Source: Patescibacteria group bacterium | GTDB lineage: Bacteria > Patescibacteriota > Microgenomatia > Levybacterales > UBA12049 | Reading direction: 5' to 3' | NCBI GenBank assembly: GCA_026004395.1 | Contig: BPJB01000001.1 | Coordinates: forward strand, 519,343-583,342 | DNA: 64,000 bases | Shown here: piece after piece, positions 1 through 64,000 of the stretch | Layout: each line of letters begins with the position of its first letter | How positions within the stretch are numbered: the stretch's first letter is position 1 | Position numbers and translations under genes: made by a program | Notes under the pieces: generated by a model | The model's input: only the letters and a program-made list of their open reading frames with translations | Databases searched by the model: none | What the model was told of the DNA's origin: nothing

Positions 1-179
1 TGGACATAACTACACCATCGGTTATCAGGGGAATAATTTTTAGTTCTCTCGCTTCCATAGCTTATTCTGTCTTGCATCAATAATTAATCTTACCAAGATT
101 CAATCATTTTACCTATATGGTTTAAAAAAGACAATTTTTGGTCAAAAGAAACTGAATCTAGCAGAAGGAGAAATATCTA

Positions 180-2579
180 TTATGTTCCAATCTGAAAATG
201 CTTCTCTTTAAAAAATAAAAATAGACCTTTAACCGAAACTCTTTGTAAATTTTTCATTAATTCACTAATTTGCATCCAACCTAAAGCCCATATCCAGGTA
301 ATAACTATCCAGATAAATGGCACTCTAGCAGGCATTAACAAACCCGTAAAAGCAAAAATTGTAGCAACTATTTGAGTTAATGATGTAGCCAAAATAACCT
401 CTTTGCTGGGCAACAACTTCCACCATCTTTCTTTGGTGTGCGCAACATAAATTAGCATATGACCGGAGATGGTTAACTTTAGAAAATAAATGGTTTGAAT
501 TATTTCCCAACGAAGATGTAATAAATTATTCATGATAAAAAATAATATTAAGCTGTTGAGTATTCCTACTGATCCATAAAGAGAACTTAAAACAAATCTT
601 TCTTTGACATTTATTTTGGCCGGATGGTTAGCTGTTTTCACTTTATCAAAAGCTAAAGAAATAATTGGAATATCATTTAATAGCGCAATAATAATAATCT
701 GCAAAGCAGTTAAAGGATAAACCCGATACATTATACCCAAAACAGAAATGGTAAGGATCAAACGATAAGATTCTGAGATGCGATAGAGAGAATAAGTATA
801 AAGTCTTTCAAAAATCTTTCGGCTTTCAATAATTGCATCACGAATTACACCGATTCCTTCAGATAATAAAATTATATCTGCCGTTGCTTTCAAAGCTGTA
901 ACCGCATTTTTAACGGCAAATCCTACATTAGCAGATTTAATCGCTGGTAGGTCGTTAATCCCATCTCCACTGGCTGCCACAATAAAAAATGATTTAGCTT
1001 TTTGGATTAATTTATGTTTATCTTCCGGCAAAATTTCGGCAAAACCTCCTGTTTTAAGATAAAAATCCGGTTGTATTTGATCCCAGTTCAGTCTATCAAG
1101 ATCTTCTTTGGTAATAATTTTTCCATCACCTAACTGTAGCTGCCGTGCAATTTTGGAAGCAATAGCTCTATTGTCACCAGTTACCATAGCCACCTTGATC
1201 CCGTTGTTTTCCAAAAAATGAACAACTGATTTAGCATCCTCCCGCAATGTATCGGATAAAGCCAACAGACCTACTATTTTCATGTCCTTTTCTTCAGAAC
1301 TATCAAAAGCTATGGCTACAGCTACAGTTCTGTATCCGTCTTCGGCCAAAGTTTTCACCTCTCGATTAAATTTCTCCTTTGTTTTTTTATCCAGATCACA
1401 CAAACTTTTAATAATCTGTGGAGCGCCGGAAGAAATTATTATTTTCTTATCTTTAGTTTTGATAATAACCGTAGTTCGTTTTCTTGATGAATCAGCTGGA
1501 ATAAAATCTATTTTGTAGAATGCCGGAGGCGTAATTTGTAGTGAATAAGATTTCTCTAAAATAGCCTGATCAATAGAGTTGTTACCATCAGATGAGGCAG
1601 AGATTGAAGCATACATCAAAACATCATTGTGGGTAAATCCATCATAAGCATAGATGTCGTGGATGGCAATTTTATTTTGAGTTAGAGTTCCTGTCTTATC
1701 TGTTAATAGCAAATTAACATTGGACAAATCCTCCAAAGCAGACAAACGTCTGATAATAACACCCTTTTTTGCCAAGTTTAAAACACCAAATTCAATGATT
1801 AAAGTCATTACAGTTGGTAGACTAATAGGAATACCAGCAATCACTAAACTTAAATCCAAAGTTACAAGTTCAAGCATGGAAGACTTTCGCAGAATGAAAA
1901 TAATGCTTAAGATAACAATCGCAATAATGGAGAGTATTGTTAAAAATTTAGATATGCTTAGAATATCTTTTTCCAGTAAACTTTCTCTTCTAATCCTTTC
2001 AACTGAAACAATAGTTTTGCCAAAAGTAGTGTTTTTGCCTGTGGAAGTTATTTTAATAGTAGCAATACCGGTAACTAAAAATGAGCCTGAATAAACAAAA
2101 TCGTGCAGATTTTTGTCTTTAGGTAGCGATTCTCCGGTTAACGCAGCCTCATTAACAGAAGCATGAACTGATTCAATAATTTCTCCATCAGCCGGAATGA
2201 CTTCTCCTACTGAAAGTTGAATAATGTCACCAGGTACAAGCAATTTTGAATCAATTGAGTGCCAGATGTTATCTCTAAATACTTTGATCTTTTGACCTAG
2301 ATGTTCGTTTAATTTCTTAATTGCATTATCTGCTTTATTCTCCTGCCAAAGAGATATACCAACATTCAAAACCAGCAAAAAAAGGATAAAGTTGAAATCA
2401 AAAATTTTATGTGTATAAAGGGACAGAAAAGCAGCAGCCAGAAGCATTAAAGAAATTGGTGAAATGATTTTTTTTGCCAGTTTGTTAAAAAAGGGAGTCC
2501 GTTTCTCCGGTATTTCATTTAAACCCACAATCTTTAGCTTCTTTTCTGCTTCTTTAAAGGTTAGGCCGGAATATTCCAT
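180..2579 (-). CDS. Cation-transporting P-type ATPase, plasma-membrane H+-ATPase-like (P3A-like)
   Basis: 799 aa with the P-type ATPase motifs LTGES, DKTGTLT (phosphorylation site), TGDN and GDGINDLPA. The M4 segment GIPISLPTV resembles P3A H+-ATPases. Multiple TM segments lie at both ends. Confidence 0.85.
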   Translation of the reverse strand: MEYSGLTFKEAEKKLKIVGLNEIPEKRTPFFNKLAKKIISPISLMLLAAAFLSLYTHKIFDFNFILFLLVLNVGISLWQENKADNAIKKLNEHLGQKIKVFRDNIWHSIDSKLLVPGDIIQLSVGEVIPADGEIIESVHASVNEAALTGESLPKDKNLHDFVYSGSFLVTGIATIKITSTGKNTTFGKTIVSVERIRRESLLEKDILSISKFLTILSIIAIVILSIIFILRKSSMLELVTLDLSLVIAGIPISLPTVMTLIIEFGVLNLAKKGVIIRRLSALEDLSNVNLLLTDKTGTLTQNKIAIHDIYAYDGFTHNDVLMYASISASSDGNNSIDQAILEKSYSLQITPPAFYKIDFIPADSSRKRTTVIIKTKDKKIIISSGAPQIIKSLCDLDKKTKEKFNREVKTLAEDGYRTVAVAIAFDSSEEKDMKIVGLLALSDTLREDAKSVVHFLENNGIKVAMVTGDNRAIASKIARQLQLGDGKIITKEDLDRLNWDQIQPDFYLKTGGFAEILPEDKHKLIQKAKSFFIVAASGDGINDLPAIKSANVGFAVKNAVTALKATADIILLSEGIGVIRDAIIESRKIFERLYTYSLYRISESYRLILTISVLGIMYRVYPLTALQIIIIALLNDIPIISLAFDKVKTANHPAKINVKERFVLSSLYGSVGILNSLILFFIMNNLLHLRWEIIQTIYFLKLTISGHMLIYVAHTKERWWKLLPSKEVILATSLTQIVATIFAFTGLLMPARVPFIWIVITWIWALGWMQISELMKNLQRVSVKGLFLFFKEKHFQIGT

Positions 2580-4050
2580 AACATAAAATCACTGTTAATT
2601 TTAGTATATACCAAATAAGCTTTACTGAAAACAAAATGTGATTAATCTTTAAGTGATATTGTAAAGTAAATTGGAGGTTAATTTTATGTCTTAAAGTCAG
2701 TTAAAAAGATATTCTGAAAATTAATATCCATTGATCGAAGCCTATAAAGAGGAAAAGCTGAAAGAGATTATTATTGCATGACAATACGCTAGCACTATAT
2801 TTAGTTATTATCAGTTCTATACTTCGCAACTCATTTACTAGGTTTTAGTAATGATGAGTAGTCTGATAAACATCATTAACAATTTTGAAGTAAAAAAGAA
2901 ATTCTAAGATTGAGGTGAGAAGCGATGTTTCGAGATATTATTTTATTGACAAGTACATACGAATTTATGGAAAATGGGAAGTACTGCAAAATTTTGCTAA
3001 AGATCAAAAAGTCTTACGGTATAATTAAATCTTCCTTGATAATCTTCTCAGGGCTAGTAAAGAAAACGTCACAGATACAGCAAAACAAAAACATGTTGAT
3101 ATTTTCAGAAAGACCCTGTGTAAATATTTAAATCTGTTTGTTATAAAATCTTTTAAACCTTGATGAATATTTAATTGAGCCTAAAGAACAAATATGTTGA
3201 ATGCTAACAAAAGAGGAAAAATCACCAATTTAACTATTGAGGGGAATATATGACCTTGTGAAAGGAAAAGTTAAAGGTATTTTACCCCGATGAATGCAAA
3301 CAGTAAATTTCAACATGGGATATTGAACTGAGATTACTAGAAGATCATTGGAAAACAAAAAATATCCTGACCTATAAAGTATAAGAATCAGATAAAAAAC
3401 GTAAATGAATGATGTCAACACTAAGAATATACTATTACAAAAGTAATTAAATAGATTAAACTATTTTGATTCTTTTGGCATACAGAATCTCATCACTTGG
3501 TAATACTGAGCACGCATTTGTTTATATTTATCTCAATTGATGATATAAGCGAATTGTCTATTTCAGGATGAACAGGACAAATAACGCAGGCCACGCTGAA
3601 GACTTTCTAAAGCGTTTGATATTTTAGTAGGGAAAAATTTTATACATCAGATAAAGTTTAGAATTCAAAGCAGCTCTTAAGAAGTCACGTGAAACACTTT
3701 AAATAATTCAGCTATATTTACAGCTAAAGATAATGCCTTTCTTGATAGGTTAACCTACAGTACCGTAAGAATGATTGGCATATTCTGTTAATGAGTTTGA
3801 TGATATAGGCGAGGCAAACAGACAATTACCAGAAGGTTTGTTTATTCAACAACATTCGTCCATACCAAGTTCTTAACTCCAAAGCTCTCCTAAATTATTG
3901 TTAGGAAACTTTCTTCCAAGTGTTACCGTTGTAGTCTGCCAATACAGGTTGTAATCACCTCATTAAATATGATAAAATAATCGTAAAGTCGAAATTCCAG
4001 AGAATTTCTCGTAGTCTGTAAAATTTATCGTTGGTCTCAGTCCATTATGA

Positions 4051-5445
4051 ATGAAAGAACAAAATCATCTCAATCAAGATAGATTAACAGTTAAAAAAAT
4101 AATACGAAGATCAGCTTCAGCTATTGAGGCAATAAGAGGAAGAGTACATATTTCACCTGAAAAGGAAACACAGACAGAACGTTATGAACTGCGTGGTACA
4201 AAAATAGAAATTGAATCTCCTAGAACACCAATTGATATACATTTAGGGGATACGCATTTACAAATTATAGATGTGCGTGGTGATCCTCACTTGAGAGCAG
4301 ATTATCTTCTTATTGATCCCATAGCTTTTGAGTATTCTAATCAAGAAACAGGATACAAAGGTATTAGAGAAGATGAGCCTTTTACTATTGGCAAAAGTAA
4401 TCATTATAGATTTTATCTCTCAGATAATGTTAGTGAAAACCATCTGAGAATAGATTTAAGAGATTTCAAACTGATAATAGAAGATTTAAACTCAACTAAT
4501 GGAACAGTTGTTCAATTTGATAAACCCAAACTACCAACCAAAGAACAGATTGCAGCTTTTCCCTCGTCACCTGAAAAAATGCAAGCAATTGCTGAATTCT
4601 GTGAATTTATTAAAATACATCATAATCTAATAAAGGATGCTTTAAAAAATGGAGGTAAGCTAGATCATATTTTTTACAGTAATTTCTACAATACTAATAT
4701 TGACAACCCTACATACACAGCACACGATCCTAATTTACAAAGATTAATAGATGAATATCCTGTTCAAATAAATGGTGTCAAAACATATTTTTCAGATAAT
4801 CGACAAAGTAGAGGGTTAAAGCTGTGGGAATCTTCTTATTGGCTTTTCTGCAATACCCATGGTGGATACCGTATGAACAAATTTACAAATTATGGAAGAC
4901 TTTATTTTAATCTCAGACCGGAGTATATCGGACAAATATTTACTCAATCAGCAACAGCATTTCGTGATAGAGGATTACATACACAGATGAAAACTTTTCT
5001 CAACCCAACCATAAGAGCATTTAACCGTTTTGATAAAATGATTATTTATTTTGATGCTGATGAAGAAGAAGATGTTTTACAAATTGTCGATGATTTATAT
5101 CAGAGCAATCAATATGCATTTGATAGCGGTATTCCTCGTTTTACTGTTGCAGTTAGAGATCAAAAAGGCAGAAAAATGACAGGTATTAGTTTTGGCGAAG
5201 AACCAGCTTTTACAAAATATCAAGACAAATCATTTGGTATAGTTAGATCTAAAATTCTCGCTGATGTTTATATGAATGCCAATGACAATCATTGGTTGGT
5301 TACAAAACCAAGTCCAGATTTTGATTTTGCTTTTTATAAAGCCTGCTTAAAATATTTTGTAGATCCCCAAAATCCTGCATTTAATCTACAAGGAAACCCA
5401 GAAAGATTTTCTGAACTAAGAAGGAGATTGAAGTTAAATAAGTAA
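4051..5445 (+). CDS. FHA-domain protein with uncharacterised C-terminal domain
   Basis: 464 aa. Residues ~100-160 (YRFYLSDNVSENHLRIDLRDFKLIIEDLNSTNGTVV) fit the FHA signature G-R..x..S..H..I...-DL.STNGT.VN. The C-terminal ~300 aa match no family I can name. The gene follows a 1.47 kb non-coding gap. Confidence 0.4.
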   Translation: MKEQNHLNQDRLTVKKIIRRSASAIEAIRGRVHISPEKETQTERYELRGTKIEIESPRTPIDIHLGDTHLQIIDVRGDPHLRADYLLIDPIAFEYSNQETGYKGIREDEPFTIGKSNHYRFYLSDNVSENHLRIDLRDFKLIIEDLNSTNGTVVQFDKPKLPTKEQIAAFPSSPEKMQAIAEFCEFIKIHHNLIKDALKNGGKLDHIFYSNFYNTNIDNPTYTAHDPNLQRLIDEYPVQINGVKTYFSDNRQSRGLKLWESSYWLFCNTHGGYRMNKFTNYGRLYFNLRPEYIGQIFTQSATAFRDRGLHTQMKTFLNPTIRAFNRFDKMIIYFDADEEEDVLQIVDDLYQSNQYAFDSGIPRFTVAVRDQKGRKMTGISFGEEPAFTKYQDKSFGIVRSKILADVYMNANDNHWLVTKPSPDFDFAFYKACLKYFVDPQNPAFNLQGNPERFSELRRRLKLNK

Positions 5446-5736
5446 TTTTACGAAGACTAGAATAATAAAAATTTATTAGTAGAAAGAACAAATTTTCTAA
5501 ATTATTACGCAATTAGTAGATACAAAATTTAAGGACTTGATCTATTAATAACAAAAATATTAAAACCGCTGTGCTCAATGCTAGAATTACTTTGCAACGA
5601 AGTTTTTGCTAAAATAGATTTGAGCAAAGTTGTATAGATAATCATTCAACTTCCATTGCTTTCTTATCTTGCATCACATATAATGTTTGATCGCTATTTG
5701 CAGATTAAATTTTAACAGCATCTAACTAAGATTTAT

Positions 5737-8613
5737 ATGGACAAAATAATTATTAAAGGTGCAAGAGAACATAACCTTAAAAATATCGATTTAGAAATTC
5801 CCAAAAACAAATTAATTGTTCTAACTGGTCTTTCAGGAAGTGGTAAATCCTCTCTCGCATTTGACACAATTTACGCTGAAGGACAGCGGCGATACGTTGA
5901 GAGTTTATCGTCTTACGCAAGACAGTTTTTGGGTACCATGAAAAAGCCAGATGTAGATCTTATTGAAGGATTATCTCCGGCTATATCTATCGACCAAAAA
6001 TCTACATCACATAATCCTAGATCAACTGTAGGAACAGTGACAGAAATTTATGATTATTTGCGTCTTTTATTTGCACGCATAGGACACCCCCATTGTCCAA
6101 ACTGTGGTAGAGAAATTGCCAGACAGTCAAAAGAACAAATTACGGAGACTATACTTAAAATGCAAGATGGGAGAAGACCCTTTGTTCGCGTTCTAATCTT
6201 AGCACCTTTAGTAAAAGATAGAAAAGGAGAATATACAGAACTTTTCACATCTCTTAAAAAGAGAGGATACCGTAAAGTCAGGATCGATAGAAAAATATAT
6301 TCCCTTGATGATCAGATTGTATTAATCAAAACCAACAAACACTCTATTGAGTTAGTTATTGATACTCTGGTGATAGCAAAAGAAACAGATAAGAATCGCT
6401 TAGCAACCGATGTTGAACAAGCTCTGCAGTTTGGAAATGGAGAGATGATTGTAAGCATTATTAAGGATTCAACGTTTGATCTGCCTGAATTTCCTAAAGA
6501 AATGGAAGACCACCTTTTTTCAGAAAAGTTCGCATGTCCAGTATGTAATATCTCAATCTCTGAGATTGAACCACGAATTTTTTCATTTAATACACCTCAT
6601 GGGGCTTGCCCAGAATGTTCTGGTATAGGGAGGGTGCTTGTAGTTGATAAGGATTTAGTTTTTAACAATAATCTTACCATCAATGAAGGAGGCATCTTAC
6701 CATTTTTTAATTTGGGGACGAATGATACGTGGTTTTCAAGAACATTTAGAACATTTTGTGCTGAAAATGCAATTCCACTTGATAAAAAGATTGGAGAGTT
6801 GACAGAACAACAAAAAAACTTACTTCTTTATGGCACAGGTGAGAAAGAATACAGTGTAAGAGGAGAAAATAGATGGGGAAGTCAAACAGTAATCCGTGAA
6901 CCCTTTAGAGGAATTACCTTTGAACTAAGAAGAAGATACTCAGAATCAGAATCTGATTATGTGAAAACTCAAATCGAAAAATTTATGCGCTATGATCTTT
7001 GTCCTTCCTGCCAAGGTGCAAGACTTAAAAAAGAGGCACTTTCAGTCACAATTAAAGGTAAATCTATTGTAGATGTCAGTGATATGTCAATAGGGGATGT
7101 TTTAGACTTTTTTGAAACCTTGCCTGACTCACTATCAACGCGCGAGAAAGAAATTAGCGAGTTAATTTTGCGAGAGATAATCCAGCGCATAAGATTTCTT
7201 AAAGATGTAGGCCTTGAGTACCTAACTCTCTCACGCAGTGCCTCAACTCTTGCAGGGGGGGAAGCACAACGCATTAGATTAGCATCCCAAATAGGTAGCG
7301 GTCTCACAGGAGTGCTTTATGTGCTTGATGAACCTTCAATTGGTTTACATCAAAGAGATAATGAAAAACTAATTGAAACTTTAAAAAGACTACGCGATCT
7401 TGGAAATACTGTAATTGTTGTCGAACATGATGAAGATACTATGGCAGCATCAGATTATATTTTCGACTTTGGACCCGGAGCAGGAGAATTTGGAGGAGAA
7501 ATTGTCGCACAAGGTACTTATGAAGAGATTAAGAACAATGCCAATTCTCTGACAGGTCAGTATCTCTCCAAAAAAAAGGTCATAAAAGTTAATACCAGTA
7601 AACAAAGTACTATGGAAGAGTCATATTTAACTCTCGTTGGAGCATCTGAACATAATCTGAAAAACATCACAGTTAAATTTCCCCTTCGTAAATTTATCGT
7701 AGTAACTGGAGTCTCTGGAAGCGGTAAATCTACTTTAATTAATGATATTCTCTATCATGCACTAATGCAGATTAAAAATCCTTATCATCGACAGAAGCCT
7801 GGAAAATTTGTTGACATCTTGGGTTATGAACAAATTAAAAATGTATTTTTAATTGATCAGTCACCTATTGGTAGAACGCCTAGGAGCAACCCAGCAACTT
7901 ATACAGGTGCATTTACTTATATAAGAGACATCTTTTCTCAAACAAAAGAAGCGCGTCTTCGGGGATATGGACCGGGAAGATTTTCTTTTAATGTTAAAGG
8001 TGGACGATGTGAAGCTTGTGAAGGAGAAGGACAGATTAAAATTGAGATGCAGTTTCTACCTGATGTGTATATTACCTGTGAAGTTTGTCAAGGAAAGCAA
8101 TATAACAACGAAGCATTAGAAATCTTATTTAATGGTAAGAATATAGCTGATGTACTAAATATGAGTGTTCAAGAAGCATTGGATTTTTTCTCTTTTGTTC
8201 CGGGACTTGCACATAAACTGCAAACACTTATGGACGTTGGACTTTCTTATATTAAGTTGGGACAACCAGCTCCGACTTTATCAGGCGGAGAAGCACAACG
8301 GGTGAAGCTAGCTTCAGAACTTTCAAAGAGAGGTAGAGATGCACTTTATCTGCTTGATGAACCAACAACAGGTCTTCATTTTGCGGATCTTGAAAAACTT
8401 CTCTATGTTCTTCGAAAACTTGTAGATCAAGGAAATTCTGTTATTGTTATTGAACACAATCTTGAGGTAATCAAAAATGCTGATCACATAATTGATCTGG
8501 GTCCTGAAGGAGGAAAAAAAGGAGGAGAAATTGTCGCACAGGGTACACCTAATCAAATTGCTCAAAATTCCCTTTCTCATACTGGACGTTTTTTAAAACG
8601 TATCCTCAGCTAG
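5737..8613 (+). CDS. uvrA: Excinuclease ABC subunit A (UvrA)
   Basis: 958 aa with two ABC ATPase modules. Walker A motifs GLSGSGKSSLAFDTIYAEGQRRY and GVSGSGKSTLIN. Zinc-finger cysteines CPNCG, CPVC and CEAC. LSGGE signature motifs. Confidence 0.97.
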   Translation: MDKIIIKGAREHNLKNIDLEIPKNKLIVLTGLSGSGKSSLAFDTIYAEGQRRYVESLSSYARQFLGTMKKPDVDLIEGLSPAISIDQKSTSHNPRSTVGTVTEIYDYLRLLFARIGHPHCPNCGREIARQSKEQITETILKMQDGRRPFVRVLILAPLVKDRKGEYTELFTSLKKRGYRKVRIDRKIYSLDDQIVLIKTNKHSIELVIDTLVIAKETDKNRLATDVEQALQFGNGEMIVSIIKDSTFDLPEFPKEMEDHLFSEKFACPVCNISISEIEPRIFSFNTPHGACPECSGIGRVLVVDKDLVFNNNLTINEGGILPFFNLGTNDTWFSRTFRTFCAENAIPLDKKIGELTEQQKNLLLYGTGEKEYSVRGENRWGSQTVIREPFRGITFELRRRYSESESDYVKTQIEKFMRYDLCPSCQGARLKKEALSVTIKGKSIVDVSDMSIGDVLDFFETLPDSLSTREKEISELILREIIQRIRFLKDVGLEYLTLSRSASTLAGGEAQRIRLASQIGSGLTGVLYVLDEPSIGLHQRDNEKLIETLKRLRDLGNTVIVVEHDEDTMAASDYIFDFGPGAGEFGGEIVAQGTYEEIKNNANSLTGQYLSKKKVIKVNTSKQSTMEESYLTLVGASEHNLKNITVKFPLRKFIVVTGVSGSGKSTLINDILYHALMQIKNPYHRQKPGKFVDILGYEQIKNVFLIDQSPIGRTPRSNPATYTGAFTYIRDIFSQTKEARLRGYGPGRFSFNVKGGRCEACEGEGQIKIEMQFLPDVYITCEVCQGKQYNNEALEILFNGKNIADVLNMSVQEALDFFSFVPGLAHKLQTLMDVGLSYIKLGQPAPTLSGGEAQRVKLASELSKRGRDALYLLDEPTTGLHFADLEKLLYVLRKLVDQGNSVIVIEHNLEVIKNADHIIDLGPEGGKKGGEIVAQGTPNQIAQNSLSHTGRFLKRILS

Positions 8614-8644
8614 TCAATTTTGCATATTTTTAATACAATAAGTT

Positions 8645-10471
8645 TTGGAATATGTAAATTCGATGAAAAAATATTTTTTCTTTTTAATTACTTTTTTGCT
8701 ATATATTTTATCTCCAAATTTTGTATTTGCATCTGAATATTTCGATCGAGAATACACTGTCTTATATACAGTACAAGAAAATGGCACAACATCCGTACAG
8801 ATTACTATTACTTTAACCAATAAAACTAGCGATTACTATGCTTCATCGGATACATTGCAAGTGGGATTTGAAAGTATCACCAATGTCAAAGCATCAGATC
8901 CTGATGGACCACTTGAACCAAAAATAACAAAAACAGAGGCGGGTAATGAAATAGAGTTAACATTTAACAAAAAAGTTGTTGGAAAAGATAAAAAATTAGT
9001 ATACAATTTATCCTTTGATACACCTGACATTGCCAAGCATGATGGTAAGATATGGGAGATAAATATTCCCGGTATTGCAAATCCTGAAGAATTTAGCAAC
9101 TTTACTGCTGAAGTTAGAGTACCTTCAACATTTGGTAAACCTGCTTACATAAAACCATTTCAAAAAGATAATACATTGATCTTCTCAAAAGAACAATTAG
9201 GCAAATCTGGTATCTCTATAGCATTTGGAACAGAACAAATATATCAATTTAATCTTACCTATCATCTAAGAAATACAAATGTTTTTCCTATAAGAACGGA
9301 AATAGCACTACCTCCCACTACAAATTACCAAGAAGTTGTGATAGATGCAATTAATCCTCATCCTGAAAACGTGATAATTGATAAAGACGGAAATTGGCTT
9401 GCTGAGTATATACTTGCTCCTTCACAACGAATTGATGTTACAGCAAGGGGAAGAGTGCGAATATATCGTGAACCAAGACCAGAACCTTTATCAAAAGATG
9501 ATTTTAAGTTGTACACAAAAGAAAAACCATTTTGGCAATCAAATAATCCAACGATTAAAGAACTCGCACAAAAATTGAAGACACCTCGTGCAATCTATGA
9601 TTATGTGGTCAGCACGCTTGATTATGATTTTAGTAGGGTAACCCAAAACAAACCTAGACTTGGTGCTTTAAAAGCATTAGAAGAACCCCAATCAGCTGTA
9701 TGTTTGGAGTTTACCGATCTTTTTATAGCTCTTGCAAGAGCAGCTGGAATTCCTGCAAGAGAGATAAATGGTTATGCTCATACTGAAAATCCTAGACAAC
9801 GTCCTCTATCACTTGTGCAGGATATTCTTCACGCTTGGCCTGAATATTACGACTTCCAAAGACAAACATGGATCATGGTTGATCCAACATGGGAAAGTAC
9901 TACAGGAGGGATAGATTATTTCGATGTATTTGATTATGACCATATTACCTTCGTAAGAAAAGGTATTGATAGTCAGTATCCTATACCTCCGGGTGGGTAC
10001 AAATACTCTGGAGACGAAAAGAAAAAAGACATCTCAATAACTTTTGCAGACAGTTTTTCAAATGATATTCCCAAAATACAAATTGTGCCTATTTTTCCCG
10101 ACAAAGTATTAGCAGGAGTGGCAATCAACGGTAAAATTCAGGCAATCAACTTGAGTGGAAAACTGTCTGAAGCACAAACTGCATCTGTTACCTCTAAGAC
10201 TCTTACTCCCTCAATACAAACGATACTCATTCCTCAGTTACCTCCTTTTGGTAAAAAAGAGATTTCGTTTTCTTTTCATAAGACACCATTTTTAAGTCAC
10301 GGTACACATACTTTTACATTTACTCTTAATAATACTATAATTTTCCATAGTATTAAGGTTTCACCTTTTATGCTAGATAAAAATCAAATTTTTGGAGGTG
10401 TTGGAGTTGGAATATTCACGATCATCTTATTCATCATTGCCATCAAAGCCAGGAGTTTACGTTTTTCTTGA
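8645..10471 (+). CDS. Transglutaminase-like domain protein, membrane anchored
   Basis: N-terminal signal/TM segment. Transglutaminase-like Cys-His-Asp core: AVCLEFTDLF, HAWPEYYD, VDPTW. C-terminal TM segment. The likely true start is the internal ATG near 8663 (MKKYFFF). Confidence 0.75.
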   Translation: MEYVNSMKKYFFFLITFLLYILSPNFVFASEYFDREYTVLYTVQENGTTSVQITITLTNKTSDYYASSDTLQVGFESITNVKASDPDGPLEPKITKTEAGNEIELTFNKKVVGKDKKLVYNLSFDTPDIAKHDGKIWEINIPGIANPEEFSNFTAEVRVPSTFGKPAYIKPFQKDNTLIFSKEQLGKSGISIAFGTEQIYQFNLTYHLRNTNVFPIRTEIALPPTTNYQEVVIDAINPHPENVIIDKDGNWLAEYILAPSQRIDVTARGRVRIYREPRPEPLSKDDFKLYTKEKPFWQSNNPTIKELAQKLKTPRAIYDYVVSTLDYDFSRVTQNKPRLGALKALEEPQSAVCLEFTDLFIALARAAGIPAREINGYAHTENPRQRPLSLVQDILHAWPEYYDFQRQTWIMVDPTWESTTGGIDYFDVFDYDHITFVRKGIDSQYPIPPGGYKYSGDEKKKDISITFADSFSNDIPKIQIVPIFPDKVLAGVAINGKIQAINLSGKLSEAQTASVTSKTLTPSIQTILIPQLPPFGKKEISFSFHKTPFLSHGTHTFTFTLNNTIIFHSIKVSPFMLDKNQIFGGVGVGIFTIILFIIAIKARSLRFS

Positions 10472-11690
10472 TAAGAATCACAAGATTTTATATGTTGGGA
10501 AGGCAAAAGATCTAAAAGCTCGAGTTTCATCGTATTTTAATTCTCCTTCATCACTTGGTCCTAAGACCGCAACATTAGTAGAAAAAATCAAGTTCATTCG
10601 CATAACAGTTGTAGAGTCTGAGATTGAATCTCTTCTGCTTGAAGCTTTTTATATAAAGAAATATAAGCCTAAATATAATGTCAGACTTACAGATAATAAA
10701 TCATATCCTCTAGTTAGAATCACAATAAATCAAAAATATCCCGCAGTTCTTCTCGCAAGACGAATGGATGATCCAGATTCTTTGTACTTTGGCCCATTTC
10801 CCAATCCTTCTGCAGTAAGAATTGTCCTTAAGACTATAAGAAGAATCTTTCCTTTTGTCTCTGTACTAAATCACCCCAAAAGAACATGCCTTTATTATCA
10901 TCTTGGACTTTGTCCCTGTCCTCCTGTTAATGATTCCCCAGAACTTTATAAGTCATATAAATTGACAATTAAAAGAATAATTAGCATGTTTGAAGGAAAC
11001 TCAAAAAAACTTATAAAAGAGTTGGAGAAAGAAAGAGATAAAAAAAGCAAAGCTGAAAAATTTGAAGATGCACAAATGCTACAAAAGCAGATTAATGCTC
11101 TTTCACTTATTACCCATCCAGTTCACCAACCGTTTGAATACCATATTAACCCAAATTTGACAACAGATCTCAGAACACAGGAAATCAACGAACTTAAAGA
11201 TATTCTCAATGCTCATGGATATTCCATTACTAAACTTTTGAAAATTGAGTGTTTTGATATCTCTAATATTCAGGGAAAACACGCGACTGGCTCTCAAGTA
11301 GTGTTTGTCAATGGTGAGAAAGAAAGTTCTCTTTACAGACGGTATAGAGTAAAAATAGATGGCAAACCTAATGATTTTGCAATGATGAAGGAAGTAATAA
11401 GTAGAAGATTTAAAAATAAGCAGTGGGAATATCCTGATCTTGTCATAGTAGATGGGGGAAAAGGACAAATTTCATCAGCTTTAAAAGCAATGCAAGAGTT
11501 ATCTGTTACTTGCCCTGTAATAGGTCTGGCAAAACGAGAGGAAACTATCATTACGTCAACATTTAAAGAAATTTCTCTACCAAAAAACTCATTAGCACTG
11601 AAGCTTATTATGCGTATTCGCGATGAAGCTCATAGATTTGCAATTTTTTATCATAGAAAATTAAGAAGCAAATACGCACTTCAGAGTTAA
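10392..11690 (+). CDS. uvrC: Excinuclease ABC subunit C (UvrC), short form lacking the C-terminal (HhH)2 domain
   Basis: GIY-YIG motif GVYVFLDKNHKILYVGKAKDL..R. A Cys-rich region, a UvrBC-interaction region, and an RNase H-like endonuclease domain (DLVIVDGGKGQ, DEAHRF). It stops right after the HRKLR segment, where E. coli UvrC continues into an HhH domain. The annotated start overlaps the upstream gene by 80 nt, so the true start is uncertain. Confidence 0.88.
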   Translation: MEVLELEYSRSSYSSLPSKPGVYVFLDKNHKILYVGKAKDLKARVSSYFNSPSSLGPKTATLVEKIKFIRITVVESEIESLLLEAFYIKKYKPKYNVRLTDNKSYPLVRITINQKYPAVLLARRMDDPDSLYFGPFPNPSAVRIVLKTIRRIFPFVSVLNHPKRTCLYYHLGLCPCPPVNDSPELYKSYKLTIKRIISMFEGNSKKLIKELEKERDKKSKAEKFEDAQMLQKQINALSLITHPVHQPFEYHINPNLTTDLRTQEINELKDILNAHGYSITKLLKIECFDISNIQGKHATGSQVVFVNGEKESSLYRRYRVKIDGKPNDFAMMKEVISRRFKNKQWEYPDLVIVDGGKGQISSALKAMQELSVTCPVIGLAKREETIITSTFKEISLPKNSLALKLIMRIRDEAHRFAIFYHRKLRSKYALQS

Positions 11691-13051
11691 TTGCGAACAA
11701 TTGTGTAAGTAGTTGGGAAGTAAAGAAATGCAGCTGGGGACTCTTCTAAAAGAAAGCGCTGAAAATCAGCATAAATTTTCTTACGTTTTTGGATATCTAT
11801 TGTCTTTCTTCCATCCTCCAATAGTTTATCAATTCTTAGGTTATTAAGTTTAGTAATATTTGTTTTGTATCGTTGACTTGAGTGCCAAAGCACATACTGA
11901 TCCGGATCCTTAGGGATAGTAAAATCTCCAAGATAAACCTGAAAAGATTCAGGAACTGATGATACTTCCTCAATGCGTGTTTGGATACCAATACTTTTCC
12001 ATGAGTTGGCAATAATCTGAGCATCTTTTCTATAACGCTTAAGTGTTTTAATAGTTAGTTGCAATTTACCACTTGCTGATGCGCTATTTTTTACTGCATC
12101 TATAAGTAATTTTGCATGTTCCAGATCTTGGGTAGGCTTTTCTATATCACGGTTATAATAGTAAGACTTTGGAGAATAAGGAAGGTATGCTCTCTCACCG
12201 CCATCAAATGAATTTGGCAGTGCAAAGGTAAGACCACGACGCAGTTTGGTTTCTGACAAAAAACTATCTGACGTGTTGTAAAAAAGGGTGACAAGTCGAT
12301 TGTAATTTGTTTGTCGAGTAAATTTAACATTTGGAAAAGAAATCAAAGAAGAGTTATGTATGATTGGATCATTAATATCAGTTATTTTTGTTGTTTCGCC
12401 AAGCAGAAATGACATTTTTACAGCTTCTTGGTTTGGGTAAAAGATGTAAGTTTGGTTTTTAACTTCTTTATCTGCTGATCTTATGGTAAGTGATGATATA
12501 AACTCCCCATTGAGTTCAATATCAGTTACTTTTATTTTTCCAACTCCAATAAGTCCCTTTCTAAAAATGGGACGTGAAACTGTTACCAAAAAAGGGGAGT
12601 AAGCATCCTTAAGTTTATAAATTAGAGTATAGTCATCAGGTCTTTCAACTTTCACATCCTCAAATTTATAGTTAATCTTATCGGAGGTAACTTTTTCTCC
12701 ATTGGAGAATGTTAGATTTTCTTGAAGATAAAAAATATAAGTTTTCCCTCCATCTTCAATTTTCCACGACTTGGCGATATCTGGTCTCACAATACCATTG
12801 TTATCTACTTTTGTAAGTCCTCGCGAAAGTTGTGAAGTAAAAAAATATGGTAGAGTATTTAATTGATATGCTCCCACAACTCCTATTCTTTCTTTACGTT
12901 GAGGAAGTAAGTGAGAAAAGTAACGGCCTATCGTAATAAGCAGTACAAAGATTAAAAGTCCTGCCAAAAATGACAAAAATAAATTTTTCCCCCATTTTTT
13001 TAAATAGGCTTTTAAAAGCCAAATTAATAATCGCTTTCTCACTATGGTCAT
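11687..13051 (-). CDS. Extracellular solute-binding protein, family 5 (peptide/nickel ABC-type SBP-like), N-terminal membrane anchor
   Basis: N-terminal TM helix followed by the motif W.IEDGGKTYIFYLQENLTFSNGEKVTSDKINYKFED, which is typical of family 5 substrate-binding proteins. Confidence 0.55.
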   Translation of the reverse strand: MTIVRKRLLIWLLKAYLKKWGKNLFLSFLAGLLIFVLLITIGRYFSHLLPQRKERIGVVGAYQLNTLPYFFTSQLSRGLTKVDNNGIVRPDIAKSWKIEDGGKTYIFYLQENLTFSNGEKVTSDKINYKFEDVKVERPDDYTLIYKLKDAYSPFLVTVSRPIFRKGLIGVGKIKVTDIELNGEFISSLTIRSADKEVKNQTYIFYPNQEAVKMSFLLGETTKITDINDPIIHNSSLISFPNVKFTRQTNYNRLVTLFYNTSDSFLSETKLRRGLTFALPNSFDGGERAYLPYSPKSYYYNRDIEKPTQDLEHAKLLIDAVKNSASASGKLQLTIKTLKRYRKDAQIIANSWKSIGIQTRIEEVSSVPESFQVYLGDFTIPKDPDQYVLWHSSQRYKTNITKLNNLRIDKLLEDGRKTIDIQKRKKIYADFQRFLLEESPAAFLYFPTTYTIVRN

Positions 13052-13057
13052 AGTTTT

Positions 13058-13279
13058 TTATCGGGGAAGAAGAAGAGCAATTGAGATAATACCAAGAACT
13101 ATAGCCAAAAATGCTGTAGCATAAACTAAAAATTTTTCAACAGAGTGTTTACTGCGATACATCTCTCCTCCACCACCAAAAACAGGAGAAAGACCTCCTC
13201 CTTGAGATTGAAGTAAGATAGTGATTATCAATAAGACAGCAACTATTATTTGAAGTACTTGTAATATTTGTAAAAACAC
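13058..13279 (-). CDS. secG: Preprotein translocase subunit SecG
   Basis: 73 aa with two TM helices and a central LLQSQGGGLSPVFGGGG glycine-rich loop, characteristic of SecG. Confidence 0.75.
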   Translation of the reverse strand: MFLQILQVLQIIVAVLLIITILLQSQGGGLSPVFGGGGEMYRSKHSVEKFLVYATAFLAIVLGIISIALLLPR

Positions 13280-13291
13280 AGATTAATATTA

Positions 13292-14272
13292 TTATATATG
13301 TTTTAGGATTAGTTCTGCAAGCTTTTTGGGATCATGATATAAAGGAAATTCTTCATTTACAAGATCTTCCTGCAAAATGTTATATTTACCTTGTAATAAA
13401 GTATCATCATCTGGAGTATACTGTACATAATCATAATGATAAGCAGTAGGAATTGGTACTGTATAATTGTTATTAACAATTATTGAATCAAAGGGAAATA
13501 TTCCCAAATGTTTTTCCACTGCACGGACAAAATCAGATACAGAGTAACCAGTTGTTTCAAAAGGTTTATTGGCTAAATTGATGATAAAAAAATTTTTAAC
13601 CGGAGTCTTCTTAAGAAAATCAGATATTTCCGGTATAACTAAAACAGGTAAAATTGTGGTATATAAATCTCCCGGACCTGCTATTATCAGGTCTGCATTT
13701 TTAAGAGCGTTAATCACTTTACTATTTATTCGTGGGTGTTGAGGAATAAGTCTAATAGAATCAAGAACTCTTTTACCATCATATTTGCCAAGATCTATGG
13801 CCTCTTCGCCATGTACTTCAATCCCTTCAATTGTTGTTGCTGAGATTGAAACTGCTTCGTTAGTTGCAGGATAGATATTGCCATGAATTGTAAATAATTG
13901 TTGAATTTTTTCTATTGCAGTATCAAAAGATCCTGTAATATCTCTAGCCGCAACCATTATCAAATTTCCCAATTTGTGACCTGCAAGATCATTATCACTC
14001 CCATAGCGATCGCCAGGAAAACGATAAGTAAGAAGTTTTTCAATAAATTTTGTTTTGTCATCTGAAAGTGCAGCCATGCATGAGACAATGTCTCCAGGAG
14101 GGAAAATGTTGTATTTTCTCCTTAATCTTCCTGATGATCCTCCATCATCAGCCATAGAAACAACTGCTGTAATTTTTTGTGTAAATAATTTAAGTCCTTT
14201 TATCAAATTGACTGTGCCAATACCACCGCCAAGACAAACAACGTGTGGCTGTGCTATTTTTCGATAAGCCAT
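13292..14272 (-). CDS. YvcK/CofD-family protein (UPF0052, gluconeogenesis factor-like)
   Basis: VVCLGGGIGTVNLIKGLK followed by ITAVVSMADDGGSSGRLRR, the YvcK/CofD signature. The start was trimmed to the internal Met (MAYRK) because the longer ORF overlaps the upstream gene. Confidence 0.8.
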   Translation of the reverse strand: MAYRKIAQPHVVCLGGGIGTVNLIKGLKLFTQKITAVVSMADDGGSSGRLRRKYNIFPPGDIVSCMAALSDDKTKFIEKLLTYRFPGDRYGSDNDLAGHKLGNLIMVAARDITGSFDTAIEKIQQLFTIHGNIYPATNEAVSISATTIEGIEVHGEEAIDLGKYDGKRVLDSIRLIPQHPRINSKVINALKNADLIIAGPGDLYTTILPVLVIPEISDFLKKTPVKNFFIINLANKPFETTGYSVSDFVRAVEKHLGIFPFDSIIVNNNYTVPIPTAYHYDYVQYTPDDDTLLQGKYNILQEDLVNEEFPLYHDPKKLAELILKHI

Positions 14273-14697
14273 CTTATTCCTCCTACTAAAGCAGCCAGAA
14301 CAATTGCTGAGAGAACGAAAGCAAAAAAAGTATTTAACGAAATAGATGGGATGACAAATCCCAACCATTCAATTCTTGGATATGAAAACGCGTGGACAAT
14401 TATACCAGGAACAAAAATTGTCAACAAATAGAGAAGTAATGAATTGGTTATTATCGAAAATAATCCAAGAGTAAGAAGATTAAGAGGAAATGAAAGAATA
14501 TTCAATATTGGCTTGAGGACAAGATAAATTACTGTGAGGACAAAACCGCCAAAAAGAAGAGTCGTAATTCCTCCATGGATTAATACGCCCGGGATGATTT
14601 TAGGTAATAAAAACAAAGCCAATACGTGAATAACAGTATTTCTTAAAATACTCTTCATCGGTAAAATGATCGTAGCAAGCAACTGATCAGATGTCAA
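14254..14697 (-). CDS. DUF360 / phage-holin-4_2-like small membrane protein (YvlD-like)
   Basis: 147 aa with 4 TM helices. The LNLLTLGLFSIITN motif matches the LTLGLF signature of the DUF360 family. Confidence 0.5.
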   Translation of the reverse strand: MTSDQLLATIILPMKSILRNTVIHVLALFLLPKIIPGVLIHGGITTLLFGGFVLTVIYLVLKPILNILSFPLNLLTLGLFSIITNSLLLYLLTIFVPGIIVHAFSYPRIEWLGFVIPSISLNTFFAFVLSAIVLAALVGGIRWLIEK

Positions 14698-14709
14698 ACA
14701 AATATCTAC

Positions 14710-15957
14710 TTGTCAGATAAGGATGTATTGGAGTATTATAGTACAGATATATCCTATTCCATGAACACTATCACATGTCCAAGCTGCGGAAAAGAGGTAG
14801 AAATCAGTCAAGCTCTTCGACATCAAATTGAAGATCAATTACTTGCTGATATCAACGAAAAACACAAAAAAGAGCTTGAGATTGTAAAACAACAAGCAGA
14901 AGAAATAGCACTCAAAAAAGCTACAGCAACACTCGAACTACAACTTAAAAATGCAGAAAACGAAGCACGCGATACAAAAAAACAAAATCAAGAACTCAAA
15001 CAGGAACTTCTTAATTTGAGCAAACAACTTCGAGAATTGCAAGAAAGAGACGATAAAAGAGAAATTGAGATGGCAAAACGTCTCCTTCAAGAACGGCAAA
15101 AATTACATGATGAGTTAAGCAGATCAATCCACGAAAAAGCAGAACTGGAAAAAATGGAACTTAAAAAACAGCTTGAAGATACAAAGCGCGCTCTTGAAGA
15201 AGCTCAGCGAAAAGCCAACCAAACTTCACAACAATTACAAGGAGAGGTGATGGAGTTAAATCTTGAGGAGATATTAAAGGAAACATTTCCAGACGATGTG
15301 ATTACTCCTGTTGGAAAAGGAATGAGTGGAGCAGATATAAGGCAAATTGTGAAAACCAAACGTGGCTCAGTTTGTGGAGAGATTCTCATAGAAAGCAAAA
15401 GAACAAAAATCTGGTCAGATGAATGGATCAGTAAATTAAAGGCGGATATAAGATCACAAAAAGCAAGTGTTGGGATAATCATCACCTCTGCATTACCGAA
15501 AGGAATAAAAAGTGATTTTGGATATCTGGATGGAATATACGTCTCATCTTTTAGAAGTTTTTTACCATTTTTGGAGTTAATTCGACAAAAATTAATTGAG
15601 GTCGCTTACCAAAAATTCGTATTTGAAAACAAAGAAGAAAAAGCTGATTTTTTGTATGAGTACGTTACAGGGTATGAGTTCAGACAACAAATAGAATCAC
15701 TGGCTGAGGTATATCAAGAACAAATTGATCAAATTACAAAAGAGAGAGCAGCATTTGAGCGTATCTGGAAAGTAAGAGAATCTCAAGCTAAACGTATTTT
15801 GTTAAGCACGACAAATATTTATGGTTCTATGCAAGGCATATTGGGTGGATCTCTGCCAACTCTAAAATCACTGGATACGTTTGAGCTTGACAGTACTACA
15901 GATCAAATGCGATTATTAGATAGTGAGAACGATAAGAAATCAACACCCAACGTTTGA
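14710..15957 (+). CDS. Zinc-ribbon plus coiled-coil protein, DUF2130-like
   Basis: N-terminal C4 zinc ribbon (CPSCGKEVE...), a long Glu/Lys/Gln-rich coiled-coil, and a C-terminal globular domain. This architecture is as in DUF2130 proteins. Confidence 0.35.
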   Translation: MSDKDVLEYYSTDISYSMNTITCPSCGKEVEISQALRHQIEDQLLADINEKHKKELEIVKQQAEEIALKKATATLELQLKNAENEARDTKKQNQELKQELLNLSKQLRELQERDDKREIEMAKRLLQERQKLHDELSRSIHEKAELEKMELKKQLEDTKRALEEAQRKANQTSQQLQGEVMELNLEEILKETFPDDVITPVGKGMSGADIRQIVKTKRGSVCGEILIESKRTKIWSDEWISKLKADIRSQKASVGIIITSALPKGIKSDFGYLDGIYVSSFRSFLPFLELIRQKLIEVAYQKFVFENKEEKADFLYEYVTGYEFRQQIESLAEVYQEQIDQITKERAAFERIWKVRESQAKRILLSTTNIYGSMQGILGGSLPTLKSLDTFELDSTTDQMRLLDSENDKKSTPNV

Positions 15958-16555
15958 ACATGAAAAAATTTTGTGGAAGAATGGTTATAATAATGTAGCA
16001 GGCATTGATGAGGTAGGCAGGGGTGCATTTGCAGGTCCTCTTGTCGCAGCAGGTGTGATATTTCCCAAGGATTCCTTTATTCTTGAGTCTTTGCTTTCTG
16101 ATGTTCAAGATTCTAAACTACTTAGCGCATCCAAAAGACAAGTTCTTTCTCAGAAAATTAAAAAATATGCGCTTCAATGGCAAATAGTTACAGTGGATGT
16201 TGATTTCATAAATAAATTTGGAGTTGGTAAAGCTACTTCTTTTGCATTTGATGAAATTATTAAGCTATTGAAACCTGATTTTGCTCTACTGGATGCATTT
16301 TCTGCACCGTCATTTCCACAAACACTACAAAAACCTCTTATTCGCGGTGATTCACTCTCAATATCAATAGCATCTGCTTCTATTATTGCTAAAGTTTATA
16401 GAGATGAACTTATGATCAAATATCATTCTCAATTTCCAGATTATAATTTTAGAACTAACAAAGGATACGGGACTGAACAACATCGCAAATACCTGCGTCA
16501 AAAAGGATTATGTCCCTTGCACAGAACGTCTTTTAACCTCTCCCGTTTTATTTAG
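15923..16555 (+). CDS. rnhB: Ribonuclease HII
   Basis: VAGIDEVGRGAFAGPLVAAGVIFP catalytic motif. The start codon is GTG, and the ORF overlaps the previous ORF's end by 35 nt. Confidence 0.9.
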   Translation: MRTIRNQHPTFEHEKILWKNGYNNVAGIDEVGRGAFAGPLVAAGVIFPKDSFILESLLSDVQDSKLLSASKRQVLSQKIKKYALQWQIVTVDVDFINKFGVGKATSFAFDEIIKLLKPDFALLDAFSAPSFPQTLQKPLIRGDSLSISIASASIIAKVYRDELMIKYHSQFPDYNFRTNKGYGTEQHRKYLRQKGLCPLHRTSFNLSRFI

Positions 16556-16720
16556 TGACTCACTTGACATTTATAAACATTTAGTCTTAATATGGAATTA
16601 GTGATCTCATCTTTATTATTAAATAAGTCAGATTTAATGAATTGAATTTCTGTACTTAATTGATAAGGGAATTAACCACGAACACTTAGAAGATACAAGG
16701 ACGGAAGGAGGTGAATAAGA

Positions 16721-16930
16721 ATGAATGCAAAAACATTAGCTTGGTGGCTAGTAATAGTAGGTGCTCTTAACTGGCTTTTAGTAGGACTTGGTGGCCTCGC
16801 AGGTGGTGCAGGATGGAATCTGGTTGCACTGCTATTTGGCTCTGTCCCGGTACTTGAGAATCTTGTGTATGTAGTTGTTGGACTATCTGGAGTTTGGTTT
16901 GTTTGGGACAAGCTCGGAGGTAAAAAATAA
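16721..16930 (+). CDS. DUF378 family small membrane protein
   Basis: 69 aa with two TM helices and a WWLVIVGALNWLLVG motif. A strong SD (GGAAGGAGGTG) lies 8 nt upstream. Confidence 0.6.
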   Translation: MNAKTLAWWLVIVGALNWLLVGLGGLAGGAGWNLVALLFGSVPVLENLVYVVVGLSGVWFVWDKLGGKK

Positions 16931-16955
16931 TCAGATATCTTTATGAGATTATCTG

Positions 16956-16990
16956 CGAGCCGTGATCTTTCACGGCTCGTTAAATTCTTT
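16956..16990. terminator. Bidirectional rho-independent terminator between the DUF378 gene and htpX
   Basis: 9 bp GC-rich stem (CGAGCCGTG / CACGGCTCG) with a 6 nt loop, followed by a T-rich tract. Confidence 0.55.
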
Positions 16991-17037
16991 CTCTACAACT
17001 ATTGCCTCGTAAAACATTTAAAAGATTTAAAATATAC

Positions 17038-17877
17038 TTAAAGAGATAATAGCCGTTTTACTCGTTCATCTACTGGAGGGTGAGTAGAAAAAAGATTCAA
17101 CAGTGTTCCACCAACTCCACCAATAGGATTATCAATATAAAGTGATGAATAAGCTGGATTGATATGCATAGGTGATTTCTTGGTTGATGCATGAATTGCT
17201 AGAAGAGCATTAGCTAGAGGTTTTCCATCTCCTATAGTTTTAGCGCCTGCTTCATCTGCACCAAATTCACGCTGTCTTGATATTGCTAATTGAATAATAG
17301 ATGCTGCAATAGGTATAAGGAGTGCAATTAAAAGACCGACTATTCCTGCACTTCGATTTTCCTCATTATTATTCCTGCCAAATCCGCCGTAAAGTCCCAT
17401 GTTAGCAATGAATGAGATTGAGCTAGCAAGAACTGCAGCAATTGAGGATATAAGAATATCTCTGTTTTTGACATGAGCCAGCTCATGGGCAAGAACACCC
17501 CTGAGCTCTTCTTTGGAAAGCACATCAAGTATCCCTTCTGTTACCGCAACTGATGCATGATTTGGATCTCTACCTGTAGCAAATGCGTTTGCTTGTTTAG
17601 TAGGTACAATATAGAGCTTGGGCATAGGAATATTCATTTTGCGTGTTAGTTCTTCAATAATTTGATAAAGCTCTGGGGCTTCTGATTTTTTTAATGGTTT
17701 TGCACCACTTGCTGCAAGAGCTAGACGATCAGAAAAAAAATAGGCAGAACCATTGACAATAAGTGAGAATATAAATGCAAATAATATACCATCTCTACCG
17801 CCAACTAAACCTCCAACGGTAATAAAAAGTACGCTTAGAATACCAAGAAGTAAAATTGTTTTAACATAATTTTGCAT
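17038..17877 (-). CDS. htpX: Zinc metalloprotease HtpX (M48 family)
   Basis: HEXXH motif in LAHELAHVKNRD. Four TM helices. Length and topology are typical of HtpX. Confidence 0.9.
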   Translation of the reverse strand: MQNYVKTILLLGILSVLFITVGGLVGGRDGILFAFIFSLIVNGSAYFFSDRLALAASGAKPLKKSEAPELYQIIEELTRKMNIPMPKLYIVPTKQANAFATGRDPNHASVAVTEGILDVLSKEELRGVLAHELAHVKNRDILISSIAAVLASSISFIANMGLYGGFGRNNNEENRSAGIVGLLIALLIPIAASIIQLAISRQREFGADEAGAKTIGDGKPLANALLAIHASTKKSPMHINPAYSSLYIDNPIGGVGGTLLNLFSTHPPVDERVKRLLSL

Positions 17878-18113
17878 ACTAAAATTTTATCATATATAGT
17901 CAAGAAGCAATAGTTGGAAGCTTGGGAAATTTTTATAAATTACCAATAGACTTCAAGGTTTAATAATTTTCACTTGGAAAATATCAGATAAATAGATCAT
18001 ATTTATCTTAAATGTTTTAAAAGAAACTTTCTTAATTAGAGAGTTGCTTCTTATTAGTTTAATGAATTTAAATAATCTTCTGACAATATATTAGAAAGTG
18101 CTAATATATTATT

Positions 18114-18395
18114 ATGAATATAATTCTTTCTGCATTATGCAACCCTACTAGATTACAACTTATCCAATGTATCTCCCAAAAACCCAAAAGTGTTAGTGAG
18201 ATGATTTCAATTTGCGGACTTTCTCAATCAGCAGTATCACAACATTTAGCGAAATTGCGTCGAGCTGGTCTTGTCATAACAGAAAAAAAAGGAAAAACCG
18301 TTTATTACCATTTGGCATATCCACAATTAGGAGATCTTTCCTCTAAGTTGCAAAGATTTATTCAGGAGGTGGGAATGTGGGTAAGCAAAAAATAA
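18114..18395 (+). CDS. ArsR/SmtB-family transcriptional regulator
   Basis: 93 aa winged-HTH protein with SVSEMISICGLSQSAVSQHLAKLRRAGLV and KGKTVYYHL. Confidence 0.85.
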   Translation: MNIILSALCNPTRLQLIQCISQKPKSVSEMISICGLSQSAVSQHLAKLRRAGLVITEKKGKTVYYHLAYPQLGDLSSKLQRFIQEVGMWVSKK

Positions 18396-18642
18396 AACAT
18401 GTTAAATTGTATGCAACATTAAGTTGTCCATACTGCAAAATGGAGAAAGCCTGGCTTGATGAGAAAAAATCAAACATGAAATAGTTTTCGTAGATTTAAA
18501 TCCTATAGAAGCTGAAAAGATGGTCTTAAAAACAGGTCAAATGGGTGTTCCGGTAACCGAAATTCAGTTTGAAGACTCTAATCCAGAATACATTGTTGGT
18601 TTTGATGTACCAAGACTTTCACAAGTGTTAGGTATTGTATAA
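18377..18642 (+). pseudogene. Glutaredoxin/NrdH-like thioredoxin-fold gene, frameshifted
   Basis: GTG start with an AGGAGG SD 7 nt upstream. It reads MGKQKIKHVKLYATLSCPYCKMEKAWLDEKK, then a stop. The reading frame resumes in the +1 frame after an A6 run (18464-18469) as IKHEIVFVDLNPIEAEKMVLKTGQMGVPVTEIQFED...VLGIV. The CPYC active site is present. Confidence 0.6.
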
Positions 18643-18645
18643 ATT

Positions 18646-18951
18646 ATGTTTGGAAATGGAGAAAATATTCCCTCAGTAGAGGTAGAAGAAGTAAAACAGG
18701 CTCTAGATGCTAATAAAGACGTTATACTTCTTGACGTAAGAACGGAAGCAGAGTACCAAAAAGGCATCTTAATCACAGCATTCATTTGCCTCTTACTATG
18801 CATTTGAAAACGCAGAAAAATTCTCAGAGACAAAAAATAAATTATTTATATTTATTGCCTCAGCGGTTCACGCAGTATTTATGCAACTAAGAACTTGCGT
18901 AAGATGGGATATGAAAATGCATTAAAATATAAATCTCATAGATCAATGTAA
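18646..18951 (+). pseudogene. Single-domain rhodanese (sulfurtransferase) gene with about three frameshifts
   Basis: Frame 1 gives MFGNGENIPSVEVEEVKQALDANKDVILLDVRTEAEYQKG. The shifted frames give HLNHSIHLPL, then YAFENAEKFSETKNKLFIF, then YCLSGSRSIYATKNLRKMGYENALKYKSHRSM. The last carries the rhodanese active-site loop CxSGxRS. The shifts fall at A/T homopolymer runs. Confidence 0.6.
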
Positions 18952-18966
18952 TTAGGTATTAGATCA

Positions 18967-19377
18967 ATGAAAGTTTTCTGTGTTACAATAAGTAGTATGA
19001 AAGTTGCTAAACTTGGAGATCTCGAAAAAAAAGTAATGGATATTGTCTGGGAAAAGAAAAAATGCACTACACGTGATGTAGTACAGAATCTAAAAACCAA
19101 TAGACACTTAGCATATACAACTGTTGCGACAATACTCCAGCGACTTTGGCATAAAGGACTTGTTATCAGAAAGGAAAGTAAAACAGGCTATATCTACTCT
19201 CCGAAAGTTTCTAAAGACAGATACAGCAAGAGTATCGCTCAATCATTTTTGAAAAGCTTCATCAACTCATATGGAGATACTGCAATTGCTTCATTTGTTG
19301 ATAGCATAGAAAAGCTTCCGAATGCAAAACGAAACTATTTTTTAAAGCTGCTGGAAGAACATGGTAAAAATAAATAA
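18967..19377 (+). CDS. BlaI/MecI/CopY-family transcriptional repressor
   Basis: Winged-helix motif VMDIVWEKKKCTTRDVVQNL...YTTVATILQRLWHKGLV typical of penicillinase-repressor-family proteins. The true start is probably the internal Met (MKVAKLGDLEKKVM). Confidence 0.85.
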   Translation: MKVFCVTISSMKVAKLGDLEKKVMDIVWEKKKCTTRDVVQNLKTNRHLAYTTVATILQRLWHKGLVIRKESKTGYIYSPKVSKDRYSKSIAQSFLKSFINSYGDTAIASFVDSIEKLPNAKRNYFLKLLEEHGKNK

Positions 19378-20317
19378 AAATCTTGCTCTATTTGGAGGTT
19401 TACTTCTTTTTCTAGGAACACTTCTTGCTTTTATATTGAAAAAAATTTTTCCGTTCATAGATCATGTGTCATATTATTGTCAAACTCTTCTTAATTCTCA
19501 GATGAATCCCATTCCTTATTACTTAAGTATTATTCCTATCTTGGGTCTTTTTTTAATTCTAGCGATTGCTATTTTTAAATTTTTGATTTTAATTGCAAAA
19601 GTTGAATACTTAAAACATACACTCAAAGTTAAAATAACTGTGAAAAAATCAATCAGTAATCTTATAAAGGATCTTAATTTGGAAGAAAAAACAATAGTTA
19701 TAAAAACTAATGAAAAATTTGCTTATTGCCTAGGGATAAAAAGCCCAAAAATTTATATCTCAACAGGGATCATTTCACGCTTGTCACAAAAAGAGCTAGA
19801 AGCAGTATTGCGACATGAGCAATATCATATAGAAAACCACGATACGTTTACCATGATTATTGCTTCTGTTGTCCATTCTCTCTTTCCCTTTTTTCCAATC
19901 CTTGACGATCTAATCAAAAAGTATCGAATAGAACGGGAAATAAGAGCAGATAAATTCGCCATTCAACATTTAGGAGAGTCATCCGCACTAATATCAGCAC
20001 TGAAAAAATTACTCACATTTCCAACAACTGGTAACACTCTAATGACAGCAATAGCCGATCAAGATACACTTGAACCAAGAATCTTTTCTTTGATTAAGAG
20101 AAAAGATGTAAAATATCCCTTTCGCTTAAGAAATATCTTCATTACTATTTTTTCTTCATTAGTTATTTTTGTATTCACAGTCTCACCGGTTCAAGCTCAG
20201 GAAATTCATCATGATGAACACGATTTACTTTTGATCTGCACTAATACCTCATGTATGAACTCCTGTATAAATAATGACAACCTAGATAAGTTCTATTCTG
20301 AGATTCTAAAAAAATAA
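19361..20317 (+). CDS. BlaR1/MecR1-like M56-family membrane metallopeptidase lacking a penicillin-binding sensor domain
   Basis: TM helices and the HEXXH motif LRHEQYHIENHD in the M56 arrangement. The short Cys-rich C-terminal segment is not a transpeptidase-like sensor. Confidence 0.8.
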   Translation: MVKINKNLALFGGLLLFLGTLLAFILKKIFPFIDHVSYYCQTLLNSQMNPIPYYLSIIPILGLFLILAIAIFKFLILIAKVEYLKHTLKVKITVKKSISNLIKDLNLEEKTIVIKTNEKFAYCLGIKSPKIYISTGIISRLSQKELEAVLRHEQYHIENHDTFTMIIASVVHSLFPFFPILDDLIKKYRIEREIRADKFAIQHLGESSALISALKKLLTFPTTGNTLMTAIADQDTLEPRIFSLIKRKDVKYPFRLRNIFITIFSSLVIFVFTVSPVQAQEIHHDEHDLLLICTNTSCMNSCINNDNLDKFYSEILKK

Positions 20318-20358
20318 TTACCATCATTTTTTTACAGTTGCAATTTTATCAATTGTCT

Positions 20359-20373
20359 ACTACAATTTGTAGT
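20359..20373. promoter_or_regulatory. Operator 1 (ACTACAA-T-TTGTAGT dyad) overlapping the -10 of the promoter for the 20376 gene
   Basis: Inverted repeat containing CTACA-N3-TGTAG. A -35 TTGCAA (20338-20343) with 17 nt spacing gives a -10 TACAAT (20361-20366) inside the dyad. The ATG lies 3 nt after the dyad, suggesting a leaderless transcript. The dyad resembles BlaI/CopY TACA/TGTA operators. Confidence 0.6.
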
Positions 20374-20375
20374 AT

Positions 20376-21455
20376 ATGATTTCTAACAACGACAATATAA
20401 AAAATATAAAAATTATCAAAAAAAATAACACAATCAAAACAAAAAATGATTTAACTGGGAAACATCTTCCACATGAAAAGTCAGATGATTATATTTATAT
20501 ATCCCTCTCTAGAAAAAGTATTCTTTTTTTCTTGCTTATACCTTTTATACTTCTTACAATAGTACTTTCTTTCAACTATTTGTTAACCCCAGAGTTAAAG
20601 CAAAATTTTTTGGAGAATTCAGCTGTCTGGTTGCATGAAAAACCATTAATAAAAAAATATATCCCTGCAAAGTGGTTGCCTAAAGATTACATTCTCAATC
20701 AAGTACTTCCAGAAAAAGGCTACCAAACAAAACTTTCTTTTGGCAATATTGGTCTGAAGATGGTACAAGCTGGGGTAATTGATATACAAAAATTGGAGGA
20801 AATCTATAAAAATAGAGGTGGAATTCCAAAGGAGATGAAAAAACTCCTTACTGAACCATCCAATATACCTATTTTAGTCACAAAAGAAAATAGTGTCTGG
20901 CTTATTAATATTCTCTGGCCATTAGGTCTTTCCAACAGAATGCTTCTCAATGAGCAAAGTCCAATTTCTGGAGAAAACGTTGGCAACTACGCATCAACAG
21001 GAGGATGGACACTGGGAAAAGAGCAGAATGGTGGAGTGTATTTCAATAAATTACGACTTATAGAATTATCTTCTGAACAAGAAAAACGTGTTGTTGCGAT
21101 TGCTGAAAGTATTTATCGCCCTTGCTGCAACAATTCTTCTTTCTTTCAAGATTGTAATCACGGTTCGGCAGCCTTAGGGCTTATTGAATTAGGAGTTGCT
21201 CAAGGATTAACGGATGAAGAGATATATAAAACAGTACTTGTATTTAATTCTTACTGGTTTCCACAAAACTACACTGAAATGGCTTTTTACTTTCAGCATG
21301 CAAAAAATAAGGTCTGGAATGAGATTGACCCCAAAATGATACTTTCTAAAGAATATTCGAGTCTTAGTGGATGGATGACAAATATTCATACACCTGCACA
21401 AAATATCCCAGGACTTATTCCACCAACAGAAAGTGGAGGAGGCTGCTCTGTCTAA
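20376..21455 (+). CDS. Hypothetical membrane-anchored protein with a Cys-rich motif (CCNNSSFFQDCNHGSA)
   Basis: 359 aa with a single TM helix near residue 50. No family recognised. Operator 1 is directly upstream. Confidence 0.35.
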   Translation: MISNNDNIKNIKIIKKNNTIKTKNDLTGKHLPHEKSDDYIYISLSRKSILFFLLIPFILLTIVLSFNYLLTPELKQNFLENSAVWLHEKPLIKKYIPAKWLPKDYILNQVLPEKGYQTKLSFGNIGLKMVQAGVIDIQKLEEIYKNRGGIPKEMKKLLTEPSNIPILVTKENSVWLINILWPLGLSNRMLLNEQSPISGENVGNYASTGGWTLGKEQNGGVYFNKLRLIELSSEQEKRVVAIAESIYRPCCNNSSFFQDCNHGSAALGLIELGVAQGLTDEEIYKTVLVFNSYWFPQNYTEMAFYFQHAKNKVWNEIDPKMILSKEYSSLSGWMTNIHTPAQNIPGLIPPTESGGGCSV

Positions 21456-21486
21456 ACTCTTGCAGAAAATTAGGCATCACTGATAT

Positions 21487-21501
21487 ACTACAATTTGTAG
21501 T
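21487..21501. promoter_or_regulatory. Operator 2, identical to operator 1 (ACTACAA-T-TTGTAGT)
   Basis: Same 15-mer. An extended -10 TGaTATACT (21481-21489) overlaps its left arm, and a -35 TTGCAG lies at 21460-21465. It sits 21 nt upstream of the 21522 ATG. Confidence 0.6.
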
Positions 21502-21521
21502 ATTGACATTACATATTTACT

Positions 21522-22004
21522 ATGACAGTAGAACAAAAGATTATTGGAGGTATTAGTCTTTTAACACTTGGTATTTTAGGAGGTGCAGTTTTTTTGTTAT
21601 CAGGCAGTAGCAGTAATGTAAAATCGTCTATCCCTAAAGAACAAATAGTTGCAGAAAACGGTATCCACTGGCACCCAAGGCTCTTAATATCTATCAAAGG
21701 TCAAAGACAAGAGATTCCTGCAAATATTGGAATTGGTGCTGTACATCAAAAAATTCATACCCACCCAGAAGATAACAAAGAAGGTGTAATCCATATGGAA
21801 ATGCAGGGTATTGTTACTAAAGATGAAACTAAGTTAGGTAATTTCTTTAAAATTTGGGGGAAGGAATTTAATTCAAATCAGATCTTCGATAAAAAAAATG
21901 GCAAAGAAGGTAAGTTAAAAATGTTAGTAAATGGAAAAGAAAATAACAGTTTTGAAAATTATCAAATGCGTGACAAAGATCTAATTGAGATTATCTATGA
22001 ATGA
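21522..22004 (+). CDS. Hypothetical membrane-anchored protein, His-rich (HWHP...HQKIHTHPED...HMEMQ)
   Basis: 160 aa with an N-terminal TM helix and several His clusters suggesting metal binding. Family not recognised. Confidence 0.35.
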   Translation: MTVEQKIIGGISLLTLGILGGAVFLLSGSSSNVKSSIPKEQIVAENGIHWHPRLLISIKGQRQEIPANIGIGAVHQKIHTHPEDNKEGVIHMEMQGIVTKDETKLGNFFKIWGKEFNSNQIFDKKNGKEGKLKMLVNGKENNSFENYQMRDKDLIEIIYE

Positions 22005-22040
22005 TTAATTAAAGATACTAGCTAAGCGTATTCGTTCAAA

Positions 22041-22934
22041 ATGCAAAAAATATTTATCTCAATTGCTATAGGTGTTGTTCTTTTGGGAACAGCTTTCTAT
22101 TTCAATTTAAATCCTCAAAGTCAAAGATTGATTAAAATTGATGAATATTCAAAAGATACAAGCAATTATCCTGATGCAAAACAACCTGAAATTGTTGAAT
22201 TACAGAATGGAGATTCGTATAACTTAACAGCAGGCATTGTAAAGAAAAAGATTAATGGAGTTTATATAAAAATGCTTGCGTATAATGGTTCAATTCCTGC
22301 TCCTCTGATCAAAGTTCCACAAAATGCTGAGAGTACCATCAATTTTAAAAACCAAACAGACTTTGTTACTACCTTACACTCACATGGTGTTAGACTTGCC
22401 AACCGATTTGACGGCGTACCTGACATCACTCAAAAAGCTATTAAACCCGGAAGAACATTTACCTACAAAATCAATTTTCCAGATCCAGGCGTCTATTGGT
22501 ATCATCCTCATCTAAGAGAAGATTACGCACAAGATCTGGGACTCTATGGCAATTTTATTGTCGAACCGGCGAACAAAACTACTGGGCAGAGGTGGATCGT
22601 GAGGTGGCACTATTCTTAGACGATATTCTAATCCAAAATGGATATCAATTGGCTATTTCAAAAAGGCGATAAAGTAAAAATAAAAATCTTTAATGACCCT
22701 AATTTATTCCAACGATGCAACATCCTATAGATATTCATGGACAGAGATTTTTTGGTAACCAGTATTAATGGGATATCAAATCAAAATCTTTTTTGGAAAG
22801 ATACTGTGCTTGTTCAAACTGGTGATACTGTCGAACTTCTCGTTGATATGGCTAATCCCGGTGAATGGTTGATCCATTGTCATATTCCAGAACATATGGA
22901 GGCTGGAATGATGCTGAATTTTAAGGTAATGTAG
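22041..22934 (+). pseudogene. Multicopper oxidase gene, two-cupredoxin-domain size, disrupted by about 4 frameshifts
   Basis: N-terminal part has the HSHG and WYHPH copper motifs. The downstream frames give NYWAEVDREVALFLDDILIQNG, then KGDKVKIKIFNDPNLF, then MQHPIDIHGQRFF, then LVTSINGISNQNLFWKDTVLVQTGDTVELLVDMANPGEWLIHCHIPEHMEAGMM. That final stretch carries the HPxHxHG and HCHxxxHxxxGM copper sites. Every shift is at an A or T homopolymer. Confidence 0.65.
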
Positions 22935-23155
22935 AGTTAACTCTAGACTAAATTAGCTATCTAAAATATTTATTTAAAACTTTCAAAGAGCACAGCACAT
23001 CGAATTGATAACTATAATCCATAATTTATTTATATTGGTAATATGATGTCATAGACTGTATTATTACAAATATATTCTAAGCAAGATAACAATATAAATA
23101 CTAACATGAATGTTTTACGAGAGAGAGAAACAGATTAATATGCTTGACGTCTATT

Positions 23156-23168
23156 CTACATACTGTAG
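23156..23168. promoter_or_regulatory. Operator 3 (CTACA-TAC-TGTAG) in the copper ATPase promoter
   Basis: Same CTACA-N3-TGTAG dyad as operators 1 and 2. It lies between a -35 TTGACG (23144-23149) and the -10 region, about 35 nt upstream of the 23201 ATG. Confidence 0.55.
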
Positions 23169-23200
23169 TAAATAACACTTATATTATGTAAAATAAAGTT

Positions 23201-25453
23201 ATGAAGGAAAAAATGAGTCATAAAATTTATACCTGCACCATGCATAAGAAAATCCATTCAGATAAGATGGGTAATTGTCCAAAGTGCGGGATGAATCTTA
23301 TTGAAGCAAAAATCAAAATGGATCATAGCAAAATGAATCATGAAGAGATGAAGCATGATGAACATGTCATGCACACTAAGAAACCCATATCTGAGATGTC
23401 TTTTTGGGAGAAATTTAAGATGAGTATGACGATGACCATGGGTATGGAACACACAGGTGTTGCAGGAGAAGAAATGGCTAAGCTCATGGAAAAGGATATA
23501 CGTAATAAATTTTTTGTAGCATTAATCCTCACAATTCCTATCATTGCTTATTCACCGCTTGGAGTAAATCTTCTTAGGCTGCAACTGCCAACACCAATAC
23601 CTGCCAACTGGATTATGTTTATTTTGGCAACACCAGTCTTTTTCTATTCGGGGTGGATCTTCCTTTACTCAACATATAAGGCTTTACAAGCAAAGACACT
23701 CAATATGGCAGTTCTTATTGCTGTTGGCATCACAGCATCTTATGTATTTAGCGTTGTCTTGACACTTATGGGAAGCGATGAGTCATTTTATGAAGCCAGC
23801 GCAATGCTTACTACTTTTGTTTTGTTTGGCCACTGGATGGAAATGAAATCTCGAAGAGGTACTACAGAAGCACTGCAAGCTTTATTCAACTTAGTTCCTC
23901 CGCAAGCTCGTCTTTTGAAAAACGGAAAAGAAGAAATAGTTCCAACCTCTCAAATCAAGCTTGGCGACATTATCATCTTAAAACCGGGTGATAAAGTACC
24001 AGTTGATGGAGAAATTATAGAAGGAGAAACAAGCATTGATGAATCACTTGTAACAGGCGAGTCTATTCCAGTCGCAAAGAAAAAAGGTGATCAAGTCATT
24101 GGGGGATCTATAAATATATCTGGATCAGTCAAATTTAAAGCAACTAGAGTAGGAAAGGACACAGCACTTGCCCAGATTATAAGAATGGTAGAGATCGCTC
24201 AAAGTTCAAAAGCTCCAGGACAGAAAATTGCTGATAGATTTGCAAAATATTTAGTTATCGTGGCAATAGGTGGAGGGCTAATTACTTTTGCTGTATGGTT
24301 TTTGATCATTGGCCAACCACTGATGTTCTCTCTTACTTTCGCAATCTCAACTGTTGTTATCGCTTGTCCAGACGCTTTAGGTCTTGCAACCCCTACGGCT
24401 GTTGCAGTTGGTACTGGACTTGGCGCAAAGCACAATATTCTAATTAAAGATGCTCCCACCCTTGAGCAAGTATCAAAGATACAGACAGTAGTACTGGATA
24501 AAACAGGAACTCTCACAGAAGGAAAACCAAAAATTACTGATATTATCACACTCAATGAATTAACAGAAAATGAAGTATTAAGACTGGTTGCCGCAGCAGA
24601 AGCCAAATCAAGCCACCCTTTAAGCAAAGCTGTTCTTGAAGAAGTTGCCAAAAGAAAAATCAAGATACAAAAGGATGTTAAGAATTTTCACAATATTGCA
24701 GGACACGGCGTTGAAGCTATAGTTGAGGATAAACATATCTTGGTGGGTACTGCCAAGCTGATGCGAGATCGTAGCATTAGTGTTGCTCACTTTAAAAAAG
24801 ATATGGATAGACTGCTAGCTGATGGAAAAACACTTATGTTTGTAGCCATTGAAAAGAGAGTTGTTGCATTGATTGCTGCAGCTGATCCTATTAAACCGAC
24901 TGCCAAAAAAGCTATAGATCGCATGAAAGAACTCGGTCTTGAAGTAGTGATGATCACAGGAGACAACAAAAAAACAGCTGAGGCTATTGGCAAACAGCTT
25001 GGTATTGAGAGAATCTTTGCTGAAGTGCTCCCTGAAGAGAAAGCAAGATATATCAAGAAATTACAAGATCAGGGAAAATTTGTAGCAATGGTAGGAGATG
25101 GGGTGAATGATGCACCGGCTCTTGCTCAAGCAGATATAGGTATCGCTATTGGCGCTGGAACAGATGTTGCCATAGAGACAGCAAAAGTCGTGCTAATGAA
25201 ATCCGATCCTGCGGATGTGGTGCGAGCAATCAAACTCTCTAAAGCAACAGTACGCAAAATGAAGCAAAATCTTTTCTGGGCATCAATTTATAATTTACTT
25301 GCTATTCCCATAGCAGCTGGTGTATTATATCCCAAATTTGGTATCGAGCTTCGTCCAGAGTTTGCTGCCTTACTCATGAGTCTCTCCTCAATAATTGTGG
25401 CAACAAATGCTGTACTTCTAAACAGAGCAGAAAATGACCTTCTAAGTATATGA
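23201..25453 (+). CDS. Heavy-metal (copper-type) P1B ATPase with an N-terminal HMBD zinc-ribbon-like metal-binding domain, a His/Met-rich stretch and an atypical CPD membrane motif
   Basis: N-terminal YTCTMHKKIHSDKMGNCPKCGMNL matches the HMBD signature Y.CPMHP....G.CP.CGM.L. His/Met-rich segment (MDHSKMNHEEMKHDEHVMH, MSMTMTMGMEH). P-type motifs TGES, DKTGTLT and GDGVNDAPAL. Membrane helix 6 reads IACPDALGLATPTA, where canonical Cu ATPases have CPC or CPH. The gene ends with a TGA stop. Confidence 0.9.
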   Translation: MKEKMSHKIYTCTMHKKIHSDKMGNCPKCGMNLIEAKIKMDHSKMNHEEMKHDEHVMHTKKPISEMSFWEKFKMSMTMTMGMEHTGVAGEEMAKLMEKDIRNKFFVALILTIPIIAYSPLGVNLLRLQLPTPIPANWIMFILATPVFFYSGWIFLYSTYKALQAKTLNMAVLIAVGITASYVFSVVLTLMGSDESFYEASAMLTTFVLFGHWMEMKSRRGTTEALQALFNLVPPQARLLKNGKEEIVPTSQIKLGDIIILKPGDKVPVDGEIIEGETSIDESLVTGESIPVAKKKGDQVIGGSINISGSVKFKATRVGKDTALAQIIRMVEIAQSSKAPGQKIADRFAKYLVIVAIGGGLITFAVWFLIIGQPLMFSLTFAISTVVIACPDALGLATPTAVAVGTGLGAKHNILIKDAPTLEQVSKIQTVVLDKTGTLTEGKPKITDIITLNELTENEVLRLVAAAEAKSSHPLSKAVLEEVAKRKIKIQKDVKNFHNIAGHGVEAIVEDKHILVGTAKLMRDRSISVAHFKKDMDRLLADGKTLMFVAIEKRVVALIAAADPIKPTAKKAIDRMKELGLEVVMITGDNKKTAEAIGKQLGIERIFAEVLPEEKARYIKKLQDQGKFVAMVGDGVNDAPALAQADIGIAIGAGTDVAIETAKVVLMKSDPADVVRAIKLSKATVRKMKQNLFWASIYNLLAIPIAAGVLYPKFGIELRPEFAALLMSLSSIIVATNAVLLNRAENDLLSI

Positions 25454-25849
25454 ATTACTCTCTTTCAATCTCAAATACGCTTTTTATTCTGTATTTCAAT
25501 ATCTTAAAAAAATCTCAAGAAGATTATTATTTTCGCAAAAGTACCCATGAATCCAAAATACTGTAATTTTTGTTTATTAGTTAATTATAGGGTAGAGAAT
25601 AATTTTTGTTTTATTGGTTATCTAAAATTGCTCTGGAAACAGTATCGTGATCAAAATGGCGAATTTTTTATAAAAATTAATCAGCTCAAATTGTGCAACT
25701 TCTGCCTTTTTGTATGTTAATTTTTTTAAATCAACATATTATTCATGTTCTTCGAAATGTTCTTCAGAAAAACTGGTATCTTTTTTAGATTGTTGATCTG
25801 TGGACCATTTAAATGGATCTAGTGGATGAATGTTTCTTAATAACATTAA

Positions 25850-26086
25850 TTATTTTTTTCTTAATTCGATTAATTCTTCCAGAGGATAAAATTTCTCTCT
25901 GCTCTTAATTTTAGTCTTCTTTGTGTCATATATATCTCTACCAGTGCTCAATTTTATTCCCATATATTGGCTTCCGCCATCACCAACAAATACAGAACGA
26001 TGAGGTCTGCTGTTAGGTCCATCATGTTCTTTTACTCTAAAAAAACTACGTATTTGTTCTAATCTTACTTTAAAGCGTTCATACAT
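25850..26086 (-). CDS. Hypothetical protein
   Basis: 78 aa ORF with no recognised motif, in a low-coding-density region. Confidence 0.25.
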   Translation of the reverse strand: MYERFKVRLEQIRSFFRVKEHDGPNSRPHRSVFVGDGGSQYMGIKLSTGRDIYDTKKTKIKSREKFYPLEELIELRKK

Positions 26087-26275
26087 AATTTACTTATTTT
26101 AACAATAATAACAAAATAATGCAAATTTTTAAATTGGACATTCAAAATCCAAAACATTCAAAGAGTAAAGTAATCAAGTGAAATAAACTATAATCCAATA
26201 CAAACTCAGGGTCTGTTCTAATAATGGCAGGAAGGATAAGATTAGAAGAGGAGATACTATAACAACAAATATTCT

Positions 26276-27082
26276 TTATAGATGTGGATCTATAACATTA
26301 ATCAAATCTCCATCATACCCTACATAAAATTTTTCCCGATCAGTTTTCTTTCTAATTTTGCGAATAACTTTATCTACATCCTTAACTTTTTTATAAAATT
26401 CGAATTTATAAATTGTGAAGTACATATTAATTTCATATCCTACGTATTTTAACGGTATATTTAGAGAAGCAAACAGGCCTTCCATGTATTGAGCTTTATA
26501 CCGTATTATCATTGTTAGAGGATAGCAAATTCTATTTGGAAAAATATAATTAAGCGGGATAAATTGTGTTAACCAATCAAGAAAATCGATAATATAATCT
26601 CTCAACTTAATTAAATTCAAAATTATGAAAGAATGGGGGGTAATATAGAGTTCTTTTGGAGTAACCTGTCTTGTTACTACAAGCTTAAAAATTCTCACTA
26701 CCTCTTTTTTTAGAATAACAACCTCTCTTTTTAGAATAATAATCTTTCTTTTTAGAGTAACAAAAAAACGATAAGTTACAATAGTTAAAAGTATAGGCAA
26801 ATACAAAACCCAAATAGTAACAGAAACCAAAAAAACAATGAGTGTAATTATTGTATAATTATCATCAAACTTAAATATTCCTATAAGAGGTAGAAAAAAT
26901 AAAAGAAAATACGCTAAAAATGTATATTTAAAAATAGATGCAAGACCCCAAATTCCCCAGCAATTTTTATTGAAGTAATCACTATATTTTTTCCAAAGTA
27001 CCAATGCCCATTTGTAAAATTTTGCAAATTGTATATTTTCCTGCATATTGTATTTTCCTATACATTTGTATTTATAAATCAT
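26276..27082 (-). CDS. Hypothetical membrane protein
   Basis: 268 aa with several TM helices and an internal short repeat (LKRKIIILKREVVILKKEVVRIFKL). No recognised family. Confidence 0.35.
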   Translation of the reverse strand: MIYKYKCIGKYNMQENIQFAKFYKWALVLWKKYSDYFNKNCWGIWGLASIFKYTFLAYFLLFFLPLIGIFKFDDNYTIITLIVFLVSVTIWVLYLPILLTIVTYRFFVTLKRKIIILKREVVILKKEVVRIFKLVVTRQVTPKELYITPHSFIILNLIKLRDYIIDFLDWLTQFIPLNYIFPNRICYPLTMIIRYKAQYMEGLFASLNIPLKYVGYEINMYFTIYKFEFYKKVKDVDKVIRKIRKKTDREKFYVGYDGDLINVIDPHL

Positions 27083-27677
27083 GTTTTAATTCACAAATAC
27101 TACAATACGCACATGCACCATAACTATCAAAATTTTACCCTCAATTATTTTCCATAAATCTTGTCTTCAATCTAATTGTCATCTAGTCGTAGGGATGGCA
27201 TTTAATATCAAAGCTCAAACTGTACTGATAAAAGCTACTGGCTTTATAAACCGATAATGCACAAAATAGCAAAGATCTAAAGCATTAAAATCATTTTTCC
27301 CAAAATTCATTCGTAAATCTTTATCTGATATTTTAATATCAATATAGCTCACTTTTTTTAGCACTGCAAACCTTGTAATCAAACACAATCAGCCTTTCCA
27401 TTAAATAAAATCAAATACTACAGTGAAAATAAGAAAATTAATAAATTTATTTTGCATTGAATGTCTGTAAAAGTATTTCGCCATTTATACATATAAATGT
27501 GCATGTAGGTAATTAGAGTCAATTTCTTCCTGATGGATTAAATAACAAGTAGTCCATTTTTACGATGTAGTCAATTTTTTTAGTCGAATATTTCTATCAT
27601 CTTTATTATTTATTTTAAATTATTTACTAAAGAATGGAAAAGGATGTGATTTTTATGCCAGCGAAGATCACATACTA

Positions 27678-29017
27678 TCAATATAAAAATTGATTGATTT
27701 TTTCAGCAAAATCAACAAAATTATCAAACCAATATTTCTTCTGTGGTTCGGGCACCGGAGCAATTCCGCCGCGAGCAGGCATAAGCAATAACTTTACATT
27801 AATGGTAAATCCATTGTATAAAAAATCTCTGCTTTGTTTTTGTCCATTCTCTTCAATTTCAAATATTCTTGAATACCCATCAATCTTTCTGTAGCCGTCA
27901 GAGTGTTCTGTCCCTTTCGGATCAACGAACAAAATTAGATATCGTTTGCATTTTTGCGCCCAAAAGATAAAGTCTGGTTTGAAATTTGACATCTTTTTAG
28001 GCTCCTTCGGGTTATAATAAGGAATGAAAACTTCGTCCAGTGTTTGGTCAAGTTTTGAAAACATCCACCAATCAAATTGTGAAAAAATGTTTTTCGGTTG
28101 AGTAAGATATTCTTCCAGTTGCTCGATAAATCTTACCTCGCTATCAACATTAATAATATGATTAAGATAATCAATTTTCTCGTCTTCTGAAAGTATCACT
28201 GGAATATAGTAATGATTAGCCAGATACCTAATTTTTATTTTTTTGCCGTTAACTTCATATTTTCCAGCTTCTTCAAATAACTTCAGTTGTTTACCATACT
28301 CTTCAGGAGGAATTTTTCCATAATTCTTGTCTAATTCTTTTTTCTTTTCAGGATAGTACCTTATAAAATCAATCTTTTTTCTGATTTCCTCATATTTGTC
28401 GCCATCACTAAGCCTAATCATTTTAAAATGAACGATTTCATTTTCTAATTCTTTAAACTTATCCAACTCTTTGCTCTTAATTCCCAGATAATCAAGAATT
28501 CGCCCAAGAATTAACTCCGGCTCAAAGAGTGAGTTTCTCTCGCTAAAATCGTAGTATCGCTCTATTTCCGCAAAACTTTCTCTTGCTTTCTTTAAAACTT
28601 TCACTTCGCAATCGTATTTCGCTACAGCGACTTTATCGTCCAAAAATTCGTAGAAACGTGAAGTTATATCTAAATCTTCAGGGCTGACAGGGTATTTTTG
28701 TATATCTTTTTCCTCGGCAAAATTCTCTCAGCGGTTTTATAAACCGGCACCAAGAGAAGATGTTTTTGCGCTTCGGGATTTAATATAAACGCTTCGCCCA
28801 AACTCTTGTCTTGTTTTTCTTCTTTTAGTGTTTTGATTATTTCTTTCAGGTTTTCGGCATTAGTGCCAAAAACAATTAAGCTTTCAATTGGCAGAATCAA
28901 ATCCTTAACTTTCTCAAATAATTGTTCATTTATAACTTTAGCGTTTAGCAAATTTTGGAATCGCTTTCTTTGATATTTCAGCGGCTCTATTCGGACACCT
29001 CTGCCAACTGACTGCAA
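27678..29017 (-). pseudogene. C-terminal remnant of an SF2 helicase-nuclease (Type III restriction Res-like), 5'-truncated and frameshifted
   Basis: The upstream fragment (28670-29017) begins with helicase motif VI QSVGRGVRI; motifs I-V are absent. A frameshift separates it from the downstream fragment (27678-28643). The downstream fragment ends with a PD-(D/E)xK-like nuclease core (PDFIFW ... LILFVDPKG). Confidence 0.5.
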
Positions 29018-29232
29018 AACAAATTTTTCAAAACTGCTAATTTTTTCTTTGTTATTGATTCCTTTCCTGTCTTGTATGCGAAAACAGTCATATTATCCAA
29101 GCAATATTTGTTAGAGTAATTGGTGTGTATAAAAAATTGATTTTTAGGCTTCAAGATTGTTTTAACAAAATCTCAGCAAGTCATCTTTGGAGGTATAGCA
29201 AAAAAGTCTCTTGCATTACGTGTATTTACTAG

Positions 29233-29304
29233 TGAGCCCAGAGGGATTCGAACCCCCAACCAATGCCTTAAGAGGGCACTGCTCTACCGTTGAGCTATGG
29301 GCCC
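29233..29304 (-). tRNA. tRNA-Lys (anticodon CTT)
   Basis: 72 nt. Manual cloverleaf fold: acceptor GGGCCCA/TGGGCTC, D-arm GCTCAACGGTAGAGC, anticodon stem-loop GTGCC-CTCTTAA-GGCAT, T-arm GGGGGTTCGAATCCCTC. CCA is not encoded. Confidence 0.8.
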
Positions 29305-29321
29305 AAAAAAATTATTTTTTG

Positions 29322-29394
29322 TACGCCCGAAGGGAATCGAACCCCCAACCTGATGGTCCGAAGCCATCCGCTCTATCCGTTGAGCTACGGGCGC
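29322..29394 (-). tRNA. tRNA-Arg (anticodon TCG)
   Basis: 73 nt. Acceptor GCGCCCG/CGGGCGT, anticodon stem-loop GATGG-CTTCGGA-CCATC, T-loop TTCGATT. CCA is not encoded. Confidence 0.8.
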
Positions 29395-29486
29395 ACGCTA
29401 CAACTGCATTTTAACAAACTGCCTAATTTAATTCAATGAAAGTACGTTTTGATCTAAAAAGATATTTTTGGAAAACATAAATATAT

Positions 29487-30128
29487 TTGTTACAATATAA
29501 ACATCAATTAACACGCGACTCACTACACATGGAAAAAATTAAAAAAATAATTAAAAATCTAAGATATTCATACAGATCACTACCATCCAAAAAACAATAT
29601 ATTGAATTCTTTACAGCGCTTCTTACTATTCCAGTGCTACTCACTGTTATCATCCTCAACTTGTCAAATTTAAAAAATTCTAATAAACCTCCATCATCTC
29701 AAGCAAAGGAAGAAAGTAAACCAATTATTGTTACCGTACCTGTTGAAAAAAACAGACAAGTTAGCGAAGAAAAACCTTCACCTACACAAGAAATATGTAA
29801 AAAAGAAATTGGTCCAGTGAACATTGTTTCACCAGAAGAGAACGAAACTGTAACTGACAATCCCGTGATTATTTCAGTTGATTATGATCAAGATACGTAC
29901 TGTGCAATTGTCTGGGCGTATCGAGTGAACAATGGAAGATATTCTGAATATGACAACAAATCTATAGCTCTTTATAACCCTCCAAAAGGAAAGATTACTG
30001 TTGACCTCAAAATAAAAAGTGTCGTAACTGGTGAGGAAAAGATTTTAACAAGAAACTTTTACTATGCTTCAGAATCATCAAATTCCGACCAGTCAATCAC
30101 ACCTACAGCTTCTCCTTCAGCGAGATAA
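29487..30128 (+). CDS. Hypothetical exported or membrane-anchored protein
   Basis: 213 aa with an N-terminal TM/signal segment. No recognised family. The likely start is the internal Met at 29529. Confidence 0.35.
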   Translation: MLQYKHQLTRDSLHMEKIKKIIKNLRYSYRSLPSKKQYIEFFTALLTIPVLLTVIILNLSNLKNSNKPPSSQAKEESKPIIVTVPVEKNRQVSEEKPSPTQEICKKEIGPVNIVSPEENETVTDNPVIISVDYDQDTYCAIVWAYRVNNGRYSEYDNKSIALYNPPKGKITVDLKIKSVVTGEEKILTRNFYYASESSNSDQSITPTASPSAR

Positions 30129-30138
30129 AGTTACTTAC

Positions 30139-32526
30139 ATGAAGAATAAGTCATTAACATTATTAAAATTTTTATTGGGATGGCCATTCTCAATCGTTGC
30201 CCTTTTTTTTATCTTCAAAACATTTCTACCTAAACTCAATGAAGTACAGTCACATATTTCACAGATTAATATCTTTCTTCTAACTTTAGGACTTCTTTTA
30301 TTTGTTGGATATTATTACCTACGAAGCTTTCTCTGGTACAAAATACTTGTATTTTTTGGATATCAGTTGGATGTCAGACACTCTCTTTTTCTTTGGTCCT
30401 CTGCTCAGCTAAGACGCTATATACCAGGAAATATTTGGGGATTTTTGAGTGTCACACTTGGATTTGAGGCAAAAAACGTAAAAAAACGAGATGTTGCCAA
30501 AGCAATCCTCATTGAATCAGAACTTGTTGTCTTGACAGCACTCTTGCTTTCACTTTTAGCTCTTAAGTTTTTTTTGGCAAAAATTTTTACATTTAATATT
30601 ACAGATGAAAATTTTTACAGGCTGATTTTGATTGGACTAGGTATTATTATTGTTGGATACGTGTTAAGCCCTATTATAATCAAAAAAATTCATCACAAAT
30701 ATCTTGCAAAACTACAATATCTTTTACCACCATTTACATATGACAAAACACTTTTTCTTTTCTTAATTATGCTTGTGTCTTATTTGTTATTAGGAGCTGG
30801 TTACTATTTCACATTAAGCTCAGTTATTCCTCTCCCTCCATCAGATTTTTTTGTTCTTATTGGTATTTTTATTAGTAGTCTTTTAATCGGATATCTTTCA
30901 TTAATTACTCCAACAGGATTAGGTGTTAGAGAGGGAGCAATAGCATTTAGTCTATCTTATTTTGTTTCATTGCCATTAGCTGGATTTGCAGCTCTATTTG
31001 GAAGAATTATTCTAGTTTTTGCTGAGTTAGTTTTTGTTGGGATATCTTTTATCCTAGCTAAAACAAAAAATGACCGAATTCTAAACACACTAAAGTTTAT
31101 AACTAAATATCCGTATGAAATAAGTCTTTCTTTACTATTTGCCGCCTATACAGTATATTTTTCGACAATAAGCATCTTACGTTATGAGCATTATTACACT
31201 GGACGGTTTGATCTTGGCAATATGGCACAAACAGTCTGGAATACTCTACATGGAAGAGTTTTTGAGTTCACCAATCCCGATGGCACAGAAATAGTATCCC
31301 GACTTGCATTTCATGCTGATTTTTTGCTTATTCTTTTAACACCATTCTATCTGATCTGGGAAGATCCTCGCATGCTTCTTCTAATACAAACAATTGTTGT
31401 TGCTGCAGGCGCATTTTTTGTATATGCAATTGCCAACAAAATTCTTAATAATAAAGCACTAGCATTGACATTTGCTTTTATTTATTTAATTAACCCAAGT
31501 GTCCAAAGAGCCACTATCTATGATTTTCATGCAGTTACATTAGCAACAACATTTCTTCTTGGTGCATTTTATTTCTTGTATAAAAAACAATATGTTTTCT
31601 TTATTCTTTTTGCCTTCCTTGCTGGAATAACTAAAGAGCAAATTTGGGCAATTATCGCTCTTTTTGGTTTATACATATTTCTAATTCAGAAAGAAAAAAA
31701 ACTTGGTATTGCTGTTTTTTTTATCTCATCTTTTTTATTTTATTTTCTCATCTGGCACGCAATACCTTCTGCATCAGATGGTAGCCACTTTGCTCTCTCT
31801 TATTATTCAGAAGCAGGAGAGATAGATAGCCCCTCACAGCTTTTAAAACAATTACTAATCAATCCTGCTAAAACATATTCTTTATTGACAGATCAATCCC
31901 GTATAAACTATCTTCATTCTTTATTTAAACCTCTTGGATACCTCTCCCTATTTTCACCTTTGTATCTTATCTTTGCACTTCCAGATTTAGCTATAAACTT
32001 ACTTAGTCGAAAACCCCACCTTTATCAAATATACTATCAATATACATCAGCTATCACTCCTTTTCTTTTTATAGCGGCTATATTTACAGTTGCTTTTATT
32101 AAGAAAAAATGGCAAATAATACCTAATGCAGTAATTATTGTCTATTCTTTATTATTGAGCATATATAGCGCATACCTTTATGGTCCTTTGCCTGGCAGTA
32201 GAGAACCAAATCTTGATATGTTAACCAAACCTTTTGCCAACAAAAAAAATGTAGACGCATTTCTAGCATCGATCCCTGTCACTGCAAGTGTATCCGCAAG
32301 TAATAGCATCGGTTCACATCTGGCTCATAGAAGATATTTATATACCCTACCTCAAGGTTGGGACCAGGCAGATTATGTTATATTTAATCTAGATGATCCA
32401 AATGCTACACCATCTCTAAATGCACATAAAGCAATGCTAATCGAGCTATTACAAAGAGGCTATATCAAAATTTATGATGATGGAAAGATCTTTGGTTTGA
32501 AGAAAAACTCCTTTATCAAATTTTGA
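30139..32526 (+). CDS. Large polytopic membrane protein: N-terminal flippase-like UPF0104 (LPG-synthase TM-like) domain fused to a second DUF2079-like membrane domain
   Basis: About 800 aa with more than 20 predicted TM helices. The ITPTGLGVREGAIAF motif is typical of the UPF0104 flippase-like domain. The C-terminal half is a second polytopic domain. The start was trimmed to the ATG at 30139 (MKNKSLTLL) to avoid overlap with the upstream ORF. Confidence 0.5.
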   Translation: MKNKSLTLLKFLLGWPFSIVALFFIFKTFLPKLNEVQSHISQINIFLLTLGLLLFVGYYYLRSFLWYKILVFFGYQLDVRHSLFLWSSAQLRRYIPGNIWGFLSVTLGFEAKNVKKRDVAKAILIESELVVLTALLLSLLALKFFLAKIFTFNITDENFYRLILIGLGIIIVGYVLSPIIIKKIHHKYLAKLQYLLPPFTYDKTLFLFLIMLVSYLLLGAGYYFTLSSVIPLPPSDFFVLIGIFISSLLIGYLSLITPTGLGVREGAIAFSLSYFVSLPLAGFAALFGRIILVFAELVFVGISFILAKTKNDRILNTLKFITKYPYEISLSLLFAAYTVYFSTISILRYEHYYTGRFDLGNMAQTVWNTLHGRVFEFTNPDGTEIVSRLAFHADFLLILLTPFYLIWEDPRMLLLIQTIVVAAGAFFVYAIANKILNNKALALTFAFIYLINPSVQRATIYDFHAVTLATTFLLGAFYFLYKKQYVFFILFAFLAGITKEQIWAIIALFGLYIFLIQKEKKLGIAVFFISSFLFYFLIWHAIPSASDGSHFALSYYSEAGEIDSPSQLLKQLLINPAKTYSLLTDQSRINYLHSLFKPLGYLSLFSPLYLIFALPDLAINLLSRKPHLYQIYYQYTSAITPFLFIAAIFTVAFIKKKWQIIPNAVIIVYSLLLSIYSAYLYGPLPGSREPNLDMLTKPFANKKNVDAFLASIPVTASVSASNSIGSHLAHRRYLYTLPQGWDQADYVIFNLDDPNATPSLNAHKAMLIELLQRGYIKIYDDGKIFGLKKNSFIKF

Positions 32527-32544
32527 TATATTAGTAAAAACAAC

Positions 32545-33375
32545 ATGTTTACCGTTATTAAAGCAACAGGAGAGAAAGAACCATTCTCAGAAGAAAAAGT
32601 ACTTAGTTCAATTAAAAGAGCAGGAGTTCCCGATTCATTACAAAAATTTGTGTTAGATAAAGTTAAAAAAAGCCTCTATGACAATATTCCAACATCAGAG
32701 ATCTATGAAATAATCATCCGCACTCTTTCTGAATCAGAACAACCCTACAGCAGAGCTCGCTATAGCCTTAAACAAGCAATTATGATGCTTGGTCCAACAG
32801 GATATCCTTTCGAGGATTTTGTTGCCAAAGTCCTATCTGAGCATGGATACAAAACAAAAACTCGACAAATACTATCAGGTAAATGTGTTACACATGAAGT
32901 TGATATTATCGCTGAGAAAAATGGAAAGAGGATAATGGTAGAAGCTAAATTTCATAATAACTCAGGAACACGATCCGATGTACATGTCGCCCTCTATGTA
33001 AAAGCAAGATTTGATGATCTAAAAGATAGATATGAATTTAACGAAGGATGGATCGTCACCAATACCAAATCAACTATTGATGCCAATGCATATGCAGAGT
33101 GCTCTGGAATGAAAATTATCAGCTGGAATTATCCTCAAGGAGAAAGTCTTCGAGAACTTGTTGAAGCATCGCATCTTCATCCAATTACGATGTTAACAAC
33201 ACTTTCTACATCGCAAAAATTAAAACTTCTAAAGAATAAAATTATCATGTGTCGAGACCTTCTAACTCATAAAAGCTATCTTGAGATGATCGGACTCTCC
33301 CCAAAAGAAAAAGAGGACGCGCTGAATGAAATAAAATATATTTGTACTTCACCTTTTGAAAGAGAAAGAATTTAA
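32545..33375 (+). CDS. ATP-cone domain protein fused to an Mrr-like restriction endonuclease-fold domain
   Basis: The N-terminal 90 aa resemble an ATP-cone (VIKATGEKEPFSEEKVLSSIKRAG...). The following GYPFEDFVAKVLSEHGY ... HEVDIIAEKNGKRIMVEAKFH carries D..EAK-type PD-(D/E)xK residues. Confidence 0.55.
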   Translation: MFTVIKATGEKEPFSEEKVLSSIKRAGVPDSLQKFVLDKVKKSLYDNIPTSEIYEIIIRTLSESEQPYSRARYSLKQAIMMLGPTGYPFEDFVAKVLSEHGYKTKTRQILSGKCVTHEVDIIAEKNGKRIMVEAKFHNNSGTRSDVHVALYVKARFDDLKDRYEFNEGWIVTNTKSTIDANAYAECSGMKIISWNYPQGESLRELVEASHLHPITMLTTLSTSQKLKLLKNKIIMCRDLLTHKSYLEMIGLSPKEKEDALNEIKYICTSPFERERI

Positions 33376-33386
33376 TTCATAGTTAC

Positions 33387-33842
33387 ATGAGTTATTGGCA
33401 GATTATTGCAATAGCAATTTTTGGACTAATAGCATTTGTCACATTTATTCAATCACTTATCAAGTGTCGAACACATGAAGGGAGAATGGGGAAGCCATAT
33501 CGGATATGCGAACTTTACGGATCATTTGTTTGGGCAGATCATATAGTATTTGGAGTTTTCTGGAGTATGATAGCTTTTATTTCTCTTTTACTTCAAGATG
33601 GAATTTTTTTCCTTCTCACATTATCGCTTTTTTGGTTGGTTAGAAGTATCGGAGAGACAATTTACTGGATTTTACAACAATTTCTTCCAAGAAAAGGGAA
33701 CGAACCTGACAAATTTTGGATTAATAAGATTGTTCCGGGAGAAGGAGTTTGGTTTATCCACCAGATAATATGGCAATGTATTAGTGTTGTTACACTTCTT
33801 ACCTCCATTTATTTAACATCTCTTTGGCTTTCTCATTTTTGA
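33387..33842 (+). CDS. Hypothetical membrane protein
   Basis: 151 aa with 4 predicted TM helices. No recognised family. Confidence 0.35.
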   Translation: MSYWQIIAIAIFGLIAFVTFIQSLIKCRTHEGRMGKPYRICELYGSFVWADHIVFGVFWSMIAFISLLLQDGIFFLLTLSLFWLVRSIGETIYWILQQFLPRKGNEPDKFWINKIVPGEGVWFIHQIIWQCISVVTLLTSIYLTSLWLSHF

Positions 33843-34152
33843 AAATACAAAAATCTTACCCTGCTCTTACTATTTATTCATGACACTCTTATCTGTTGAG
33901 CTTAATCTAAATATTATAAGAGGAAAGTTATGTTAACTCTTTTATATACATCTTTACAATCACATACGAACAATAATGAAATAGGTTTTTTGCTAAGTAT
34001 TATATTGTTTATTGTATTAACTTTGTTATTTTTCTTCTTTGGAATCGCATCGCTATCAAGTTCTGAGATTCAACTTGAAGTCAGCTTATCTGAACAAAAT
34101 AAAAATGTTTCAAAATAATGAAACAAAAATTGCAGAAAGGAGGTGAGATATA

Positions 34153-34407
34153 ATGAACATTATTCTCTGGATTATTTTCGGAGCACTTGCTGGTTGGATA
34201 GCATCAATCATTATGGGGACAGATAAACGACAAGGAGCTCTGATGAATATCGTAGTTGGTATTATAGGAGCATTTATAGGAGGATTTTTAATGAGTTTGC
34301 TGGGATTTCCGGGAGTAACAGGCTTTAATATTTACAGTCTATTAGTCGCTATCCTTGGAGCTGTTGTACTTGTCTTCTTGGTTGGAACATTTAGAAAAAC
34401 AGCATAA
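34153..34407 (+). CDS. GlsB/YeaQ/YmgE-family stress-response membrane protein
   Basis: 84 aa reading IIFGALAGWIASIIMGTDKRQGALMNIVVGIIGAFIGGFL. SD AAGGAGGTG 7 nt upstream. Confidence 0.75.
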   Translation: MNIILWIIFGALAGWIASIIMGTDKRQGALMNIVVGIIGAFIGGFLMSLLGFPGVTGFNIYSLLVAILGAVVLVFLVGTFRKTA

Positions 34408-34427
34408 ACATCTCTCTCAAAGAGATA

Positions 34428-34458
34428 ACAGGCTATCTTTGTGATAGCCTGTTCTTAT
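34428..34458. terminator. Probable bidirectional terminator hairpin between the glsB-like gene and dinB
   Basis: 10 bp stem ACAGGCTATC / GATAGCCTGT with loop TTTGTG, followed by a short T-containing tract. Confidence 0.45.
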
Positions 34459-34571
34459 AGTACAATCTTCCTTTGAACGCTAACTGTGAAACAAAGGTAA
34501 ATATTACAAAGATTACATTCTCCTTAATAGTTTTGATCGTCATAACAATTAGTATCAAGTAGACAGGCAAT

Positions 34572-35870
34572 TTATTGATGTCTAGTTTGATACTCCTCAG
34601 CTAATTTTTTACGCTCAAATCTATCCGACATCCAACCATTAGGAACAGTTGTCAGATGAGGTACACCCAGTAAAAATCCATTGCGAATGGTATGATCACC
34701 AAAGCGTTCATTAAGAGCATCAACAACCTGCATCAATCTCTCTTTTCGTTTATCCTCATACAAAAGAGGGGAGGGAATATACTGAGAATCTTTTAAATAT
34801 CCTGCCCATACTCCGATACGTCGTACATATCCTAAAGGTAGCTCTCCTCCTGATTCTCTTCTAATAATACTTAGGGATTCTTTAAAAAGATCAAGACCGC
34901 TGTCAATAAATTGTTCTTTTGTTCTTTGGCCAAACAGAGTATAAGATCCAACTAAAGATAGTCCAACACTCCTAGCTTTTTTCTTCAGTTTACGAAGTTT
35001 TCTACCTATCTCCTCAGAGAGTTCATAAATATGTTGCAGAATAACACGTCTATTATATTCATTTTGGGGGAGACAGTATTGCCTACCAACAGACTTCACT
35101 TCCGCAGTTTTTGTATATGCTCTTACTTGACTTGTATCTTTACCAAGTCCAACGTCTTTAAGAAATTGACCTTCTACCGGACCAAACTCGGCGATAAGAG
35201 CCGAAAGGGGAGTACGGCGAAGCTGGTTGAGAGTATAAATTCCCATTTGATTCAATCTAGCCTCAATTCGCGGTCCAATACCACAAATATCCTGCAACTT
35301 AGCGATACTATAGACACTCTCAATCTGATCTGATGAGATAACAAAAACACCATTGGGTTTCTTAAGTCCTGATGCGAGTTTGGCAAGCATTTTATTCGGT
35401 GCAATCCCTACTGATACTGTAATATACTCTCCAAGCTCTTCTTGAATACGCAGTTTGATTGTCCGCACTAAAGACTCAACTCCTCCATATAAATGGACTG
35501 TAAGTGTCGCATCCATAAAAATCTCATCAAGAGAAAATACTTCAATTTCAGGTGAAAAATCACTGCAAAGCGCAATAAATTTCTTACTTACCTCCCAATA
35601 TTTGCGAAAATCTGCAGGCACAAAAATAATATTAGGACATATTCTCAATGCCTCAAATGTCCTCATCCCTGTATTAATACCTAATCTTTTTGCTTCACGA
35701 CTGGAAGCTATGATGCATGTTCTACCATTCGTTGCGGTCACACCAATGGGTTTATTGCGCAGAAATGGATTACATTGCTGCTCAACACTAGCAAAAAATG
35801 AATCAAAATCAATATGCAAAATAATACGCTGTGACATAGAAAAAATTAAAGCATCAAATTTTACAATCAC
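34572..35870 (-). CDS. dinB: DNA polymerase IV (Y-family, DinB)
   Basis: ILHIDFDSFFASVEQ catalytic motif and an SLDE motif. Length is about 420 aa. The probable start is the internal Met (MSQRII). It is last in a lexA-orf87-dinB operon on the minus strand. Confidence 0.9.
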   Translation of the reverse strand: MIVKFDALIFSMSQRIILHIDFDSFFASVEQQCNPFLRNKPIGVTATNGRTCIIASSREAKRLGINTGMRTFEALRICPNIIFVPADFRKYWEVSKKFIALCSDFSPEIEVFSLDEIFMDATLTVHLYGGVESLVRTIKLRIQEELGEYITVSVGIAPNKMLAKLASGLKKPNGVFVISSDQIESVYSIAKLQDICGIGPRIEARLNQMGIYTLNQLRRTPLSALIAEFGPVEGQFLKDVGLGKDTSQVRAYTKTAEVKSVGRQYCLPQNEYNRRVILQHIYELSEEIGRKLRKLKKKARSVGLSLVGSYTLFGQRTKEQFIDSGLDLFKESLSIIRRESGGELPLGYVRRIGVWAGYLKDSQYIPSPLLYEDKRKERLMQVVDALNERFGDHTIRNGFLLGVPHLTTVPNGWMSDRFERKKLAEEYQTRHQ

Positions 35871-35905
35871 CTAAAACTTATAGAAATAATCTAATTTGGT
35901 ATGCT

Positions 35906-36169
35906 TTATGAGCCGCTATTTATATCATCTATCTCCTCCAAAATCCACTGAAGGCTCTCTGTATTGAATTTCAGACGAAAAAACAAATTATCATCAGCAA
36001 CAGTAAAGAAGTGATAAAGTACGCGACCTTCATAAAGAGAGTAGTGAAGACCAACTGTAGTAATCGTATAAATTCTTCCTCTCCACTTAATTCTCCATGG
36101 TAAAAACTTCTTTGTCTGTCCATTAAAAACTGCAATAATACTTGGTGTTTCATGAATAACCTCACTCAT
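35906..36169 (-). CDS. Small protein between lexA and dinB (possible YolD-like accessory factor)
   Basis: 87 aa. No motif I can verify. The position mirrors the yolD/yqjX-type small genes that precede Y-family polymerase genes in SOS cassettes. Confidence 0.35.
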   Translation of the reverse strand: MSEVIHETPSIIAVFNGQTKKFLPWRIKWRGRIYTITTVGLHYSLYEGRVLYHFFTVADDNLFFRLKFNTESLQWILEEIDDINSGS

Positions 36170-36237
36170 AAAAATTTTCTAAAGATTAGTTATCCAATAT
36201 TTGAAAATCTAAAATATTGAAAACTCTGATAAACAAT

Positions 36238-36807
36238 TTATCGATACTTGCGAATAACACTTGCGACAACACCCCCTATCAAAAGACTCTCATTTGGCTT
36301 GATAGGAGGATAGGCAGCATTCGCAGGTTTGAGAATAATTTGATTGTTTTCCTTATGAAAGTATTTCACTGTCCACTCACCATCAATACAAGCCGCAACA
36401 ATATCTCCGTTTTTAGGCTCTATACCTTTCTCAACAATCACTATATCTCCATCATGAATACCCTCATCTATCATAGAATCACCCCTAACTGTGAGAGAAA
36501 ACATCTCCGAGGGAGTGCTAAGTAGATACTCATAAAAATCTATACTATCATCCACCGACGGATTAGCAGGAGTAGGATATCCTGCCTTGATAATACCCAA
36601 ATGGGGTATGTGAAATAGTTTCTTAGGGAGGATTTTGCCTTTTGCGTCTTTTTCTAGAATTTCAGCTTCGATAAGTTTATTTACCAAATAGACTGCAGCA
36701 TTTTTAGATGAATATCCAAAAAGATCACAAATCTCCTGGTAGGAGGGGAGTCGTCGTTGTTTTCTATAAAATGTTCTTAATTTAGAGATAGCACGATCTA
36801 CGTTCAT
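36238..36807 (-). CDS. lexA: LexA repressor (S24 peptidase)
   Basis: N-terminal winged-HTH. C-terminal S24 domain with the catalytic Ser in VRGDSMIDEGIHDGDIVIVE and the catalytic Lys in EWTVKYF. Confidence 0.9.
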   Translation of the reverse strand: MNVDRAISKLRTFYRKQRRLPSYQEICDLFGYSSKNAAVYLVNKLIEAEILEKDAKGKILPKKLFHIPHLGIIKAGYPTPANPSVDDSIDFYEYLLSTPSEMFSLTVRGDSMIDEGIHDGDIVIVEKGIEPKNGDIVAACIDGEWTVKYFHKENNQIILKPANAAYPPIKPNESLLIGGVVASVIRKYR

Positions 36808-37005
36808 AATGATAGATTAGAGTCAAATAAAACTAATTATGATCTGATAATCTCAAAAAGTAGTTTACTGTTCTGTACTGTTTATGTTATATCTTGTACG
36901 ATCGTTCAATGTCAAGATGACAAAAGACATCAAAACATAACATAAATCAACTGGTAGTAAGATATGTAAAAGAAAAATTAACAGGGGTAAACAGAAAGTA
37001 ATATT

Positions 37006-37083
37006 TGGGGTGGCTGAGGGGACTCGAACCCCCGACATTCAGGTCCACAACCTGACGCTCTAACCAACTGAGCTACAGCCACC
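37006..37083 (-). tRNA. tRNA-His (anticodon GTG) with G-1 and encoded CCA
   Basis: 78 nt. Extra 5' G (G-1) opposite discriminator C. Anticodon stem-loop TCAGG-TTGTGGA-CCTGA. T-loop TTCGAGT. 3' CCA is encoded. Confidence 0.8.
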
Positions 37084-37161
37084 GTAAAATTGAGAATCAA
37101 CTGTCTAAAATCTTATCGAGCAATAAAATATAGTATAGCATATTAATTAGCTAAAACGAAG

Positions 37162-37374
37162 CTATTTGCGGAAAAAAAGATAAGCAATAATGCTCAGAAT
37201 TATACTTATAATAATTGATGTAACAATAGGAAAGTAAAAGGTAAAACCATCACGTTTTATATAAATATCTCCTGGCAACCTGGGAGGAAAGGGTAGTGAA
37301 GGGAAGAAAGTAAAGACCAATCCTATAATAAGTAGCATTCCTCCTATTATGATAAATAACTTACCTATTTCCAT
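37162..37374 (-). CDS. DUF2905-family small membrane protein
   Basis: 70 aa with two TM helices flanking the central LPGDIYIKRDGFTFYFP motif. Confidence 0.6.
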   Translation of the reverse strand: MEIGKLFIIIGGMLLIIGLVFTFFPSLPFPPRLPGDIYIKRDGFTFYFPIVTSIIISIILSIIAYLFFRK

Positions 37375-37378
37375 ATCC

Positions 37379-38038
37379 TTAAATCCTTTCTAATTGTGGA
37401 TCACGAGTTGGAGACAATTTAGCAAAAAAATATCCTGTTGCAAACCCGCCTATATGTGCAAAATAAGCTACTCCTCCTTGTTCTGGAGTCATTCCCAGTG
37501 TACCTACTCCTGAGAGTACTTGAAGAAAAATCCAGTATCCTAGCATTACAGCAGCACTAATATTTGCTGTAGTAATAAATGGAGGAATAAAAACCAATGT
37601 CTTGATTTGATGATGAGGAAAATAGGCAAAATATGCACCCAATGCTCCAGCAACTGCTCCGGAAGCACCAAGCATAGGGATATCTGATGCAGGATTCAAA
37701 AGATACTGTACTAAGCTACCTACAATACCAGATGTCAAATAAAGAAAAAGATAAACAAAAGGTGGCATATTACCCTCTACATTATCTCCAAATACCCACA
37801 GAAAAAGCATATTTGATCCGATATGCAACAAACCTCCATGAAGAAACATTGAAGTTATAAATGGATAAAGAGTGTTGATATCAGAAAAATCAATTTTTGC
37901 AGGAATAAGAGCATACATCAGTGTAAAAGTCTCAGGATTGATAATCTGAAGGTAGAAAACTGCAATGTTTATAGCAATTAAAAGTATATTAATAAAAGGG
38001 AAGCGTTTAGATTTCTCTGAGTCTGAAATTGGTAGCAT
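37379..38038 (-). CDS. Rhomboid-family intramembrane serine protease
   Basis: Six TM helices. Catalytic GASGAVAGALGAY (GxSG) and the HIGGF His motif. Confidence 0.85.
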   Translation of the reverse strand: MLPISDSEKSKRFPFINILLIAINIAVFYLQIINPETFTLMYALIPAKIDFSDINTLYPFITSMFLHGGLLHIGSNMLFLWVFGDNVEGNMPPFVYLFLYLTSGIVGSLVQYLLNPASDIPMLGASGAVAGALGAYFAYFPHHQIKTLVFIPPFITTANISAAVMLGYWIFLQVLSGVGTLGMTPEQGGVAYFAHIGGFATGYFFAKLSPTRDPQLERI

Positions 38039-38101
38039 ATTTTTTTATAGATGAGATATAGTTTACACGAAAAATGTAAGAAACACATCAAAAGCAATTT
38101 G

Positions 38102-38174
38102 TACGCCTGGAGGGATTCGAACCCCCGACCTGGTGCTTAGAACGCACTCGCTCTATCCACTGAGCTACAGGCGC
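38102..38174 (-). tRNA. tRNA-Arg (anticodon TCT)
   Basis: 73 nt. Acceptor GCGCCTG/CAGGCGT. Anticodon stem-loop AGTGC-GTTCTAA-GCACC. T-loop TTCGAAT. Confidence 0.8.
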
Positions 38175-38266
38175 ATGTAGAAGTTATTTTATCAAGATTT
38201 TCCTGCCTTAGCAAACTATTTAGCCTCATTGACAAATATTAAGCTAACATTTACTATGAAAAAGGT

Positions 38267-39265
38267 ATGGCTCATAAATTTTTTAGTTACTTACTCAAAA
38301 ACCAAGTGATTTTTGCTCTCTTTCTCATAGTAACAGGGTGGTTTCTCTTTCAGACAAGAGGCATCCTTACTTTGATCTTTCTTGCTTACATTATAAATGC
38401 GGCACTTCTTCCTCTAGTTAATAAGCTTCACAAAAGGGGAGTTCCTCATTTTTTATCAGTGCTTATTCCTTTTATAAGCATTTTATTAATTATCTTCTTG
38501 ATTGTCTTTCCACTTGTTCCTTTTGTAGCTTCTCAAGTAATGCTGCTCTTAACAAGATTACCTAATTATATTGACGACTCAACAAGAGCACTGGGTATTG
38601 TTATAGATGTAAATCAAGTACAAGACGTCGTAACAAAAGAGCTCAATACATTAGGAAAGAATGCTTTCTCTGTCACTAGTAAAGTCTTTGGAGGAATATT
38701 CTCAACACTTACAGTACTAGTAGTGAGTTTTTATCTAATTCTTTATCATGATCGCTTTAAGAGGAATATTGCGCATCTTTTCCATCCTAAAGATCGAGAA
38801 AAAGTACTGACAACCCTTAGTCTTATTGATGAAAAATTAGGAGCATGGGTACAAGGTCAATTAATTCTTTCATTATCTATTGGAGTAATTACCTGGATTG
38901 CGCTTAGTATTTTAGCTCTTCCCTATGCTGTACCACTTGCCATTTTAGCTGGTATGCTGGAGATTATTCCTACAATAGGACCTATTATTGCTTCCATACC
39001 AGCGATCATTGTTGCTTTTTCTATTTCACCCACGATGGCTATTGTTGTAGTTGTATTATATACTGTCATTCAAATGCTCGAAAATCACTTTTTGGTACCA
39101 AAAATTATGCAAAAAGCAGTCGGACTAAATCCAGTGGTAGTCATCGTCGCCGTTATGATTGGAGCAAATATGATGGGTGTTCTGGGAGCTCTTCTCGCAG
39201 TTCCATTTGTGTCCTTTATTATTGTCCTTTTCAATAGTATTAATGCCGCTGAAGAAAAACAATAA
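38267..39265 (+). CDS. AI-2E family transporter (PerM/UPF0118)
   Basis: 332 aa with about 8 TM helices. The overall pattern is typical of AI-2E transporters, including a conserved C-terminal PTIGPIIASIPAIIVAF segment. Confidence 0.7.
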   Translation: MAHKFFSYLLKNQVIFALFLIVTGWFLFQTRGILTLIFLAYIINAALLPLVNKLHKRGVPHFLSVLIPFISILLIIFLIVFPLVPFVASQVMLLLTRLPNYIDDSTRALGIVIDVNQVQDVVTKELNTLGKNAFSVTSKVFGGIFSTLTVLVVSFYLILYHDRFKRNIAHLFHPKDREKVLTTLSLIDEKLGAWVQGQLILSLSIGVITWIALSILALPYAVPLAILAGMLEIIPTIGPIIASIPAIIVAFSISPTMAIVVVVLYTVIQMLENHFLVPKIMQKAVGLNPVVVIVAVMIGANMMGVLGALLAVPFVSFIIVLFNSINAAEEKQ

Positions 39266-39853
39266 CTATTTCTCAGCAATTATAAGTGTCCAAGGAAGAG
39301 GATAACGTACTTTCTTAACCTTTAGTTTCTTACCGACAAAATGTTTAAATTGCCAAAATGTCCAATGATTAATATGTTCAATATCATTACCTAAACGCGT
39401 TAAATTTTTCCCTCGCAAAAAATTACCTAGCATAAATAATGGCTCATTGGGTACAGAAAGAACACAATATTTCTTCGTAACACGCACCAACTCCTCCAAA
39501 CCTTTTTCTGGATTATCAAGATGTTCTAACACTTCAGTGCATATAACAACATCAAAAGTCTCATCTTTATATTTTAGATCATAAATTGTTCCTTGCTTCA
39601 ATACCAAGCGAGGATGTTCTTTCTTACCTAGCTTAATAGCACGATCAAGATAATCTACACCCTCAAGTTTTTTCCCAATACCTGCCTTGCGCAAAATTTC
39701 TAATGTAAATCCTTCACCGCATCCAACATCAAGAATAGAGTAGGGCTGAAGAGCACGCACTTCTTCAAGTAGTGCTTTATTAAAATTCTCTAATAATTTT
39801 CTTTGAAGAAAACTATTACTTTTGTGTTTGAGGTAGTTGCTCGTAGCTTGCAT
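39266..39853 (-). CDS. Class I SAM-dependent methyltransferase
   Basis: Motif I ILDVGCGEGFTL and post-I acidic residue. Rossmann-fold methyltransferase pattern. Confidence 0.8.
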   Translation of the reverse strand: MQATSNYLKHKSNSFLQRKLLENFNKALLEEVRALQPYSILDVGCGEGFTLEILRKAGIGKKLEGVDYLDRAIKLGKKEHPRLVLKQGTIYDLKYKDETFDVVICTEVLEHLDNPEKGLEELVRVTKKYCVLSVPNEPLFMLGNFLRGKNLTRLGNDIEHINHWTFWQFKHFVGKKLKVKKVRYPLPWTLIIAEK

Positions 39854-40167
39854 GAACTATTATTATACATGATGCTATTACGGATAAAAACAGTATTTCT
39901 CAGTAGGTATTTTTTATATAAGCAAATTATTTCTTATATTTTGCAAAACTTCTTTCAGAGATTCATCTTTAAATAGTTGCAAACTTATTTTTGCTACTTG
40001 TATCTGCGCATCCATAATTTAGGGATATTCAAATGCAATTGAGTTACATTCAGATAAATCAAGATTTTTTTATTGATTCTCTTGATTTTTTTGTCGGATT
40101 CTTGAATGCTCCAGATTGAAGTATTTTGCCAAGTATACCTGTATACTTGGCAATATTGGGATATGTG

Positions 40168-40239
40168 AGCGGGGAACGGGATTCGCACCCGCGACCTCCT
40201 CCTTGGAAGGGAGGCATTCTACTGCTGAACTACCCCCGC
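40168..40239 (-). tRNA. tRNA-Gly (anticodon TCC)
   Basis: 72 nt. Acceptor GCGGGGG/TCCCCGC. Anticodon stem-loop CCTCC-CTTCCAA-GGAGG. T-loop TGCGAAT. Confidence 0.8.
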
Positions 40240-40378
40240 ATGTTATTTGGGTTATATAAATTTTTAAAAATATCTCAATCAGTAAACAAACCAATTAAAA
40301 GTAAAAAAAATTGTAATAGTCATTATATCATGAGTATTTTACATATTAAAGAAGTTTTTAAATTCAAGTATAATAATT

Positions 40379-41104
40379 ATGATGAAAAAAATATTGAGAT
40401 GGATTAAAAATTTCAAAAAAAGAATATTATCCATTCTTAAGGACACAACAAAACAGTTTACATACGTCGCACTTGGCGACAGTACAGCTGAGGGAATGGG
40501 TGCTTCCAAACCTGAGAGATCATATGCCAATATTGTTTATGCTTCCCTAAAAGAACGATATCGATTGACAAAATATTATAATTTCGCAAGAAGTGGAGCA
40601 ATATTAGCAGATGTAGTTGAAAAGCAACTACCCAAAGCATTAGATGCATCGCCGGATCTTATCACTATTTCTGTTGGTGCAAATGATATTATAAGAAGAA
40701 CAAAAACTGATGAATATGAAAAACTTCTGCGCAAATTACTCCAAACACTTCAGAGACAAACCAATGCTACTGTTGTCATCAGTACAGTACCTGATCTATC
40801 TCTAGCACCATCTGTACCCAAACTTCTTAGAACATATAGTCGTTATATGGCAAATAAACTCAATGAAATCATTATCAAAACAGCAGAAGATACAAATACA
40901 GTCGTAGTCGATATATTTAATGATAGCAGGGCATTATTAAAAATATTTCCTGAAGCAATTGCATCAGATGGATGGCATCCATCAGACTTTGGATACGCAC
41001 TCTGGGCAAATAGTATTCTTGTTACTCTAAGAAATATTATTGAGCCACCAAAAAGAGAAAAAATTCCCCAAGAAGAGGAAGAAAATATTCAAGCAATAAA
41101 ATAA
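40379..41104 (+). CDS. SGNH/GDSL-family hydrolase
   Basis: Block I VALGDSTAEG (GDS). Block III GANDI. Block V DGWHPSDFGY (DxxH). Confidence 0.8.
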   Translation: MMKKILRWIKNFKKRILSILKDTTKQFTYVALGDSTAEGMGASKPERSYANIVYASLKERYRLTKYYNFARSGAILADVVEKQLPKALDASPDLITISVGANDIIRRTKTDEYEKLLRKLLQTLQRQTNATVVISTVPDLSLAPSVPKLLRTYSRYMANKLNEIIIKTAEDTNTVVVDIFNDSRALLKIFPEAIASDGWHPSDFGYALWANSILVTLRNIIEPPKREKIPQEEEENIQAIK

Positions 41105-41137
41105 TCAGTCCTCATCTTTATCTGCTACAATATTTTT

Positions 41138-42904
41138 ATGAAAAATATTCTGCAGATTATTTCTCTTGCCAAGCCTATGCATAGGCTTATTGCACTTATT
41201 GGTTTTTTAATTGTCATTGGAGCTGGTATTGATCTAATCGTTCCGATTATCTCCAAATTCATTGTTGATGAAATTGTTGCCAATCTACAACAAACAGGAG
41301 GAAGTTTTGAAAGACTAGTGTTTCTTATAGCATCAGCATTTATTCTAAGTATGATAAGTTTGGTCGTTACAACAATTAGCGATCGTCTAGGTGATCACTT
41401 CTCAGGAAGACTCAGAAAATTTCTAACAGAGCAGTACTACTATAAAGTCCTTACTTTACCCCAGAGTTATTTTGATACTGAATTGTCAGGAAAAATTATT
41501 AACCAACTTAGCCGTGGAATTCAATCAATTCAGCAGTTTATTAATACTACAACCAACTTTATCCTTCCTACATTTCTGCAAAGTATTTTTACTATTGCTG
41601 TACTTGCTTATTACAGTCTGCCTATTGCATTTTTTACATTTCTTTTGTTCCCTATTTATTTAATCCTAAGCTACTATTCATCCAAGAAATGGGGAGAAGA
41701 AGAAGTAAAAAAGAATAAAATAGAAGATCAATCACGCGCAAGAATTCAAGAAGTAATCACCAATATTAGCCTAGTAAAAAGCTTTATTACTGAAAAAAAG
41801 GAATATTCCTACATCTCAGAGAGCTTGAAAAAAAGTAATGCAATTTATGCTCGACAGAGTAAGACGTATCATACTTTTGATTTCTTACGGGGTTTGAGCT
41901 TGAATATTATCCTAACACTTATTAATATTGTTGTTTTTATAAATACTTTTCAAGGTAAACTCACGATTGGTGAGATGGTGCTTATCATACAACTTGTAGC
42001 TCAGTCCCGAAGGCCGCTTTTTGCCATGTCGTTTATACTCACAAATATACAATACGCAGAAGCAGGATCAAAAGAATTTTTAGAAGTATTACGCCTCCCA
42101 TCAAAAGAATATTTTGATCAGGACATCAAAATAGAAAAAATTAATAACCCATCAATAACTTTTGAAAATGTATCGTTTAAATATGCAACTTCCGATCAAG
42201 TATTAAATAATGTCTCTTTCCATATCGCAGATAAAGAAAAAGTAGCTTTGGTAGGACATAGTGGAGCAGGCAAAACAACGATTGTCAATCTTATCTTGAA
42301 ATTTTATGAACCAACAAAGGGTAGAATTCTTTTAAAAGATATGGACTATAAAAACCTTCATCCCAAATTTATCCGCAGTAATATCGCTTTGGTTTTTCAA
42401 GAAAGTGAACTATTTTCATCTACTATTCGCGAGAATGTAATGTACGGAACAAAAGCAACAGAAGAAGAGGTAATAAATGCACTCAAAATGGCAAATGCTT
42501 ACGATTTTGTAATGAAGCTGCCAAAGGGATTAGATTCTGAAATCGGGGAGAGAGGAGTACGTCTTTCAGGAGGTCAAAAACAGAGGATTCAGATTGCACG
42601 AGCAATTCTTAAAAACGCACCTATTCTGATTCTTGACGAAGCAACAAGCAGTCTTGATGCCAAATCAGAGAAAGAAGTACATGAAGCTCTTGAAAACCTG
42701 ATGAAAGACAAGCTGGTAATTATTATTGCGCATAGATTCTCAACAATTCAAAATGTCAATAAAATTATTGTCATTGATGAAGGAAAAGTTGTTGATTGTG
42801 GATCACCCCAAGAGCTAGCAGGCAGACCTGGAATTTATCAAAATCTGCTACGTTATCAAATCGAGGGCAACAAAAAACTTTTGGAGAAATTTGAGATTTA
42901 TTGA
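41138..42904 (+). CDS. ABC exporter, fused permease/ATPase (MsbA-like)
   Basis: N-terminal 6-TM domain. Walker A GHSGAGKTT. Signature LSGGQKQRIQIARAI. Walker B ILILDEATSSLD. H-loop IIIAHR. Confidence 0.9.
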   Translation: MKNILQIISLAKPMHRLIALIGFLIVIGAGIDLIVPIISKFIVDEIVANLQQTGGSFERLVFLIASAFILSMISLVVTTISDRLGDHFSGRLRKFLTEQYYYKVLTLPQSYFDTELSGKIINQLSRGIQSIQQFINTTTNFILPTFLQSIFTIAVLAYYSLPIAFFTFLLFPIYLILSYYSSKKWGEEEVKKNKIEDQSRARIQEVITNISLVKSFITEKKEYSYISESLKKSNAIYARQSKTYHTFDFLRGLSLNIILTLINIVVFINTFQGKLTIGEMVLIIQLVAQSRRPLFAMSFILTNIQYAEAGSKEFLEVLRLPSKEYFDQDIKIEKINNPSITFENVSFKYATSDQVLNNVSFHIADKEKVALVGHSGAGKTTIVNLILKFYEPTKGRILLKDMDYKNLHPKFIRSNIALVFQESELFSSTIRENVMYGTKATEEEVINALKMANAYDFVMKLPKGLDSEIGERGVRLSGGQKQRIQIARAILKNAPILILDEATSSLDAKSEKEVHEALENLMKDKLVIIIAHRFSTIQNVNKIIVIDEGKVVDCGSPQELAGRPGIYQNLLRYQIEGNKKLLEKFEIY

Positions 42905-43193
42905 GTATAATCCATAAGAAAATTTTCTTTATAATTTGTAATTTTTTTTAAAGTATAAAGAAACTGAGTTAAAAATTTTCTCTGGGAAATAAAAAAGGCA
43001 ATAAAGAAGTTAAGTTAAGTAGAGGAGAAATACAAGGAACAATACGCTCAATTTTGGTGTAATGATTTGTGAATTGAGTATGCAAAATTAGTTAATTTAG
43101 AAAAGATAGTTTCACATCTTTGCTGGTATAATAAATTTTATCCAATTATCCTATATATTAAAACTAAAACAACTTTAGAATTGATAAAACAAA

Positions 43194-43475
43194 ATGCTTC
43201 ATAAGCTTTTTAAGATAATCTTGGGAGTGATAGTTTTTCTGATTTTGGTTTTTGTGGAGCTAGATCTACTCATAGCTGATTATGGTTGGAGAGAAAATCA
43301 AACAACAAGACTGATAGCAATACTTTCCCTGGCAGTATTCGGTTTTGGTTTATTTTGGCTTTTGTTCTGGGGGAAGCAACGAATAATTGCTTGGATTTTA
43401 ATTCTCGTTGCGGCAGTAATTTTCCTTTTTAGCGCCTTTTTGCCAGATAAACTTTCAGGGTTTTTAGTAATATAA
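43194..43475 (+). CDS. Hypothetical small membrane protein
   Basis: 93 aa with three TM helices. No recognised family. Confidence 0.3.
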   Translation: MLHKLFKIILGVIVFLILVFVELDLLIADYGWRENQTTRLIAILSLAVFGFGLFWLLFWGKQRIIAWILILVAAVIFLFSAFLPDKLSGFLVI

Positions 43476-43840
43476 GTTGCCTGTGTTTATGCCTCAAAAT
43501 CCACCTGAGGAACTTCTTCATTAAAAATGATACCCTTTGCTGTACTATATTCATATCATAGGTTGCATGATGTCTGATGAAAATTTTTTAATAATTTGAT
43601 AAATAGAATGTGAGTTCTAATATCACGAAATATGTCGGTAGCAAGATGATGAAAGGCGAAAATTACTACTAGAGTTAAAATCAGATTTAGCAATTTAATC
43701 TAATACATTACTACATCTGCTTTTTGCAATTTTTACAAAATGAATTATCGATTGCAAAATCAAAAACTGTGGCTAATTCTAGGACTAAGTTTTGAAGCAT
43801 ATCTATTAACAATTGTTGATCAAAATTTAGAATTTTAGAT

Positions 43841-44174
43841 TGGTCGCAGTTACTGAACGCCGCTCGAACTTTCTTTGAACGACAATCTGCGCCCTGACGG
43901 GCGCAGAACCCGCCCAGCGGCTCGTCGCCTGACGGCGGCAGGCAAAGCCCGCAAAAATTTCCTTTTCTTTTAAGGGGGACGCGCAAAAAATTTTTTCAAT
44001 TAAGGAAACAATTTTTGCGGGCTTTGCCTCTTTGCTGGCGCAAAGACGAGCCGCTTCCCACCCCCAGTCCGCCTTCGGCGGACAGAGCAGGCGGGCAAAA
44101 ATTCCTTCCCCCAGACCCCCTTCCTTTTTGCCCGCCTGCTTGGGCTTCGCCCTAAAATTTTTTGGCGGGACTAT
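43841..44174 (+). repeat. IR1-L: 334 bp GC-rich hairpin-rich repeat, left copy
   Basis: Exact reverse complement of 49416-49749, checked segment by segment. Built from consecutive stem-loops, e.g. CTGCGCCC-TGAC-GGGCGCAG, TCCGCC-TTCG-GGCGGA, GGCAAAGCCCGCAAAAATT...AATTTTTGCGGGCTTTGCC and GCAGGCGGGCAAAAA...TTTTTGCCCGCCTGC. Confidence 0.85.
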
Positions 44175-44203
44175 AAATCAAAAAGGGCGGTGGGTGGGGT
44201 TAG

Positions 44204-45868
44204 TTACATTAAAACTGTTTTCATTAATTCTTTCAAATAATCAGGTTCTAACAAATCGTTTTCTGAATTAATATTATTCCAACCATCCTTCTCTCCTTTA
44301 TTGTGTTTATAATACATCTCCGGTGCACCGTGTCGCAACACAAAGAATCTTTTATCCTGTAAACTCCGTATCAAATCATCAAAACCATCAGGCACTCCTT
44401 TTTCATCTAATTTTTGAACTATATAATCTAGTTTCGGATCACCATCATTTTGCCAATCAATGTGTGCACGAAACCTCCTGAGCAACTCTTTTTCCAGTCC
44501 AAATTCTTCGAGCAGATACTCTATATCACGACTAAATAGATAATCCAAATCGCATATCACAGCAATATCATCAAAACACATCTGCTGATAAAATTTTCTC
44601 GCCAACCTTAATTGCTTTTTGCCATCGGCTTTAATGAAAAGAGTAAATTTTCCCTTTGGAGGATGAATATTAAAAATGATTTTTAATTTTTCATAAAAAT
44701 TCTCGTCATGACTGCCTTCAATTAAAACAACGCTGTCAGCAAATAACCCTTCAAGATTTCCACGACGCTCAAGGTGTCGTTTAACTAAACTTACATCAAC
44801 GCTGGATGGATTGAGAGCGATATTTTTGGTTCCTTCCTCTTTAGTTTTTCTTACTCTCCGATAGCCCTCAATAGTTGTTGGTGTAACAATGAAAGGTGAA
44901 TGTGTAGTTGTTACTATCTGATAACGCTCCATCATTTGGATTAAAGCATTTGCCATCTCACGTTGAGCATACGGATGAAGAAAAGATTCTAATTCTCCAA
45001 TTAAAAATATTGGCGCAGGACGATCTTGGTATCTTTTGCCTTTTTTAGCTAGCAACTTCAAAAAAGCTAATAATGTTGCTCTCTGCAAGCCATGCCCTTT
45101 TTGTTCTACTTCTGTTTTATGTCCATCATCAAGGAAAATCTTCATCTCTTTTGCAATAACAGTTTCGTCTGGTAAACCAAATTCAACAGATGGTGTAATA
45201 TCACTAAATTCACCCATAAATTCTTCTTTTAATCCAGCCTCGAACTCTGTGATTGCTTTGGAGCGTACTCCCTCTTCTTCGCTATGGAGGAAATTGTCTA
45301 AATCTGTTAAAACAGATTTTGTTTTAACAGCTAATTCTTGAAAAAATGAACTCATTACTTCTTTTTTTAATTTTCCCAATGCTGTTGTAGATTTATCAGT
45401 TAATTCTTGAACAGTATCAGCAGTAGCTGGAATTGATATAACATCTGGGAGAATTTTTAATAAATTTCCTGTAAAACCACTTGGATTGTGTAAAGTGCCA
45501 TCTTCTTTATAAATACCAATCTGAGCACCCGACTCCGGAGTTAGTATAGAGGCAATTTTCAAAATACCATTATCAATAGCGTTTTCTATTGCCTCTTTGT
45601 GATTACTAGCCTTTACTAAATGAGTAAAATCACTAATTCCTGCAAATTCGCCCTCTAAAACTATCGGTTTATCTTTGTCATGTTGCCATTTTGGAATATG
45701 CTCCTTCCTTATTCCAGTAGATAGCAATAATTCAGTTGCCTTCAGATAATGTGACTTCCCTGCGTTGTTTCTACCAACAAAAAAAGTAAATTCATTGAAA
45801 AAAACCTCATCTTCTTTGATTGGTCCTAAATTTTTAATTGTTAACTTTTTTAATAAAACCCTACTCAT
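44204..45868 (-). CDS. OLD-family ATP-dependent endonuclease (AAA ATPase plus Toprim), GajA-like
   Basis: N-terminal LTIKNLGPIK...FTFFVGRNNAGKSHYLKA (Walker A of the AAA_15/21 family). ABC-like signature and Walker B FLIGELESFLHP. C-terminal Toprim with VVLIEGSHDE and a DxD in VICDLDYL. Confidence 0.8.
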   Translation of the reverse strand: MSRVLLKKLTIKNLGPIKEDEVFFNEFTFFVGRNNAGKSHYLKATELLLSTGIRKEHIPKWQHDKDKPIVLEGEFAGISDFTHLVKASNHKEAIENAIDNGILKIASILTPESGAQIGIYKEDGTLHNPSGFTGNLLKILPDVISIPATADTVQELTDKSTTALGKLKKEVMSSFFQELAVKTKSVLTDLDNFLHSEEEGVRSKAITEFEAGLKEEFMGEFSDITPSVEFGLPDETVIAKEMKIFLDDGHKTEVEQKGHGLQRATLLAFLKLLAKKGKRYQDRPAPIFLIGELESFLHPYAQREMANALIQMMERYQIVTTTHSPFIVTPTTIEGYRRVRKTKEEGTKNIALNPSSVDVSLVKRHLERRGNLEGLFADSVVLIEGSHDENFYEKLKIIFNIHPPKGKFTLFIKADGKKQLRLARKFYQQMCFDDIAVICDLDYLFSRDIEYLLEEFGLEKELLRRFRAHIDWQNDGDPKLDYIVQKLDEKGVPDGFDDLIRSLQDKRFFVLRHGAPEMYYKHNKGEKDGWNNINSENDLLEPDYLKELMKTVLM

Positions 45869-45883
45869 AGAGTTCTTGTAATT

Positions 45884-46804
45884 TTATAAATCAAATCTTT
45901 TGTTTAATTTGTACATTTTGTTATCTAATAGTTTCAAATTCTTTTCTTTATTTTTCCAAATTTCTTTAAAATCCTTGTCTCTCATTGTGCGAATTTCACC
46001 AAGATAGACAGATACATAACAACCATTTACTTTTGTCTCTTTCGCTTGTTTTAGATTTTTTTCTGTAATTTTTATATACTGAGGGTCAATATCTATCCCA
46101 ATATACTTTCGTCCTAAACGTTTAGCGGCGACAGCGGTAGTTCCCGTACCAATGAATGGATCAAATACAATATCTCCCTCGTCGGTACTCATCAAAATAA
46201 GTCTCTCTAGTAATGGCACAGGTAATTGACAAGGATGTTCGTCTCTTCGTTTTTTATGACGGATTCTGTGAATGTCAGACCAAACATCGGAAAGAAGAGG
46301 GCCAAAGCCATGTGCTTGATCCTTTTTACCCCCATAATCTTTCAAAAACTCCTTACAGACACGACAGCGTGGATGTGGATATCTAATGTCATAAAACTTA
46401 AAATCCTTGTATGATTTTGATTTTGTGTAATATAAAATCCCATAGTGATTCGGTAAAAGCGTCTTGCCCATCGGTGCACCACCGGAATCCCAAGTAATCC
46501 AATGCCTAAAATAGGCGATTTTGTTTAGGTACTCGGCAAAGTGCGATAACCAACGGGGAATATTATGAACAAAAATAGATCCGCTTGGTTTTGTAATTCT
46601 CACCATCTCGTTCATCCATTTATTGCACCATTCTAAATACTCCTCTTTTTCTTTTGTGTCCTCATAGTGGTTATATTTTTTCTTCAAGTTAAAAGGCGGG
46701 TCAGCAAAAGTCATATCCACTGAATTGTCAGGGATATCTTTCATCACTTCCAAACAATCGCCTAGAATAATTTTGTTCTCAAATTTTTTAATATCTTTGC
46801 CCAT
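45884..46804 (-). CDS. DNA amino-methyltransferase (N6A/N4C, beta-class order IV then I)
   Basis: Motif IV TFADPPFN near the N-terminus. Motif I DIVFDPFIGTGTTAVAA near the C-terminus. Confidence 0.85.
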   Translation of the reverse strand: MGKDIKKFENKIILGDCLEVMKDIPDNSVDMTFADPPFNLKKKYNHYEDTKEKEEYLEWCNKWMNEMVRITKPSGSIFVHNIPRWLSHFAEYLNKIAYFRHWITWDSGGAPMGKTLLPNHYGILYYTKSKSYKDFKFYDIRYPHPRCRVCKEFLKDYGGKKDQAHGFGPLLSDVWSDIHRIRHKKRRDEHPCQLPVPLLERLILMSTDEGDIVFDPFIGTGTTAVAAKRLGRKYIGIDIDPQYIKITEKNLKQAKETKVNGCYVSVYLGEIRTMRDKDFKEIWKNKEKNLKLLDNKMYKLNKRFDL

Positions 46805-46806
46805 AA

Positions 46807-47826
46807 CTACTTGTTGAATACGGTTGATAACAATTCTTTAAAGCGATTAAGTTCCTCTTTGTGAAAAGTAAATACTTCATCATAAGCTCCAACCATTCTT
46901 TTAAGGTCGTTTTTTCTTACATACCAACCAATACCATCCACAAAACCAATAAATAGAGCTTTGGGATAATGCTTTTTGATGAGCTTAGCAACATTTATCT
47001 CTGTTTTTGCTTTGTCTCCTTGGCCAGAGGAAGTCGTTACAACATAAGAAGACTCGACAATCAATAATGGATTATTCTGATCGGGAATAATAAAATCCAT
47101 TGTTCGTTTTTCTTCATCCAGTACACCAACTAATTTTTGTAGATCTCCAGAAGTATATGGTATTTCAAGCTCCTCTAAAATTTTCTCAATAAGCACTTCT
47201 GGGTTATTTTCTTTTTTACCGGCATACGATCCTTTTTCTTTGTAGCGTATTAAAGTATCAACAAGAGATTCTATTTTAAATTCCAGCTTTTCAACACTTA
47301 GCTTTTTAAGTTCAAATAAAGGCAGGGCTTGAGTTAGTACAGGAACGGTAGAGCCCTCAAAAAATATATTTACAATTCCTTTCGCAAAGTTTTCATTATT
47401 CTTTATTAGATTAGCAATCTTTGAGTCGCTCCATTCACTAACTCCTCCCTCATCAATTTCTTCTGTTCCTGTTTGCCATTTATCTTTCAATGTAAGCCTG
47501 TTTAATTCCTCATCGTCAATCACTCTTATTAGAGTTATTAAGCGTTTTAAATATTCATTTGAGATGCCAGTCAATGCAAGTAGTGCTCGCAAGCCGTTTT
47601 TCTTATTGCGGATTAATTCAACAAAAAAGTCTTTCTTAAGTCCTTCTGTTGAGACTTTATTTCGCAATACTAAAAGTAATTCTTTGATTGAAGAAATATA
47701 GCCCTCGTATTTTTCCTCAAAATCACGGTCGTAAAGATAAAAGGTATTTTTATCTATAACCAGCTTAAATTTTGATTCAGTTGTGGGTTTTGAAATTTTA
47801 ATCATATTTTTATTTGTCATTTTCAA
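46807..47826 (-). CDS. Hypothetical protein, candidate restriction endonuclease of the RM operon
   Basis: 339 aa with no family match. The position between two MTase genes and a C-terminal MDFIIPDQNNPLLIVESSY stretch with possible PD..E nuclease residues suggest the R subunit. This is an inference from context only. Confidence 0.3.
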   Translation of the reverse strand: MKMTNKNMIKISKPTTESKFKLVIDKNTFYLYDRDFEEKYEGYISSIKELLLVLRNKVSTEGLKKDFFVELIRNKKNGLRALLALTGISNEYLKRLITLIRVIDDEELNRLTLKDKWQTGTEEIDEGGVSEWSDSKIANLIKNNENFAKGIVNIFFEGSTVPVLTQALPLFELKKLSVEKLEFKIESLVDTLIRYKEKGSYAGKKENNPEVLIEKILEELEIPYTSGDLQKLVGVLDEEKRTMDFIIPDQNNPLLIVESSYVVTTSSGQGDKAKTEINVAKLIKKHYPKALFIGFVDGIGWYVRKNDLKRMVGAYDEVFTFHKEELNRFKELLSTVFNK

Positions 47827-49039
47827 AAATTAAAATATATTCTTCCTTCATCGTATTTTGGAGACCTTTAATTGGTTTCAAAATTTCAAAAAGAAATTTA
47901 AACTTTTGCCCTTCTGCTAATTCTTTAATTTTCGTCTCCAATCTAACACCTTTTGTCTGAATATCGTTAGTTCCAACCACAAAAATAGTTTTGCTACCCT
48001 TTTTACTAACTCTTGCCAATTCTCTAAACACTTTATCAAGCATTTCAAAATAAAGTTCCAACTTTTGACTTATTCCTCTGCCTTGCAAACCAATCATCTT
48101 TTCTTTTAACTTGTCTGGGGCATAGCCAAGATATTCCAATTGTGGTTTATCATTATCTACATAATCTATTGCAAAAGAATAAGGCGGGGAGGTAATTACG
48201 CCGTCAACGCTATTATCTTCCAAGGGTAATTTTAACGCACTATCTTCAATAATTTTACTTTTCCCTATTTTTAAACCTAATTTTTCTCTTGCATTTTGGA
48301 AATTTTTGATAGTTGTTATATACCTGTTAAGTACAATTGGAAAAAGAGCACTTAACGATTTAGAGCTTCTGCGCGCGAAACCCACGGCATCAAGATAGGC
48401 TAATAAAGCAACTTCGTAGTATGACCTATCTTCATCGTCGCCATCTTTTATAAAATAGTGCGGTACTTTATCCTTGTTTAACTTTTTAAAAATTTTATTT
48501 TGTTCGTGGGTTATTTGAGTAAGTTTTTCGCTGTTAAGATTTAAGGCAAAAGTTTTTACTCTGCCCATCAAACAACAAAAGGGACTTACATCGACGCCCA
48601 CTGAATCAATGCCTAACAAATTTGCCTCTACTGATAAAGTCGCACTACCAGACATTGGATCAAGAACAACATTGCCCGGTTTTAGACCCATCATATTTAG
48701 TAAAGCCCTTATCATCTGTGGATGAAATTTGCCTCTATATGGGAATAAACTATGAGTGGCGTATCCTGTAGAATATTTACCATTTAAGAAAAAGGCTTTT
48801 GTGCGTAAGGAACTATTGCGATGTATATCTTCTAAATTTTGAAGATTGCAAGTCTGGTAGTGAATCGTTGGCTCGCCTTCTACTGATTTAAAGTATGCAC
48901 TGCGCCTAATTAAATCTTTTTTATTAAGATTTTCATATTCCCAAATAGCAAAATTTAACTCAAAAATTTCATCAGTCCCATCAATTAACTGATAGTCAGT
49001 AGGAAATAATTTTTTTGTTATTGGTTGAAAATTTTGCAT
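47810..49039 (-). CDS. DNA amino-methyltransferase (order I then IV, SPPY)
   Basis: Motif I VVLDPMSGSATL precedes motif IV VITSPPYSFAIDY. This is a second, differently organised MTase in the same operon. Confidence 0.7.
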   Translation of the reverse strand: MQNFQPITKKLFPTDYQLIDGTDEIFELNFAIWEYENLNKKDLIRRSAYFKSVEGEPTIHYQTCNLQNLEDIHRNSSLRTKAFFLNGKYSTGYATHSLFPYRGKFHPQMIRALLNMMGLKPGNVVLDPMSGSATLSVEANLLGIDSVGVDVSPFCCLMGRVKTFALNLNSEKLTQITHEQNKIFKKLNKDKVPHYFIKDGDDEDRSYYEVALLAYLDAVGFARRSSKSLSALFPIVLNRYITTIKNFQNAREKLGLKIGKSKIIEDSALKLPLEDNSVDGVITSPPYSFAIDYVDNDKPQLEYLGYAPDKLKEKMIGLQGRGISQKLELYFEMLDKVFRELARVSKKGSKTIFVVGTNDIQTKGVRLETKIKELAEGQKFKFLFEILKPIKGLQNTMKEEYILIFENDK

Positions 49040-49041
49040 AG

Positions 49042-49254
49042 TTATTTAATCAAATCATCAATCGGCACATCTAATGCTTTCGCAAGTTTAGTTATAGTTT
49101 CAAAAGTAGGATTTTTATTTACTCCATTCTCAATTTTTACAACGGTATTTAATGAAAGATCTGCAAGACGAGCCACTTTCTCAAGAGAATAGCCCTTTTT
49201 AGCCCTTAATTTTTTTAGATTATCCGATATTTTATTTGACATTTGCATATCCAT
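49042..49254 (-). CDS. XRE-family HTH protein, probable RM controller (C) protein
   Basis: 70 aa. LKKLRAKKGYSLEKVARLADLSLNTVVKIENGVNKNPTFETITKLAKALDV is a classic XRE HTH of C-protein size. It is the first gene of the minus-strand operon. A candidate promoter lies at 49330-49365 on the minus strand: -35 TTGATG, -10 TGGATAAT. Confidence 0.7.
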   Translation of the reverse strand: MDMQMSNKISDNLKKLRAKKGYSLEKVARLADLSLNTVVKIENGVNKNPTFETITKLAKALDVPIDDLIK

Positions 49255-49415
49255 TGTTTAACATTATAGTATATAGATTATATTCTAAACTTTCTTATTT
49301 TTCTATTATAATGATAACTAATTATCCAGAAAAAGTAAAGAAAAATCATCAAGGGAGTTTCCTTTTGTCGCCCGCGCATGGGTTGGGTGGGGCAAGGGCG
49401 ACTATAAAAAATACA

Positions 49416-49749
49416 ATAGTCCCGCCAAAAAATTTTAGGGCGAAGCCCAAGCAGGCGGGCAAAAAGGAAGGGGGTCTGGGGGAAGGAATTTTTGCCCGCC
49501 TGCTCTGTCCGCCGAAGGCGGACTGGGGGTGGGAAGCGGCTCGTCTTTGCGCCAGCAAAGAGGCAAAGCCCGCAAAAATTGTTTCCTTAATTGAAAAAAT
49601 TTTTTGCGCGTCCCCCTTAAAAGAAAAGGAAATTTTTGCGGGCTTTGCCTGCCGCCGTCAGGCGACGAGCCGCTGGGCGGGTTCTGCGCCCGTCAGGGCG
49701 CAGATTGTCGTTCAAAGAAAGTTCGAGCGGCGTTCAGTAACTGCGACCA
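49416..49749 (-). repeat. IR1-R: 334 bp inverted copy of IR1-L
   Basis: Perfect reverse complement of 43841-44174. It overlaps IR2-L by the hexamer CGACCA (49744-49749). Confidence 0.85.
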
Positions 49750-49902
49750 TACGATACTTTCAGAGTTTTTGGGCGAGTTTGATTGCTCGCTCGCCTCGCC
49801 AGAGGCGAGGCTCGCTTCGCAAATTTCCTTATATTTCGGCACTAAATCAAGGGGCGGACGGAAATCAAAGAGGATTTTTCTGTCCAGCAGGCGGCGGTTC
49901 GT
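49744..49902 (+). repeat. IR2-L: 159 bp GC-rich repeat upstream of the serine recombinase gene
   Basis: Exact reverse complement of 51446-51604. Contains hairpins GCGAG-TTTGATT-GCTCGC and GCCTCGCC-AGA-GGCGAGGC. Confidence 0.85.
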
Positions 49903-50074
49903 GGACGCAAAGCGCCCAGGGCAAAAGCCACCTTATAGAAAATCTATTGAATGCTTTTGCTCTCCAATTTTTTCCGCCTTTTGCCAAAGGTAAAAGAACA
50001 AAGCAAGTTTTTAATCTCGCGCTTTACACTGCGCCACAGGCGCAGTGGCCAAAGGCGACTAACCTAAAAGCAAT

Positions 50075-51664
50075 ATGAAGATCAAATACTTTTTATACGC
50101 TCGCAAATCAACAGAGGACGAAGAAAGACAAGTGATGTCTATTGAAGCCCAGCTTGCGGAGTTGGCGGAATATGCCAAGCGCGAAGGGCTGGAAATTATT
50201 GAGCAGTTTGTGGAAAGCAAAAGCGCAAAGAAGCCCGGGCGAGAAATTTTTAATAAGATGATTGAAAAAATCCATACCAGCAAAAGCCCGGTTGGCATTT
50301 TAGCGTGGCACCCTGATAGATTGGCAAGAAACAGCGTTGACGGCGGGCAGGTTATTTACCTCATAGACCAAGGCAAAATCGCTTCTTTGCGCTTTCCTAC
50401 TTTTTGGTTTGAGCCAACTCCGCAAGGACTTTTTATGCTTCAAGTCGCCTTTGGCCAAAGTAAGTATTACTCGGACAACTTGTCCGAGAATGTAAAGCGC
50501 GGGATTCGCCAAAAACTCAGGCGCGGGGAATATCCGGGCAAAGCTCCGCTTGGATATGTAAATAATCCCAAGACAAGGAACATTGAGCCAGACCCGACCA
50601 AAGCAAAAATTGTGGCAAAAGCCTTTGAGGAGTTTGCCCAAGGAAAGCACACTCTCAAAAGTTTAGGCGAGCGCCTGAGTTTTTGGGGCGTGGTGAGCAA
50701 AAACGGCACACCTCTTGCCAAAGCCACAATCCAACGAATGCTCACTAATCCAACTTATCTCGGCTTGATTGTCCACAAGGGCGAAACCTACGAGGGCAAG
50801 TTTCCTCCAATTATTTCCAGAGCGACTTTTTCAGCCGTTCAAAAAATGTTGAAGCAGAGAGCAAGGCCGCGCAAAACAAGAAAAGGACACAACTTCCCGT
50901 TTGTCGGGCTTTTCCGGTGCGGAGAGTGCGGCGGTATGATAACCGCGCAGTGGGCAAAAGGAAAATACCGCTACTACCGGTGCACAAAGAAGTTTGACAA
51001 ATGCAGCCAAGGATACTTGCGCGAGGACTTGCTCGTTGCCCAGCTTAAAGAAAAGCTGAAAAAAGTCGCTCTCTGCGAAGACTGGGCGGAAAAGATGTTG
51101 GTAAAGGTAGATGAATGGGAAAAGGAACAAGCCCAGTCTTCGCAGTCTTTCGCCCAAAATCTTGAGGAGAAAATCAAAGAAACCGAACAAAAGCTGGATA
51201 GATTAGTTAACGCCTTTTTGGACGGCACCATTGAAAAAGAGACCTATCTTGCCAAGAAAGACGAACTCATTAAAACTAAAACCGCCCTTCTGGAAAAGAA
51301 AGGCGATTTTGGGCGAAAGGGAAACAATTGGATCGAACCATTGAGAAATTGGATAAAAGACGCTCACCACGCCGAAAAACTTGCTTTGTCTCAACCCAGC
51401 CCATTAGATTTATATGAATGGGCTGGGTTTGCGGAAAAAATTGGAACGAACCGCCGCCTGCTGGACAGAAAAATCCTCTTTGATTTCCGTCCGCCCCTTG
51501 ATTTAGTGCCGAAATATAAGGAAATTTGCGAAGCGAGCCTCGCCTCTGGCGAGGCGAGCGAGCAATCAAACTCGCCCAAAAACTCTGAAAGTATCGTATG
51601 GTCGGGGACAGAGGACTCGAACCTCCGACCTCACGGTCCCAAACCGCGCGCTCTAGCCAACTGA
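50075..51664 (+). CDS. Large serine recombinase (serine integrase/transposase type)
   Basis: N-terminal resolvase catalytic domain with YARKSTEDEERQVMSIEAQ (catalytic Ser in RKST), a recombinase domain, a zinc ribbon CGECGG...YRCTKKFDKC, and a coiled-coil. GC content is about 50% against a roughly 33% background. The last ~50 codons lie inside IR2-R and the final ~20 codons run into tRNA-Pro, so the C-terminal extent is uncertain. Confidence 0.85.
   Translation: MKIKYFLYARKSTEDEERQVMSIEAQLAELAEYAKREGLEIIEQFVESKSAKKPGREIFNKMIEKIHTSKSPVGILAWHPDRLARNSVDGGQVIYLIDQGKIASLRFPTFWFEPTPQGLFMLQVAFGQSKYYSDNLSENVKRGIRQKLRRGEYPGKAPLGYVNNPKTRNIEPDPTKAKIVAKAFEEFAQGKHTLKSLGERLSFWGVVSKNGTPLAKATIQRMLTNPTYLGLIVHKGETYEGKFPPIISRATFSAVQKMLKQRARPRKTRKGHNFPFVGLFRCGECGGMITAQWAKGKYRYYRCTKKFDKCSQGYLREDLLVAQLKEKLKKVALCEDWAEKMLVKVDEWEKEQAQSSQSFAQNLEEKIKETEQKLDRLVNAFLDGTIEKETYLAKKDELIKTKTALLEKKGDFGRKGNNWIEPLRNWIKDAHHAEKLALSQPSPLDLYEWAGFAEKIGTNRRLLDRKILFDFRPPLDLVPKYKEICEASLASGEASEQSNSPKNSESIVWSGTEDSNLRPHGPKPRALAN
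51446..51604 (-). repeat. IR2-R: inverted copy of IR2-L, inside the recombinase 3' end and abutting tRNA-Pro
   Basis: Perfect reverse complement of 49744-49902. Its last 6 bp (TGGTCG on the plus strand) are the 3' terminal CGACCA of tRNA-Pro. Confidence 0.85.
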
Positions 51665-51675
51665 GCTAGTCCCCG
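51599..51675 (-). tRNA. tRNA-Pro (anticodon TGG), CCA encoded
   Basis: 77 nt. Acceptor CGGGGAC/GTCCCCG. Anticodon stem-loop CGCGG-TTTGGGA-CCGTG. T-loop TTCGAGT. 3' ACCA. The 3' end coincides with the element boundary. Confidence 0.8.
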
Positions 51676-51803
51676 TATCGCATTTGCAATTCATTTTGCA
51701 GTAGCTTTTGAAAATCCATCTCTATATTCTTACCTATTATCATTACAAACTTTTGATTGCATTCATTACCTCAATTTGATTTATCTTAATTAACTTTGAT
51801 GAG

Positions 51804-51888
51804 TGCCGCGAGAGAGACTCGAACTCTCACGTCCTTTTAGGGACAAAGGCTCTTAAGGCCCTCGTGTCTACCATTCCACCACCGCGGC
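51804..51888 (-). tRNA. tRNA-Leu (anticodon TAA) with long variable arm
   Basis: 85 nt. Acceptor GCCGCGG. Anticodon stem-loop AGGGC-CTTAAGA-GCCTT. Long variable arm TGTCCCTAAAAGGACGT. T-arm GAGAGTTCGAGTCTCTC. Confidence 0.75.
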
Positions 51889-51940
51889 GTGATTGTAATG
51901 ACTGTATTGTACCTAATAGTAAAAGTTTATTCAACCAAAT

Positions 51941-52906
51941 TTATTGATGAATGGGAGGAGTAATACCTAATCTCTTAAGAGAATAGTCAAGAAAATTCTT
52001 CATTTCTTCACGCCTATTCTTACTATTTAAAAGTATTCCAATTATTTTATGATCTTTATACTCAAGATACGTAATAAGACACATTCCTGCCTCAGGAGTA
52101 AAACCAGTCTTCACACCTTTAACACCAGGATAGCTCGTAAGAAGGTTAGTCTCATTAAACAGATGGTACTCTTTATGAGTTGCTGTTTTGGGTATTACAT
52201 ATTCGTATGTTGCTACGATTTTTCTCATGATTGGAAAATTATCCAGCATGTATTTTGTCATCACCAATAGATCGTACGCTGTTGTATGTTGTACTCCATC
52301 ACCCTGTAAACCAGATGGATTGCTGAACACTGTATTTTCAAGTCCTAATGCTTTAGCTTTATTGTTCATGGCAGATATGAATGCAGTTCTTCCATCTTTG
52401 TAATTGCTTGCAATCACCTCAGCAGCATCATTACCGGATGGAAGCATCAAACCATATAAGAGTTCTTCAAGACCAAGAATTTCTCCCTCTTCAAGACCCA
52501 TACTATCTTCACCTACCAAGTCATATTTATGTACTAAGTAACGATCATCAGATTTTTTATTTTCCAAAGCTACAATTGCTGTCATAATTTTTGTCAATGA
52601 TGCCATAGGCATTCTCTCAAATGCTTTGTGTTCAAAAAGTGTCTTGTTAGTCTTCAAGTCATAAATCAGAACTGACTTCGCAGTAAAATTAGGAACTCCG
52701 TTCTCACTTCCTTCGGTTTTTTCGATAATTGGTAGCCAAAAATCAAGAAGCTTTACTTGAGAATTACTAGAAAGAGTGAGAAAATGGGGTAGAGGAGACT
52801 CAAAAAAATTTTTTAAATGCTTTTGATGAATAAAAATATATAAAAAAATGTTTATTAAAATACTAAAGATTGCTACCGCTATACTATACAAAAATAGAGA
52901 ACGCAT
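51941..52906 (-). CDS. dacA: D-alanyl-D-alanine carboxypeptidase (PBP5/DacA-like, S11)
   Basis: N-terminal TM/signal segment. SxxK MASLTKIM. SxN PSGNDAA. KTG GVKTGFT. Confidence 0.85.
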   Translation of the reverse strand: MRSLFLYSIAVAIFSILINIFLYIFIHQKHLKNFFESPLPHFLTLSSNSQVKLLDFWLPIIEKTEGSENGVPNFTAKSVLIYDLKTNKTLFEHKAFERMPMASLTKIMTAIVALENKKSDDRYLVHKYDLVGEDSMGLEEGEILGLEELLYGLMLPSGNDAAEVIASNYKDGRTAFISAMNNKAKALGLENTVFSNPSGLQGDGVQHTTAYDLLVMTKYMLDNFPIMRKIVATYEYVIPKTATHKEYHLFNETNLLTSYPGVKGVKTGFTPEAGMCLITYLEYKDHKIIGILLNSKNRREEMKNFLDYSLKRLGITPPIHQ

Positions 52907-52945
52907 TTTATAATTCTACCAAATAATAGTTAATCGCAACAAAAT

Positions 52946-53761
52946 ATGCAGTTTTCTTTAATCTCTTTCAATACTTTTGCTGCTCCTTTTTTTGCTCATA
53001 AAATTATTCGAAGTCTGTTCAGAACTCGTGTCAGAGAACGTCTGAGAATTGTTGCAGAAAATCTTAAAAAAGAAAACCCAGACATTGTCTTCTTCCAAGA
53101 ACTTTTTACTTATTTCAACTTAAAATTTATAACTAAATTGCTTCCTGACTATGCAGTTTTGTATAAACCTTTTATTTATGGTCCGCGTGGAGGATTAGTT
53201 ATCTTTTCAAAAATTCCTATAAGAACAATTCAGTACATTGATTTTGAGGTAAAAGGATCACTTTGGAACAGATCATTGACAGGTCCAATCACCAAAAAAG
53301 GTCTGCTTGTCGCTTATTGCCAATCACTACCTCTGATACTGATTAATACGCATCTGACACAAAACTCTGATCATGACTGGTCAGATGACAACCGCTATAC
53401 TAAAATCCTTGTCAAACAACTACATCAAATTACACGAGAGATTAAAAAATTTAATAAGACAAATTTCATTCTTGCGGGAGATTTTAATATGCCAAAAAAG
53501 ACCCATCTTTATTCTGATTTTTTACGTGCTACCAAATTAACTGATCCTTTTTCTCAGTACCAAGACTCTACTTACCACACAGATATGATTCCATTCTATA
53601 CACCCAAAAGAAGAGAAGATTACATTTTTTTCCAAGGAGAAGGATTAAAATGCTTACAGACATCAGAATTATTTAAGAAAAAATTCCTGCTTGCTGATGG
53701 TACAAGAGTTTATCTCTCAGATCACATAGCTCTCAAAGCTCAGTTCGAGCTTTCAAATTAA
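52946..53761 (+). CDS. Endonuclease/exonuclease/phosphatase (EEP) family protein
   Basis: IVFFQE, ILAGDFNM and SDHIAL catalytic motifs of the EEP fold. Confidence 0.75.
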   Translation: MQFSLISFNTFAAPFFAHKIIRSLFRTRVRERLRIVAENLKKENPDIVFFQELFTYFNLKFITKLLPDYAVLYKPFIYGPRGGLVIFSKIPIRTIQYIDFEVKGSLWNRSLTGPITKKGLLVAYCQSLPLILINTHLTQNSDHDWSDDNRYTKILVKQLHQITREIKKFNKTNFILAGDFNMPKKTHLYSDFLRATKLTDPFSQYQDSTYHTDMIPFYTPKRREDYIFFQGEGLKCLQTSELFKKKFLLADGTRVYLSDHIALKAQFELSN

Positions 53762-53781
53762 AAATCTGATATTATTATTCT

Positions 53782-54555
53782 ATGGATCTATCGCATGTTG
53801 CTATACTAGCAATCGTTGAAGGTTTTACAGAGTTCCTTCCAATCTCCTCAACCGGACATCTCATCCTCACATCCTATTTGTTAGGCATAGGCCAAACACC
53901 ATTTATGAAAACATTTGAGATTATAATCCAGCTTGGAGCAATTCTCGCTGTTATTTTTCTTTATTGGAGAAAACTGAAAAGAAGTTATATTCTCTGGAAG
54001 AAAATCTTTATTGCATTTCTTCCGACAGCAATCATAGGATTTACTTTATATCGAATAGTTAAAGATATTCTGTTAGGTAATCCTTTGATCACATTAGGTG
54101 CTATTTTTTTAGGGGGGATTATTCTTATTATTTTAGAATTGCTGTACAAAGAAAAAGAATACCACGTGCAGAATGTAGAAGAAATTACTTATAAGCAATC
54201 AGTTTTAATTGGATTGTTTCAATCTCTGTCTCTGATTCCAGGAGTATCACGAGCAGCTGCGACAATTATTGGGGCATTGTTTTTGGGTGCCAAAAGAAAA
54301 TCAGCCGTTGAGTTCTCATTTTTTTTGGCTGTTCCCACAATGATTACTGCCTCAACTTTTGAAATCATTCAAAGTTCATTTTCTTTAACAACAAGTGAAA
54401 TACAATATCTTCTGATAGGATTTATTCTCTCATTCTTTTTTGCACTACTTGCAATTAGATTTTTACTCAGTTTCATCCAGTCGCATACCTTTATACCTTT
54501 TGGTATATACAGGATACTTCTTGCAATAGTATATGCATCTTTGCTATTAAAATAA
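53782..54555 (+). CDS. uppP: Undecaprenyl-diphosphatase UppP (BacA)
   Basis: N-terminal AILAIVEGFTEFLPISSTGHL signature. Eight TM helices. A second conserved PGVSRAAATIIG motif. Confidence 0.9.
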   Translation: MDLSHVAILAIVEGFTEFLPISSTGHLILTSYLLGIGQTPFMKTFEIIIQLGAILAVIFLYWRKLKRSYILWKKIFIAFLPTAIIGFTLYRIVKDILLGNPLITLGAIFLGGIILIILELLYKEKEYHVQNVEEITYKQSVLIGLFQSLSLIPGVSRAAATIIGALFLGAKRKSAVEFSFFLAVPTMITASTFEIIQSSFSLTTSEIQYLLIGFILSFFFALLAIRFLLSFIQSHTFIPFGIYRILLAIVYASLLLK

Positions 54556-54698
54556 AGCAATTACAAGCTGTATATTATATATATTTGGTAGATGCATAAA
54601 TAAAATTATTGAAGAAGTTCTTGACTCAATATTATAGTTTAGTTATACTTCAGAAGTCATTTTCTGCCCCCTTATTATCTGCCTAAATTTTTCTCAAT

Positions 54699-56159
54699 AT
54701 GATAAATTGGTGGAAAAAAATAAATTCAATGCAATTTTTGCATGTATATTCAAGTGTAATCAAAAGTAAAAATTACAAAAAAATAAAAATTTTTTTAATT
54801 AAAAACCCATTTAAAAGCTTTTTTATAACACTGGTTTTCTTACTGTTGATAATGATTTTCGGCAATATATTGTCCAATAAAACAGAATTAAAAAAAGAAA
54901 AACAATCTTTGATAAAAGAAGTAAGTGTTTATCAAATTGGAAAAACATCTACAATCAGACTGCAAGCTAAGTTAGAAAAAAAAGGTGTAGTAAAAATTAC
55001 TGCATTAGCTCCGGGAGTAGTATCTTCAATTCTGGTCAAAGAAGGACAGACTGTCTCCAAAGGTCAAACTCTGATCAAACTCTCATCAAACTATCAAGGT
55101 GGAAATGCACAGTCGCTACAGTCACAATTAGCTAAGTTACAATACCAGAACTCTAAAGAAACATTAACAACACAAAAAGAAATTATCCAAAAGCAAAGAG
55201 AAGTTGCCGAAAAAAACCGCGATAATACAGAAGAATTAAGAAAAATTTCTGAACAATCTCTTGGATCATCACGCGAATTATTAGATCTTAATCAACAAAT
55301 TCTTAACTTTATTAATGAACAAATTAATGAATTAGAAAAAGTAAATGCGCCTAAAGAAAATATTTTTTCACTTAAAATACAAAAAGCTCAAATTGAGTCA
55401 GGAGTCAATCAATTGTTAAACAACCTTCGCAATCTAGAATATACAACAAATAAAGAAAATCCTCCTACAAATTTAGCCGACCTGCAAAAAGATATTACTC
55501 TCAAACAATTAGATCTCCAAGAAAAGGCTTTAGAAATCAATAAAGAGGTAAGTCGTATTCAGTACAATCTTGCATTAATAAATGAATCTCTAATGTGTCC
55601 AGCGTCTCCATTTGCTGGTGTAGTTGAAAGAATTCATGTCCAATCAGGACAATCAGTCAATCCTGGAACTACTTTAGTAACTATATCGAGTAATCAGATA
55701 TCTGCCAATGCTGTTGTTAATATTCCACGTGATATCGCACTCCTAGTATCAAGAATACAACCAAGTTTACTTTATATTGGAAAACAAAAAATTTCCATTA
55801 TTCCTGATTATATCTCTACTGTTGCTACTGATGGTCAGATGTATGCAGTAATTTATACTTTACCAAGTGAGATTATTGGAAAAATTACAGAAGAAAGTTA
55901 TATTCCTGTTGATATTCCTCTTAGTGTCTCCAGTTTTGACGGCGCAACAACTTTTATACCAATAGATGCTGTCTATCAATCTCAAAAAGATTCATATGTT
56001 AATGTTGTTAATAACGGCAAGGCTCAAACAAAAAAAATAATATTAGGTAATATTTATGGACAATATGTAGAGGTTATTTCTGGATTGAGCACAGACGATC
56101 AAATTATTCTCAACCGCAACATTATTTCAGGAGATAATGTCAAAGTTATTTCAAGATAA
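54699..56159 (+). CDS. Efflux RND transporter periplasmic adaptor (membrane fusion protein)
   Basis: N-terminal TM anchor. Biotinyl/lipoyl-like hairpin ITALAPGVVSSILVKEGQTVSKGQTLIKL. Long coiled-coil. A second lipoyl half, PFAGVVERIHVQSGQSV. C-terminal beta-barrel. Confidence 0.75.
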   Translation: MINWWKKINSMQFLHVYSSVIKSKNYKKIKIFLIKNPFKSFFITLVFLLLIMIFGNILSNKTELKKEKQSLIKEVSVYQIGKTSTIRLQAKLEKKGVVKITALAPGVVSSILVKEGQTVSKGQTLIKLSSNYQGGNAQSLQSQLAKLQYQNSKETLTTQKEIIQKQREVAEKNRDNTEELRKISEQSLGSSRELLDLNQQILNFINEQINELEKVNAPKENIFSLKIQKAQIESGVNQLLNNLRNLEYTTNKENPPTNLADLQKDITLKQLDLQEKALEINKEVSRIQYNLALINESLMCPASPFAGVVERIHVQSGQSVNPGTTLVTISSNQISANAVVNIPRDIALLVSRIQPSLLYIGKQKISIIPDYISTVATDGQMYAVIYTLPSEIIGKITEESYIPVDIPLSVSSFDGATTFIPIDAVYQSQKDSYVNVVNNGKAQTKKIILGNIYGQYVEVISGLSTDDQIILNRNIISGDNVKVISR

Positions 56160-56167
56160 ATTTAGTA

Positions 56168-59100
56168 ATGGCATTTATGAAGAATGAATTTCTATATCTT
56201 AAAAAACTCAGATTTGATAGACAATTACAAAATACCTTTATTGCTAAATATCTAAGTAATCCCCGACTTCTTTTTTTGATTATTGTAGCTATTATTAGTA
56301 TTGGTTTATCAAGCTATTTGAGTATTCCCAGAAGACTTAATCCAGAAATAAAAATACCAGTTGTTATCGTAACAACCCTGCTTCCGGGAGCAAGTCCTCA
56401 GGATATAGAATCTCTTGTTACAAAAAATCTCGAGTCATCAATTAATAGAGTAGAGGATGTTAAAAAAATAACCTCATCTTCAAGAGAAAACATCTCGATT
56501 ATTTCAGTAGAGTTTGAATCAGGAGTTGATCCGGATAAAGCAAGACAATCAATTCAATCAGCAATTGAGTCTGCAAATCTTCCAAATGATGCTCAGAATC
56601 CGGTAGTTCAAAAAGTAGATTTCGAAAATCAACCGGTATGGTCGTTTGCCATAACAGGAAATGATATTCCAAGTCTTAAAAAAGTTGCAGATCTATTAAA
56701 AAAAGAACTGGAAAATCTACAATCTGTTGAGAAAATAACAACTGGTGGTCTAGAAGAGAAAGAAATCGTTATTTCTATTCGACCAGAAAAAATTGCGGCA
56801 TATGGTATTAATCCACTGCAAATCTCTCAACTTGTAAAATCATCAATCAATTCATTTCCGGCAGGTACTGTTCAGACTTCCCACTCATCATTTACATTGA
56901 CAATTGATCCTTTGATTAAATCCGTTGACGATCTTCGCAATCTAAAGCTTTTTATTAATGGTTCAGTTGTAACTTTATCCGAAATTGCAAATGTTTATGA
57001 GAGATCCAAGCCAAACCAATTTTTATCATTTTTTGCCACAAAGGCTAAAAAGCCTCAACCTTCAATTACGTTTTCTGTTTATAAAGCACCAAATACCAAT
57101 ATTAATGAAGCTGTTTCAGAGTCTGAAAAGATAGTGCAAGATATTATTGATAAATACGATGGAAAATTTGAAGTTCAAACAATTACCAATACAGGAAAAC
57201 TAATTGATAAACAGTTCAACCATCTTCTACGTGATTTTATCATTACAGTTTCGTTGGTATTCTTTGTTCTACTTATATTTCTTGGCGGAAGGCAAGCATT
57301 TGTTTCTTTCTTTGCTGTTCCTTTAACATTTCTTATAAGTTTTACCGTTATGAAGATTTGGGGAATTTCACTTAATTTTCTTTCTCTTTTCTCACTATTA
57401 CTTTCACTCGGACTTTTGGTTGATGACACAATCGTTGTCATTTCTGCAATGACTCAGTATTATAGAACAGGAAGATTTACTCCTCTTCAAACAGGGCTTC
57501 TCGTCTGGAGGGATTTTAAAGTACCAATTCTCACTACTACACTTACTACAGTTTGGGCATTTCTACCGCTTCTCATTTCAACAGGAATAATAGGAGAGTT
57601 TATTAAATCAATACCAGTTGTTGTATCAAGTACTCTTCTTGGATCTCTGGGCGTAGCTATGTTGATTATTCTTCCTCTGATGACAATACTCCTTAAACCA
57701 CAAATTCCGCAAAGATTAATTATTTTTTTGCGCGTTATTTTTGTTATTTTTCTTCTTTCTATTTATATTTATATAGCTCCAAAAGGTATTGGACTAATTT
57801 TCTCTTTGGTCGGACTTGGAGTCTTTCTTTTTGTTACATCACAAGTTAGGATAGCTTTGATTAGGAAAACAAAAAAATATATTCTTCAAGAATCCGAAAA
57901 AAAACCTGCTCTTCGTAAAATTCCTGATTATTTTGATAAGGGATTTATCAGCTTTTCAATCATCGAAAGAAAATACCGATCGATTATTACTCGCATACTT
58001 GCATCAAAACGCAATAGGAGAAATGCGGTAATATTAGTAATTATTTTTTCTTTTTTTTCATATCTTCTCCTACCATTAGGGTTAGTAAAAAATGAATTTT
58101 TCCCTAAAAATGATCAAAATTTTTTATATGTTAATCTTGAGTTGCCATCTGGAACAAATTTAACACAAACAACACAGGAGGCTATTTATCTTCTCAACAA
58201 ACTTCGATCTACACCAGATGTTTCATATATCACTGCTGATGTGGGCAAAATATACAGTAGAGAATTTACATCCGCTGGTAACAATGAAAATACAGTTATG
58301 TTTTCTCTTGTTCTGCCTGATCGCAAAGAAAGATCTCATACTTCTATTGAAATTGCAGATTTTCTCAGAAAATCTCTTAGTTCATACACAAAAGGGACAA
58401 TAACTGTATCAGAAGTATCAGGTGGACCACCGGCGGGATCAGATTTACAAATAAAACTTTTTGGTGATGATCTTGCATTGCTTGATAACTATGCAGAAGA
58501 TGTTAAAAAATTTTTTGAGAGGCAAGAAGGAGTTACAGATATTCAAAAATCAATCAAAACTGGACCAAGTCAGATAGTGTTTGTCCCCGATCAAAATAAA
58601 TTAGCGAACCTCAATATCTCACAGGATGTGCTTGGATTATGGCTGAGAACATTCGCAAGTGGATTACAGCTTGAATCCATCAAACAAGCGAACTCTGAAG
58701 AAGAAAATATGGAGATTACGCTTCAATTTGGAGAACGACCCCAAGATATAGAAAATATAACTCTACTTTCTTTTCCATCTCCAATGGGACCAATTACTAT
58801 TACTGATTTAGGAAGACTAATTTTAAAACCAAGTCCAACTTTGATTACCAGAGAAGACGGTAAAAGAACAATTTCAATTTCTGCATCTGTTCAGAAAGGA
58901 TTTTCTGTAACAGAGATGAATCAAAAATTAGAGAATTTTGCCAAAAATAATCTCAAACTTGAAGAGGGATATTTTTGGAAGACAGGAGGAGTTAATGAAG
59001 AAAATCAAAAATCAGTTTACTCTATTCTTCAAGCAATGATATTTTCTTTTCTGCTTATAATTGTAACAATGGTAATCCAGTTCAGCTCATTTAGAAAAGC

Positions 59101-59533
59101 TCTTATTGTTATGTTAGTTATACCACTTTCTATTTCAGGTGTATTTATTATCTTTGGACTCACTCAGACACCTCTTTCATTTCCAGCACTTATTGGAGTA
59201 TTGGCACTTTTTGGAATTGTAGTCAAAAACTCAATACTTCTTGTAGACAAAATTAATACAAATCAGAAATCAGGAATGAATTTTCAAGAGAGTATAATAG
59301 ATGCAGCTGAAAGTAGGCTGGAACCAATTGCACTTACAAGTCTTGCAACAATCATGGGGTTAATTCCTATCACTATCTCAGATCCTTTATGGAGGGGGCT
59401 AGGTGGAGCAATAATTGCAGGCCTTACATTTTCTGGGACAATTATGCTCTTTTTCATACCTGTTGTATATTACATGTGGTTTAATCCAAAGAGCAATAAA
59501 CAACTCAGACAAACAAAAAAATATAAAAAATAA
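56168..59533 (+). CDS. Efflux RND transporter permease (AcrB/HAE family)
   Basis: 1121 aa. Twelve TM helices in two 6-TM bundles with large periplasmic loops. Conserved segments GLLVDDTIVV and ALIGVLALFGIVVKNSILLVD. Confidence 0.9.
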   Translation: MAFMKNEFLYLKKLRFDRQLQNTFIAKYLSNPRLLFLIIVAIISIGLSSYLSIPRRLNPEIKIPVVIVTTLLPGASPQDIESLVTKNLESSINRVEDVKKITSSSRENISIISVEFESGVDPDKARQSIQSAIESANLPNDAQNPVVQKVDFENQPVWSFAITGNDIPSLKKVADLLKKELENLQSVEKITTGGLEEKEIVISIRPEKIAAYGINPLQISQLVKSSINSFPAGTVQTSHSSFTLTIDPLIKSVDDLRNLKLFINGSVVTLSEIANVYERSKPNQFLSFFATKAKKPQPSITFSVYKAPNTNINEAVSESEKIVQDIIDKYDGKFEVQTITNTGKLIDKQFNHLLRDFIITVSLVFFVLLIFLGGRQAFVSFFAVPLTFLISFTVMKIWGISLNFLSLFSLLLSLGLLVDDTIVVISAMTQYYRTGRFTPLQTGLLVWRDFKVPILTTTLTTVWAFLPLLISTGIIGEFIKSIPVVVSSTLLGSLGVAMLIILPLMTILLKPQIPQRLIIFLRVIFVIFLLSIYIYIAPKGIGLIFSLVGLGVFLFVTSQVRIALIRKTKKYILQESEKKPALRKIPDYFDKGFISFSIIERKYRSIITRILASKRNRRNAVILVIIFSFFSYLLLPLGLVKNEFFPKNDQNFLYVNLELPSGTNLTQTTQEAIYLLNKLRSTPDVSYITADVGKIYSREFTSAGNNENTVMFSLVLPDRKERSHTSIEIADFLRKSLSSYTKGTITVSEVSGGPPAGSDLQIKLFGDDLALLDNYAEDVKKFFERQEGVTDIQKSIKTGPSQIVFVPDQNKLANLNISQDVLGLWLRTFASGLQLESIKQANSEEENMEITLQFGERPQDIENITLLSFPSPMGPITITDLGRLILKPSPTLITREDGKRTISISASVQKGFSVTEMNQKLENFAKNNLKLEEGYFWKTGGVNEENQKSVYSILQAMIFSFLLIIVTMVIQFSSFRKALIVMLVIPLSISGVFIIFGLTQTPLSFPALIGVLALFGIVVKNSILLVDKINTNQKSGMNFQESIIDAAESRLEPIALTSLATIMGLIPITISDPLWRGLGGAIIAGLTFSGTIMLFFIPVVYYMWFNPKSNKQLRQTKKYKK

Positions 59534-59611
59534 TTTTTAAAAATCAACAAATATCAACTTAAAACAATTTATAGTTTGTTAAGATTAAAAATTTTTGTAT
59601 AATATCCACCT

Positions 59612-64000: not shown

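Follow-up and report, generated by a model that had tools for sequence, protein, structure and literature searches.

Judged by analogy, the closest precedent for the system analysed here is the cyanobacterial PetR/PetP pair (Synechocystis slr0240/slr0241), in which a BlaI/CopY-family factor is encoded together with an M56 protease of the BlaR type, devoid of a β-lactam sensor. Degradation of PetR requires both PetP and copper; copper-driven loss of a BlaI-type factor through a sensor-less BlaR-type protease is therefore possible. The better-known BlaI/BlaR1 and MecI/MecR1 systems of Staphylococcus and Bacillus combine a Penicillinase_R repressor with an M56 gluzincin (HExxH...ExxxD) in an autoregulated operon, with TACA/TGTA half-sites lying over the promoters; sensing there involves an outer loop and a C-terminal outer element, the latter a penicillin-binding sensor of ~250 residues. 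CopY, CopR and TcrY of Firmicutes share the DNA-binding fold and the half-sites and control P1B copper ATPases, but in CopY a C-terminal CxCx4CxC motif binds Cu(I) or Zn(II), and no protease is needed. The mycobacterial BlaI regulon includes blaC and ATP synthase genes, and Mycobacterium tuberculosis (Mtb) BlaR (Rv1845c) is likewise not known to have a penicillin-binding domain.

The window, the whole 64-kb stretch analysed here from a 1.08-Mb genome, encodes a pair with the same outline as all of these protease-coupled systems. We consider it probable, though by no means certain, that this is a proteolysis-controlled BlaI/BlaR1-type regulon redirected to copper or thiol stress of the envelope. 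The genes and operators of this circuit all lie on the forward strand.

The repressor gene (blaI, 126 amino acids) occupies 18997–19377. The initial annotation placed a BlaI/CopY-type repressor gene at 18967; the family assignment holds (Pfam Penicillinase_R, 94.7 bits for the open reading frame 18967–19377), but alignment with orthologues indicates that the start is most likely the ATG at 18997. The protein has a winged-helix DNA-binding domain and a C-terminal dimerization region containing a conserved scissile-site Phe100, which aligns with the BlaI cleavage site N101|F102 and is also kept in BlaI/MecI and in PetR. Conservation reaches 95% or more at both F100 and G93. The best PDB matches are Mtb BlaI (Rv1846c; 2g9w, E 6e-12), Staphylococcus aureus BlaI and MecI, and the recognition-helix stretch LAYTTV..LQRL is near-identical in Mtb BlaI. 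We give very little credence to the idea of direct, CopY-like metal sensing by the repressor, with the protease standing outside the signalling path. Its best NCBIfam match is indeed CopY/TcrY (TIGR02698) and the TACA/TGTA half-sites of the operator resemble the cop box, but the score of 55 bits is far under the cut-off of 121.95, and CopY-type motifs (C-terminal CxC or CxCx4CxC) occur in 0 of 52 repressor orthologues, 11 of which contain no cysteine whatsoever; PetR likewise has no CopY metal site. Moreover, blaI and the protease gene overlap by 17 nt and occur together in ~60 loci, and the operator spacing is N3, against N2 in the cop box (KACA-N2-TGTA).

The protease (19361–20317, 318 amino acids) scores 57.9 bits with Pfam M56 and 50.2 bits with M48, and carries the catalytic motifs HEQYH (152–156) and E193xxxD197. 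It has no β-lactam sensor domain, as had been claimed: the chain ends 41 residues past the last membrane helix. Hydropathy and charge distribution, with K/R-rich loops on both sides of the catalytic domain, support a topology in which that domain is cytoplasmic and a loop and the C-terminal tail face outwards. The protein probably has three membrane helices and a re-entrant segment, N-in, unlike BlaR1 with its four helices, N-out. The predicted outer loop, which joins membrane helices 1 and 2, contains H35 and C40, and the predicted outer tail, which is acidic, contains H283, C293, C298 and C302; all six are invariant in a 30-sequence alignment. Of 49 full-length orthologues, 38 carry the three-cysteine tail motif and 11 do not. 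The putative sensing elements, an outer loop and a C-terminal outer element, are of the same kind as in BlaR1/MecR1, and the candidate ligands differ from those proposed for PetP, which are two methionines in the TM2–TM3 loop. Mtb BlaR is not known to have a His/Cys tail. In the AlphaFold2 (AF2) model (pLDDT 75), no metal site is visible because the outer tail is modelled at low confidence (pLDDT ~45–53).

The initial annotation described three CTACA-N3-TGTAG dyads, and all three are where it placed them: CTACANNNTGTAG has three exact matches in the window (20360–20372, 21488–21500 and 23156–23168), against 0.08 expected by chance, and none of 100 shuffles reached three. All lie inside one 3-kb cluster, with none elsewhere in the 64 kb. 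The 15-mer ACTACAATTTGTAGT is identical at 20359–20373 and 21487–21501, as reported, and the repeat extends to an 18-mer, TACTACAATTTGTAGTAT (20358–20375 and 21486–21503), with a 7-1-7 palindrome, ACTACAA-T-TTGTAGT, at its core. Across 104 related loci (0.98 Mb), the N3 dyad has 108 matches where ~0.8 would be expected, whereas other spacings give 0–4 and swapped arms 0–2. In homologous loci, the dyad recurs at equivalent promoter sites: directly 5′ of blaI, directly 3′ of the M56 gene and 5′ of metal operons. Both its scarcity at random positions and its presence in homologous loci favour the initial reading. The view of the dyad as a BlaI/MecI/CopY hallmark is right for the TACA/TGTA half-sites but needs correction on the spacing, which is N3 instead of the classical N2 of BlaI/MecI; PetR also has an N3 inverted repeat, GACA-N3-TGTC, with GACA in place of TACA. 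Because the dyad stands directly 5′ of blaI, as the first gene behind it, in 57 related loci, we assign it to the BlaI-type repressor, as first suggested. An ArsR encoded in the window has its own, different palindrome.

These data bear on whether the pair might be an ordinary sensor of β-lactams or other cell-wall antibiotics, or the dyads a product of chance or plain promoter sequence, both of which we regard as highly improbable. The Pfam and NCBIfam names (penicillinase repressor, BlaR1) point to the former and TACAAT is a good −10 box in itself. Against this, the protease has a 41-residue tail in place of a penicillin-binding domain and scores 40 bits with the NCBIfam BlaR1 model (cut-off 400), and, unlike in BlaI/MecI systems, no β-lactamase or PBP (such as PBP2a) is found among the operator-linked genes of the 104 loci. 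The right half-site, TGTAG, is invariant although it is no promoter element, and the excess of N3 dyads over expectation is very large.

The dyad takes one of two positions, either lying over the −10 box and the start of transcription or filling the −35/−10 spacer, and the earlier claim that operators overlap the −10/−35 windows of promoters is borne out in all three modules. In module 1 (20338–20375), a −35 box TTGCAA (20338–43) is followed by a 17-nt spacer and a −10 box TACAAT (20361–66) that lies inside the operator CTACAATTTGTAG (20360–72). The ATG is 3 nt 3′ of the dyad, so the mRNA should be leaderless. All close relatives have an exact copy of this dyad; in the related loci its counterparts lie 1–6 nt 5′ of the ATG of the gene that follows M56, in a TTGACA-N18-TACA[AC]T layout. 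Module 2 (21460–21503) consists of a −35 box TTGCAG (21460–65), an 18-nt spacer and an extended −10 TG-a-TATACT (21481–89), with CTACAATTTGTAG at 21488–21500 within a 19-nt palindrome (21485–21503); it is kept in the close relatives L031, L033 and L034. In module 3 (23144–23174), the operator CTACATACTGTAG (23156–68) fills the spacer between a −35 box TTGACG (23144–49) and a TAAATA-like −10. The same spacer-type layout (TTGACA-5 nt-dyad-TAnnnT) occurs 5′ of csoR-like and P1B ATPase genes in L003–L005. Among close relatives, the P1B gene of L033 has an exact dyad upstream and that of L031 has none.

To these three exact operators, the number originally given, a fourth and degenerate site that had been overlooked can be added. 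The candidate auto-operator TTACAATAAGTAG (18983–18995, two mismatches) overlaps an extended −10 TG-T-TACAAT (18981–18989) and ends 1 nt 5′ of the blaI ATG. A two-mismatch site taken alone is not significant, but this one sits where relatives have an exact CTACAATATGTAG-t-ATG site in front of blaI, the dyad there lying 1–6 nt from the ATG with TGcTACAAT. The corresponding site carries a single mismatch in the relatives L031, L034 and L035, and L033 no longer has it; in this clade the auto-operator is decaying. From the promoter layouts, the transcripts are predicted to be mostly leaderless, unlike those of PetR/PetP.

The first two target genes encode predicted membrane-anchored proteins with no match in Pfam or NCBIfam. 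The Cys-rich protein, Cys359 (20376–21455), could be assigned to no family; it has >3700 homologues, and the alignment shows an invariant motif, RPCCxNSxFFQDCNHGSA, as well as a Cys at the C terminus. A fold search with its AF2 model (pLDDT 84) gave a weak CcmH-like match only. It is the first gene behind the operator in 7 loci. The His-rich protein, His160 (21522–22004; HWHP and HTHxxD motifs), belongs to a family limited to Patescibacteria-type sources and is found in operator-linked operons in 21 loci. The multicopper oxidase annotated behind it is correct as to family, but the gene is no longer functional: tblastn of the 547-amino-acid L003 orthologue against the window detects a remnant (22041–22934) with several frame changes and ~225 central codons lost, whereas the genes of L031 and L033 are intact (527–528 amino acids).

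The third target (23201–25453) is a CopB-like P1B-type ATPase by Pfam and TIGR01511, with an N-terminal HMBD, a His/Met-rich stretch, CPD in TM6, and YN and MSLSS motifs. Its copper-type annotation is confirmed by 602.9 bits with the copper model TIGR01511 (cut-off 397). Another thiophilic metal (Zn, Cd, Ag or Hg) might be the signal for the same circuit: the His/Cys ligand sets are not copper-specific, P1B ATPases and HMA domains are found in Zn, Cd and Hg handling too, and the CPD, a subtype described in PMC5552934, is atypical. We think this improbable, as the ATPase scores far higher with the copper model (602.9 bits) than with the Zn/Cd models (402.7 bits), the YN and MxxSS motifs are present in the ATPase, and the multicopper oxidase, cupredoxin domains and CsoR C-H-C triad point to copper.

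Across the 104 loci, the operator-linked genes are rich in copper and thiol-redox functions. A DsbA-like thioredoxin is the commonest direct target (52 loci, first gene in 48), followed by a DsbD_2–cupredoxin fusion (26), an HMA/CopZ-like protein (18), a P1B ATPase (11), a multicopper oxidase (10) and a CsoR-like repressor with the Cu(I) ligand set C36, H61 and C65 (6); several other regulon proteins are Cys-rich. The operator type alone is no pointer to copper, because distant pairs that share it control unrelated genes; in Paenibacillus, for example, the controlled gene is YceI-like and the protease has no tail. The earlier suggestion of a metal-responsive, perhaps copper-responsive, pair instead of an antibiotic sensor is supported by the missing sensor domain, the invariant outer His/Cys, the absence of a CopY CxC motif and this copper/thiol-redox regulon. 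PetR/PetP, by contrast, acts as a switch for plastocyanin and cytochrome c6 and leaves copper-homeostasis genes outside its control, whereas efflux, oxidase and thiol-redox genes are the targets here.

Since relatives most often have a DsbA-like oxidoreductase as the direct target, thiol stress fits as well as copper. A less likely but still serious alternative is that the same circuit reads the envelope thiol–disulfide state, with the outer cysteines forming or breaking disulfides, the copper genes being passengers and copper one cause of such stress. The prevalence of the DsbA-like and DsbD_2 genes, the four invariant cysteines of the sensor segments, the Cys-rich regulon proteins and the distant Clostridiales pairs that adjoin thioredoxin-like and DsbD-like genes all argue for it. 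Conversely, dedicated copper functions recur (including the CopZ-like HMA protein and the CsoR triad), the invariant H35 and H283 alongside the cysteines suggest metal coordination, and among the three targets in the window there is a copper pump but no Dsb gene.

For the copper or thiol stress regulon that we favour, we infer the following switch. A BlaI-family dimer would bind (ta)CTACA-N3-TGTAG(ta), covering the −10 hexamer and start of leaderless promoters or the −35/−10 spacer, and so block RNA polymerase at the Cys-rich gene, at the His-rich gene with its dead oxidase, at the ATPase gene and, weakly, at blaI–M56 itself. The sensor would be the M56 zinc protease, with its HExxH/ExxxD domain in the cytoplasm and two short outer segments replacing the β-lactam sensor. 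Copper may bind, or oxidize, the outer His/Cys ligands and switch the protease on; the active protease would then cut the repressor beside Phe100, the dimer would leave the DNA and the genes would be expressed. The antibiotic-sensing BlaI/BlaR1 design thus appears to have been reused as a probable metal sensor in this uncultured, ultra-small member of the Patescibacteria.

Three exact copies of the dyad CTACA-N3-TGTAG are present in the window, at 20360–20372, 21488–21500 and 23156–23168, precisely where the initial annotation had placed its operators. The pattern (CTACANNNTGTAG) is expected 0.08 times in 64 kb, and three matches were not reached in any of 100 shuffles. No further exact copy was found in the window (6% of the source genome), and relaxing the pattern to TACA-N3-TGTA adds just three sites, all unrelated. 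The first two operators share an 18-mer (TACTACAATTTGTAGTAT), the core of which is a perfect 7-1-7 palindrome. Dyads with two mismatches are common by chance in the window (39 found, 22 expected), so only near-exact sites are informative on their own, and two-mismatch dyads were dropped as a criterion for finding targets. Sites were located by pattern search; an inverted-repeat search with a 12-nt minimum misses short dyads such as these, as well as the palindrome of the neighbouring ArsR-type gene. A similar dyad within the blaI coding sequence (CTACA-N5-TGTAG, 19067–19081) was rejected as an extra operator: it has the wrong spacing and recurs only in the two closest relatives (L034 3801 and L035 5578).

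Conservation of the dyad was assessed in 104 related loci (0.98 Mb): 30 from species-representative genomes, obtained through a 30-sequence alignment of M56 homologues, 69 from metagenomes and 5 from close relatives, looked up by exact protein. The N3 dyad occurs 108 times in these loci, against about 0.8 predicted from half-site frequencies. Each of the other spacings from N0 to N9 yields 0–4 matches (about 0.8 predicted for any single spacing), and an arm-swapped control yields 0–2. The dyad is thus not a frequent motif at random positions, and homologous loci retain it at fixed promoter positions. Many of the Patescibacteria-type loci (L003–L011 and others) are titled ‘uncultured Gammaproteobacteria bacterium’ or ‘Sulfotelmatobacter’, which probably reflects placeholder or mis-binned taxonomy. 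The dyad had been assigned to the BlaI/MecI/CopY type; this holds for its half-sites but not for its spacing. The operator reads TACA-N3-TGTA, with N3 spacing at all sites, whereas the classical BlaI/MecI/CopY operator is TACA-N2-TGTA (PMC7253601). Likewise, the cop box of CopY/TcrY, KACA-N2-TGTA (RNYKACANNTGTMRNY) (PMC7253601), has matching half-sites separated by N2, and the window dyads do not conform to it.

The operators lie in an AT-rich region (the window has about 34% GC) within a cluster on the forward strand. The blaI-type repressor gene (18997–19377) overlaps the M56 protease gene (19361–20317) by 17 nt; the M56 product is 100% identical to KatS3mg089_0522, a protein of a Patescibacteria group bacterium MAG. 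These are followed by genes for a Cys-rich protein (20376–21455) and a His-rich protein (21522–22004), the remnant of a multicopper oxidase gene (22041–22934) and the gene for a P1B ATPase (23201–25453). Two gene models had to be revised. Orthologous repressors are 124–130 residues long and begin MK..(L)G.LE, which places the blaI start at ATG 18997 rather than at 18967. The multicopper oxidase of the initial annotation is a pseudogene with several frame changes: compared with its 547-residue orthologue in the related locus L003, it survives as three pieces in two frames, residues of about 225–449 (some 225 central codons) are missing and a stop codon falls within the HPxHxHG copper site. Close relatives carry intact genes of 527–528 codons. 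As the remaining long open reading frames of the window are intact, we attribute the damage to genuine decay rather than to faulty sequencing; individual frameshifts may still be homopolymer errors. Upstream, an ArsR-type regulator gene (18114–18395) is preceded by a separate, perfect operator of its own at 18085–18110, AATATATTAG-N6-CTAATATATT, between CTGACA and TAATAT. It is followed at about 18400–18960 by the decayed remnants of two forward-strand genes, glutaredoxin-like (CPYC) and rhodanese, both frameshifted; the DUF302, second rhodanese and 220-residue genes that relatives have are missing. This region (18080–18960) looks like a decaying sulfur/persulfide-type operon adjoining the copper cluster.

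In relatives, the operators occupy three kinds of promoter position. Sites of the first kind lie 1–6 nt before the blaI ATG, as TG-C-TACAAT-ATGTAG-t-ATG, with the extended −10 element inside the dyad. Those of the second kind lie about 40 nt past the M56 stop codon and 1–6 nt ahead of the next ATG, as TTGACA-N18-TACA[AC]T-nTGTAG. Sites of the third kind, before csoR-like and P1B genes, lie within the promoter spacer, with TTGACA on one side and a TAnnnT −10 box on the other. The three window promoters, all on the forward strand, obey the same rules: TTGCAA-17-TACAAT ahead of ATG 20376, also found by a promoter scan; TTGCAG-18-TG-a-TATACT, overlapping the dyad at 21488; and TTGACG-6-dyad-TAAATA at 23144–23174. 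The promoters originally called were essentially right. In the regulated genes the start codon follows the −10 hexamer by 8–10 nt with no Shine–Dalgarno sequence (window 20361–20378; for example, 5332–5348 in the related locus L001). This leaves no room for a ribosome-binding site, so the transcripts would be leaderless or nearly so, which implies that leaderless mRNA is the probable standard architecture of the dyad regulon in Microgenomates. Directly before the blaI ATG at 18997, a degenerate dyad with two mismatches (TTACAATAAGTAG, 18983–18995) is the positional equivalent of the auto-operator of relatives. The auto-operator is eroding in this clade: it carries one mismatch in the close relatives L031, L034 and L035 and is unrecognizable in L033. 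In the same loci, the dyads ahead of the Cys-rich and His-rich genes are still exact.

The 126-residue repressor has an N-terminal winged-helix domain matching Penicillinase_R (PF03965; 94.7 bits, cut-off 22.6). Its matches in the PDB include 2g9w, 1sd4 and 1okr, the best solved relatives being M. tuberculosis BlaI, S. aureus BlaI and MecI. Ser99-Phe100 aligns with the Asn101-Phe102 cleavage site of S. aureus BlaI, and Phe100 is at least 95% conserved among 52 repressor orthologues; the same conservation is described in the PetR paper. The scissile site of protease-inactivated BlaI/MecI repressors thus appears to be present, and cleavage itself is predicted. The gene also has the setting of an autoregulated partner of an M56 protease: the blaI–M56 pair lies behind a dyad in about 57–60 loci, the auto-operator of the window being degenerate. 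Direct metal sensing in the manner of CopY is excluded. The C-terminal CxCx4CxC (or CxC) motif of CopY is missing, with no CxC in the last 30 residues of any of the 52 orthologues, 11 of which have no Cys at all. The only Cys of the window repressor, at position 23, is in the DNA-binding domain, and its score against the CopY/TcrY equivalog TIGR02698 (55.1 bits) is below the cut-off of 121.95.

The protease matches M56 (PF05569; 57.9 bits, cut-off 31) and M48. Its H152ExxH156 and E193xxxD197 motifs, invariant in the 30-sequence alignment, form the gluzincin signature as defined for BlaR1 (PMC9834060). As the initial annotation had recognized, it lacks the penicillin-binding (class D β-lactamase-like) sensor domain: it has 318 residues, compared with 585 in BlaR1, only 41 of them past the last membrane helix, and it scores far below the cut-offs of the BlaR1-type models (NF000326, 40 bits against 400; NF033108, 27 bits against 1200). 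Hydropathy indicates membrane segments at about residues 6–34, 49–85 and 254–279 and a buried segment at 162–181. Lys and Arg abound in the loops on either side of the catalytic domain, and the last 41 residues are acidic. Since the repressor is cytoplasmic and the catalytic domain must lie on its side of the membrane, we infer that the 35–52 loop and the C-terminal tail are extracytoplasmic. These two elements contain the invariant non-catalytic residues H35, C40, H283, C293, C298 and C302 (30-sequence alignment). Met48 of the outer loop, unlike H35 and C40, is variable. The tail motif C-x(3-7)-C-x3-C is found in 38 of the 49 full-length orthologues. Most orthologues end in (S/N)xxY(T/S)Pxx after the Cys cluster; the tail of the window clade is shorter and without this motif (window 20195–20317). 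The AlphaFold2 model has a good core and a poorly defined tail. In BlaR1, signal transmission involves an interaction between the counterparts of these two elements, extracellular loop EL1 and the sensor domain (PMC9834060), which makes a metal bridge between outer loop and tail an attractive, if speculative, mechanism by which a signal would be transmitted.

To define the regulon, the products of same-strand open reading frames downstream of 173 dyads with at most one mismatch (111 exact) were clustered, families were named by Pfam, and loci with a given family in an operator-linked operon were counted. The most frequent families are blaI (61 loci; first gene in 57), the M56 protease (60; first in none) and a membrane-anchored DsbA-like thioredoxin (52; first in 48). 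These are followed by a DsbD_2–cupredoxin fusion (26; first in 6), the His-rich protein (21; first in 7), an HMA (CopZ-like) protein (18; first in none), a 173-residue membrane protein with a CAAC motif (16; first in none), the Cys-rich protein (14; first in 7), a 209-residue protein with PCCCKCWHW (13; first in 5), a CPD-type P1B ATPase (11; first in 3), the multicopper oxidase (10; first in none) and a CsoR-like repressor (6; first in 5). No β-lactamase or penicillin-binding protein was found in this census. The CsoR-like proteins have Cys36, His61 and Cys65, the Cu(I) ligand triad known from M. tuberculosis CsoR. The dyad appears to control such a csoR-like gene (C36/H61/C65) in loci L003 (1316–5884), L004, L005, L040 and L044, and 3′ of it lie genes for a DUF7282–cupredoxin protein, a β-propeller protein and a classical CPC CopA. 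The csoR-like loci suggest a regulatory hierarchy, with a cytoplasmic Cu(I) sensor placed under the control of one that acts at the outer face.

The P1B ATPase passes the copper-subfamily model TIGR01511 (602.9 bits, cut-off 397), in line with its first assignment as a copper-type pump. It has CPD in TM6 (replacing CPC or CPH), YN in TM7, MSLSS (MxxSS) in TM8, a zinc-ribbon-like HMBD domain and a His/Met-rich N terminus. The CPD motif matches that of an atypical CopB-like subtype known from Rhizobiales (PMC5552934), and is conserved in relatives L003 and L031. The Cys-rich protein belongs to a highly conserved family of more than 3,700 homologues, some in Proteobacteria-labelled records, with an invariant RPCCxNSxFFQDCNHGSA motif and a Cys at the C terminus. 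Neither Pfam nor NCBIfam has a model that matches it, and a Pfam scan of 20 members at a lax threshold gave no match either. Its AlphaFold2 model is confident, and the only structural likeness of that model is a weak one, to the periplasmic thiol-redox domain of CcmH. The His-rich family (HWHP...HTHPED...H.E), found only in Patescibacteria-type sources, has no Pfam model; its gene is usually flanked by Dsb-type genes on one side and the multicopper oxidase gene on the other. PDB sequence searches with the Cys-rich and His-rich proteins gave no meaningful match.

The regulon thus mixes dedicated copper functions with thiol–disulfide functions. Most of the harm that copper does to the envelope involves thiol chemistry, which links the two readings of the signal. 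Pure thiol or disulfide stress would account for the Dsb-type genes, but we consider it an unlikely signal on its own. Copper is favoured because pump, oxidase, chaperone and CsoR genes belong to the regulon and invariant His residues accompany the Cys residues, and is probably the signal. The operator itself is no marker of copper, because distant blaI–M56 pairs with CTACA-N3-(T/A)GTAG sites, in Paenibacillus silviterrae (L024 7215–8540) and in Clostridiales and Dethiobacter (L028/L029), differ in their neighbours (YceI-like; thioredoxin/DsbD-like) and encode proteases without the His/Cys tail. These Firmicutes pairs, which have dyad sites before blaI and after M56, could serve as operator test beds, one being from a cultured species.

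The closest known system is PetR/PetP of Synechocystis, the one characterized copper-responsive BlaI/BlaR pair. There, as here, a BlaI-type factor without a metal site and a sensor-less M56 protease are encoded in one operon, and the PetR operator (GACA-N3-TGTC) has the same N3 spacing; its half-site is GACA instead of TACA. PetP has a conserved Met pair in the TM2–TM3 outer loop, whereas the loop here has the invariant H35 and C40. Neither petE nor petJ, of the PetR/PetP regulon, was found in the dyad regulon, and a review states that PetR/PetP does not control copper homeostasis genes. The core machinery is therefore the known part, and the differences lie in the candidate sensor element, regulon and promoter architecture. 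In the literature we found no description of copper-resistance genes under the control of a BlaI/M56 system, of such a system with metal sensing by its M56 protein or of one in Patescibacteria.

How Patescibacteria (the candidate phyla radiation) regulate their genes is almost unexplored, since few of them are cultured. The dyad regulon provides a complete, comparatively validated circuit of repressor, protease, operator, promoter type and regulon, its functions inferred from sequence and comparative genomics. It would extend PetRP, the only experimentally known copper-responsive BlaI/BlaR pair, to copper/thiol-detoxification genes, and points to a candidate ligand set different from that of PetRP. 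Being very small, the putative sensor lends itself to biochemistry and biosensor design. Database sources label these M56 proteins ‘beta-lactamase regulating signal transducer’, a label that should not count as an antibiotic-resistance gene in environmental resistome surveys. We tentatively propose, as a serious possibility rather than the expected outcome, that the outer loop and the 41-residue His/Cys tail replace the entire β-lactam-binding domain of BlaR1, making the protease a direct sensor of extracytoplasmic copper and the main regulator of envelope metal/thiol stress, acting on leaderless promoters, in a large branch of Patescibacteria. If this is true, BlaI/BlaR1-type proteolytic switches would form a general sensor platform, re-tuned again and again, that serves metal detoxification and not just antibiotics or the cyanobacterial plastocyanin switch.

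Follow-up and report, generated by a model that had tools for sequence, protein, structure and literature searches.

The known systems nearest to the locus analysed here are the large serine integrases of phages and other mobile elements (phiC31, Bxb1, A118/LI, SPbeta SprA, TP901-1). They share with it the domain architecture of the recombinase, the short att cores, the 4-5 bp displacement of a distal motif that distinguishes P-type from B-type half-sites, the position of attP next to the recombinase gene and the attL and attR sites flanking the inserted element. The relationship is only a distant one, SprA being the best full-length PDB match to the recombinase with E=5e-5. In contrast to these systems, the element described here is targeted to tRNA 3' ends via a mimic of the T-loop, is associated with no phage and no recognisable directionality factor, and, like every member of its family, keeps a second, inverted, complete attP (arms of 0.1-0.6 kb across the family). 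Among curated recombinase models the nearest are XisF (100 bits), CcrB (99) and CcrA (80), all of which fall well short of the family cut-offs (375-900 bits). Like the present element, SCC cassettes (CcrA/CcrB/CcrC) and XisF-type developmental excision elements are small non-phage islands with accessory cargo, which insert at the 3' end of a conserved gene and may accrete in tandem at one site; however, SCC is targeted to rlmH and not to a tRNA, and its ends carry short inverted and direct repeats instead of an internal inverted attP. The tyrosine-integrase islands (classical islands, tycheposons, and pipolins as defence platforms) likewise occupy tRNA 3' ends, carry defence cargo, form tandem arrays at one tRNA and exchange cargo between elements. 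They differ from our element in lacking nested inverted repeats, whereas the latter relies on a serine recombinase, acting by double-strand break and subunit rotation, and duplicates no part of the tRNA beyond a 3-9 nt core.

In the window, i.e., the whole 64 kb stretch of DNA analysed, the segment 43841-51604 abuts the tRNA-Pro(tgg) gene (51599..51675, minus strand; ARAGORN, Rfam tRNA 62 bits), whose last 6 nt are the core shared by all junctions. Two pairs of inverted repeats structure the segment: IR1 (43841-44174 and 49416-49749, 334 nt) and IR2 (49744-49902 and 51446-51604, 159 nt), both with a 100% match between the arms. Perfect repeats of this length cannot reasonably have arisen by chance; of the other inverted pairs in the region the longest has 31 nt and 71% identity, and the pair of 353 nt and 97% returned by the repeat search is the 334 nt of IR1 with 19 bases extended by chance. 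The right arm of IR1 and the left arm of IR2 have precisely the hexamer CGACCA (49744-49749) in common, with which tRNA-Pro also ends, and form a contiguous, GC-rich and strongly structured unit of 487 bp (49416-49902), of which no second copy was found within the window. TGGTCG occurs at 43841-43846 and at 51599-51604, the latter being the 3' end of tRNA-Pro(tgg). The order of parts proposed in the first-pass annotation (left IR1 arm, cargo, the fused right IR1 and left IR2 arms, recombinase, right IR2 arm, tRNA-Pro) was borne out, with all coordinates correct to the base.

This segment is very probably a site-specific integrative island, inserted by a large serine recombinase (LSR) at the end of tRNA-Pro and retaining an inverted internal attP. 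A P' arm (A), a 6-bp core and a P arm (B) make up the central 487 bp unit, which is a whole attP placed in inverted orientation. The island terminates on the left in attL (host flank, core, A) and on the right in attR (B, core, tRNA), so that the arms A and B recur there, and this recurrence gives rise to the two nested inverted repeats. On the left, the attL core (43841..43846, plus strand) is the junction of host flank and element, as seen from the empty-site alleles of relatives. It opens the A arm (43841..44174, plus strand; 100% identical to 49416-49749), in which a P'-type half-site occupies the first ~37 nt after the core (CAGTTACTGAACGCCGCTCGAACTTTCTTTG), with a consensus kept in 27 loci, and is followed by GC-rich hairpins. 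One of them is a terminator-like hairpin at 43886-43907 (minus strand); another, with a G-rich loop (GCGGGCAAAAAGGAAGGGGGTCTGGGGGAAGGAATTTTTGCCCGC), lies at 44095..44131 on the minus strand, with its second copy at 49459-49495 on the plus strand, and recurs in the A arm at 11 loci, the changes in its stem being compensatory. The inner counterpart, A' (49416..49749, plus strand), is the P' side of the internal attP, whose core CGACCA (49744..49749, plus strand) is inverted relative to attL and attR. The B' arm (49744..49902, plus strand) repeats the end of the recombinase gene (3' part) in inverted, non-coding form and also holds the P-type half-site; its minus strand contains no read-through ORF. 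In the B arm (51446..51604, plus strand), the C-terminal recombinase codons (from 458 on) are accompanied by a hairpin, the P-type half-site and the attR core; the terminator-like hairpin of this arm (51528-51543, minus strand) faces read-through from the tRNA. The hairpins of B and A are placed where transcription would enter or exit the island.

Integration by attP x attB recombination is well supported. The recombinase should join attP (B-core-A) to attB (flank-TGGTCG-tRNA-Pro), most probably reading GTTC(G/A)A, the T-loop motif conserved among tRNAs; the P' arm of the element holds a copy of it located 5 bp further outward, a displacement shared by all large serine integrases studied. In the window, the distance to the core is 23 nt for (G)TTCG of the A' arm and 18 nt for the tRNA T-loop motif; of the 32 loci, 29 show a displacement of 5 bp between tRNA and A arm and three one of 6 bp, and the 5 bp shift agrees with the published attP/attB rule for large serine integrases (bioRxiv 10.1101/2025.01.03.631226). 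The left half of attB is apparently not sequence-specific, and the tRNA remains intact after insertion. Within the arms, the first 40 nt match at 315 of 320 positions versus 1781 of 1920 over the drifted remainder of IR1. It had seemed puzzling that a large serine recombinase should act on repeats of 150-330 bp; no such activity needs to be invoked, as the termini are ordinary att half-sites of ~40-50 bp, with a conserved P' arm of ~37 nt and the 5-bp T-loop shift. The search for an empty site, suggested in the first-pass annotation, was positive: two close host relatives (L168 and L169) carry a 100% identical, intact tRNA-Pro joined to the flank through a single TGGTCG (...AAATTTAGAT-TGGTCG-GGGACAGAGG, the junction reading ...TTTAGAT-TGGTCG-GGGAC).

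The recombinase is encoded by a 529 aa ORF (50075..51664, plus strand; Pfam Resolvase, Recombinase and Zn_ribbon_recom). Its conserved part ends approximately at the core 51599-51604, and the ~20 codons after it translate the antisense strand of tRNA-Pro by read-through; nearly all homologues similarly end with ...WSG followed by translated antisense tRNA. The protein is a member of a large uncharacterised clade present in many phyla: there are more than 7,600 homologues at E<=1e-20, the top ones having 65-93% identity, relatives are encoded at no fewer than 586 genome loci and at least 574 metagenome loci, and it belongs to none of the NCBIfam equivalogs. Phage carriage was looked for, and the family is not phage-borne. 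Altogether, the elements are a large, widespread family of LSR islands whose insertion site is the extreme 3' terminus of a tRNA gene. Of 140 informative recombinase genes, 113 abut a tRNA and are oriented toward it; their targets belong to 15 tRNA species, and the core changes in step with the tRNA targeted. Where elements lie in tandem, the newcomer adjoins the tRNA and has the B arm of the resident as its left junction. Of the options raised earlier, an integrative element with unusual ends is the one that held; a full-text search of the searchable literature found no description of this family or of its nested attP architecture.

The complete layout (core-A, cargo, A'-core'-B', recombinase, B-core, tRNA) is present in 32 independently assembled loci, including the long-read 640 kb contig L036, as well as L091, with a recombinase only 43% identical, and L001, L110, L140 and L161, where the repeat arms have diverged. 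It is barely conceivable, therefore, that the structure is a chimeric inverted duplication produced by assembly or amplification, although both repeats of the window are 100% identical and most MAG contigs end at such repeats: the same architecture was recovered in dozens of independent assemblies by different assemblers, including long-read contigs (L036, L060 and L076), the arms have diverged to 81-95% at some loci with compensatory changes in the hairpins, and the att core is the exact boundary of the repeats. The idea that two unrelated neighbours, an IR1-bounded restriction-modification (RM)/OLD island and an IR2-bounded recombinase element, lie side by side draws on the host-like GC content of the cargo arc (33.8%, as against 54% in the repeats and 46% in the recombinase arc), on the different histories of the cargo and recombinase modules, and on the tandem accretion at tRNAs known among the loci. 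We regard it as very improbable, as the internal core is common to both parts, which occur together in one order and orientation at the 32 loci; A and B make up one attP, A being a T-loop-mimicking half-site for the same recombinase, and the A-cargo-A' unit has no recombinase of its own.

The proposal of a new IS or transposon family, with the long inverted repeats as ends and the serine recombinase as transposase, did not stand, and we assign it very little credence. Inverted repeats of 92-203 nt do flank the recombinase at almost every locus and many homologues reside on ~2 kb contigs, but contigs of this length are expected from the assembly graph breaking at the repeat (1.54 kb arc plus two B arms). 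Moreover, insertion is specific to tRNA 3' ends with a shared core, the window contains one copy, the score with the IS607 model is 27.7 bits where 110 are required, and the recombinase-IR2 unit almost never occurs apart from A-cargo-A', L033 being the sole exception.

As to an invertible cassette, the recombinase or host RecA might flip the RM/OLD arc through the IR1 arms and/or the recombinase gene through the IR2 arms, switching expression on or off. Each arc lies between inverted repeats whose outer ends hold recombination cores, and a flip would logically spare all junctions and the recombinase ORF. In two related host loci (L033 and L046) the recombinases point opposite ways relative to tRNA-Pro(cgg), and a tRNA is located upstream of the recombinase at five loci. 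Nevertheless, such a phase switch is quite improbable: orientation in the family is nearly fixed, as the above 113 of 140 recombinases demonstrate, and where the IR2 arms differ by at least 7%, making mis-phasing impossible, 13 of 16 informative loci are canonical. The cargo regulator is beside A' in all 12 loci that have it, and the cargo operon seems to have its own promoter, so that a flip would not obviously switch expression. Recombination of attP with attL or attR is, besides, not performed by known large serine integrases; to our knowledge, neither phiC31 nor Bxb1 integrase carries it out. Switching of RM orientation, suggested initially, found no support, the cargo operon and the recombinase gene having the same divergent orientation in nearly all loci.

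The role of the second attP allows several interpretations. A tentative one, for which the chances fall somewhat short of even, is that it is part of the free or integrating form, a two-attP circle. In this form two inverted attP regions would part the cargo arc from the recombinase arc, and that excision would yield a circle with two inverted 487 bp copies, as noted earlier, follows from the sequence. For integration, the attP adjoining the recombinase 3' end would be used; its counterpart would persist as a live site with a new tRNA-type attB as its only partner, and gene conversion together with selection on the recombinase-binding arms would keep both copies alike. Architecturally, though by analogy only, the predicted circle resembles the yeast 2-micron plasmid (FLP/FRT), with two site-bearing inverted repeats and two unique arcs, one of which carries the recombinase; but that plasmid is autonomous, has its own origin, uses a tyrosine recombinase and exists as equimolar inversion isomers, while the present island has no replication function, its circle was not observed and its orientation varies little across the family. 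Free use of either site by a two-attP circle would make both orientations common; instead, besides the predominance of recombinases directed toward the tRNA, only 5 of 86 loci have the tRNA upstream and the regulator is at A' in each of the 12 loci possessing one. No circular or excised form was encountered, and 0 of 80 metagenome loci showed terminal overlaps; a B-core-A junction is indistinguishable from the internal site or an array junction. The repeats of the window, being perfectly identical and longer than typical short reads, do not allow the orientation of the arcs in this assembly to be fixed from the sequence alone. Alternatively, the second attP may aid excision in cis without a directionality factor (none was recognisable in elements of the family), which we consider unlikely. 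In canonical large serine integrases attP is not recombined with another attP, nor with attL or attR, so a catalytic role of the internal site would require non-canonical behaviour or a second attB; the SPbeta structural study found that two attPs form a locked tetramer and deemed several attP sites in one cell biologically unlikely. Two further roles have a small chance each, about one as slight as the other: support of rare inversion or rearrangement, and folding back of single-stranded DNA to rebuild attP. The latter has an analogy in CTX-phi and integron attC, as the two inverted sites could pair as a single strand to restore a duplex attP; those systems, however, employ tyrosine recombinases exchanging one strand pair, whereas a serine recombinase cuts both strands and the single-stranded stage is hypothetical.

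The cargo is an RM system with an OLD-family nuclease, all on the minus strand. The operon starts with a small C-protein-like XRE/HTH_3 regulator (49042..49254; Pfam HTH_3 3.1e-16), followed by a DNA methyltransferase (47810..49039; UPF0020 2e-11, N6_N4_Mtase 2.8e-11), a putative type II restriction endonuclease, weakly DpnII/BanI-like (46807..47826; DpnII 3.9e-7, RE_BanI 2e-4), an N6/N4 DNA methyltransferase (45884..46804; N6_N4_Mtase 8.8e-53) and the nuclease with AAA_15 ATPase and OLD-like TOPRIM domains (44204..45868; AAA_15 1.2e-28, OLD-like_TOPRIM 4.5e-6). At 18 loci the cargo is chiefly RM and other defence genes. An equivalent regulator gene of 64-73 aa adjoins A' in 12 of 19 complete loci, including those with non-RM cargo, and its HTH identity between elements does not follow that of the LSR (r=0.07). 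Judging from these comparisons, the cargo and recombinase modules are evidently exchanged between elements, and the RM/OLD cassette is replaceable cargo that differs across loci, not a fixed component of the element. Two transcription units diverge from the 487 bp unit, the regulator-led operon leftward and the recombinase rightward, the 5' leader of the latter (49903..50074, plus strand) retaining sequence blocks and hairpins family-wide in a 31-locus alignment. On the cargo side, a candidate promoter (49393..49428, minus strand; TTGGCG, 16 nt spacer, TATAGT) found by promoter scan and a C-box-like palindrome GACTAT-N10-ATAGTC, noticed on reading the sequence in the same interval and strand, both of predicted function, straddle the inner edge of the A' arm.

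The island (43841-51604) is framed by two pairs of inverted repeats, IR1 (arms A, 43841-44174, and A', 49416-49749; 334 nt) and IR2 (arms B', 49744-49902, and B, 51446-51604; 159 nt), each with zero mismatches between its arms. The inner arms A' and B' share the hexamer CGACCA (49744-49749) and thus make one contiguous unit of 487 bp (49416-49902), of which no second copy is found elsewhere in the 64-kb window. The hexamer TGGTCG starts the left arm of IR1 at 43841 and ends the right arm of IR2 at 51599, where it is also the 3' end of a minus-strand tRNA-Pro(tgg) gene (51599-51675). Between the IR2 arms a 529-aa large serine recombinase (LSR) is encoded, with the Resolvase (PF00239, 9.7e-22), Recombinase (PF07508, 7.8e-17) and Zn_ribbon_recom (PF13408, 4.2e-12) domains, the catalytic resolvase domain being N-terminal. 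Five minus-strand genes lie between the IR1 arms: one for an AAA_15/TOPRIM protein of the OLD family, two for DNA methyltransferases, one for an endonuclease with weak likeness to DpnII/BanI and one for an HTH_3 protein of 70 aa. The GC content is about 33% in the host and cargo DNA, 54% in the repeat unit and 46% in the recombinase arc. The repeats, hexamers, recombinase and restriction-modification (RM)/OLD cassette are all present in the sequence as the first-pass annotation had described them. An Rfam scan of the region retrieved only tRNAs, besides chance microRNA matches, and a sigma-70 scan for a recombinase promoter gave no convincing candidate. The 5' leader of the recombinase gene (49903-50074) holds three blocks kept across elements (TTTTTGCTTTCCAATTTTTTCC, CAAAGCAAGTTTTTTAATCCCGCGCTTT and GGCCAAAGGCGAC), spaced by three covarying hairpins even between recombinases only 60-80% identical; the leader may have a regulatory function or offer binding sites for proteins. 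The window has seven tRNA genes (29232-40239 and 51599-51888), all on the minus strand, for Lys, Arg, His, Arg, Gly, Pro and Leu, and only the tRNA-Pro gene is occupied by an island.

An allele free of the island, which the first-pass annotation had proposed to look for, was indeed found. Close relatives of the host were located via the neighbouring ABC transporter (92% amino acid identity), whose best named matches are Patescibacteria of Roizmanbacteria/Levybacteria type; an exact look-up of the window's recombinase and ABC transporter in the contig collection returned no record. In two metagenome contigs (L168 and L169) the ABC transporter is followed by about 100 bp, a tRNA-Pro 100% identical to that of the window, tRNA-Leu and an S11 carboxypeptidase, i.e., the flank is joined directly to TGGTCG-tRNA-Pro. 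This empty junction reads ...GTTCAAATTTAGAT-TGGTCG-GGGACAGAGG, and the left-end junction in the window ...AAAATTTAGAATTTTAGAT-TGGTCG-CAGTTACTG; their comparison therefore gives attB as flank-TGGTCG-tRNA and the element as 43841-51604, flanked by attL and attR, with the 6-bp core TGGTCG common to both and to the unoccupied attB. A window-specific stretch of about 0.9 kb (42907-43820), which holds a 93-aa hydrophobic ORF at 43194-43475, is missing from the empty alleles, while in one more relative (L166) the place is taken by another filling, of 2.7 kb (L166:11770-14460), which holds three unknown ORFs but lacks a recombinase. These differences make the region downstream of tRNA-Pro a hotspot of variation that does not depend on the island.

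More than 7,600 homologues of the LSR were retrieved at E<=1e-20, the top 120 being 65-93% identical, and the named ones among the top homologues belong, by the labels given by the MAG submitters, to Patescibacteria, Omnitrophota, Marinimicrobia, Elusimicrobia and Acidobacteria. Confirmed loci number at least 586 in species-representative genomes and at least 574 in JGI metagenomes, and the host range of the family takes in Patescibacteria and many other, mostly uncultivated, phyla. Self-comparison of 160 fetched loci revealed the layout core-A, cargo, A'-core'-B', recombinase, B-core, tRNA (minus strand) in complete form in 32 of them, with IR1 of 131-607 nt, IR2 of 92-193 nt and cargo arcs of 1.1-8.9 kb. 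The same architecture is present in a 640 kb long-read contig (L036), in four loci with arms diverged to 81-95% (L001, L110, L140 and L161) and in a locus (L091) with no more than 43% identity between its recombinase and that of the window, which excludes an assembly artefact. Most MAG contigs begin 50-450 bp upstream of the recombinase gene, i.e., within the repeat, and the repeats account for this frequent break. Contigs of about 2 kb consist of the 1.54 kb recombinase arc and two B arms; being the expected assembly-graph product at such a repeat, they give no evidence for a free recombinase-only element of 2 kb, which is also contradicted by the longer loci, as these always show the full architecture. 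In one 6.2 Mb Bacteroidales long-read contig two separate tRNA-Pro genes (L060 and L076) each bear a copy of a related element, each copy with an internal attP and with the IR1 partner absent within 9 kb upstream, so either the cargo exceeds 9 kb or the architecture is a variant one.

In every locus the internal site has the order A'-arm, core, B'-arm, and at the right end the B-arm is followed by the core and the tRNA. The final 3-9 nt of the tRNA make up the core, which varies with the target (CGACCA for Pro, CAGCCA for Gln, CCACCA for Ala, CGACA or CAACA for tRNAs without encoded CCA), while about 37 nt of A adjoining the core, the P' arm, are kept family-wide (TgGTcG.a..TacTgAACgaaGctCGAACcT.tTTtg). 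The A arm has (G)TTCG 23 nt from the core and the tRNA has the T-loop motif GTTC(G/A)A 18 nt from it, the shift between the two being 5 bp in 29 of the 32 loci and 6 bp in 3. In large serine integrases the distal (DBD2/zinc-ribbon) motif lies 4-5 bp further out in attP than in attB half-sites (bioRxiv 10.1101/2025.01.03.631226), and the motif spacing of tRNA and A arm agrees with this displacement rule. Taken together, the shift and the published rule make A a P'-type mimic of the tRNA half-site and B-core-A the attP; by the same logic the central unit represents an entire attP, inverted, and the island ends represent attL and attR. Judging from the sequences, the att sites of the family appear to follow the canonical logic of large serine integrases, applied to tRNAs. 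Large serine integrases are usually described as having protein-coding gene targets and one attP; unlike them, the whole clade targets tRNA ends through T-loop mimicry.

Among 168 recombinase genes examined, the recombinase adjoins the 3' end of a tRNA gene and is directed at it in 113 of the 140 informative cases, the junctions having been classed by simple motif rules that leave 14 of 140 downstream and 23 of 86 upstream cases as 'other'. The target is tRNA-Pro in 64 of the 113, Glu in 12, Ala in 9, Ser in 5 and Arg in 4, with three each for Gln, Trp and Ile, two each for Phe, Leu and Lys, and one each for Asp, His, Met and Tyr. This scaffold, naturally retargeted to 15 tRNA species and having predictable, conserved landing sites, makes the family an attractive source of integrases. 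The recombinase ORFs cross the core and continue into antisense tRNA (51605-51664 in the window), and for this reason nearly all homologues end in ...WSG followed by a variable tail, which is a product of read-through or annotation and not conserved protein; the att layout thus accounts for the spurious antisense-tRNA tails in annotated recombinases. The stretch GTNRRLLDRK..FDF..PFDLIPKYK, encoded by the inner part of B, is conserved mainly via synonymous change and is therefore real coding sequence. In about a quarter of the database proteins the tail comes from the A arm instead (WSQLLNE...), and the type of C-terminal tail of database recombinases reveals the class of the downstream junction.

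By mechanism, the island is a large-serine-integrase integrative element, with which it has in common the domain set and the attL/attR sites with a core common to the empty attB. Of the curated recombinase models, XisF, CcrB and CcrA scored best, all far below cut-off, so the recombinase falls into no curated family; its best full-length solved relative is SprA (E=5e-5). IS607 elements have a small serine recombinase with an N-terminal HTH and C-terminal catalysis, no terminal repeats and relaxed targets, whereas the catalytic domain here is N-terminal and insertion tRNA-specific; with 27.7 bits against a cut-off of 110 for NF033518, an IS607-type element was rejected. An SCC element, which would carry CcrA/B or CcrC and occupy the 3' end of rlmH, was rejected as well, the target being a tRNA and the scores 99 bits for CcrB (cut-off 900), 80 for CcrA (700) and 42 for CcrC (900). 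Viral origin as a temperate phage is ruled out by the cargo, in which no phage genes were found, and by IMG/VR, where only 2 partial matches were retrieved. Islands of tyrosine integrases at tRNA genes have a similar lifestyle. No account of LSR islands that target tRNAs and have an inverted attP in their interior was found in the full texts searched, which lie mostly outside the subscription journals; the family is apparently new to the literature, and an earlier description may exist.

Most probably the recombinase integrated the element at the end of tRNA-Pro, exchanging attP with attB inside TGGTCG; the tRNA half-site would with high probability be the basis of target recognition, and tRNA-Pro is almost certainly left intact. 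Excision would give a circle in which two inverted 487 bp attP regions divide the cargo arc from the recombinase arc, and from such a circle the copy at the 3' end of the recombinase gene would be used for integration, the other copy persisting as a live attP. A complete inverted attP is kept after integration at 49416-49902, and likewise in 32 of the 32 complete loci. As to LSR integrative elements in general, one attP is expected, with none intact after integration, and the family does not fit this expectation. Canonical integrases recombine attP with attB only, and according to a recent structural study of the SPbeta integrase two attPs give a locked, inactive tetramer; the co-occurrence of several attPs was called biologically unlikely there, and yet it is this very situation that the family always keeps.

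That the second attP belongs to the free or integrating form, i.e., to a two-attP circle, seems to us a real possibility, if somewhat short of an even chance. The repeat layout of the predicted circle agrees with that of the yeast 2-micron plasmid, a likeness of geometry only. The latter is autonomous, with an origin and coexisting isomers; here no replication gene was found, and the orientation is biased. No circular contigs were found by terminal overlaps among 80 metagenome loci. The orientation bias also speaks against the two-attP circle itself. The first-pass annotation had proposed to look for inverted arcs; in the window the arcs are oriented as assembled, with both repeats perfect, and across assembled loci the orientation turned out to be nearly fixed (canonical in the same 113 of 140), the B-core-A junction lying downstream of the recombinase in 13 of the 140 cases and the tRNA upstream of it in only 5 of 86. 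Where the IR2 arms differ by at least 7%, so that mis-phasing is not possible, 13 of the 16 informative loci are canonical. A switch of the Hin/Gin/Pin kind, with a small invertase, inverted sites of about 26 bp plus an enhancer and both orientations in populations, is rejected by this bias and by the 529-aa LSR. The locked attP-attP tetramer fits the lack of free flipping, but leaves the conserved, selected internal attP without explanation.

It is rather unlikely that the inverted attP in the centre takes an active part in a novel mode of controlling or bypassing LSR directionality. In one version, excision would need no protein directionality factor; that the second attP acts here as a cis partner freeing attL and attR dimers we consider unlikely. 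In the other version, the long GC-rich arms would let a single strand fold into a dumbbell that rebuilds attP, with the second copy as a splint, and the island would in this way escape or establish itself after DNA uptake; such a role of the second copy is very improbable, as no single-stranded stage is known and serine chemistry cuts both strands. Should the directionality reading be true, integrases would be retargeted to at least 15 tRNA 3' ends via the core and the T-loop-mimicking arm alone.

Part of the B-core-A junctions is due to different elements arrayed in tandem at the same tRNA (L091, L127, L136 and L161), where the newcomer adjoins the tRNA and its left junction consists of the resident's B arm and its own A arm; the left half of attB thus needs no particular sequence. 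Six of six two-recombinase arrays are direct tandems, which gives no support to the engulfing of newcomers by inversion at the internal attP. Arrays at one tRNA, or members at adjacent tRNAs, were noted in these four loci and in L073, and in L136 a truncated second recombinase gene is followed by a third repeat-bounded unit. At the locus L033 (941-2936) a B'-LSR-B unit, unaccompanied by a cargo unit, has tRNA-Pro(ggg) on one side and an inverted tRNA-Pro(cgg) on the other, the layout expected if the internal attP recombined with a second attB or if a double exchange took place; in a homologous host locus on a contig of the same MAG (L046, 9503-10000) the recombinase is reversed and stands beside tRNA-Pro(cgg). 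The two loci suggest that a second tRNA gene can be a recombination partner of the internal attP, the chromosome being rearranged as a result. That the second attP is kept as a device for rare inversion or rearrangement is nevertheless quite doubtful, given the near-fixed orientation. The mismatch of B' and B in L001 and L033, and the common A arms combined with different B arms in L031 and L035, point to core-located exchange between elements.

Exchange is also seen in the cargo. The window's island almost certainly carries a regulator-led defence operon, and in a survey of 63 proteins from 18 complete loci most of the cargo consists of type I, II and III RM components (N6_N4 and D12 methyltransferases; ApaLI, MamI, BglII and IceA endonucleases; ResIII; HsdS), accompanied by other defence or toxin proteins (OLD/AAA_15, AbiU2, Fic, SocA), LexA-like S24 proteins and non-defence genes (ALAD, a solute symporter, glyoxalase and M64 peptidase). 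The family thus looks like a major unrecognised carrier of RM and other defence genes. The sole recurrent gene besides the recombinase encodes a small XRE-type HTH protein of 64-73 aa; in 12 of 19 complete loci it adjoins A' and runs counter to the recombinase, and it also accompanies non-RM cargo. Upstream of this gene in the window, a candidate promoter (TTGGCG/TATAGT) and a C-box-like palindrome (GACTAT-N10-ATAGTC) lie across the inner edge of IR1-R. HTH identity does not co-vary with LSR identity (r=0.07, 66 pairs): the window and L002 have LSRs 94% and HTH proteins 48% identical, and the window and L055 65% and 82%, respectively. L002 and the window are similar at the DNA level only in the repeat unit and the recombinase, the RM cassette not being common to both. 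The low correlation indicates that elements exchange recombinase arcs and cargo arcs, the latter together with the regulator, which makes the HTH protein unlikely as a cognate directionality factor; as the gene moves with the cargo and not with the recombinase, both this role and that of a conserved backbone gene were rejected.

The repeat copies appear to evolve in concert, since they are usually 96-100% identical within one element and only about 75-85% identical between elements. IR2 stays at 96% or higher even in loci where IR1 is down to 84-94%, and where IR1 has drifted (eight loci) the P' arm, taken as the first 40 nt, retains 315 of 320 matches versus 1781 of 1920 in the rest, so that selection appears to act on the recombinase-binding arm in both copies. 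The family mean GC content (27 loci) is 51.6% in the repeat unit, 41.8% in the host, 38.0% in the cargo and 43.1% in the recombinase arc. The repeat unit is a series of local hairpins, with compensatory change in 23 of 80 consensus pairs (six elements) and folding z-scores of -8.6 (DNA) and -8.5 (RNA) against shuffled controls. In the outer copies these hairpins give terminator-like matches at the exit of the cargo operon and at the entry of tRNA read-through, where they plausibly insulate or terminate transcription; such a role leaves the central copy unexplained. Extra inverted pairs in one locus (L104) proved to be ordinary palindromic terminators. One A-arm hairpin (44095-44131 and 49459-49495 in the window), present also in ten other loci (L002, L020, L031, L035, L043, L045, L066, L088, L090 and L092), has a covarying stem of 11-16 bp (GCGGGCAAAAA / TTTTTGCCCGC) and a mirror-symmetric, G-rich loop (GGAAGGGGGTCTGGGGGAAGG), whose orientation relative to the att core varies between elements.

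Follow-up and report, generated by a model that had tools for sequence, protein, structure and literature searches.

The 334-bp inverted repeats are very probably the two copies of one arm, here called A, of a compact 7,764-bp integrative element that lies at the 3′ end of a tRNA-Pro gene and whose right end encodes the large serine recombinase (LSR) that mobilises it. The repeats are the recombinase's own site arms and are neither a known RNA nor a MITE. The enzyme family and its attP/attB logic are already known. Apparently new are the duplication of the site in inverted form, the pair of flanked modules, the open reading frame spanning the site and the co-varying hairpin arms: full-text searches of the literature turned up no serine-integrase element described as having an inverted attP inside it, long perfect arms or arrays of hairpins.

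Layout of the element and its insertion at tRNA-Pro

The window, by which we mean the whole 64-kb stretch of DNA analysed, contains two pairs of inverted repeats of at least 60 nt and no others (Table 1). The copies of arm A (IR1-L and IR1-R) are 334 nt long, 100% reverse-complementary and separated by a 5241-nt spacer, bearing out what the preliminary description had reported. That description had also set a GC content of about 60% in the repeats against a background near 33%. The background figure stands (~0.33 for the window), but arm A has 55.7%; the cargo DNA between the arms has 33.8%. Three features had been overlooked: a second, abutting pair of repeats, the insertion of the whole block at tRNA-Pro, and the passage of the recombinase reading frame through arm B. 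Arm B is the second pair, again perfect and 159 nt long. It abuts IR1-R, with which it has the 6-bp core CGACCA in common, and its two copies enclose the recombinase gene. From left to right the locus runs host-left / A - 5241 bp - A′ / B - 172 bp - rec - B′ / tRNA-Pro, and the block from 43841 to 51604 measures 7.76 kb.

Table 1. Features of the element and of its target, in window positions
Feature	Position	Strand	Remarks
Arm A, left copy (IR1-L)	43841-44174	+	Reverse complement of 49416-49749; putative P′-type half-site at ~43847-43885, then a chain of palindromic hairpins
Core TGGTCG, left junction (host-left + A)	43841-43846	+	attL-like; reverse complement of the tRNA-Pro end CG-A-CCA
Hairpin	43886-43907		9 bp, TGAC loop
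Outer helix of arm A	43915-43926		Pairs with 44045-44055
Hairpin	43926-43937		
Hairpin	43940-44029		20-bp stem, 50-nt loop
Hairpin	44030-44045		
Hairpin	44067-44083		
Family-wide hairpin	44086-44140	+	16-bp stem, 23-nt loop TTCCTTCCCCCAGACCCCCTTCC (purine/pyrimidine mirror repeat); second copy at 49450-49504
Hairpin	44142-44152		
Backbone extension just inside arm A	44175-44203	+	G-rich stretch GGGCGGTGGGTGGGG; conserved with L087 despite different cargo
Cargo, five genes	44204-49254	-	OLD-like AAA_15/TOPRIM ATPase, N4/N6 methyltransferase, DpnII-like endonuclease, second methyltransferase, HTH controller (Pfam)
Hairpin with G-rich loop	49367-49402	+	GTCGCCC-GCGCATGGGTTGGGTGGGGCAA-GGGCGAC; between cargo and A′; co-varying stems
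Arm A, right copy (IR1-R, A′)	49416-49749	-	100% match to IR1-L
Core of the internal inverted attP	49744-49749	-	B′ + A on the minus strand; family consensus of ~28 bp + ~40 bp around it
Arm B, left copy	49744-49902	+	Lies upstream of the recombinase gene and repeats its 3′ end in inverted form
Unique region upstream of the recombinase gene	49903-50074	+	Collinear with L084, ~80% identity
Large serine recombinase ORF	50075-51664	+	529 codons; reads through B′ and the core into tRNA-Pro, antisense to it
Arm B, right copy (B′)	51446-51604	+	Putative P-type half-site; encodes recombinase residues ~458-510; attR-like junction with the tRNA
tRNA-Pro (TGG), integration target	51599-51675	-	ARAGORN and Rfam; 3′ end CGACCA is the core; intact

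Both states of the target site are on record in other samples; the occupied and empty alleles are carried by samples DRR290133 and SRR27730024. A Logan contig of a near-identical strain (L081) carries the empty allele, in which the host-left flank, 98-99% identical to that of the window, is joined straight to tRNA-Pro at the core (...TTTTAGATTGGTCG|GGGACAGAGG...). A contig from a third sample (L082) carries the occupied allele: it joins tRNA-Pro to B′ and stops 24 nt inside the repeat. A Logan unitig from the same sample as L082 (L086) matches the 5241-bp spacer exactly, with 30 nt of each arm added, and such ends are expected of a k = 31 graph where a unique stretch is bounded by one sequence in two inverted copies. 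Taken together, the empty and occupied alleles and L086 indicate that 43841-51604 is a single mobile insertion and that its repeats are real. The locus has the properties of a tRNA-gene island, namely insertion at the 3′ end of a tRNA gene that is left intact, with empty and occupied alleles.

The core TGGTCG is present at all three junctions of the block and is the sole sequence common to them. Host and A meet at TTTTAGAT-TGGTCG-CAGTTACTG, which resembles attL, and B′ and tRNA-Pro meet at GTATCGTA-TGGTCG-GGGACAGAGG, which resembles attR. The third junction, of B′ and A, lies inverted at 49744 and reads GTATCGTA-TGGTCG-CAGTTACTG, an intact attP. Judged from sequence, the pattern is that of the attL, attP and attR of a conservative site-specific recombinase, but with an intact attP kept inside the element. 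The three junctions and the empty attB in L081 agree with the serine-integrase reaction, in which attP and attB give attL and attR with an identity of a few bp at the crossover. Including its flanks, the internal attP measures 493 bp and lies inverted between the cargo and the recombinase.

An alignment of the B′ + A junction from 31 loci limits the conserved sequence to ~28 + ~40 bp (~70 bp around the core). The B′ side has the consensus ..AAAA..GAAAGT......TGGTCG (~28 bp) and the A side ..TACTGAACG.AGCTCGAACCTATTTTGA (~40 bp), which fits the size of a serine-integrase attP (minimally ~50 bp, in two half-sites). The outer ~45 bp of each arm A copy is conserved across the 31 loci and appears to be the conserved half-site of the recombinase attachment site, its first 6 bp being the likely crossover core. 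Each A copy would thus end outwards in the core and a P′-type half-site, and arm B would combine a P-type half-site with the coding 3′ end of the recombinase gene. The earlier proposal of a recombination scaffold for the adjacent recombinase was right in essence.

Cores across the resolved loci (TGGTCG, TGGCTG, TGGTGG and TTGTGC) match the local tRNA 3′ end, and their comparison confines the crossover to either TCG or GTGG, placing it at the discriminator / first acceptor base pair. The P′ arm and the T-loop of the tRNA half-site both contain CTCGAAC, the P′ copy being set 5 bp further from the core, a shift that fits the half-turn offset reportedly seen between attP and attB half-sites of LSRs. 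A palindromic crossover dinucleotide CG, which would permit orientation-free recombination, was considered and rejected because other lineages have the cores TGGCTG and TGGTGG. Also rejected were independent A-cargo-A′ and B-rec-B′ cassettes with palindromic circle junctions, since B adjoins the conserved A half-site in essentially every locus.

The recombinase and recurrence of the layout across phyla

The recombinase contains, in order, the domains PF00239 Resolvase (E 9.7e-22), PF07508 Recombinase (7.8e-17) and PF13408 Zn_ribbon_recom (4.2e-12), the architecture of large serine recombinases, and its N-terminal motif YARKST carries the presumed catalytic serine. The reading frame continues through B′ and across the core in 32/32 loci checked, and the inner end of arm B falls at a conserved place in the protein (residues 452-474). 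No directionality factor gene is recognisable, nor is any accessory gene conserved besides a small HTH gene in some cargos.

An exact look-up of the window's recombinase found it not on record. Annotated phage and plasmid integrases are less than 30% identical to it, a scan of IMG/VR viral contigs returned no close relatives, and the PDB offered only distant LSR catalytic domains and SPbeta SprA structures (SprA at E ~5e-5). More than 7,800 protein clusters match the recombinase at E < 1e-20, and the best 120 of them are at least 70% identical; many lie on ~2-kb contigs, and the source names them only 'recombinase family protein'. Among one-genome-per-species contigs we found hundreds of relatives with 58-80% identity, and homologues of 58-93% identity overall occur in Patescibacteria, Omnitrophota, Planctomycetia, Gammaproteobacteria, Bacteroidia, Actinomycetota and other groups.

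As the preliminary description had asked, the module does recur beside homologous serine recombinases in other loci. When 80 loci were each compared with themselves, most showed the recombinase between the two copies of a B-type pair (90-200 nt, mostly 98-100% identical). The abutting A-type pair (107-435 nt), around 1.1-8.9 kb of other genes, was seen in about 20 loci with enough upstream DNA. The complete layout [A-cargo-A′][B-rec-B′]-tRNA is thus present in ~20 of 83 related loci, in many phyla and with different cargo, and the junctions decompose into host + A, B′ + A (inverted) and B′ + tRNA in the window and ~20 other loci. In 64 of the 83 loci a tRNA 3′ end abuts the C-terminus of the recombinase; 44 of these 64 tRNAs are tRNA-Pro, and the rest include Ala, Gln and Trp. 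A metagenome scan with a 28-nt piece of arm A yielded a single locus, L087.

The loci would represent a very large uncharacterised family of compact serine-integrase elements. Their insertion at near-universal tRNA 3′ ends and their wide range of hosts make them a candidate route of gene flow, much of it of restriction-modification genes, in lineages for which few vectors are known. Integrases that act in many phyla on a defined tRNA site would also be of interest for genome engineering.

Cargo varies between loci and is rich in restriction-modification genes. In 20 loci (69 ORFs) it includes type I, II and III restriction-modification systems, AbiU2, LexA-like and RadC proteins, and further a P-type ATPase, ArsP, ALAD, a glycosyltransferase and a thioredoxin. 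A 9-bp direct repeat (TGGGTGGGG) that flanks the cargo in the window was considered as a target duplication and set aside, as it is not general across loci.

Two sister elements, L084 and L087, have the window's backbone with unrelated cargo. The shared backbone comprises the arms, an inner arm boundary (...AAAATTTTTTGGCGG), the G-rich stretch inside arm A and the hairpin with the G-rich loop. This hairpin is also found in L010, L014, L032, L047, L053, L058 and L083. The recombinase of L084 is 85% identical to that of the window, and both of its A arms align over their full length with the window arm at ~80% identity. Its own A pair is 93.8% and its B pair 80% identical, a divergence that makes the assembly of its repeats unambiguous. 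Both L084 arms nevertheless have most of their ~20% differences from the window in common, which points to concerted evolution.

The double-repeat layout is kept throughout the clade, down to 58% protein identity, so the arms must have been homogenised repeatedly within lineages. Most arm pairs are 98-100% identical and some have drifted to 80-92%. Of the two sources of perfect identity that had been suggested, recent duplication or ongoing homogenisation, these observations support homogenisation. Identity may be maintained by gene conversion in place, or by re-pairing of the arms during single-stranded transfer. Gene conversion frequent enough to yield identical arms should also invert the modules, which weighs against the reading of the element given here.

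Folding of the arms and alternative readings of the repeats

Folded as single-stranded DNA, arm A has a minimum free energy of -95.8 kcal/mol, compared with -57.1 ± 3.9 for 100 dinucleotide shuffles (z = -9.9), none of which folds as stably (0/100). The chain of at least seven stem-loops in the preliminary description, including the TGAC loop, could be located. Its two long hairpins are present as well, with stems of 20 and 16 bp where 15-19 bp had been given. The UUCG-type tetraloops did not hold up: a stem of 7 bp and one of 4 bp, each capped by a TTC triloop, describe the two TTCG caps better. Hairpin modules vary in number between loci, and in L010, L032 and L047 one palindrome has been swapped for another at the same place in the two arms. 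A pattern scan placed 33 of 35 hairpins in A or A′.

The stems are held by compensatory changes, a check that had been proposed at the outset. Between the window arm and L084, both partners differ in 7 base pairs, and pairing extends to 89.6% of cells versus 39-51% in slid controls. Twenty loci contain the hairpin of 44086-44140. Its 19 different stems, all perfectly complementary and 7-17 bp long, surround a conserved loop (the purine mirror repeat GGAAGGGGG-N-GGGGGAAGGAA), and it is found in either orientation relative to the core. Covariation among these G-loop hairpins was scored by direct stem extraction, as the consensus that RNAalifold drew from a MAFFT alignment had misplaced stems and was meaningless. 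Over the ~290 bp of arm A beyond the half-site, the sequence is not conserved family-wide and the structure is, in the form of co-varying stems. No G-U enrichment is evident in the stems, which form perfect Watson-Crick palindromes, and both strands fold alike. Palindromic stems and variable hairpin orientation favour a DNA-level or strand-symmetric feature over an RNA gene, and the hairpin array is probably such a structural feature of the arm and not a classical RNA gene.

The stability of the fold (z = -9.9), the compensated helices and the one hairpin with a conserved loop and co-varying stems in 20 loci are also what would be seen if the repeats encoded a structured non-coding RNA, perhaps one that guides or regulates the recombinase, made from one or both copies. 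We consider this improbable. Across the whole window only tRNAs pass the Rfam gathering scores, and in E-value mode the best hits to both arm regions are microRNA models at 14-26 bits, sub-threshold noise against gathering scores of 67-160. Promoter and terminator scans gave no excess over shuffles, on which ground plain terminators were also dropped as a reading of the hairpins. The symmetry of the stems, the occurrence of the conserved hairpin in both orientations and the lack of primary sequence conservation across the family outside the ~70-bp site all argue against an RNA, and LSRs are not known to use one. The transcribed structured RNA entertained in the preliminary description is thus unsupported.

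The arms could instead be selfish miniature palindromic repeats, MITE- or REP-like, housed in the non-coding DNA of the element and without a role in recombination. Modules that vary in number, lie in either orientation and replace one another in L010, L032 and L047 would suit such repeats. They would hardly be expected to be confined to A and A′, as 33 of the 35 scanned hairpins are, with no other inverted repeat of at least 60 nt in the 64-kb window, nor to leave arm A with a conserved inner limit in elements that differ in cargo. There are also no target-site duplications and no DDE transposase; the sole enzyme is a serine recombinase and the window holds just the two inverted pairs, unlike the terminal inverted repeats of MITEs or insertion sequences. 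We therefore hold this reading to be unlikely.

An invertible phase-variation switch (inverton or shufflon), in which a serine recombinase would flip the restriction-modification cargo on and off, is very unlikely, even though inverted repeats with the core at their ends bracket a restriction-modification operon beside a serine recombinase. Because the arms are identical, inversion would alter no junction and no relation between promoter and gene. The whole block is an insertion with an empty allele, its sister elements carry unrelated cargo, and rec almost always points the same way. The enzyme belongs to the large serine integrase type and not a Hin/Gin-type invertase, that is, a small recombinase with a C-terminal HTH acting on short inverted sites that switch expression. 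In L038, L041 and L061 the conserved G-rich motif lies at the opposite end of the cargo, inverted, which suggests an evolutionary flip of the cargo and is the kind of rearrangement a switch would produce.

We excluded an assembly artefact (a fold-back chimera or a mis-joined repeat graph), which would fit the 100% identity over both pairs, the many related contigs ending within repeats and a possibly mis-walked path in L028, because the architecture is repeated in ~20 independent assemblies, the arms of L084 are too diverged for assembler collapse, unitig L086 holds the spacer with 30 nt of each arm, and the alleles in L081 and L082 agree exactly with the junctions.

Known systems and a proposed model of movement

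The element has the Resolvase, Recombinase and zinc-ribbon architecture of large serine integrases (phiC31, Bxb1, A118/LI, SPbeta SprA, CcrAB, TnpX). It also shares with them a predicted conservative recombination with a very short core between an element site of ~50-70 bp and a host site, attL/attR-like products, and empty/occupied polymorphism. It differs in targeting tRNA 3′ ends, in an ORF that spans the site, and in keeping a second complete attP with long flanks, inverted, inside. It is also only a few kb long, without a recognisable directionality factor or phage or conjugation genes.

Sites within long inverted repeats are known from other systems. The yeast 2-micron plasmid has FLP/FRT in 599-bp perfect inverted repeats, FLP being a tyrosine recombinase on a replicon; the class-E genome of herpes simplex has inverted repeats and is isomerised by homologous recombination; and the C-segment of phage P1 has cix sites at 0.6-kb inverted repeats, acted on by the small invertase Cin. 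As in these, the site here lies inside perfect inverted repeats that are far longer than the minimal site and are kept identical, and the repeats split the molecule into two unique segments that would be able to isomerise. The two adjacent flanked segments are a further likeness to herpes simplex. Unlike all three, the element is integrated, has one dominant orientation and uses another enzyme family. In contrast to 2-micron, it has no replication gene, its enzyme is not a tyrosine recombinase, and its circle is a matter of predicted geometry.

Integron attC sites and the attP1/attP2 hairpin of CTX phage are folded single-stranded sites with short hairpins, used by the tyrosine recombinases IntI and XerCD. 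They resemble the present arms in that inverted sequences can pair to rebuild a site and in that stems co-vary and unpaired features are conserved. Here, the arms are 159-334 bp long and 1.5-5 kb apart, and a single-stranded stage is hypothetical. Tycheposons, small cargo elements at tRNA genes that often carry defence or niche genes, use large serine recombinases in a minority of cases (bioRxiv 10.1101/2020.12.28.424599). They differ from the window element in that most have tyrosine integrases and often replication genes, and the paper is without long inverted repeats or an internal attP copy (bioRxiv 10.1101/2020.12.28.424599).

In the model that we propose, the attL-like and attR-like ends would recombine to release a 7.76-kb circle. 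On this circle, two 493-bp attP-bearing inverted repeats would separate a 5241-bp cargo segment from a 1543-bp recombinase segment. The internal attP probably stays reactive. In L034 the recombinase module is flanked by two different tRNA-Pro genes in convergent orientation, with two attR-type junctions and arms that are 80% identical, the product expected if an internal attP reacted with a second attB in another tRNA target. A similar arrangement in L028 may reflect an assembly path.

A circle with two identical attP sites should make both orientations of the recombinase module common. The observed orientation of rec relative to the tRNA is nearly fixed: it is flipped in 4 of ~68 informative loci, and the flipped copies are mostly decayed. 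In L048 and L056 the tRNA is found on the side of the rec promoter. To account for the bias, the model has to assume in addition either that the flipped state is selected against or that there is a cis-preference. We favour the view that tRNA transcription opposes rec in the common orientation and would drive it in the flipped one, so that active flipped copies would be unstable.

LSRs need only two ~50-bp sites and a directionality factor. The double inverted-repeat layout, the internal attP and the ~290 bp of hairpins per arm are not explained by current serine-integrase models. One doubtful but conceivable explanation is that the arms are a device that lets a serine-integrase element without a directionality factor move across phyla as single-stranded DNA. 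In the single strand, A would pair with A′ and B with B′, and the two long hairpins, stacked, would rebuild a duplex attP from which the host flanks exit at the crossover. The local hairpins with conserved loops may serve as protection or priming signals, and the arms would be re-paired, and hence corrected, at each passage. If true, such transfer would explain why arms are identical in most copies and diverged in stranded ones, why orientation is fixed, and how recombinases 70-93% identical come to be in unrelated phyla without transfer genes. In a variant, the internal attP would act in cis, replacing the directionality factor.

The repeats also have a practical consequence, in that they systematically break metagenome assemblies at tRNA genes. 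Many related contigs start 47-136 nt upstream of B, which is a break within the repeat.

Recombinase gene and its inverted pair

Besides the longer arms that bound the cargo (A and its right copy, A'), the window contains a second perfect inverted pair of 159 nt, arm B, whose copies enclose the large serine recombinase gene. The left copy adjoins A', with the core CGACCA common to the two, and the right copy forms the coding 3' end of the recombinase gene. The recombinase reading frame is free of stops up to the crossover and terminates within the antisense of tRNA-Pro. The same configuration, with no stop ahead of the crossover and an end in tRNA antisense, was found in all 32 related loci checked. 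Because the frame reads past the crossover, integration and excision are predicted from the sequence to alter the C-terminal tail of the protein.

Coordinates of features in the window and in related loci
Feature	Locus	Positions
G-rich stretch immediately inside left arm A	window	44175-44203
Hairpin between cargo and A'	window	49367-49402
HTH gene	window	49042-49254
HTH gene	L010	8991-9206
HTH gene	L023	8933-9154
HTH gene	L031	4750-4962
HTH gene	L083	10195-10410
Arm B, left copy	window	49744-49902
Arm B, right copy	window	51446-51604
Recombinase ORF	window	50075-51664
First of two adjacent elements	L076	6393-8117
Second of two adjacent elements	L076	8165-11595
Recombinase module	L034	941-2936
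Recombinase module	L028	9642-11571
Recombinase locus	L085	10001-11590

Conserved sequences at the cargo ends

Beside A' lies a conserved hairpin with co-varying stems and a G-rich loop, GCGCATGGGTTGGGTGGGGCAA, and a related G-rich stretch adjoins the left arm; TGGGTGGGG is present at both ends in direct orientation (44192 and 49385). Since both sequences are kept among elements with differing cargo, they could mark the boundary of cargo exchange. In several loci, the first cargo gene adjoining A' encodes an HTH protein (Xre/C-protein-like) of ~70 residues. These proteins are 39-52% identical between elements, while the remaining restriction-modification cargo differs.

Related loci and their assembly

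Two elements of the same family lie adjacent in L076, one at tRNA-Ser and the other at tRNA-Ala, each with a separate recombinase enclosed by a separate inverted pair. In L034 and L028, convergent tRNA-Pro genes flank the recombinase module on both sides, giving two attR-type junctions (B' joined to the tRNA 3' end) each. The two tRNA-Pro genes of L034 differ and its arms are 80% identical; the L028 arrangement may be an assembly path. L085 carries a recombinase of 83% identity, with B' adjoining tRNA-Pro, but the left B and the A arm are absent and a host gene lies 108 bp upstream, apparently a stranded remnant.

Short-read assemblies are systematically broken at tRNA genes by these elements. 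Many recombinase homologues (among L001-L080 and the protein-search matches) lie on ~2-kb contigs or on contigs starting 47-136 nt before arm B.

Elsewhere in the window, GC content reaches ~0.41 at 61001-63000, compared with ~0.32 in the surroundings, across ORFs 61144-62328 and 62392-62997.

What the first reader, a model, noticed from the sequence alone, without database searches (positions are those of the whole stretch)
44204..49365. C-protein-controlled RM operon with two MTases plus an OLD-family ATPase-Toprim nuclease as single-strand cargo
All five genes are on the minus strand. In order they are the XRE C-protein, an MTase (motif I then SPPY), a 339 aa unknown protein that is the likely REase, an MTase (DPPF then motif I), and an OLD/GajA-like nuclease. 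Two MTases of different motif order with one REase is typical of Type IIS or asymmetric-site systems.

Fusing an OLD-family nuclease to the end of an RM operon would be a compound defence cassette. The cassette is AT-rich like the host, while its flanking repeats and the recombinase are GC-rich. That points to capture of local defence genes by a foreign mobile backbone.
Basis: partly seen in the sequence, partly recalled or inferred. Interest (0 to 1): 0.55.

Follow-up and report, generated by a model that had tools for sequence, protein, structure and literature searches.

The report
Restriction–OLD defence operon on tRNA-targeting element
The five genes are a real restriction-modification operon with an extra OLD nuclease, but they are travelling cargo of a 7.8-kb serine-recombinase element inserted at a tRNA-Pro gene, not local genes, and that element family has an odd, apparently undescribed double inverted-repeat layout.

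Summary
Observation confirmed. Five tightly packed minus-strand genes (44204-49254) encode an XRE controller, an alpha-class amino-MTase, a 332-aa DpnII-family REase, a beta-class MTase and a 554-aa OLD ATPase-Toprim nuclease.

Interpretation partly right. The RM+OLD "compound cassette" holds and recurs: 6 of 7 contexts of this OLD clade lie just downstream of unrelated RM systems. The slot after M2 is interchangeable in sister cassettes (OLD, CBASS cyclase, PifA, Ppl-like, NERD-like; GmrSD embedded elsewhere).

"Capture of local genes" is refuted. The cassette stays at 33% GC in a 54%-GC host, is 93% identical in another Patescibacteria genome, and its M-R-M core occurs in 350 species.

The cassette is the cargo bay of a 7.76-kb large-serine-recombinase element (43841-51604) at the 3' end of tRNA-Pro(UGG). 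Cargo and integrase are each bracketed by perfect inverted repeats (334 and 159 nt) that meet at an inverted, intact attP-like site. This layout is conserved in most of 80 analysed relatives (at least 565 found). I found no description of it, and its purpose is unexplained.

The RM/OLD part is a new member of a known kind. The element architecture is the more novel part.

The parts
43841..43846 (.). Left junction S1 (attL-type): host flank | core TGGTCG | arm A'. The inferred crossover dinucleotide is CG at 43845-43846.
   Evidence: The core is shared by all three junctions. The host flank half-site is not conserved among relatives.
43841..44174 (.). Arm A', the distal inverted repeat of the cargo bay (334 nt, 56% GC). 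It is a nested palindrome with several GC hairpins.
   Evidence: 100% reverse-complement identity with 49416-49749. It contains internal 20-nt inverted repeats. RNA fold z-score is -8.2. No Rfam family matches.
44175..44203 (-). Tail motif after the OLD stop codon (sense strand TAACTAACCCCACCCACCGCCC).
   Evidence: Related motifs follow the last cargo gene in L002, L101, L103 and, more weakly, L005 and L105. Its function is unknown.
44204..45868 (-). OLD-family ABC-ATPase/Toprim nuclease (554 aa), Class-1-like with no helicase or RT partner. It is the interchangeable fifth gene.
   Evidence: PADLOC Old 1.6e-66; Pfam AAA_15 and OLD-like_TOPRIM. The closest PDB entry is TsOLD 6P74. Invariant residues: G32..K38-S39, K257-G-x-G-L-Q-R, E292, E294, H323, E384, D440, D442. 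G291 replaces the Walker B acid.
45884..46804 (-). M2, a beta-class N6A/N4C DNA methyltransferase (DPPF ... motif I).
   Evidence: Pfam N6_N4_Mtase 9e-53. PDB relatives are M.MboIIA 2e-30, CcrM, RsrI and DpnA.
46807..47805 (-). REase (332 aa), DpnII-family C-terminal PD-(D/E)XK-type core. Invariant residues in ORF numbering: D244, E258, S260, K272/K274, E276.
   Evidence: Pfam DpnII 30.1 bits against a cutoff of 23. Homologues are named 'DpnII family type II restriction endonuclease'. The model has pLDDT 69.8. Foldseek top hits are BstEII (E=1e-4) and BbvCI.
47810..49039 (-). M1, an alpha-type amino-methyltransferase (motif I, about 150 aa, then TSPPY).
   Evidence: PADLOC MTase_II 2e-26; Pfam N6_N4_Mtase in two stretches. 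Motifs are invariant down to 43% identity, including archaeal copies. M1-R-M2 synteny is conserved in most of the 80 loci examined from 350 matching species.
49042..49254 (-). XRE/C-type HTH controller (70 aa; the start could be 49254, 49248 or 49242).
   Evidence: HTH_3 3e-16; PADLOC Control_protein 1e-7. PDB hits are C.BclI 5e-6 and C.AhdI 9e-4. HTH homologues of 35-59% identity head the cargo in many relatives of the element.
49255..49345 (-). Operator/promoter region. It holds the dyad TTATCATTATAATAG...CTATATACTATAATGTTAA, which overlaps two promoter-like sites (TTTACT-17-TATCAT and TAGAAA-17-TATAAT). The second site ends 10 nt before the ATG, so the transcript is leaderless or nearly so.
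   Evidence: The region is conserved in 8 of 9 aligned loci, including cassettes only 65% identical in protein. The promoter scan finds both sites, but the scan is not above chance for the region as a whole.
49359..49415 (-). Head motif: hairpin GTCGCCC-N22(CCCCACCC)-GGGCGAC followed by GGAACTCCCTTGAT.
   Evidence: Conserved in elements with different cargo: window, L002, L005, L101, L103, L142 and L157. Its function is unknown.
49416..49749 (.). Arm A, the proximal inverted repeat of the cargo bay. Its core-proximal 45 nt is an attP-type half-site.
   Evidence: The GAAC-like motif occurs three times at 11-nt spacing. CGAAC lies at +19..23, against +14..18 in the tRNA half-site.
49744..49749 (.). 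Internal site S2: A | CGACCA | B. This is an intact attP-like site, inverted relative to S1 and S3.
   Evidence: Its two halves equal the element-side halves of S1 and S3. The same arrangement is seen in L002 and in 11 further relatives.
49744..49902 (.). Arm B, an inverted copy of the integrase 3' end and P arm.
   Evidence: 100% reverse complement of 51446-51604. A B-type inverted repeat is present in 60 of the 80 relatives; 64 of them have at least 150 nt of sequence upstream of the integrase.
50075..51664 (+). Large serine recombinase (529-aa ORF). The conserved part ends near aa 462 (GTNRRL). The tail is encoded by arm B' and runs into the tRNA gene.
   Evidence: Resolvase, Recombinase and Zn_ribbon_recom domains. 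NCBIfam hits are XisF and CcrB at 1e-28. It is 50% identical to the L002 integrase and S12 is invariant. It is under 30% identical to any phage integrase.
51446..51604 (.). Arm B' with right junction S3 (attR-type): B' | TGGTCG | tRNA.
   Evidence: Arm B' supplies the tRNA's terminal ACCA.
51599..51675 (-). tRNA-Pro(UGG), the integration target. The gene is left intact.
   Evidence: ARAGORN and Rfam at 62 bits. A tRNA abuts the integrase 3' end in 49 relatives; 67 of the 80 have at least 60 nt of sequence downstream of the integrase.

Best explanation
Window 43841-51604 is a 7.76-kb integrative element inserted at the 3' end of tRNA-Pro(UGG) by its own large serine recombinase.

Its cargo bay is bracketed by perfect 334-nt inverted repeats and carries one operon, transcribed away from the integrase. 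The operon order is as follows:
1. An XRE controller with its own dyad operator. Inferred role: it delays and limits expression after entry into a new cell, as C-proteins do.
2. A Type II RM system: two amino-methyltransferases of permuted motif order flanking a DpnII-family PD-(D/E)XK endonuclease.
3. A Class-1-like OLD ATPase-Toprim nuclease.

The C-M1-R-M2 block is a widely travelled unit. The fifth position is a swap slot for a second-line defence gene. The OLD here belongs to a clade that is habitually appended to RM operons of unrelated types.

The most likely working model has two parts:
- Shown by homology: the MTases protect host DNA and the REase cuts unmodified invaders.
- Inferred by analogy with PrrC/EcoprrI, PARIS and Gabija: the OLD acts as a backup or abortive nuclease when restriction is evaded or inhibited.

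The recognition site and the OLD trigger are unknown.
For: - Gene identities.
- Operon: gaps of 15 nt or less. The operator/promoter region is conserved.
- Mobility: the cassette is 93% nt-identical in CP055308.1 and other metagenomes, and 82% identical in a 54%-GC host while staying at 33% GC. The REase family is found in 350 species genomes across phyla and in Archaea.
- Swap slot: cassettes over 90% identical carry OLD, a 743-aa NERD-like protein or a CBASS cyclase after M2. More distant cassettes carry PifA or Ppl-like genes. GmrSD/HEC-06 is embedded between R and M2 in 8 of 80 loci.
- RM-OLD linkage: OLD relatives of 57-94% identity lie directly downstream of five other RM contexts:
  - an NmeDI-type M/R fusion plus an MTase;
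  - an MTase plus a 348-aa ORF;
  - an MTase plus DUF6996/6997;
  - Type I hsdMSR;
  - near a D12 plus N6_N4 MTase pair.
  A distant OLD (25% identity) also follows a TdeIII RM in a sister element.
- Element ends: the three-junction comparison shares one core, and the half-site motifs follow LSR attP/attB rules. The tRNA remains intact. The same layout is seen in most of the 80 relatives analysed; at least 565 were found.
Against: - There is no experimental or methylome evidence, and the recognition site cannot be inferred. The k-mer depletion test on 56 kb of host DNA was uninformative.
- The REase assignment rests on a partial Pfam match (C-terminal 115 aa) and a mediocre model (pLDDT 70, TM about 0.3).
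- M1's best PDB hits are tRNA m2G methyltransferases, although only over the 48-aa motif I region.
- The OLD lacks the canonical Walker B acid, so its ATPase chemistry may differ.
- One OLD context (P0132) shows no recognisable RM. Only 7 contexts were sampled.
- Functional coupling of OLD to RM is pure inference. Co-location in a cargo bay could be enough to explain the pairing.
- Because the 334-nt arms are identical, the orientation of the cargo in this short-read-derived assembly cannot be verified.
Confidence: 0.72

Rival explanations
1. One reading: a GC-rich foreign backbone (recombinase plus repeats) captured AT-rich defence genes that were native to this AT-rich host.
For: The cassette GC (33.7%) equals the host GC (33.7%), while the arms and the integrase are at 46-56% GC.
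Against: - The same cassette stays at 33% GC in a 53-55% GC genome and at 31-33% elsewhere.
- It is 93% nt-identical in a different Patescibacteria genome that carries a different integrase.
- The M-R-M core occurs in 350 species.
- Head and tail motifs and the HTH are shared with elements that carry other cargo.
Confidence: 0.04
2. RM and OLD are independent neighbours. The cargo bay is simply a sink for defence genes, and OLD works alone as a Class 1 OLD with no functional link to restriction.
For: - The fifth slot holds many unrelated defence genes.
- The cargo of sister elements is heterogeneous.
- Class 1 OLDs from P2 and Vibrio cholerae defend on their own (PMC10568477, PMC12392090).
- One clade member has no RM next to it.
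Against: - Six of 7 sampled contexts of this clade are RM-adjacent, co-oriented and often overlapping by 4 nt, across at least 5 unrelated RM types.
- A second, distant OLD is paired with a TdeIII RM.
- The review states that Class 1 OLDs are typically not near other defence genes, so this clade is atypical.
Confidence: 0.3
3. The OLD nuclease serves the element rather than defence, for example by nicking or processing DNA for transfer, replication or maintenance (an addiction-like role).
For: - Toprim nucleases nick DNA.
- The element has no other replication or transfer gene.
- OLD clade members are often near large serine recombinases.
Against: - OLD is dispensable for the element: sister elements with a closely related integrase (89-91% identity) carry other genes in that slot, and most relatives have no OLD.
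- Clade members also occur next to RM systems without any recombinase.
Confidence: 0.04
4. The inverted-repeat architecture, and hence the element model, is an assembly artefact of a metagenome-assembled genome.
For: - The arms are 100% identical and longer than typical reads.
- The Logan contig breaks exactly 30 nt into both arms.
- Contigs L156 and L158 differ only in cargo orientation, which an assembler could produce arbitrarily.
Against: - The same layout is present in a closed genome (CP055308.1).
- It is also present in 60 of 80 independent metagenome contigs with different sequences and different tRNAs.
- It also occurs where the arms have diverged to 88-96%, so their placement there is unambiguous (L005).
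Confidence: 0.03

Closest known systems
DpnII / MboI-type Type II RM systems (two MTases plus a DpnII-family endonuclease)
   Same: - The REase matches Pfam DpnII above the curated cutoff.
- One alpha-type and one beta-type amino-MTase flank or precede a single REase. The M-R-M order matches that of MboI (from my own knowledge).
- M2 is in the same structural family as DpnA.
   Different: - The Pfam match covers only the C-terminal 115 aa.
- M1 is not a D12/Dam-class enzyme like DpnM. It is a permuted N6_N4/UPF0020-type MTase with TSPPY.
- GATC specificity is not indicated.
- A controller gene and an appended OLD are present.
C-protein-controlled RM systems (PvuII, AhdI, Esp1396I, BclI)
   Same: - A small XRE HTH is the first gene of the operon.
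- A dyad operator overlaps the -10 elements, and the start is leaderless or nearly so.
- There is sequence similarity to C.BclI and C.AhdI.
   Different: - The operator lacks the GACT...AGTC C-box consensus.
- Homologous HTH genes head non-RM cargo in sister elements, so it may be an element-level regulator.
Class 1 OLD nucleases (P2 Old, Thermus scotoductus OLD 6P74, Vibrio cholerae OLD, YbjD)
   Same: - It is a single polypeptide with an ABC ATPase carrying a dimerisation insert and a C-terminal Toprim.
- It has no helicase or retron partner.
- Its length of 554 aa fits the class.
- Its best PDB hit is TsOLD.
   Different: - It is not an isolated gene. It is the last gene of an RM operon, and this is recurrent in the clade.
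- The Walker B acid (E276 in TsOLD, D313 in VcOLD) is replaced by an invariant Gly.
RM-embedded or RM-triggered ABC-ATPase nucleases: PrrC in EcoprrI, PARIS (AriA/AriB), and embedded defences (Payne et al. 2024, bioRxiv 10.1101/2024.01.29.577857)
   Same: - An ABC ATPase linked to a nuclease is co-oriented with, and physically tied to, an RM system.
- Alternative accessory modules (GmrSD/HEC-06, Ppl-like, PifA) occupy the same RM family.
   Different: - The OLD is appended to a Type II RM rather than embedded in Type I, BREX or Hma.
- The effector is a fused Toprim, not an anticodon nuclease or a separate AriB.
- No trigger is known.
Large-serine-recombinase islands that target the 3' end of a conserved gene (SCCmec/CcrAB, XisF elements, PLE Int, LSR-type tycheposons)
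   Same: - It has the Resolvase, Recombinase and Zn-ribbon domains.
- Insertion is site-specific at a conserved RNA or protein gene end and leaves the target gene intact.
- It carries cargo and shows tandem accretion (L139, L104).
   Different: - It retains an intact, inverted attP between cargo and integrase.
- Long perfect inverted repeats bracket both segments.
- It recognises the universal tRNA T-loop CGAAC motif and uses many different tRNAs.
Genomes with two inverted-repeat-bracketed invertible segments (yeast 2-micron plasmid, herpes simplex L/S segments, phage P1 C segment, shufflons)
   Same: - It has the layout A'-unique-A.B-unique-B', with the recombinase gene in or beside a segment.
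- The crossover sites lie at the outer ends of the repeats.
- Alternative orientations are seen among relatives.
   Different: - It is integrated at a tRNA by a large serine recombinase.
- There is no evidence yet that the recombinase performs the inversions, and no phenotype is tied to orientation.

Membership tests
Type II restriction-modification system | DNA amino-methyltransferase catalytic motifs (motif I FxGxG-like and motif IV (D/N/S)PP(Y/F)). | tested here: met
   - M1 has DPMSGSGT and TSPPY, invariant in 10 homologues of 43-86% identity.
- M2 has DPPF plus motif I, with N6_N4_Mtase at 9e-53.
Type II restriction-modification system | A separate endonuclease with a nuclease fold, genetically linked to the MTase. 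| tested here: met
   - Pfam DpnII at 30.1 bits against a cutoff of 23.
- Foldseek top hits are BstEII (E=1e-4, prob 1.0) and BbvCI.
- D244/E258/K272 are invariant.
- M1-R-M2 synteny holds in most of the 80 loci examined.
- The model quality is only moderate.
Type II restriction-modification system | Sequence-specific methylation and cleavage. | not testable with these tools
   This needs methylome data or enzymology. The k-mer depletion test was uninformative.
DpnII/MboI family (GATC) | Full-length DpnII-type endonuclease plus a Dam-like D12-class MTase. | tested here: not met
   - Only profile positions 169-270 of 278 match.
- M1 gives no D12 hit. M2 gives only a weak local D12 hit, while N6_N4 dominates.
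Type IIS / asymmetric-site RM | Asymmetric recognition site with one MTase per strand. | not testable with these tools
   Two MTases of different class are compatible with this, but they also occur in DpnII-type palindromic systems. One of the top fold hits, BbvCI, does recognise an asymmetric site.
C-protein-controlled RM | A small HTH as the first gene, plus dyad operators (C-boxes) overlapping its promoter. | tested here: inconclusive
   - The HTH and a conserved dyad overlapping two promoter-like sites are present.
- The sequence differs from the classical C-box.
- Binding was not tested.
- HTH homologues also head non-RM cargo.
OLD family nuclease | N-terminal ABC ATPase (Walker A, signature, catalytic Glu, H-loop) fused to a C-terminal Toprim (Glu plus DxD). 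| tested here: met
   GRNNAGKS, KGHGLQR, E292, H323, E384 and D440-L-D442 are invariant in 14 sequences of 54-94% identity. PADLOC Old scores 1.6e-66.
OLD family nuclease | An acidic Walker B residue (E276 in TsOLD; D313 in VcOLD). | tested here: not met
   This position aligns to G291, which is invariant in the clade. E294 might compensate, but this is untested.
Class 1 OLD | A single isolated gene with no helicase or RT partner, not next to other defence genes. | tested here: not met
   There is no helicase or RT partner. However, the gene is the last gene of an RM operon, and 6 of 7 clade contexts are RM-adjacent. Compare the statement in PMC10568477.
Gabija (GajA/GajB) | A UvrD-like helicase GajB immediately downstream. 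| tested here: not met
   The gene downstream of OLD is replaced by arm A' and host DNA. GajA models score far below the Old model.
Large serine recombinase integrative element | Resolvase catalytic domain with the nucleophilic Ser, plus Recombinase and zinc-ribbon domains. | tested here: met
   All three Pfam domains are present. S12 in YARKSTE is invariant.
Large serine recombinase integrative element | attL and attR junctions that share a short core with attP, with half-sites that carry the ZD motif 5 bp further out in attP than in attB. | tested here: met
   - The core TGGTCG is present at all three sites. In L115 only CG is shared.
- CGAAC lies at +14..18 in the tRNA half and at +19..23 in A'.
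- The interpretation uses the Rutherford/Van Duyne model recalled from memory.
Large serine recombinase integrative element | Excision to a circle and an empty attB in related genomes. | not tested
   No circular contig was found among the loci. No empty site for this host could be fetched.
Site-specific inversion system (Hin/Gin/Cin, shufflon, 2-micron type) | Segments bracketed by inverted recombination sites and found in both orientations. | tested here: inconclusive
   - Brackets are present.
- L156 and L158 are 99.95-100% identical but have the cargo flipped.
- L119, L113, L170 and L171 have the integrase flipped relative to the tRNA or the cargo.
- Assembly ambiguity and RecA-mediated flipping are not excluded.

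The most novel reading that the evidence does not exclude
The window's element represents an undescribed, abundant family of tRNA-targeting large-serine-recombinase elements with a herpesvirus/2-micron-like 'two invertible segments' design. Each unit keeps a second, inverted attP.

The design may serve either of two purposes:
- It lets the integrase segment flip next to the tRNA promoter, so that read-through is either antisense (integrase off) or sense (integrase on).
- It lets cargo bays be exchanged between elements, as a natural recombinase-mediated cassette exchange.

Cargo exchange would explain how one RM core is found with many accessory defence genes and with different integrases across phyla, including the minimal-genome Patescibacteria.
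Probability: 0.25. Interest if true: 0.8.

Novelty: new variant of a known kind. Interest (0 to 1): 0.58.

Why it matters
- **OLD biology.** The finding adds a recurrent genomic context, with OLD appended to RM operons of at least five unrelated types. This contradicts the textbook description of Class 1 OLDs as isolated genes. It also gives a concrete, testable guess about the trigger: failure or inhibition of restriction.
- **RM biology.** One M-R-M core acts as a chassis for interchangeable second-line defences (OLD, CBASS cyclase, PifA, Ppl-like, GmrSD).
- **Mobile-element biology.** The finding exposes a large family of small LSR elements that read the universal tRNA T-loop. They carry defence cargo across phyla, including Patescibacteria, and share an unexplained internal inverted attP.
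- **Possible applications.** If that site controls inversion or cassette exchange, it would be a new regulatory principle for serine integrases. It would also be a source of compact, programmable tRNA-targeting integrases.

Tried and rejected
- **Exact-protein look-up of the integrase.** It is not on record.
- **PDB sequence searches for the REase.** The single-sequence search gave only a marginal Ecl18kI hit (E=0.056). The profile search gave nothing meaningful.
- **Recognition-site inference.** k-mer under-representation in 56 kb of host DNA gave no outlier. GATC was only mildly low.
- **Known RNA family in the GC-rich arms.** There were no hits at gathering thresholds and only chance miRNA-like hairpins at E<1.
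- **Model of two separate elements with palindromic attP sites integrated in tandem.** Rejected, because the central dinucleotide of S2 is inverted where it is asymmetric (L002 AC/GT/AC; L152 GA/TC/GA).
- **Folded single-strand 'splint' model.** Considered and dropped: serine recombinases need duplex sites, and the product would break the chromosome.
- **Circular forms.** No contig has terminal overlaps.
- **OLD clade in viral contigs and plasmids.** Viral contigs gave 3 distant hits and plasmids gave none. The REase gave none in plasmids.
- **Other LSRs near OLD relatives.** None shows the inverted-repeat layout, so the layout is specific to this LSR family.
- **L005 against L008 as an 'integrase-less' derivative.** The left flanks differ altogether. 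The contigs may be chimeric across the shared cassette, so I did not use them as evidence.
- **Literature.** Five searches found no description of the architecture. This is absence in the held library only.

Full report
**1. What is at the coordinates**

Five ORFs lie head to tail on the minus strand, with gaps of 2, 4, 2 and 15 nt.

- The 70-aa protein is an XRE helix-turn-helix. HTH_3 scores 3e-16 and PADLOC 'Control_protein' scores 1e-7. Its PDB relatives include C.BclI and C.AhdI.
- The 409-aa protein (M1) carries motif I (DPMSGSGT) about 150 residues before TSPPY. PADLOC Type II MTase models score up to 2e-26. Both motifs are invariant in homologues down to 43% identity, including archaeal ones. 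Its best PDB hits are tRNA m2G methyltransferases, but only over the 48-residue motif I region.
- The 306-aa protein (M2) is a canonical beta-class N6A/N4C DNA MTase. N6_N4_Mtase scores 9e-53, and its relatives include M.MboIIA, CcrM, RsrI and DpnA.
- The '339 aa unknown' matches Pfam DpnII above the curated threshold (30.1 against 23 bits) over its C-terminal 115 residues. Homologues show that it starts at the ATG at 47805 and is 332 aa long. D244, E258, S260, K272/K274 and E276 are invariant. An AlphaFold model of moderate quality (pLDDT 69.8) has an alpha/beta core there. Its only significant PDB fold hit is the restriction enzyme BstEII (E=1e-4), and BbvCI comes next.
- The 554-aa protein is an OLD-family nuclease. 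PADLOC Old scores 1.6e-66, OLD-like Toprim is present, and the closest structure is Thermus scotoductus OLD 6P74.

**2. Catalytic residues of the OLD**

I aligned 14 relatives of 54-94% identity. The following are invariant:
- Walker A (GRNNAGKS);
- the signature-like KGHGLQR;
- E292 and E294;
- the H-loop His323;
- the Toprim Glu384;
- D440-x-D442.

The residue aligned with the Walker B acid of TsOLD (E276; PMC7049728) is an invariant glycine (G291). The protein is under purifying selection and is not decayed. Its ATPase site departs from characterised OLDs at a position that is essential in the Vibrio enzyme (D313; PMC12392090).

**3. The cassette is not local**

- The REase has near-identical relatives (85-100% aa) in contigs attributed to Patescibacteria, Bacteroidales, Ignavibacteria and Anaerohalosphaeraceae. 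At about 65% identity it reaches Asgard, Altiarchaeales and Thermoplasmata archaea. In all, 350 GTDB species genomes encode a relative.
- The order M1-R-M2 is conserved in most of the 80 loci examined.
- At the DNA level the whole C-to-OLD block is 93% identical in the closed Woesebacteria genome CP055308.1. C-to-M2 is 82% identical in an Anaerohalosphaeraceae genome. There the cassette is 33.4% GC between flanks of 53-55% GC.
- The AT-richness therefore belongs to the cassette.
- The window's own proteins are 100% identical to KatS3mg089_0549 and _0551 of a Patescibacteria MAG. A Logan contig from run DRR290133 equals window 44145-49445 and stops 30 nt inside each repeat.

**4. The fifth gene is a swap slot, and this OLD clade follows RM systems**

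Among cassettes over 90% identical in C-M1-R-M2, the gene after M2 varies:
- OLD in the window and in CP055308.1;
- a 743-aa protein with a weak NERD match;
- a CBASS-type oligonucleotide cyclase, partial or decayed.

Homology breaks about 64 nt before the M2 stop. More distant cassettes carry PifA-like or Ppl-like ATPases there. In 8 of 80 loci a GmrSD-type enzyme (PADLOC HEC-06, E down to 1e-192) is embedded between R and M2.

Looking from the OLD side, I examined seven genomic contexts of this clade. Six place it directly downstream of, and co-oriented with, RM genes of unrelated kinds:
- this M-R-M system;
- an NmeDI-type fusion plus an MTase, overlapping by 4 nt;
- an MTase plus a 348-aa ORF, overlapping;
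- an MTase plus DUF6996/6997;
- a Type I hsdM-S-R locus;
- a D12 plus N6_N4 MTase pair nearby.

One context shows no recognisable RM. A sister element (L101) carries C, a TdeIII-family REase, an MTase and a different OLD of only 25% identity.

A recent review describes Class 1 OLDs as single genes not proximal to other defence genes (PMC10568477). This clade is an exception to that description.

The general phenomenon is known: ABC-ATPase nucleases embedded in or tied to RM-like systems as second-line defences. Examples are PrrC/EcoprrI, PARIS and the 'guilt by embedding' survey (bioRxiv 10.1101/2024.01.29.577857). That OLD backs up restriction is therefore a reasonable inference. It is not a result.

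**5. Controller**

The 170 nt upstream of the HTH gene are strongly conserved, even in cassettes whose RM proteins are only 65% identical. The region contains three features:
- a hairpin, GTCGCCC-N22-GGGCGAC;
- a dyad, TTATCATTATAATAG...CTATATACTATAATGTTAA;
- two promoter-like sites that overlap the dyad arms. The proximal one ends 10 nt before the ATG.

This fits C-protein logic, although the sequence is not the classical GACT/AGTC C-box.

HTH homologues of 35-59% identity, each with its own co-varying dyad, head the cargo operon in many relatives of the element. Some of that cargo is not RM, for example a GTP-cyclohydrolase/methyltransferase fusion. I therefore read the HTH as the element family's cargo-bay regulator. 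It does the job of a C-protein here.

**6. The element**

tRNA-Pro(UGG) lies at 51599-51675 on the minus strand. The 529-aa ORF at 50075-51664 has Resolvase, Recombinase and zinc-ribbon domains and runs into the tRNA gene.

Two exact inverted-repeat pairs exist:
- A'/A: 43841-44174 and 49416-49749, 334 nt;
- B/B': 49744-49902 and 51446-51604, 159 nt.

Their outer ends are the same hexamer. It reads TGGTCG at 43841, CGACCA at 49744 and TGGTCG at 51599, and the last of these is the tRNA's 3' end. The three junctions read as follows:
- host | core | A';
- B' | core | A', inverted;
- B' | core | tRNA.

This is attL, an intact attP and attR. The same arrangement, with different arm sequences and a different tRNA (Ala), is present in CP055308.1, whose integrase is only 50% identical. 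In both elements B' starts at the conserved GxNRRL motif, about 50 codons before the stop.

**7. The family**

A scan of metagenome contigs found at least 565 relatives of the integrase. I analysed the best 80, of 57-79% identity.

- B-type repeats flank the integrase in 60 of them. Sixty-four have at least 150 nt of sequence upstream of the integrase.
- A tRNA gene abuts the integrase 3' end in 49. Sixty-seven have at least 60 nt of sequence downstream of the integrase. The targets include Pro ggg/tgg/cgg, Glu, Arg, Ala, Ile, Trp, Tyr, Lys and Ser.
- An A-type repeat pair brackets a 1.2-8 kb cargo next to B in 17. Twenty-six have more than 1.5 kb of sequence upstream of arm B.

Aligning the half-sites outward from the crossover gives three patterns:
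- a shared GRAY at +9..12 in the tRNA, A' and B' halves;
- CGAAC at +14..18 in the tRNA half, which is the universal T-loop;
- the same motif at +19..23 in A', followed by a third GAAC-like motif 11 nt further out.

A 5-bp outward shift of the distal motif in attP relative to attB is what the structural model of serine integrases predicts (recalled from Rutherford and Van Duyne; not re-read here). In L115 the only bases shared by all three sites are CG, which locates the crossover.

Cargo in 19 bays includes the following:
- Type II and Type III RM systems;
- HinP1I and TdeIII enzymes;
- OLD;
- Schlafen/AlbA_2 proteins;
- UvrD and SNF2 helicases;
- some non-defence genes.

Tandem units occur in L139, L104 and L171, so the tRNA-side junction can serve again as a target. 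The integrase is under 30% identical to any phage integrase in the phage collection. Other serine recombinases next to OLD relatives lack the repeats.

**8. Orientation variants and the open question**

- Contigs L156 and L158 are 99.95-100% identical, but their 2.1-kb cargo bay is inverted.
- L157 and L166 also have flipped cargo.
- L119 has a tRNA fragment on the 5' side of the integrase.
- L113, L170 and L171 have cargo downstream of the integrase.

Both segments therefore occur in both orientations in nature. Assembly ambiguity across identical arms and RecA-mediated flipping are not excluded.

In the window the arms are identical, so the cargo orientation cannot be checked here. It matches L005, whose diverged arms (88-96%) make the placement unambiguous.

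I cannot explain why an inverted attP is retained. Four ideas are recorded in the notebook (entry 4):
- an orientation switch of the integrase relative to tRNA read-through. No sigma-70-like site was found upstream of the integrase, which is weak support;
- an integrase operator between the divergent promoters;
- natural cassette exchange;
- a two-attP circle that can insert in either internal orientation.

Five literature searches found no description of this layout.

**9. Verdict**

The RM operon with an appended OLD is real, and it is a new member of a known kind (an RM system with an attached second-line nuclease). The recurrent RM-OLD linkage and the Walker B glycine are modestly surprising.

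The 'local capture' idea is wrong. The whole block is the cargo of a promiscuous tRNA-targeting serine-recombinase element.

The element family's double inverted-repeat, three-site architecture is the most novel thing in the region and deserves follow-up.

Noticed in passing
window 49744-49749 with arms 49416-49902; also L002 8048-8393: An intact, inverted attP-like site (A|core|B) sits between the cargo bay and the integrase. As a result, cargo and integrase are each bracketed by long perfect inverted repeats whose outer ends are the crossover core. The layout is conserved across the integrase family, and its purpose is unknown.
   Followed up: partly
L156 1-2105 against L158 1-2102: These two metagenome contigs are 99.95-100% identical, but the 2.1-kb cargo bay is inverted relative to the integrase and tRNA side. 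This is either real inversion or arbitrary assembly across a 148-nt repeat.
   Followed up: partly
L119 8565-8760: A complete tRNA-Pro(CGG) is followed after 22 nt by a duplicated tRNA 3' half. That half abuts arm B on the 5' side of the integrase, which is the opposite integrase orientation to most relatives.
   Followed up: partly
L139 95-4547; L104 214-5408; L171 1-4883: These loci show tandem arrays of units: two integrases, or cargo on both sides of one integrase. The tRNA-side junction can therefore be reused as a target (accretion).
   Followed up: partly
L005 556-1599, L009 4074-5117, L010 436-1479: The integrase of the sister element (89-91% identical to the window's) has an in-frame stop where the window has Trp348 (KVDE*EKEQ). 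In the same elements the arm pairs have diverged (A 88-96%, B about 76-79%). This looks like a decaying copy.
   Followed up: partly
L026 2349-4004, L031 9996-11684, L057, L072, L073, L075, L080, L094: In 8 of the 80 M-R-M loci a roughly 550-aa GmrSD-type Type IV enzyme (PADLOC HEC-06, E down to 1e-192) is inserted between the REase and M2. This is a clean case of a defence gene embedded in a Type II RM system.
   Followed up: yes
window 49359-49415 (head) and 44175-44203 (tail): A hairpin, GTCGCCC-N22-GGGCGAC, with a CCCCACCC loop lies upstream of the controller. A TAACTAACCCCACCC motif follows the last gene. Together they give direct C-rich repeats just inside the arms, and they are shared by elements with different cargo.
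   Followed up: partly
window 43841-44174 and 49416-49749: Arm A is itself a nested palindrome (20-nt arms with a 50-nt loop, plus several GC hairpins). It folds far better than shuffled sequence (z=-8.2) but matches no Rfam family.
   Followed up: partly
window 44998 region (OLD residue G291): The Walker B acidic residue of characterised OLDs is an invariant glycine in this RM-linked clade (FLIGELE against IIEEPE in TsOLD).
   Followed up: partly
L033 1-60 and 6354-6413: A contig of a cassette with only 65% protein identity (C-M1-R-M2 plus a Ppl-like ATPase) begins and ends in a 60-nt inverted repeat of the same GC-rich type. The repeat-bracketed bay therefore extends to distant relatives. 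Many cassette contigs are 5-6.5 kb long, as expected if assemblies break at the arms.
   Followed up: partly
L005 against L008 and L006: The same cassette is joined to different left or right flanks in contigs from related samples. These are probably chimeric assemblies across the shared 5.8-kb repeat, so flank combinations from such contigs should not be trusted.
   Followed up: partly
window 29232-29394, 37006-40239, 51599-51888: The 64-kb window holds seven tRNA genes. None of the other six is occupied by a similar element, and no other copy of arms A or B exists in the window.
   Followed up: yes
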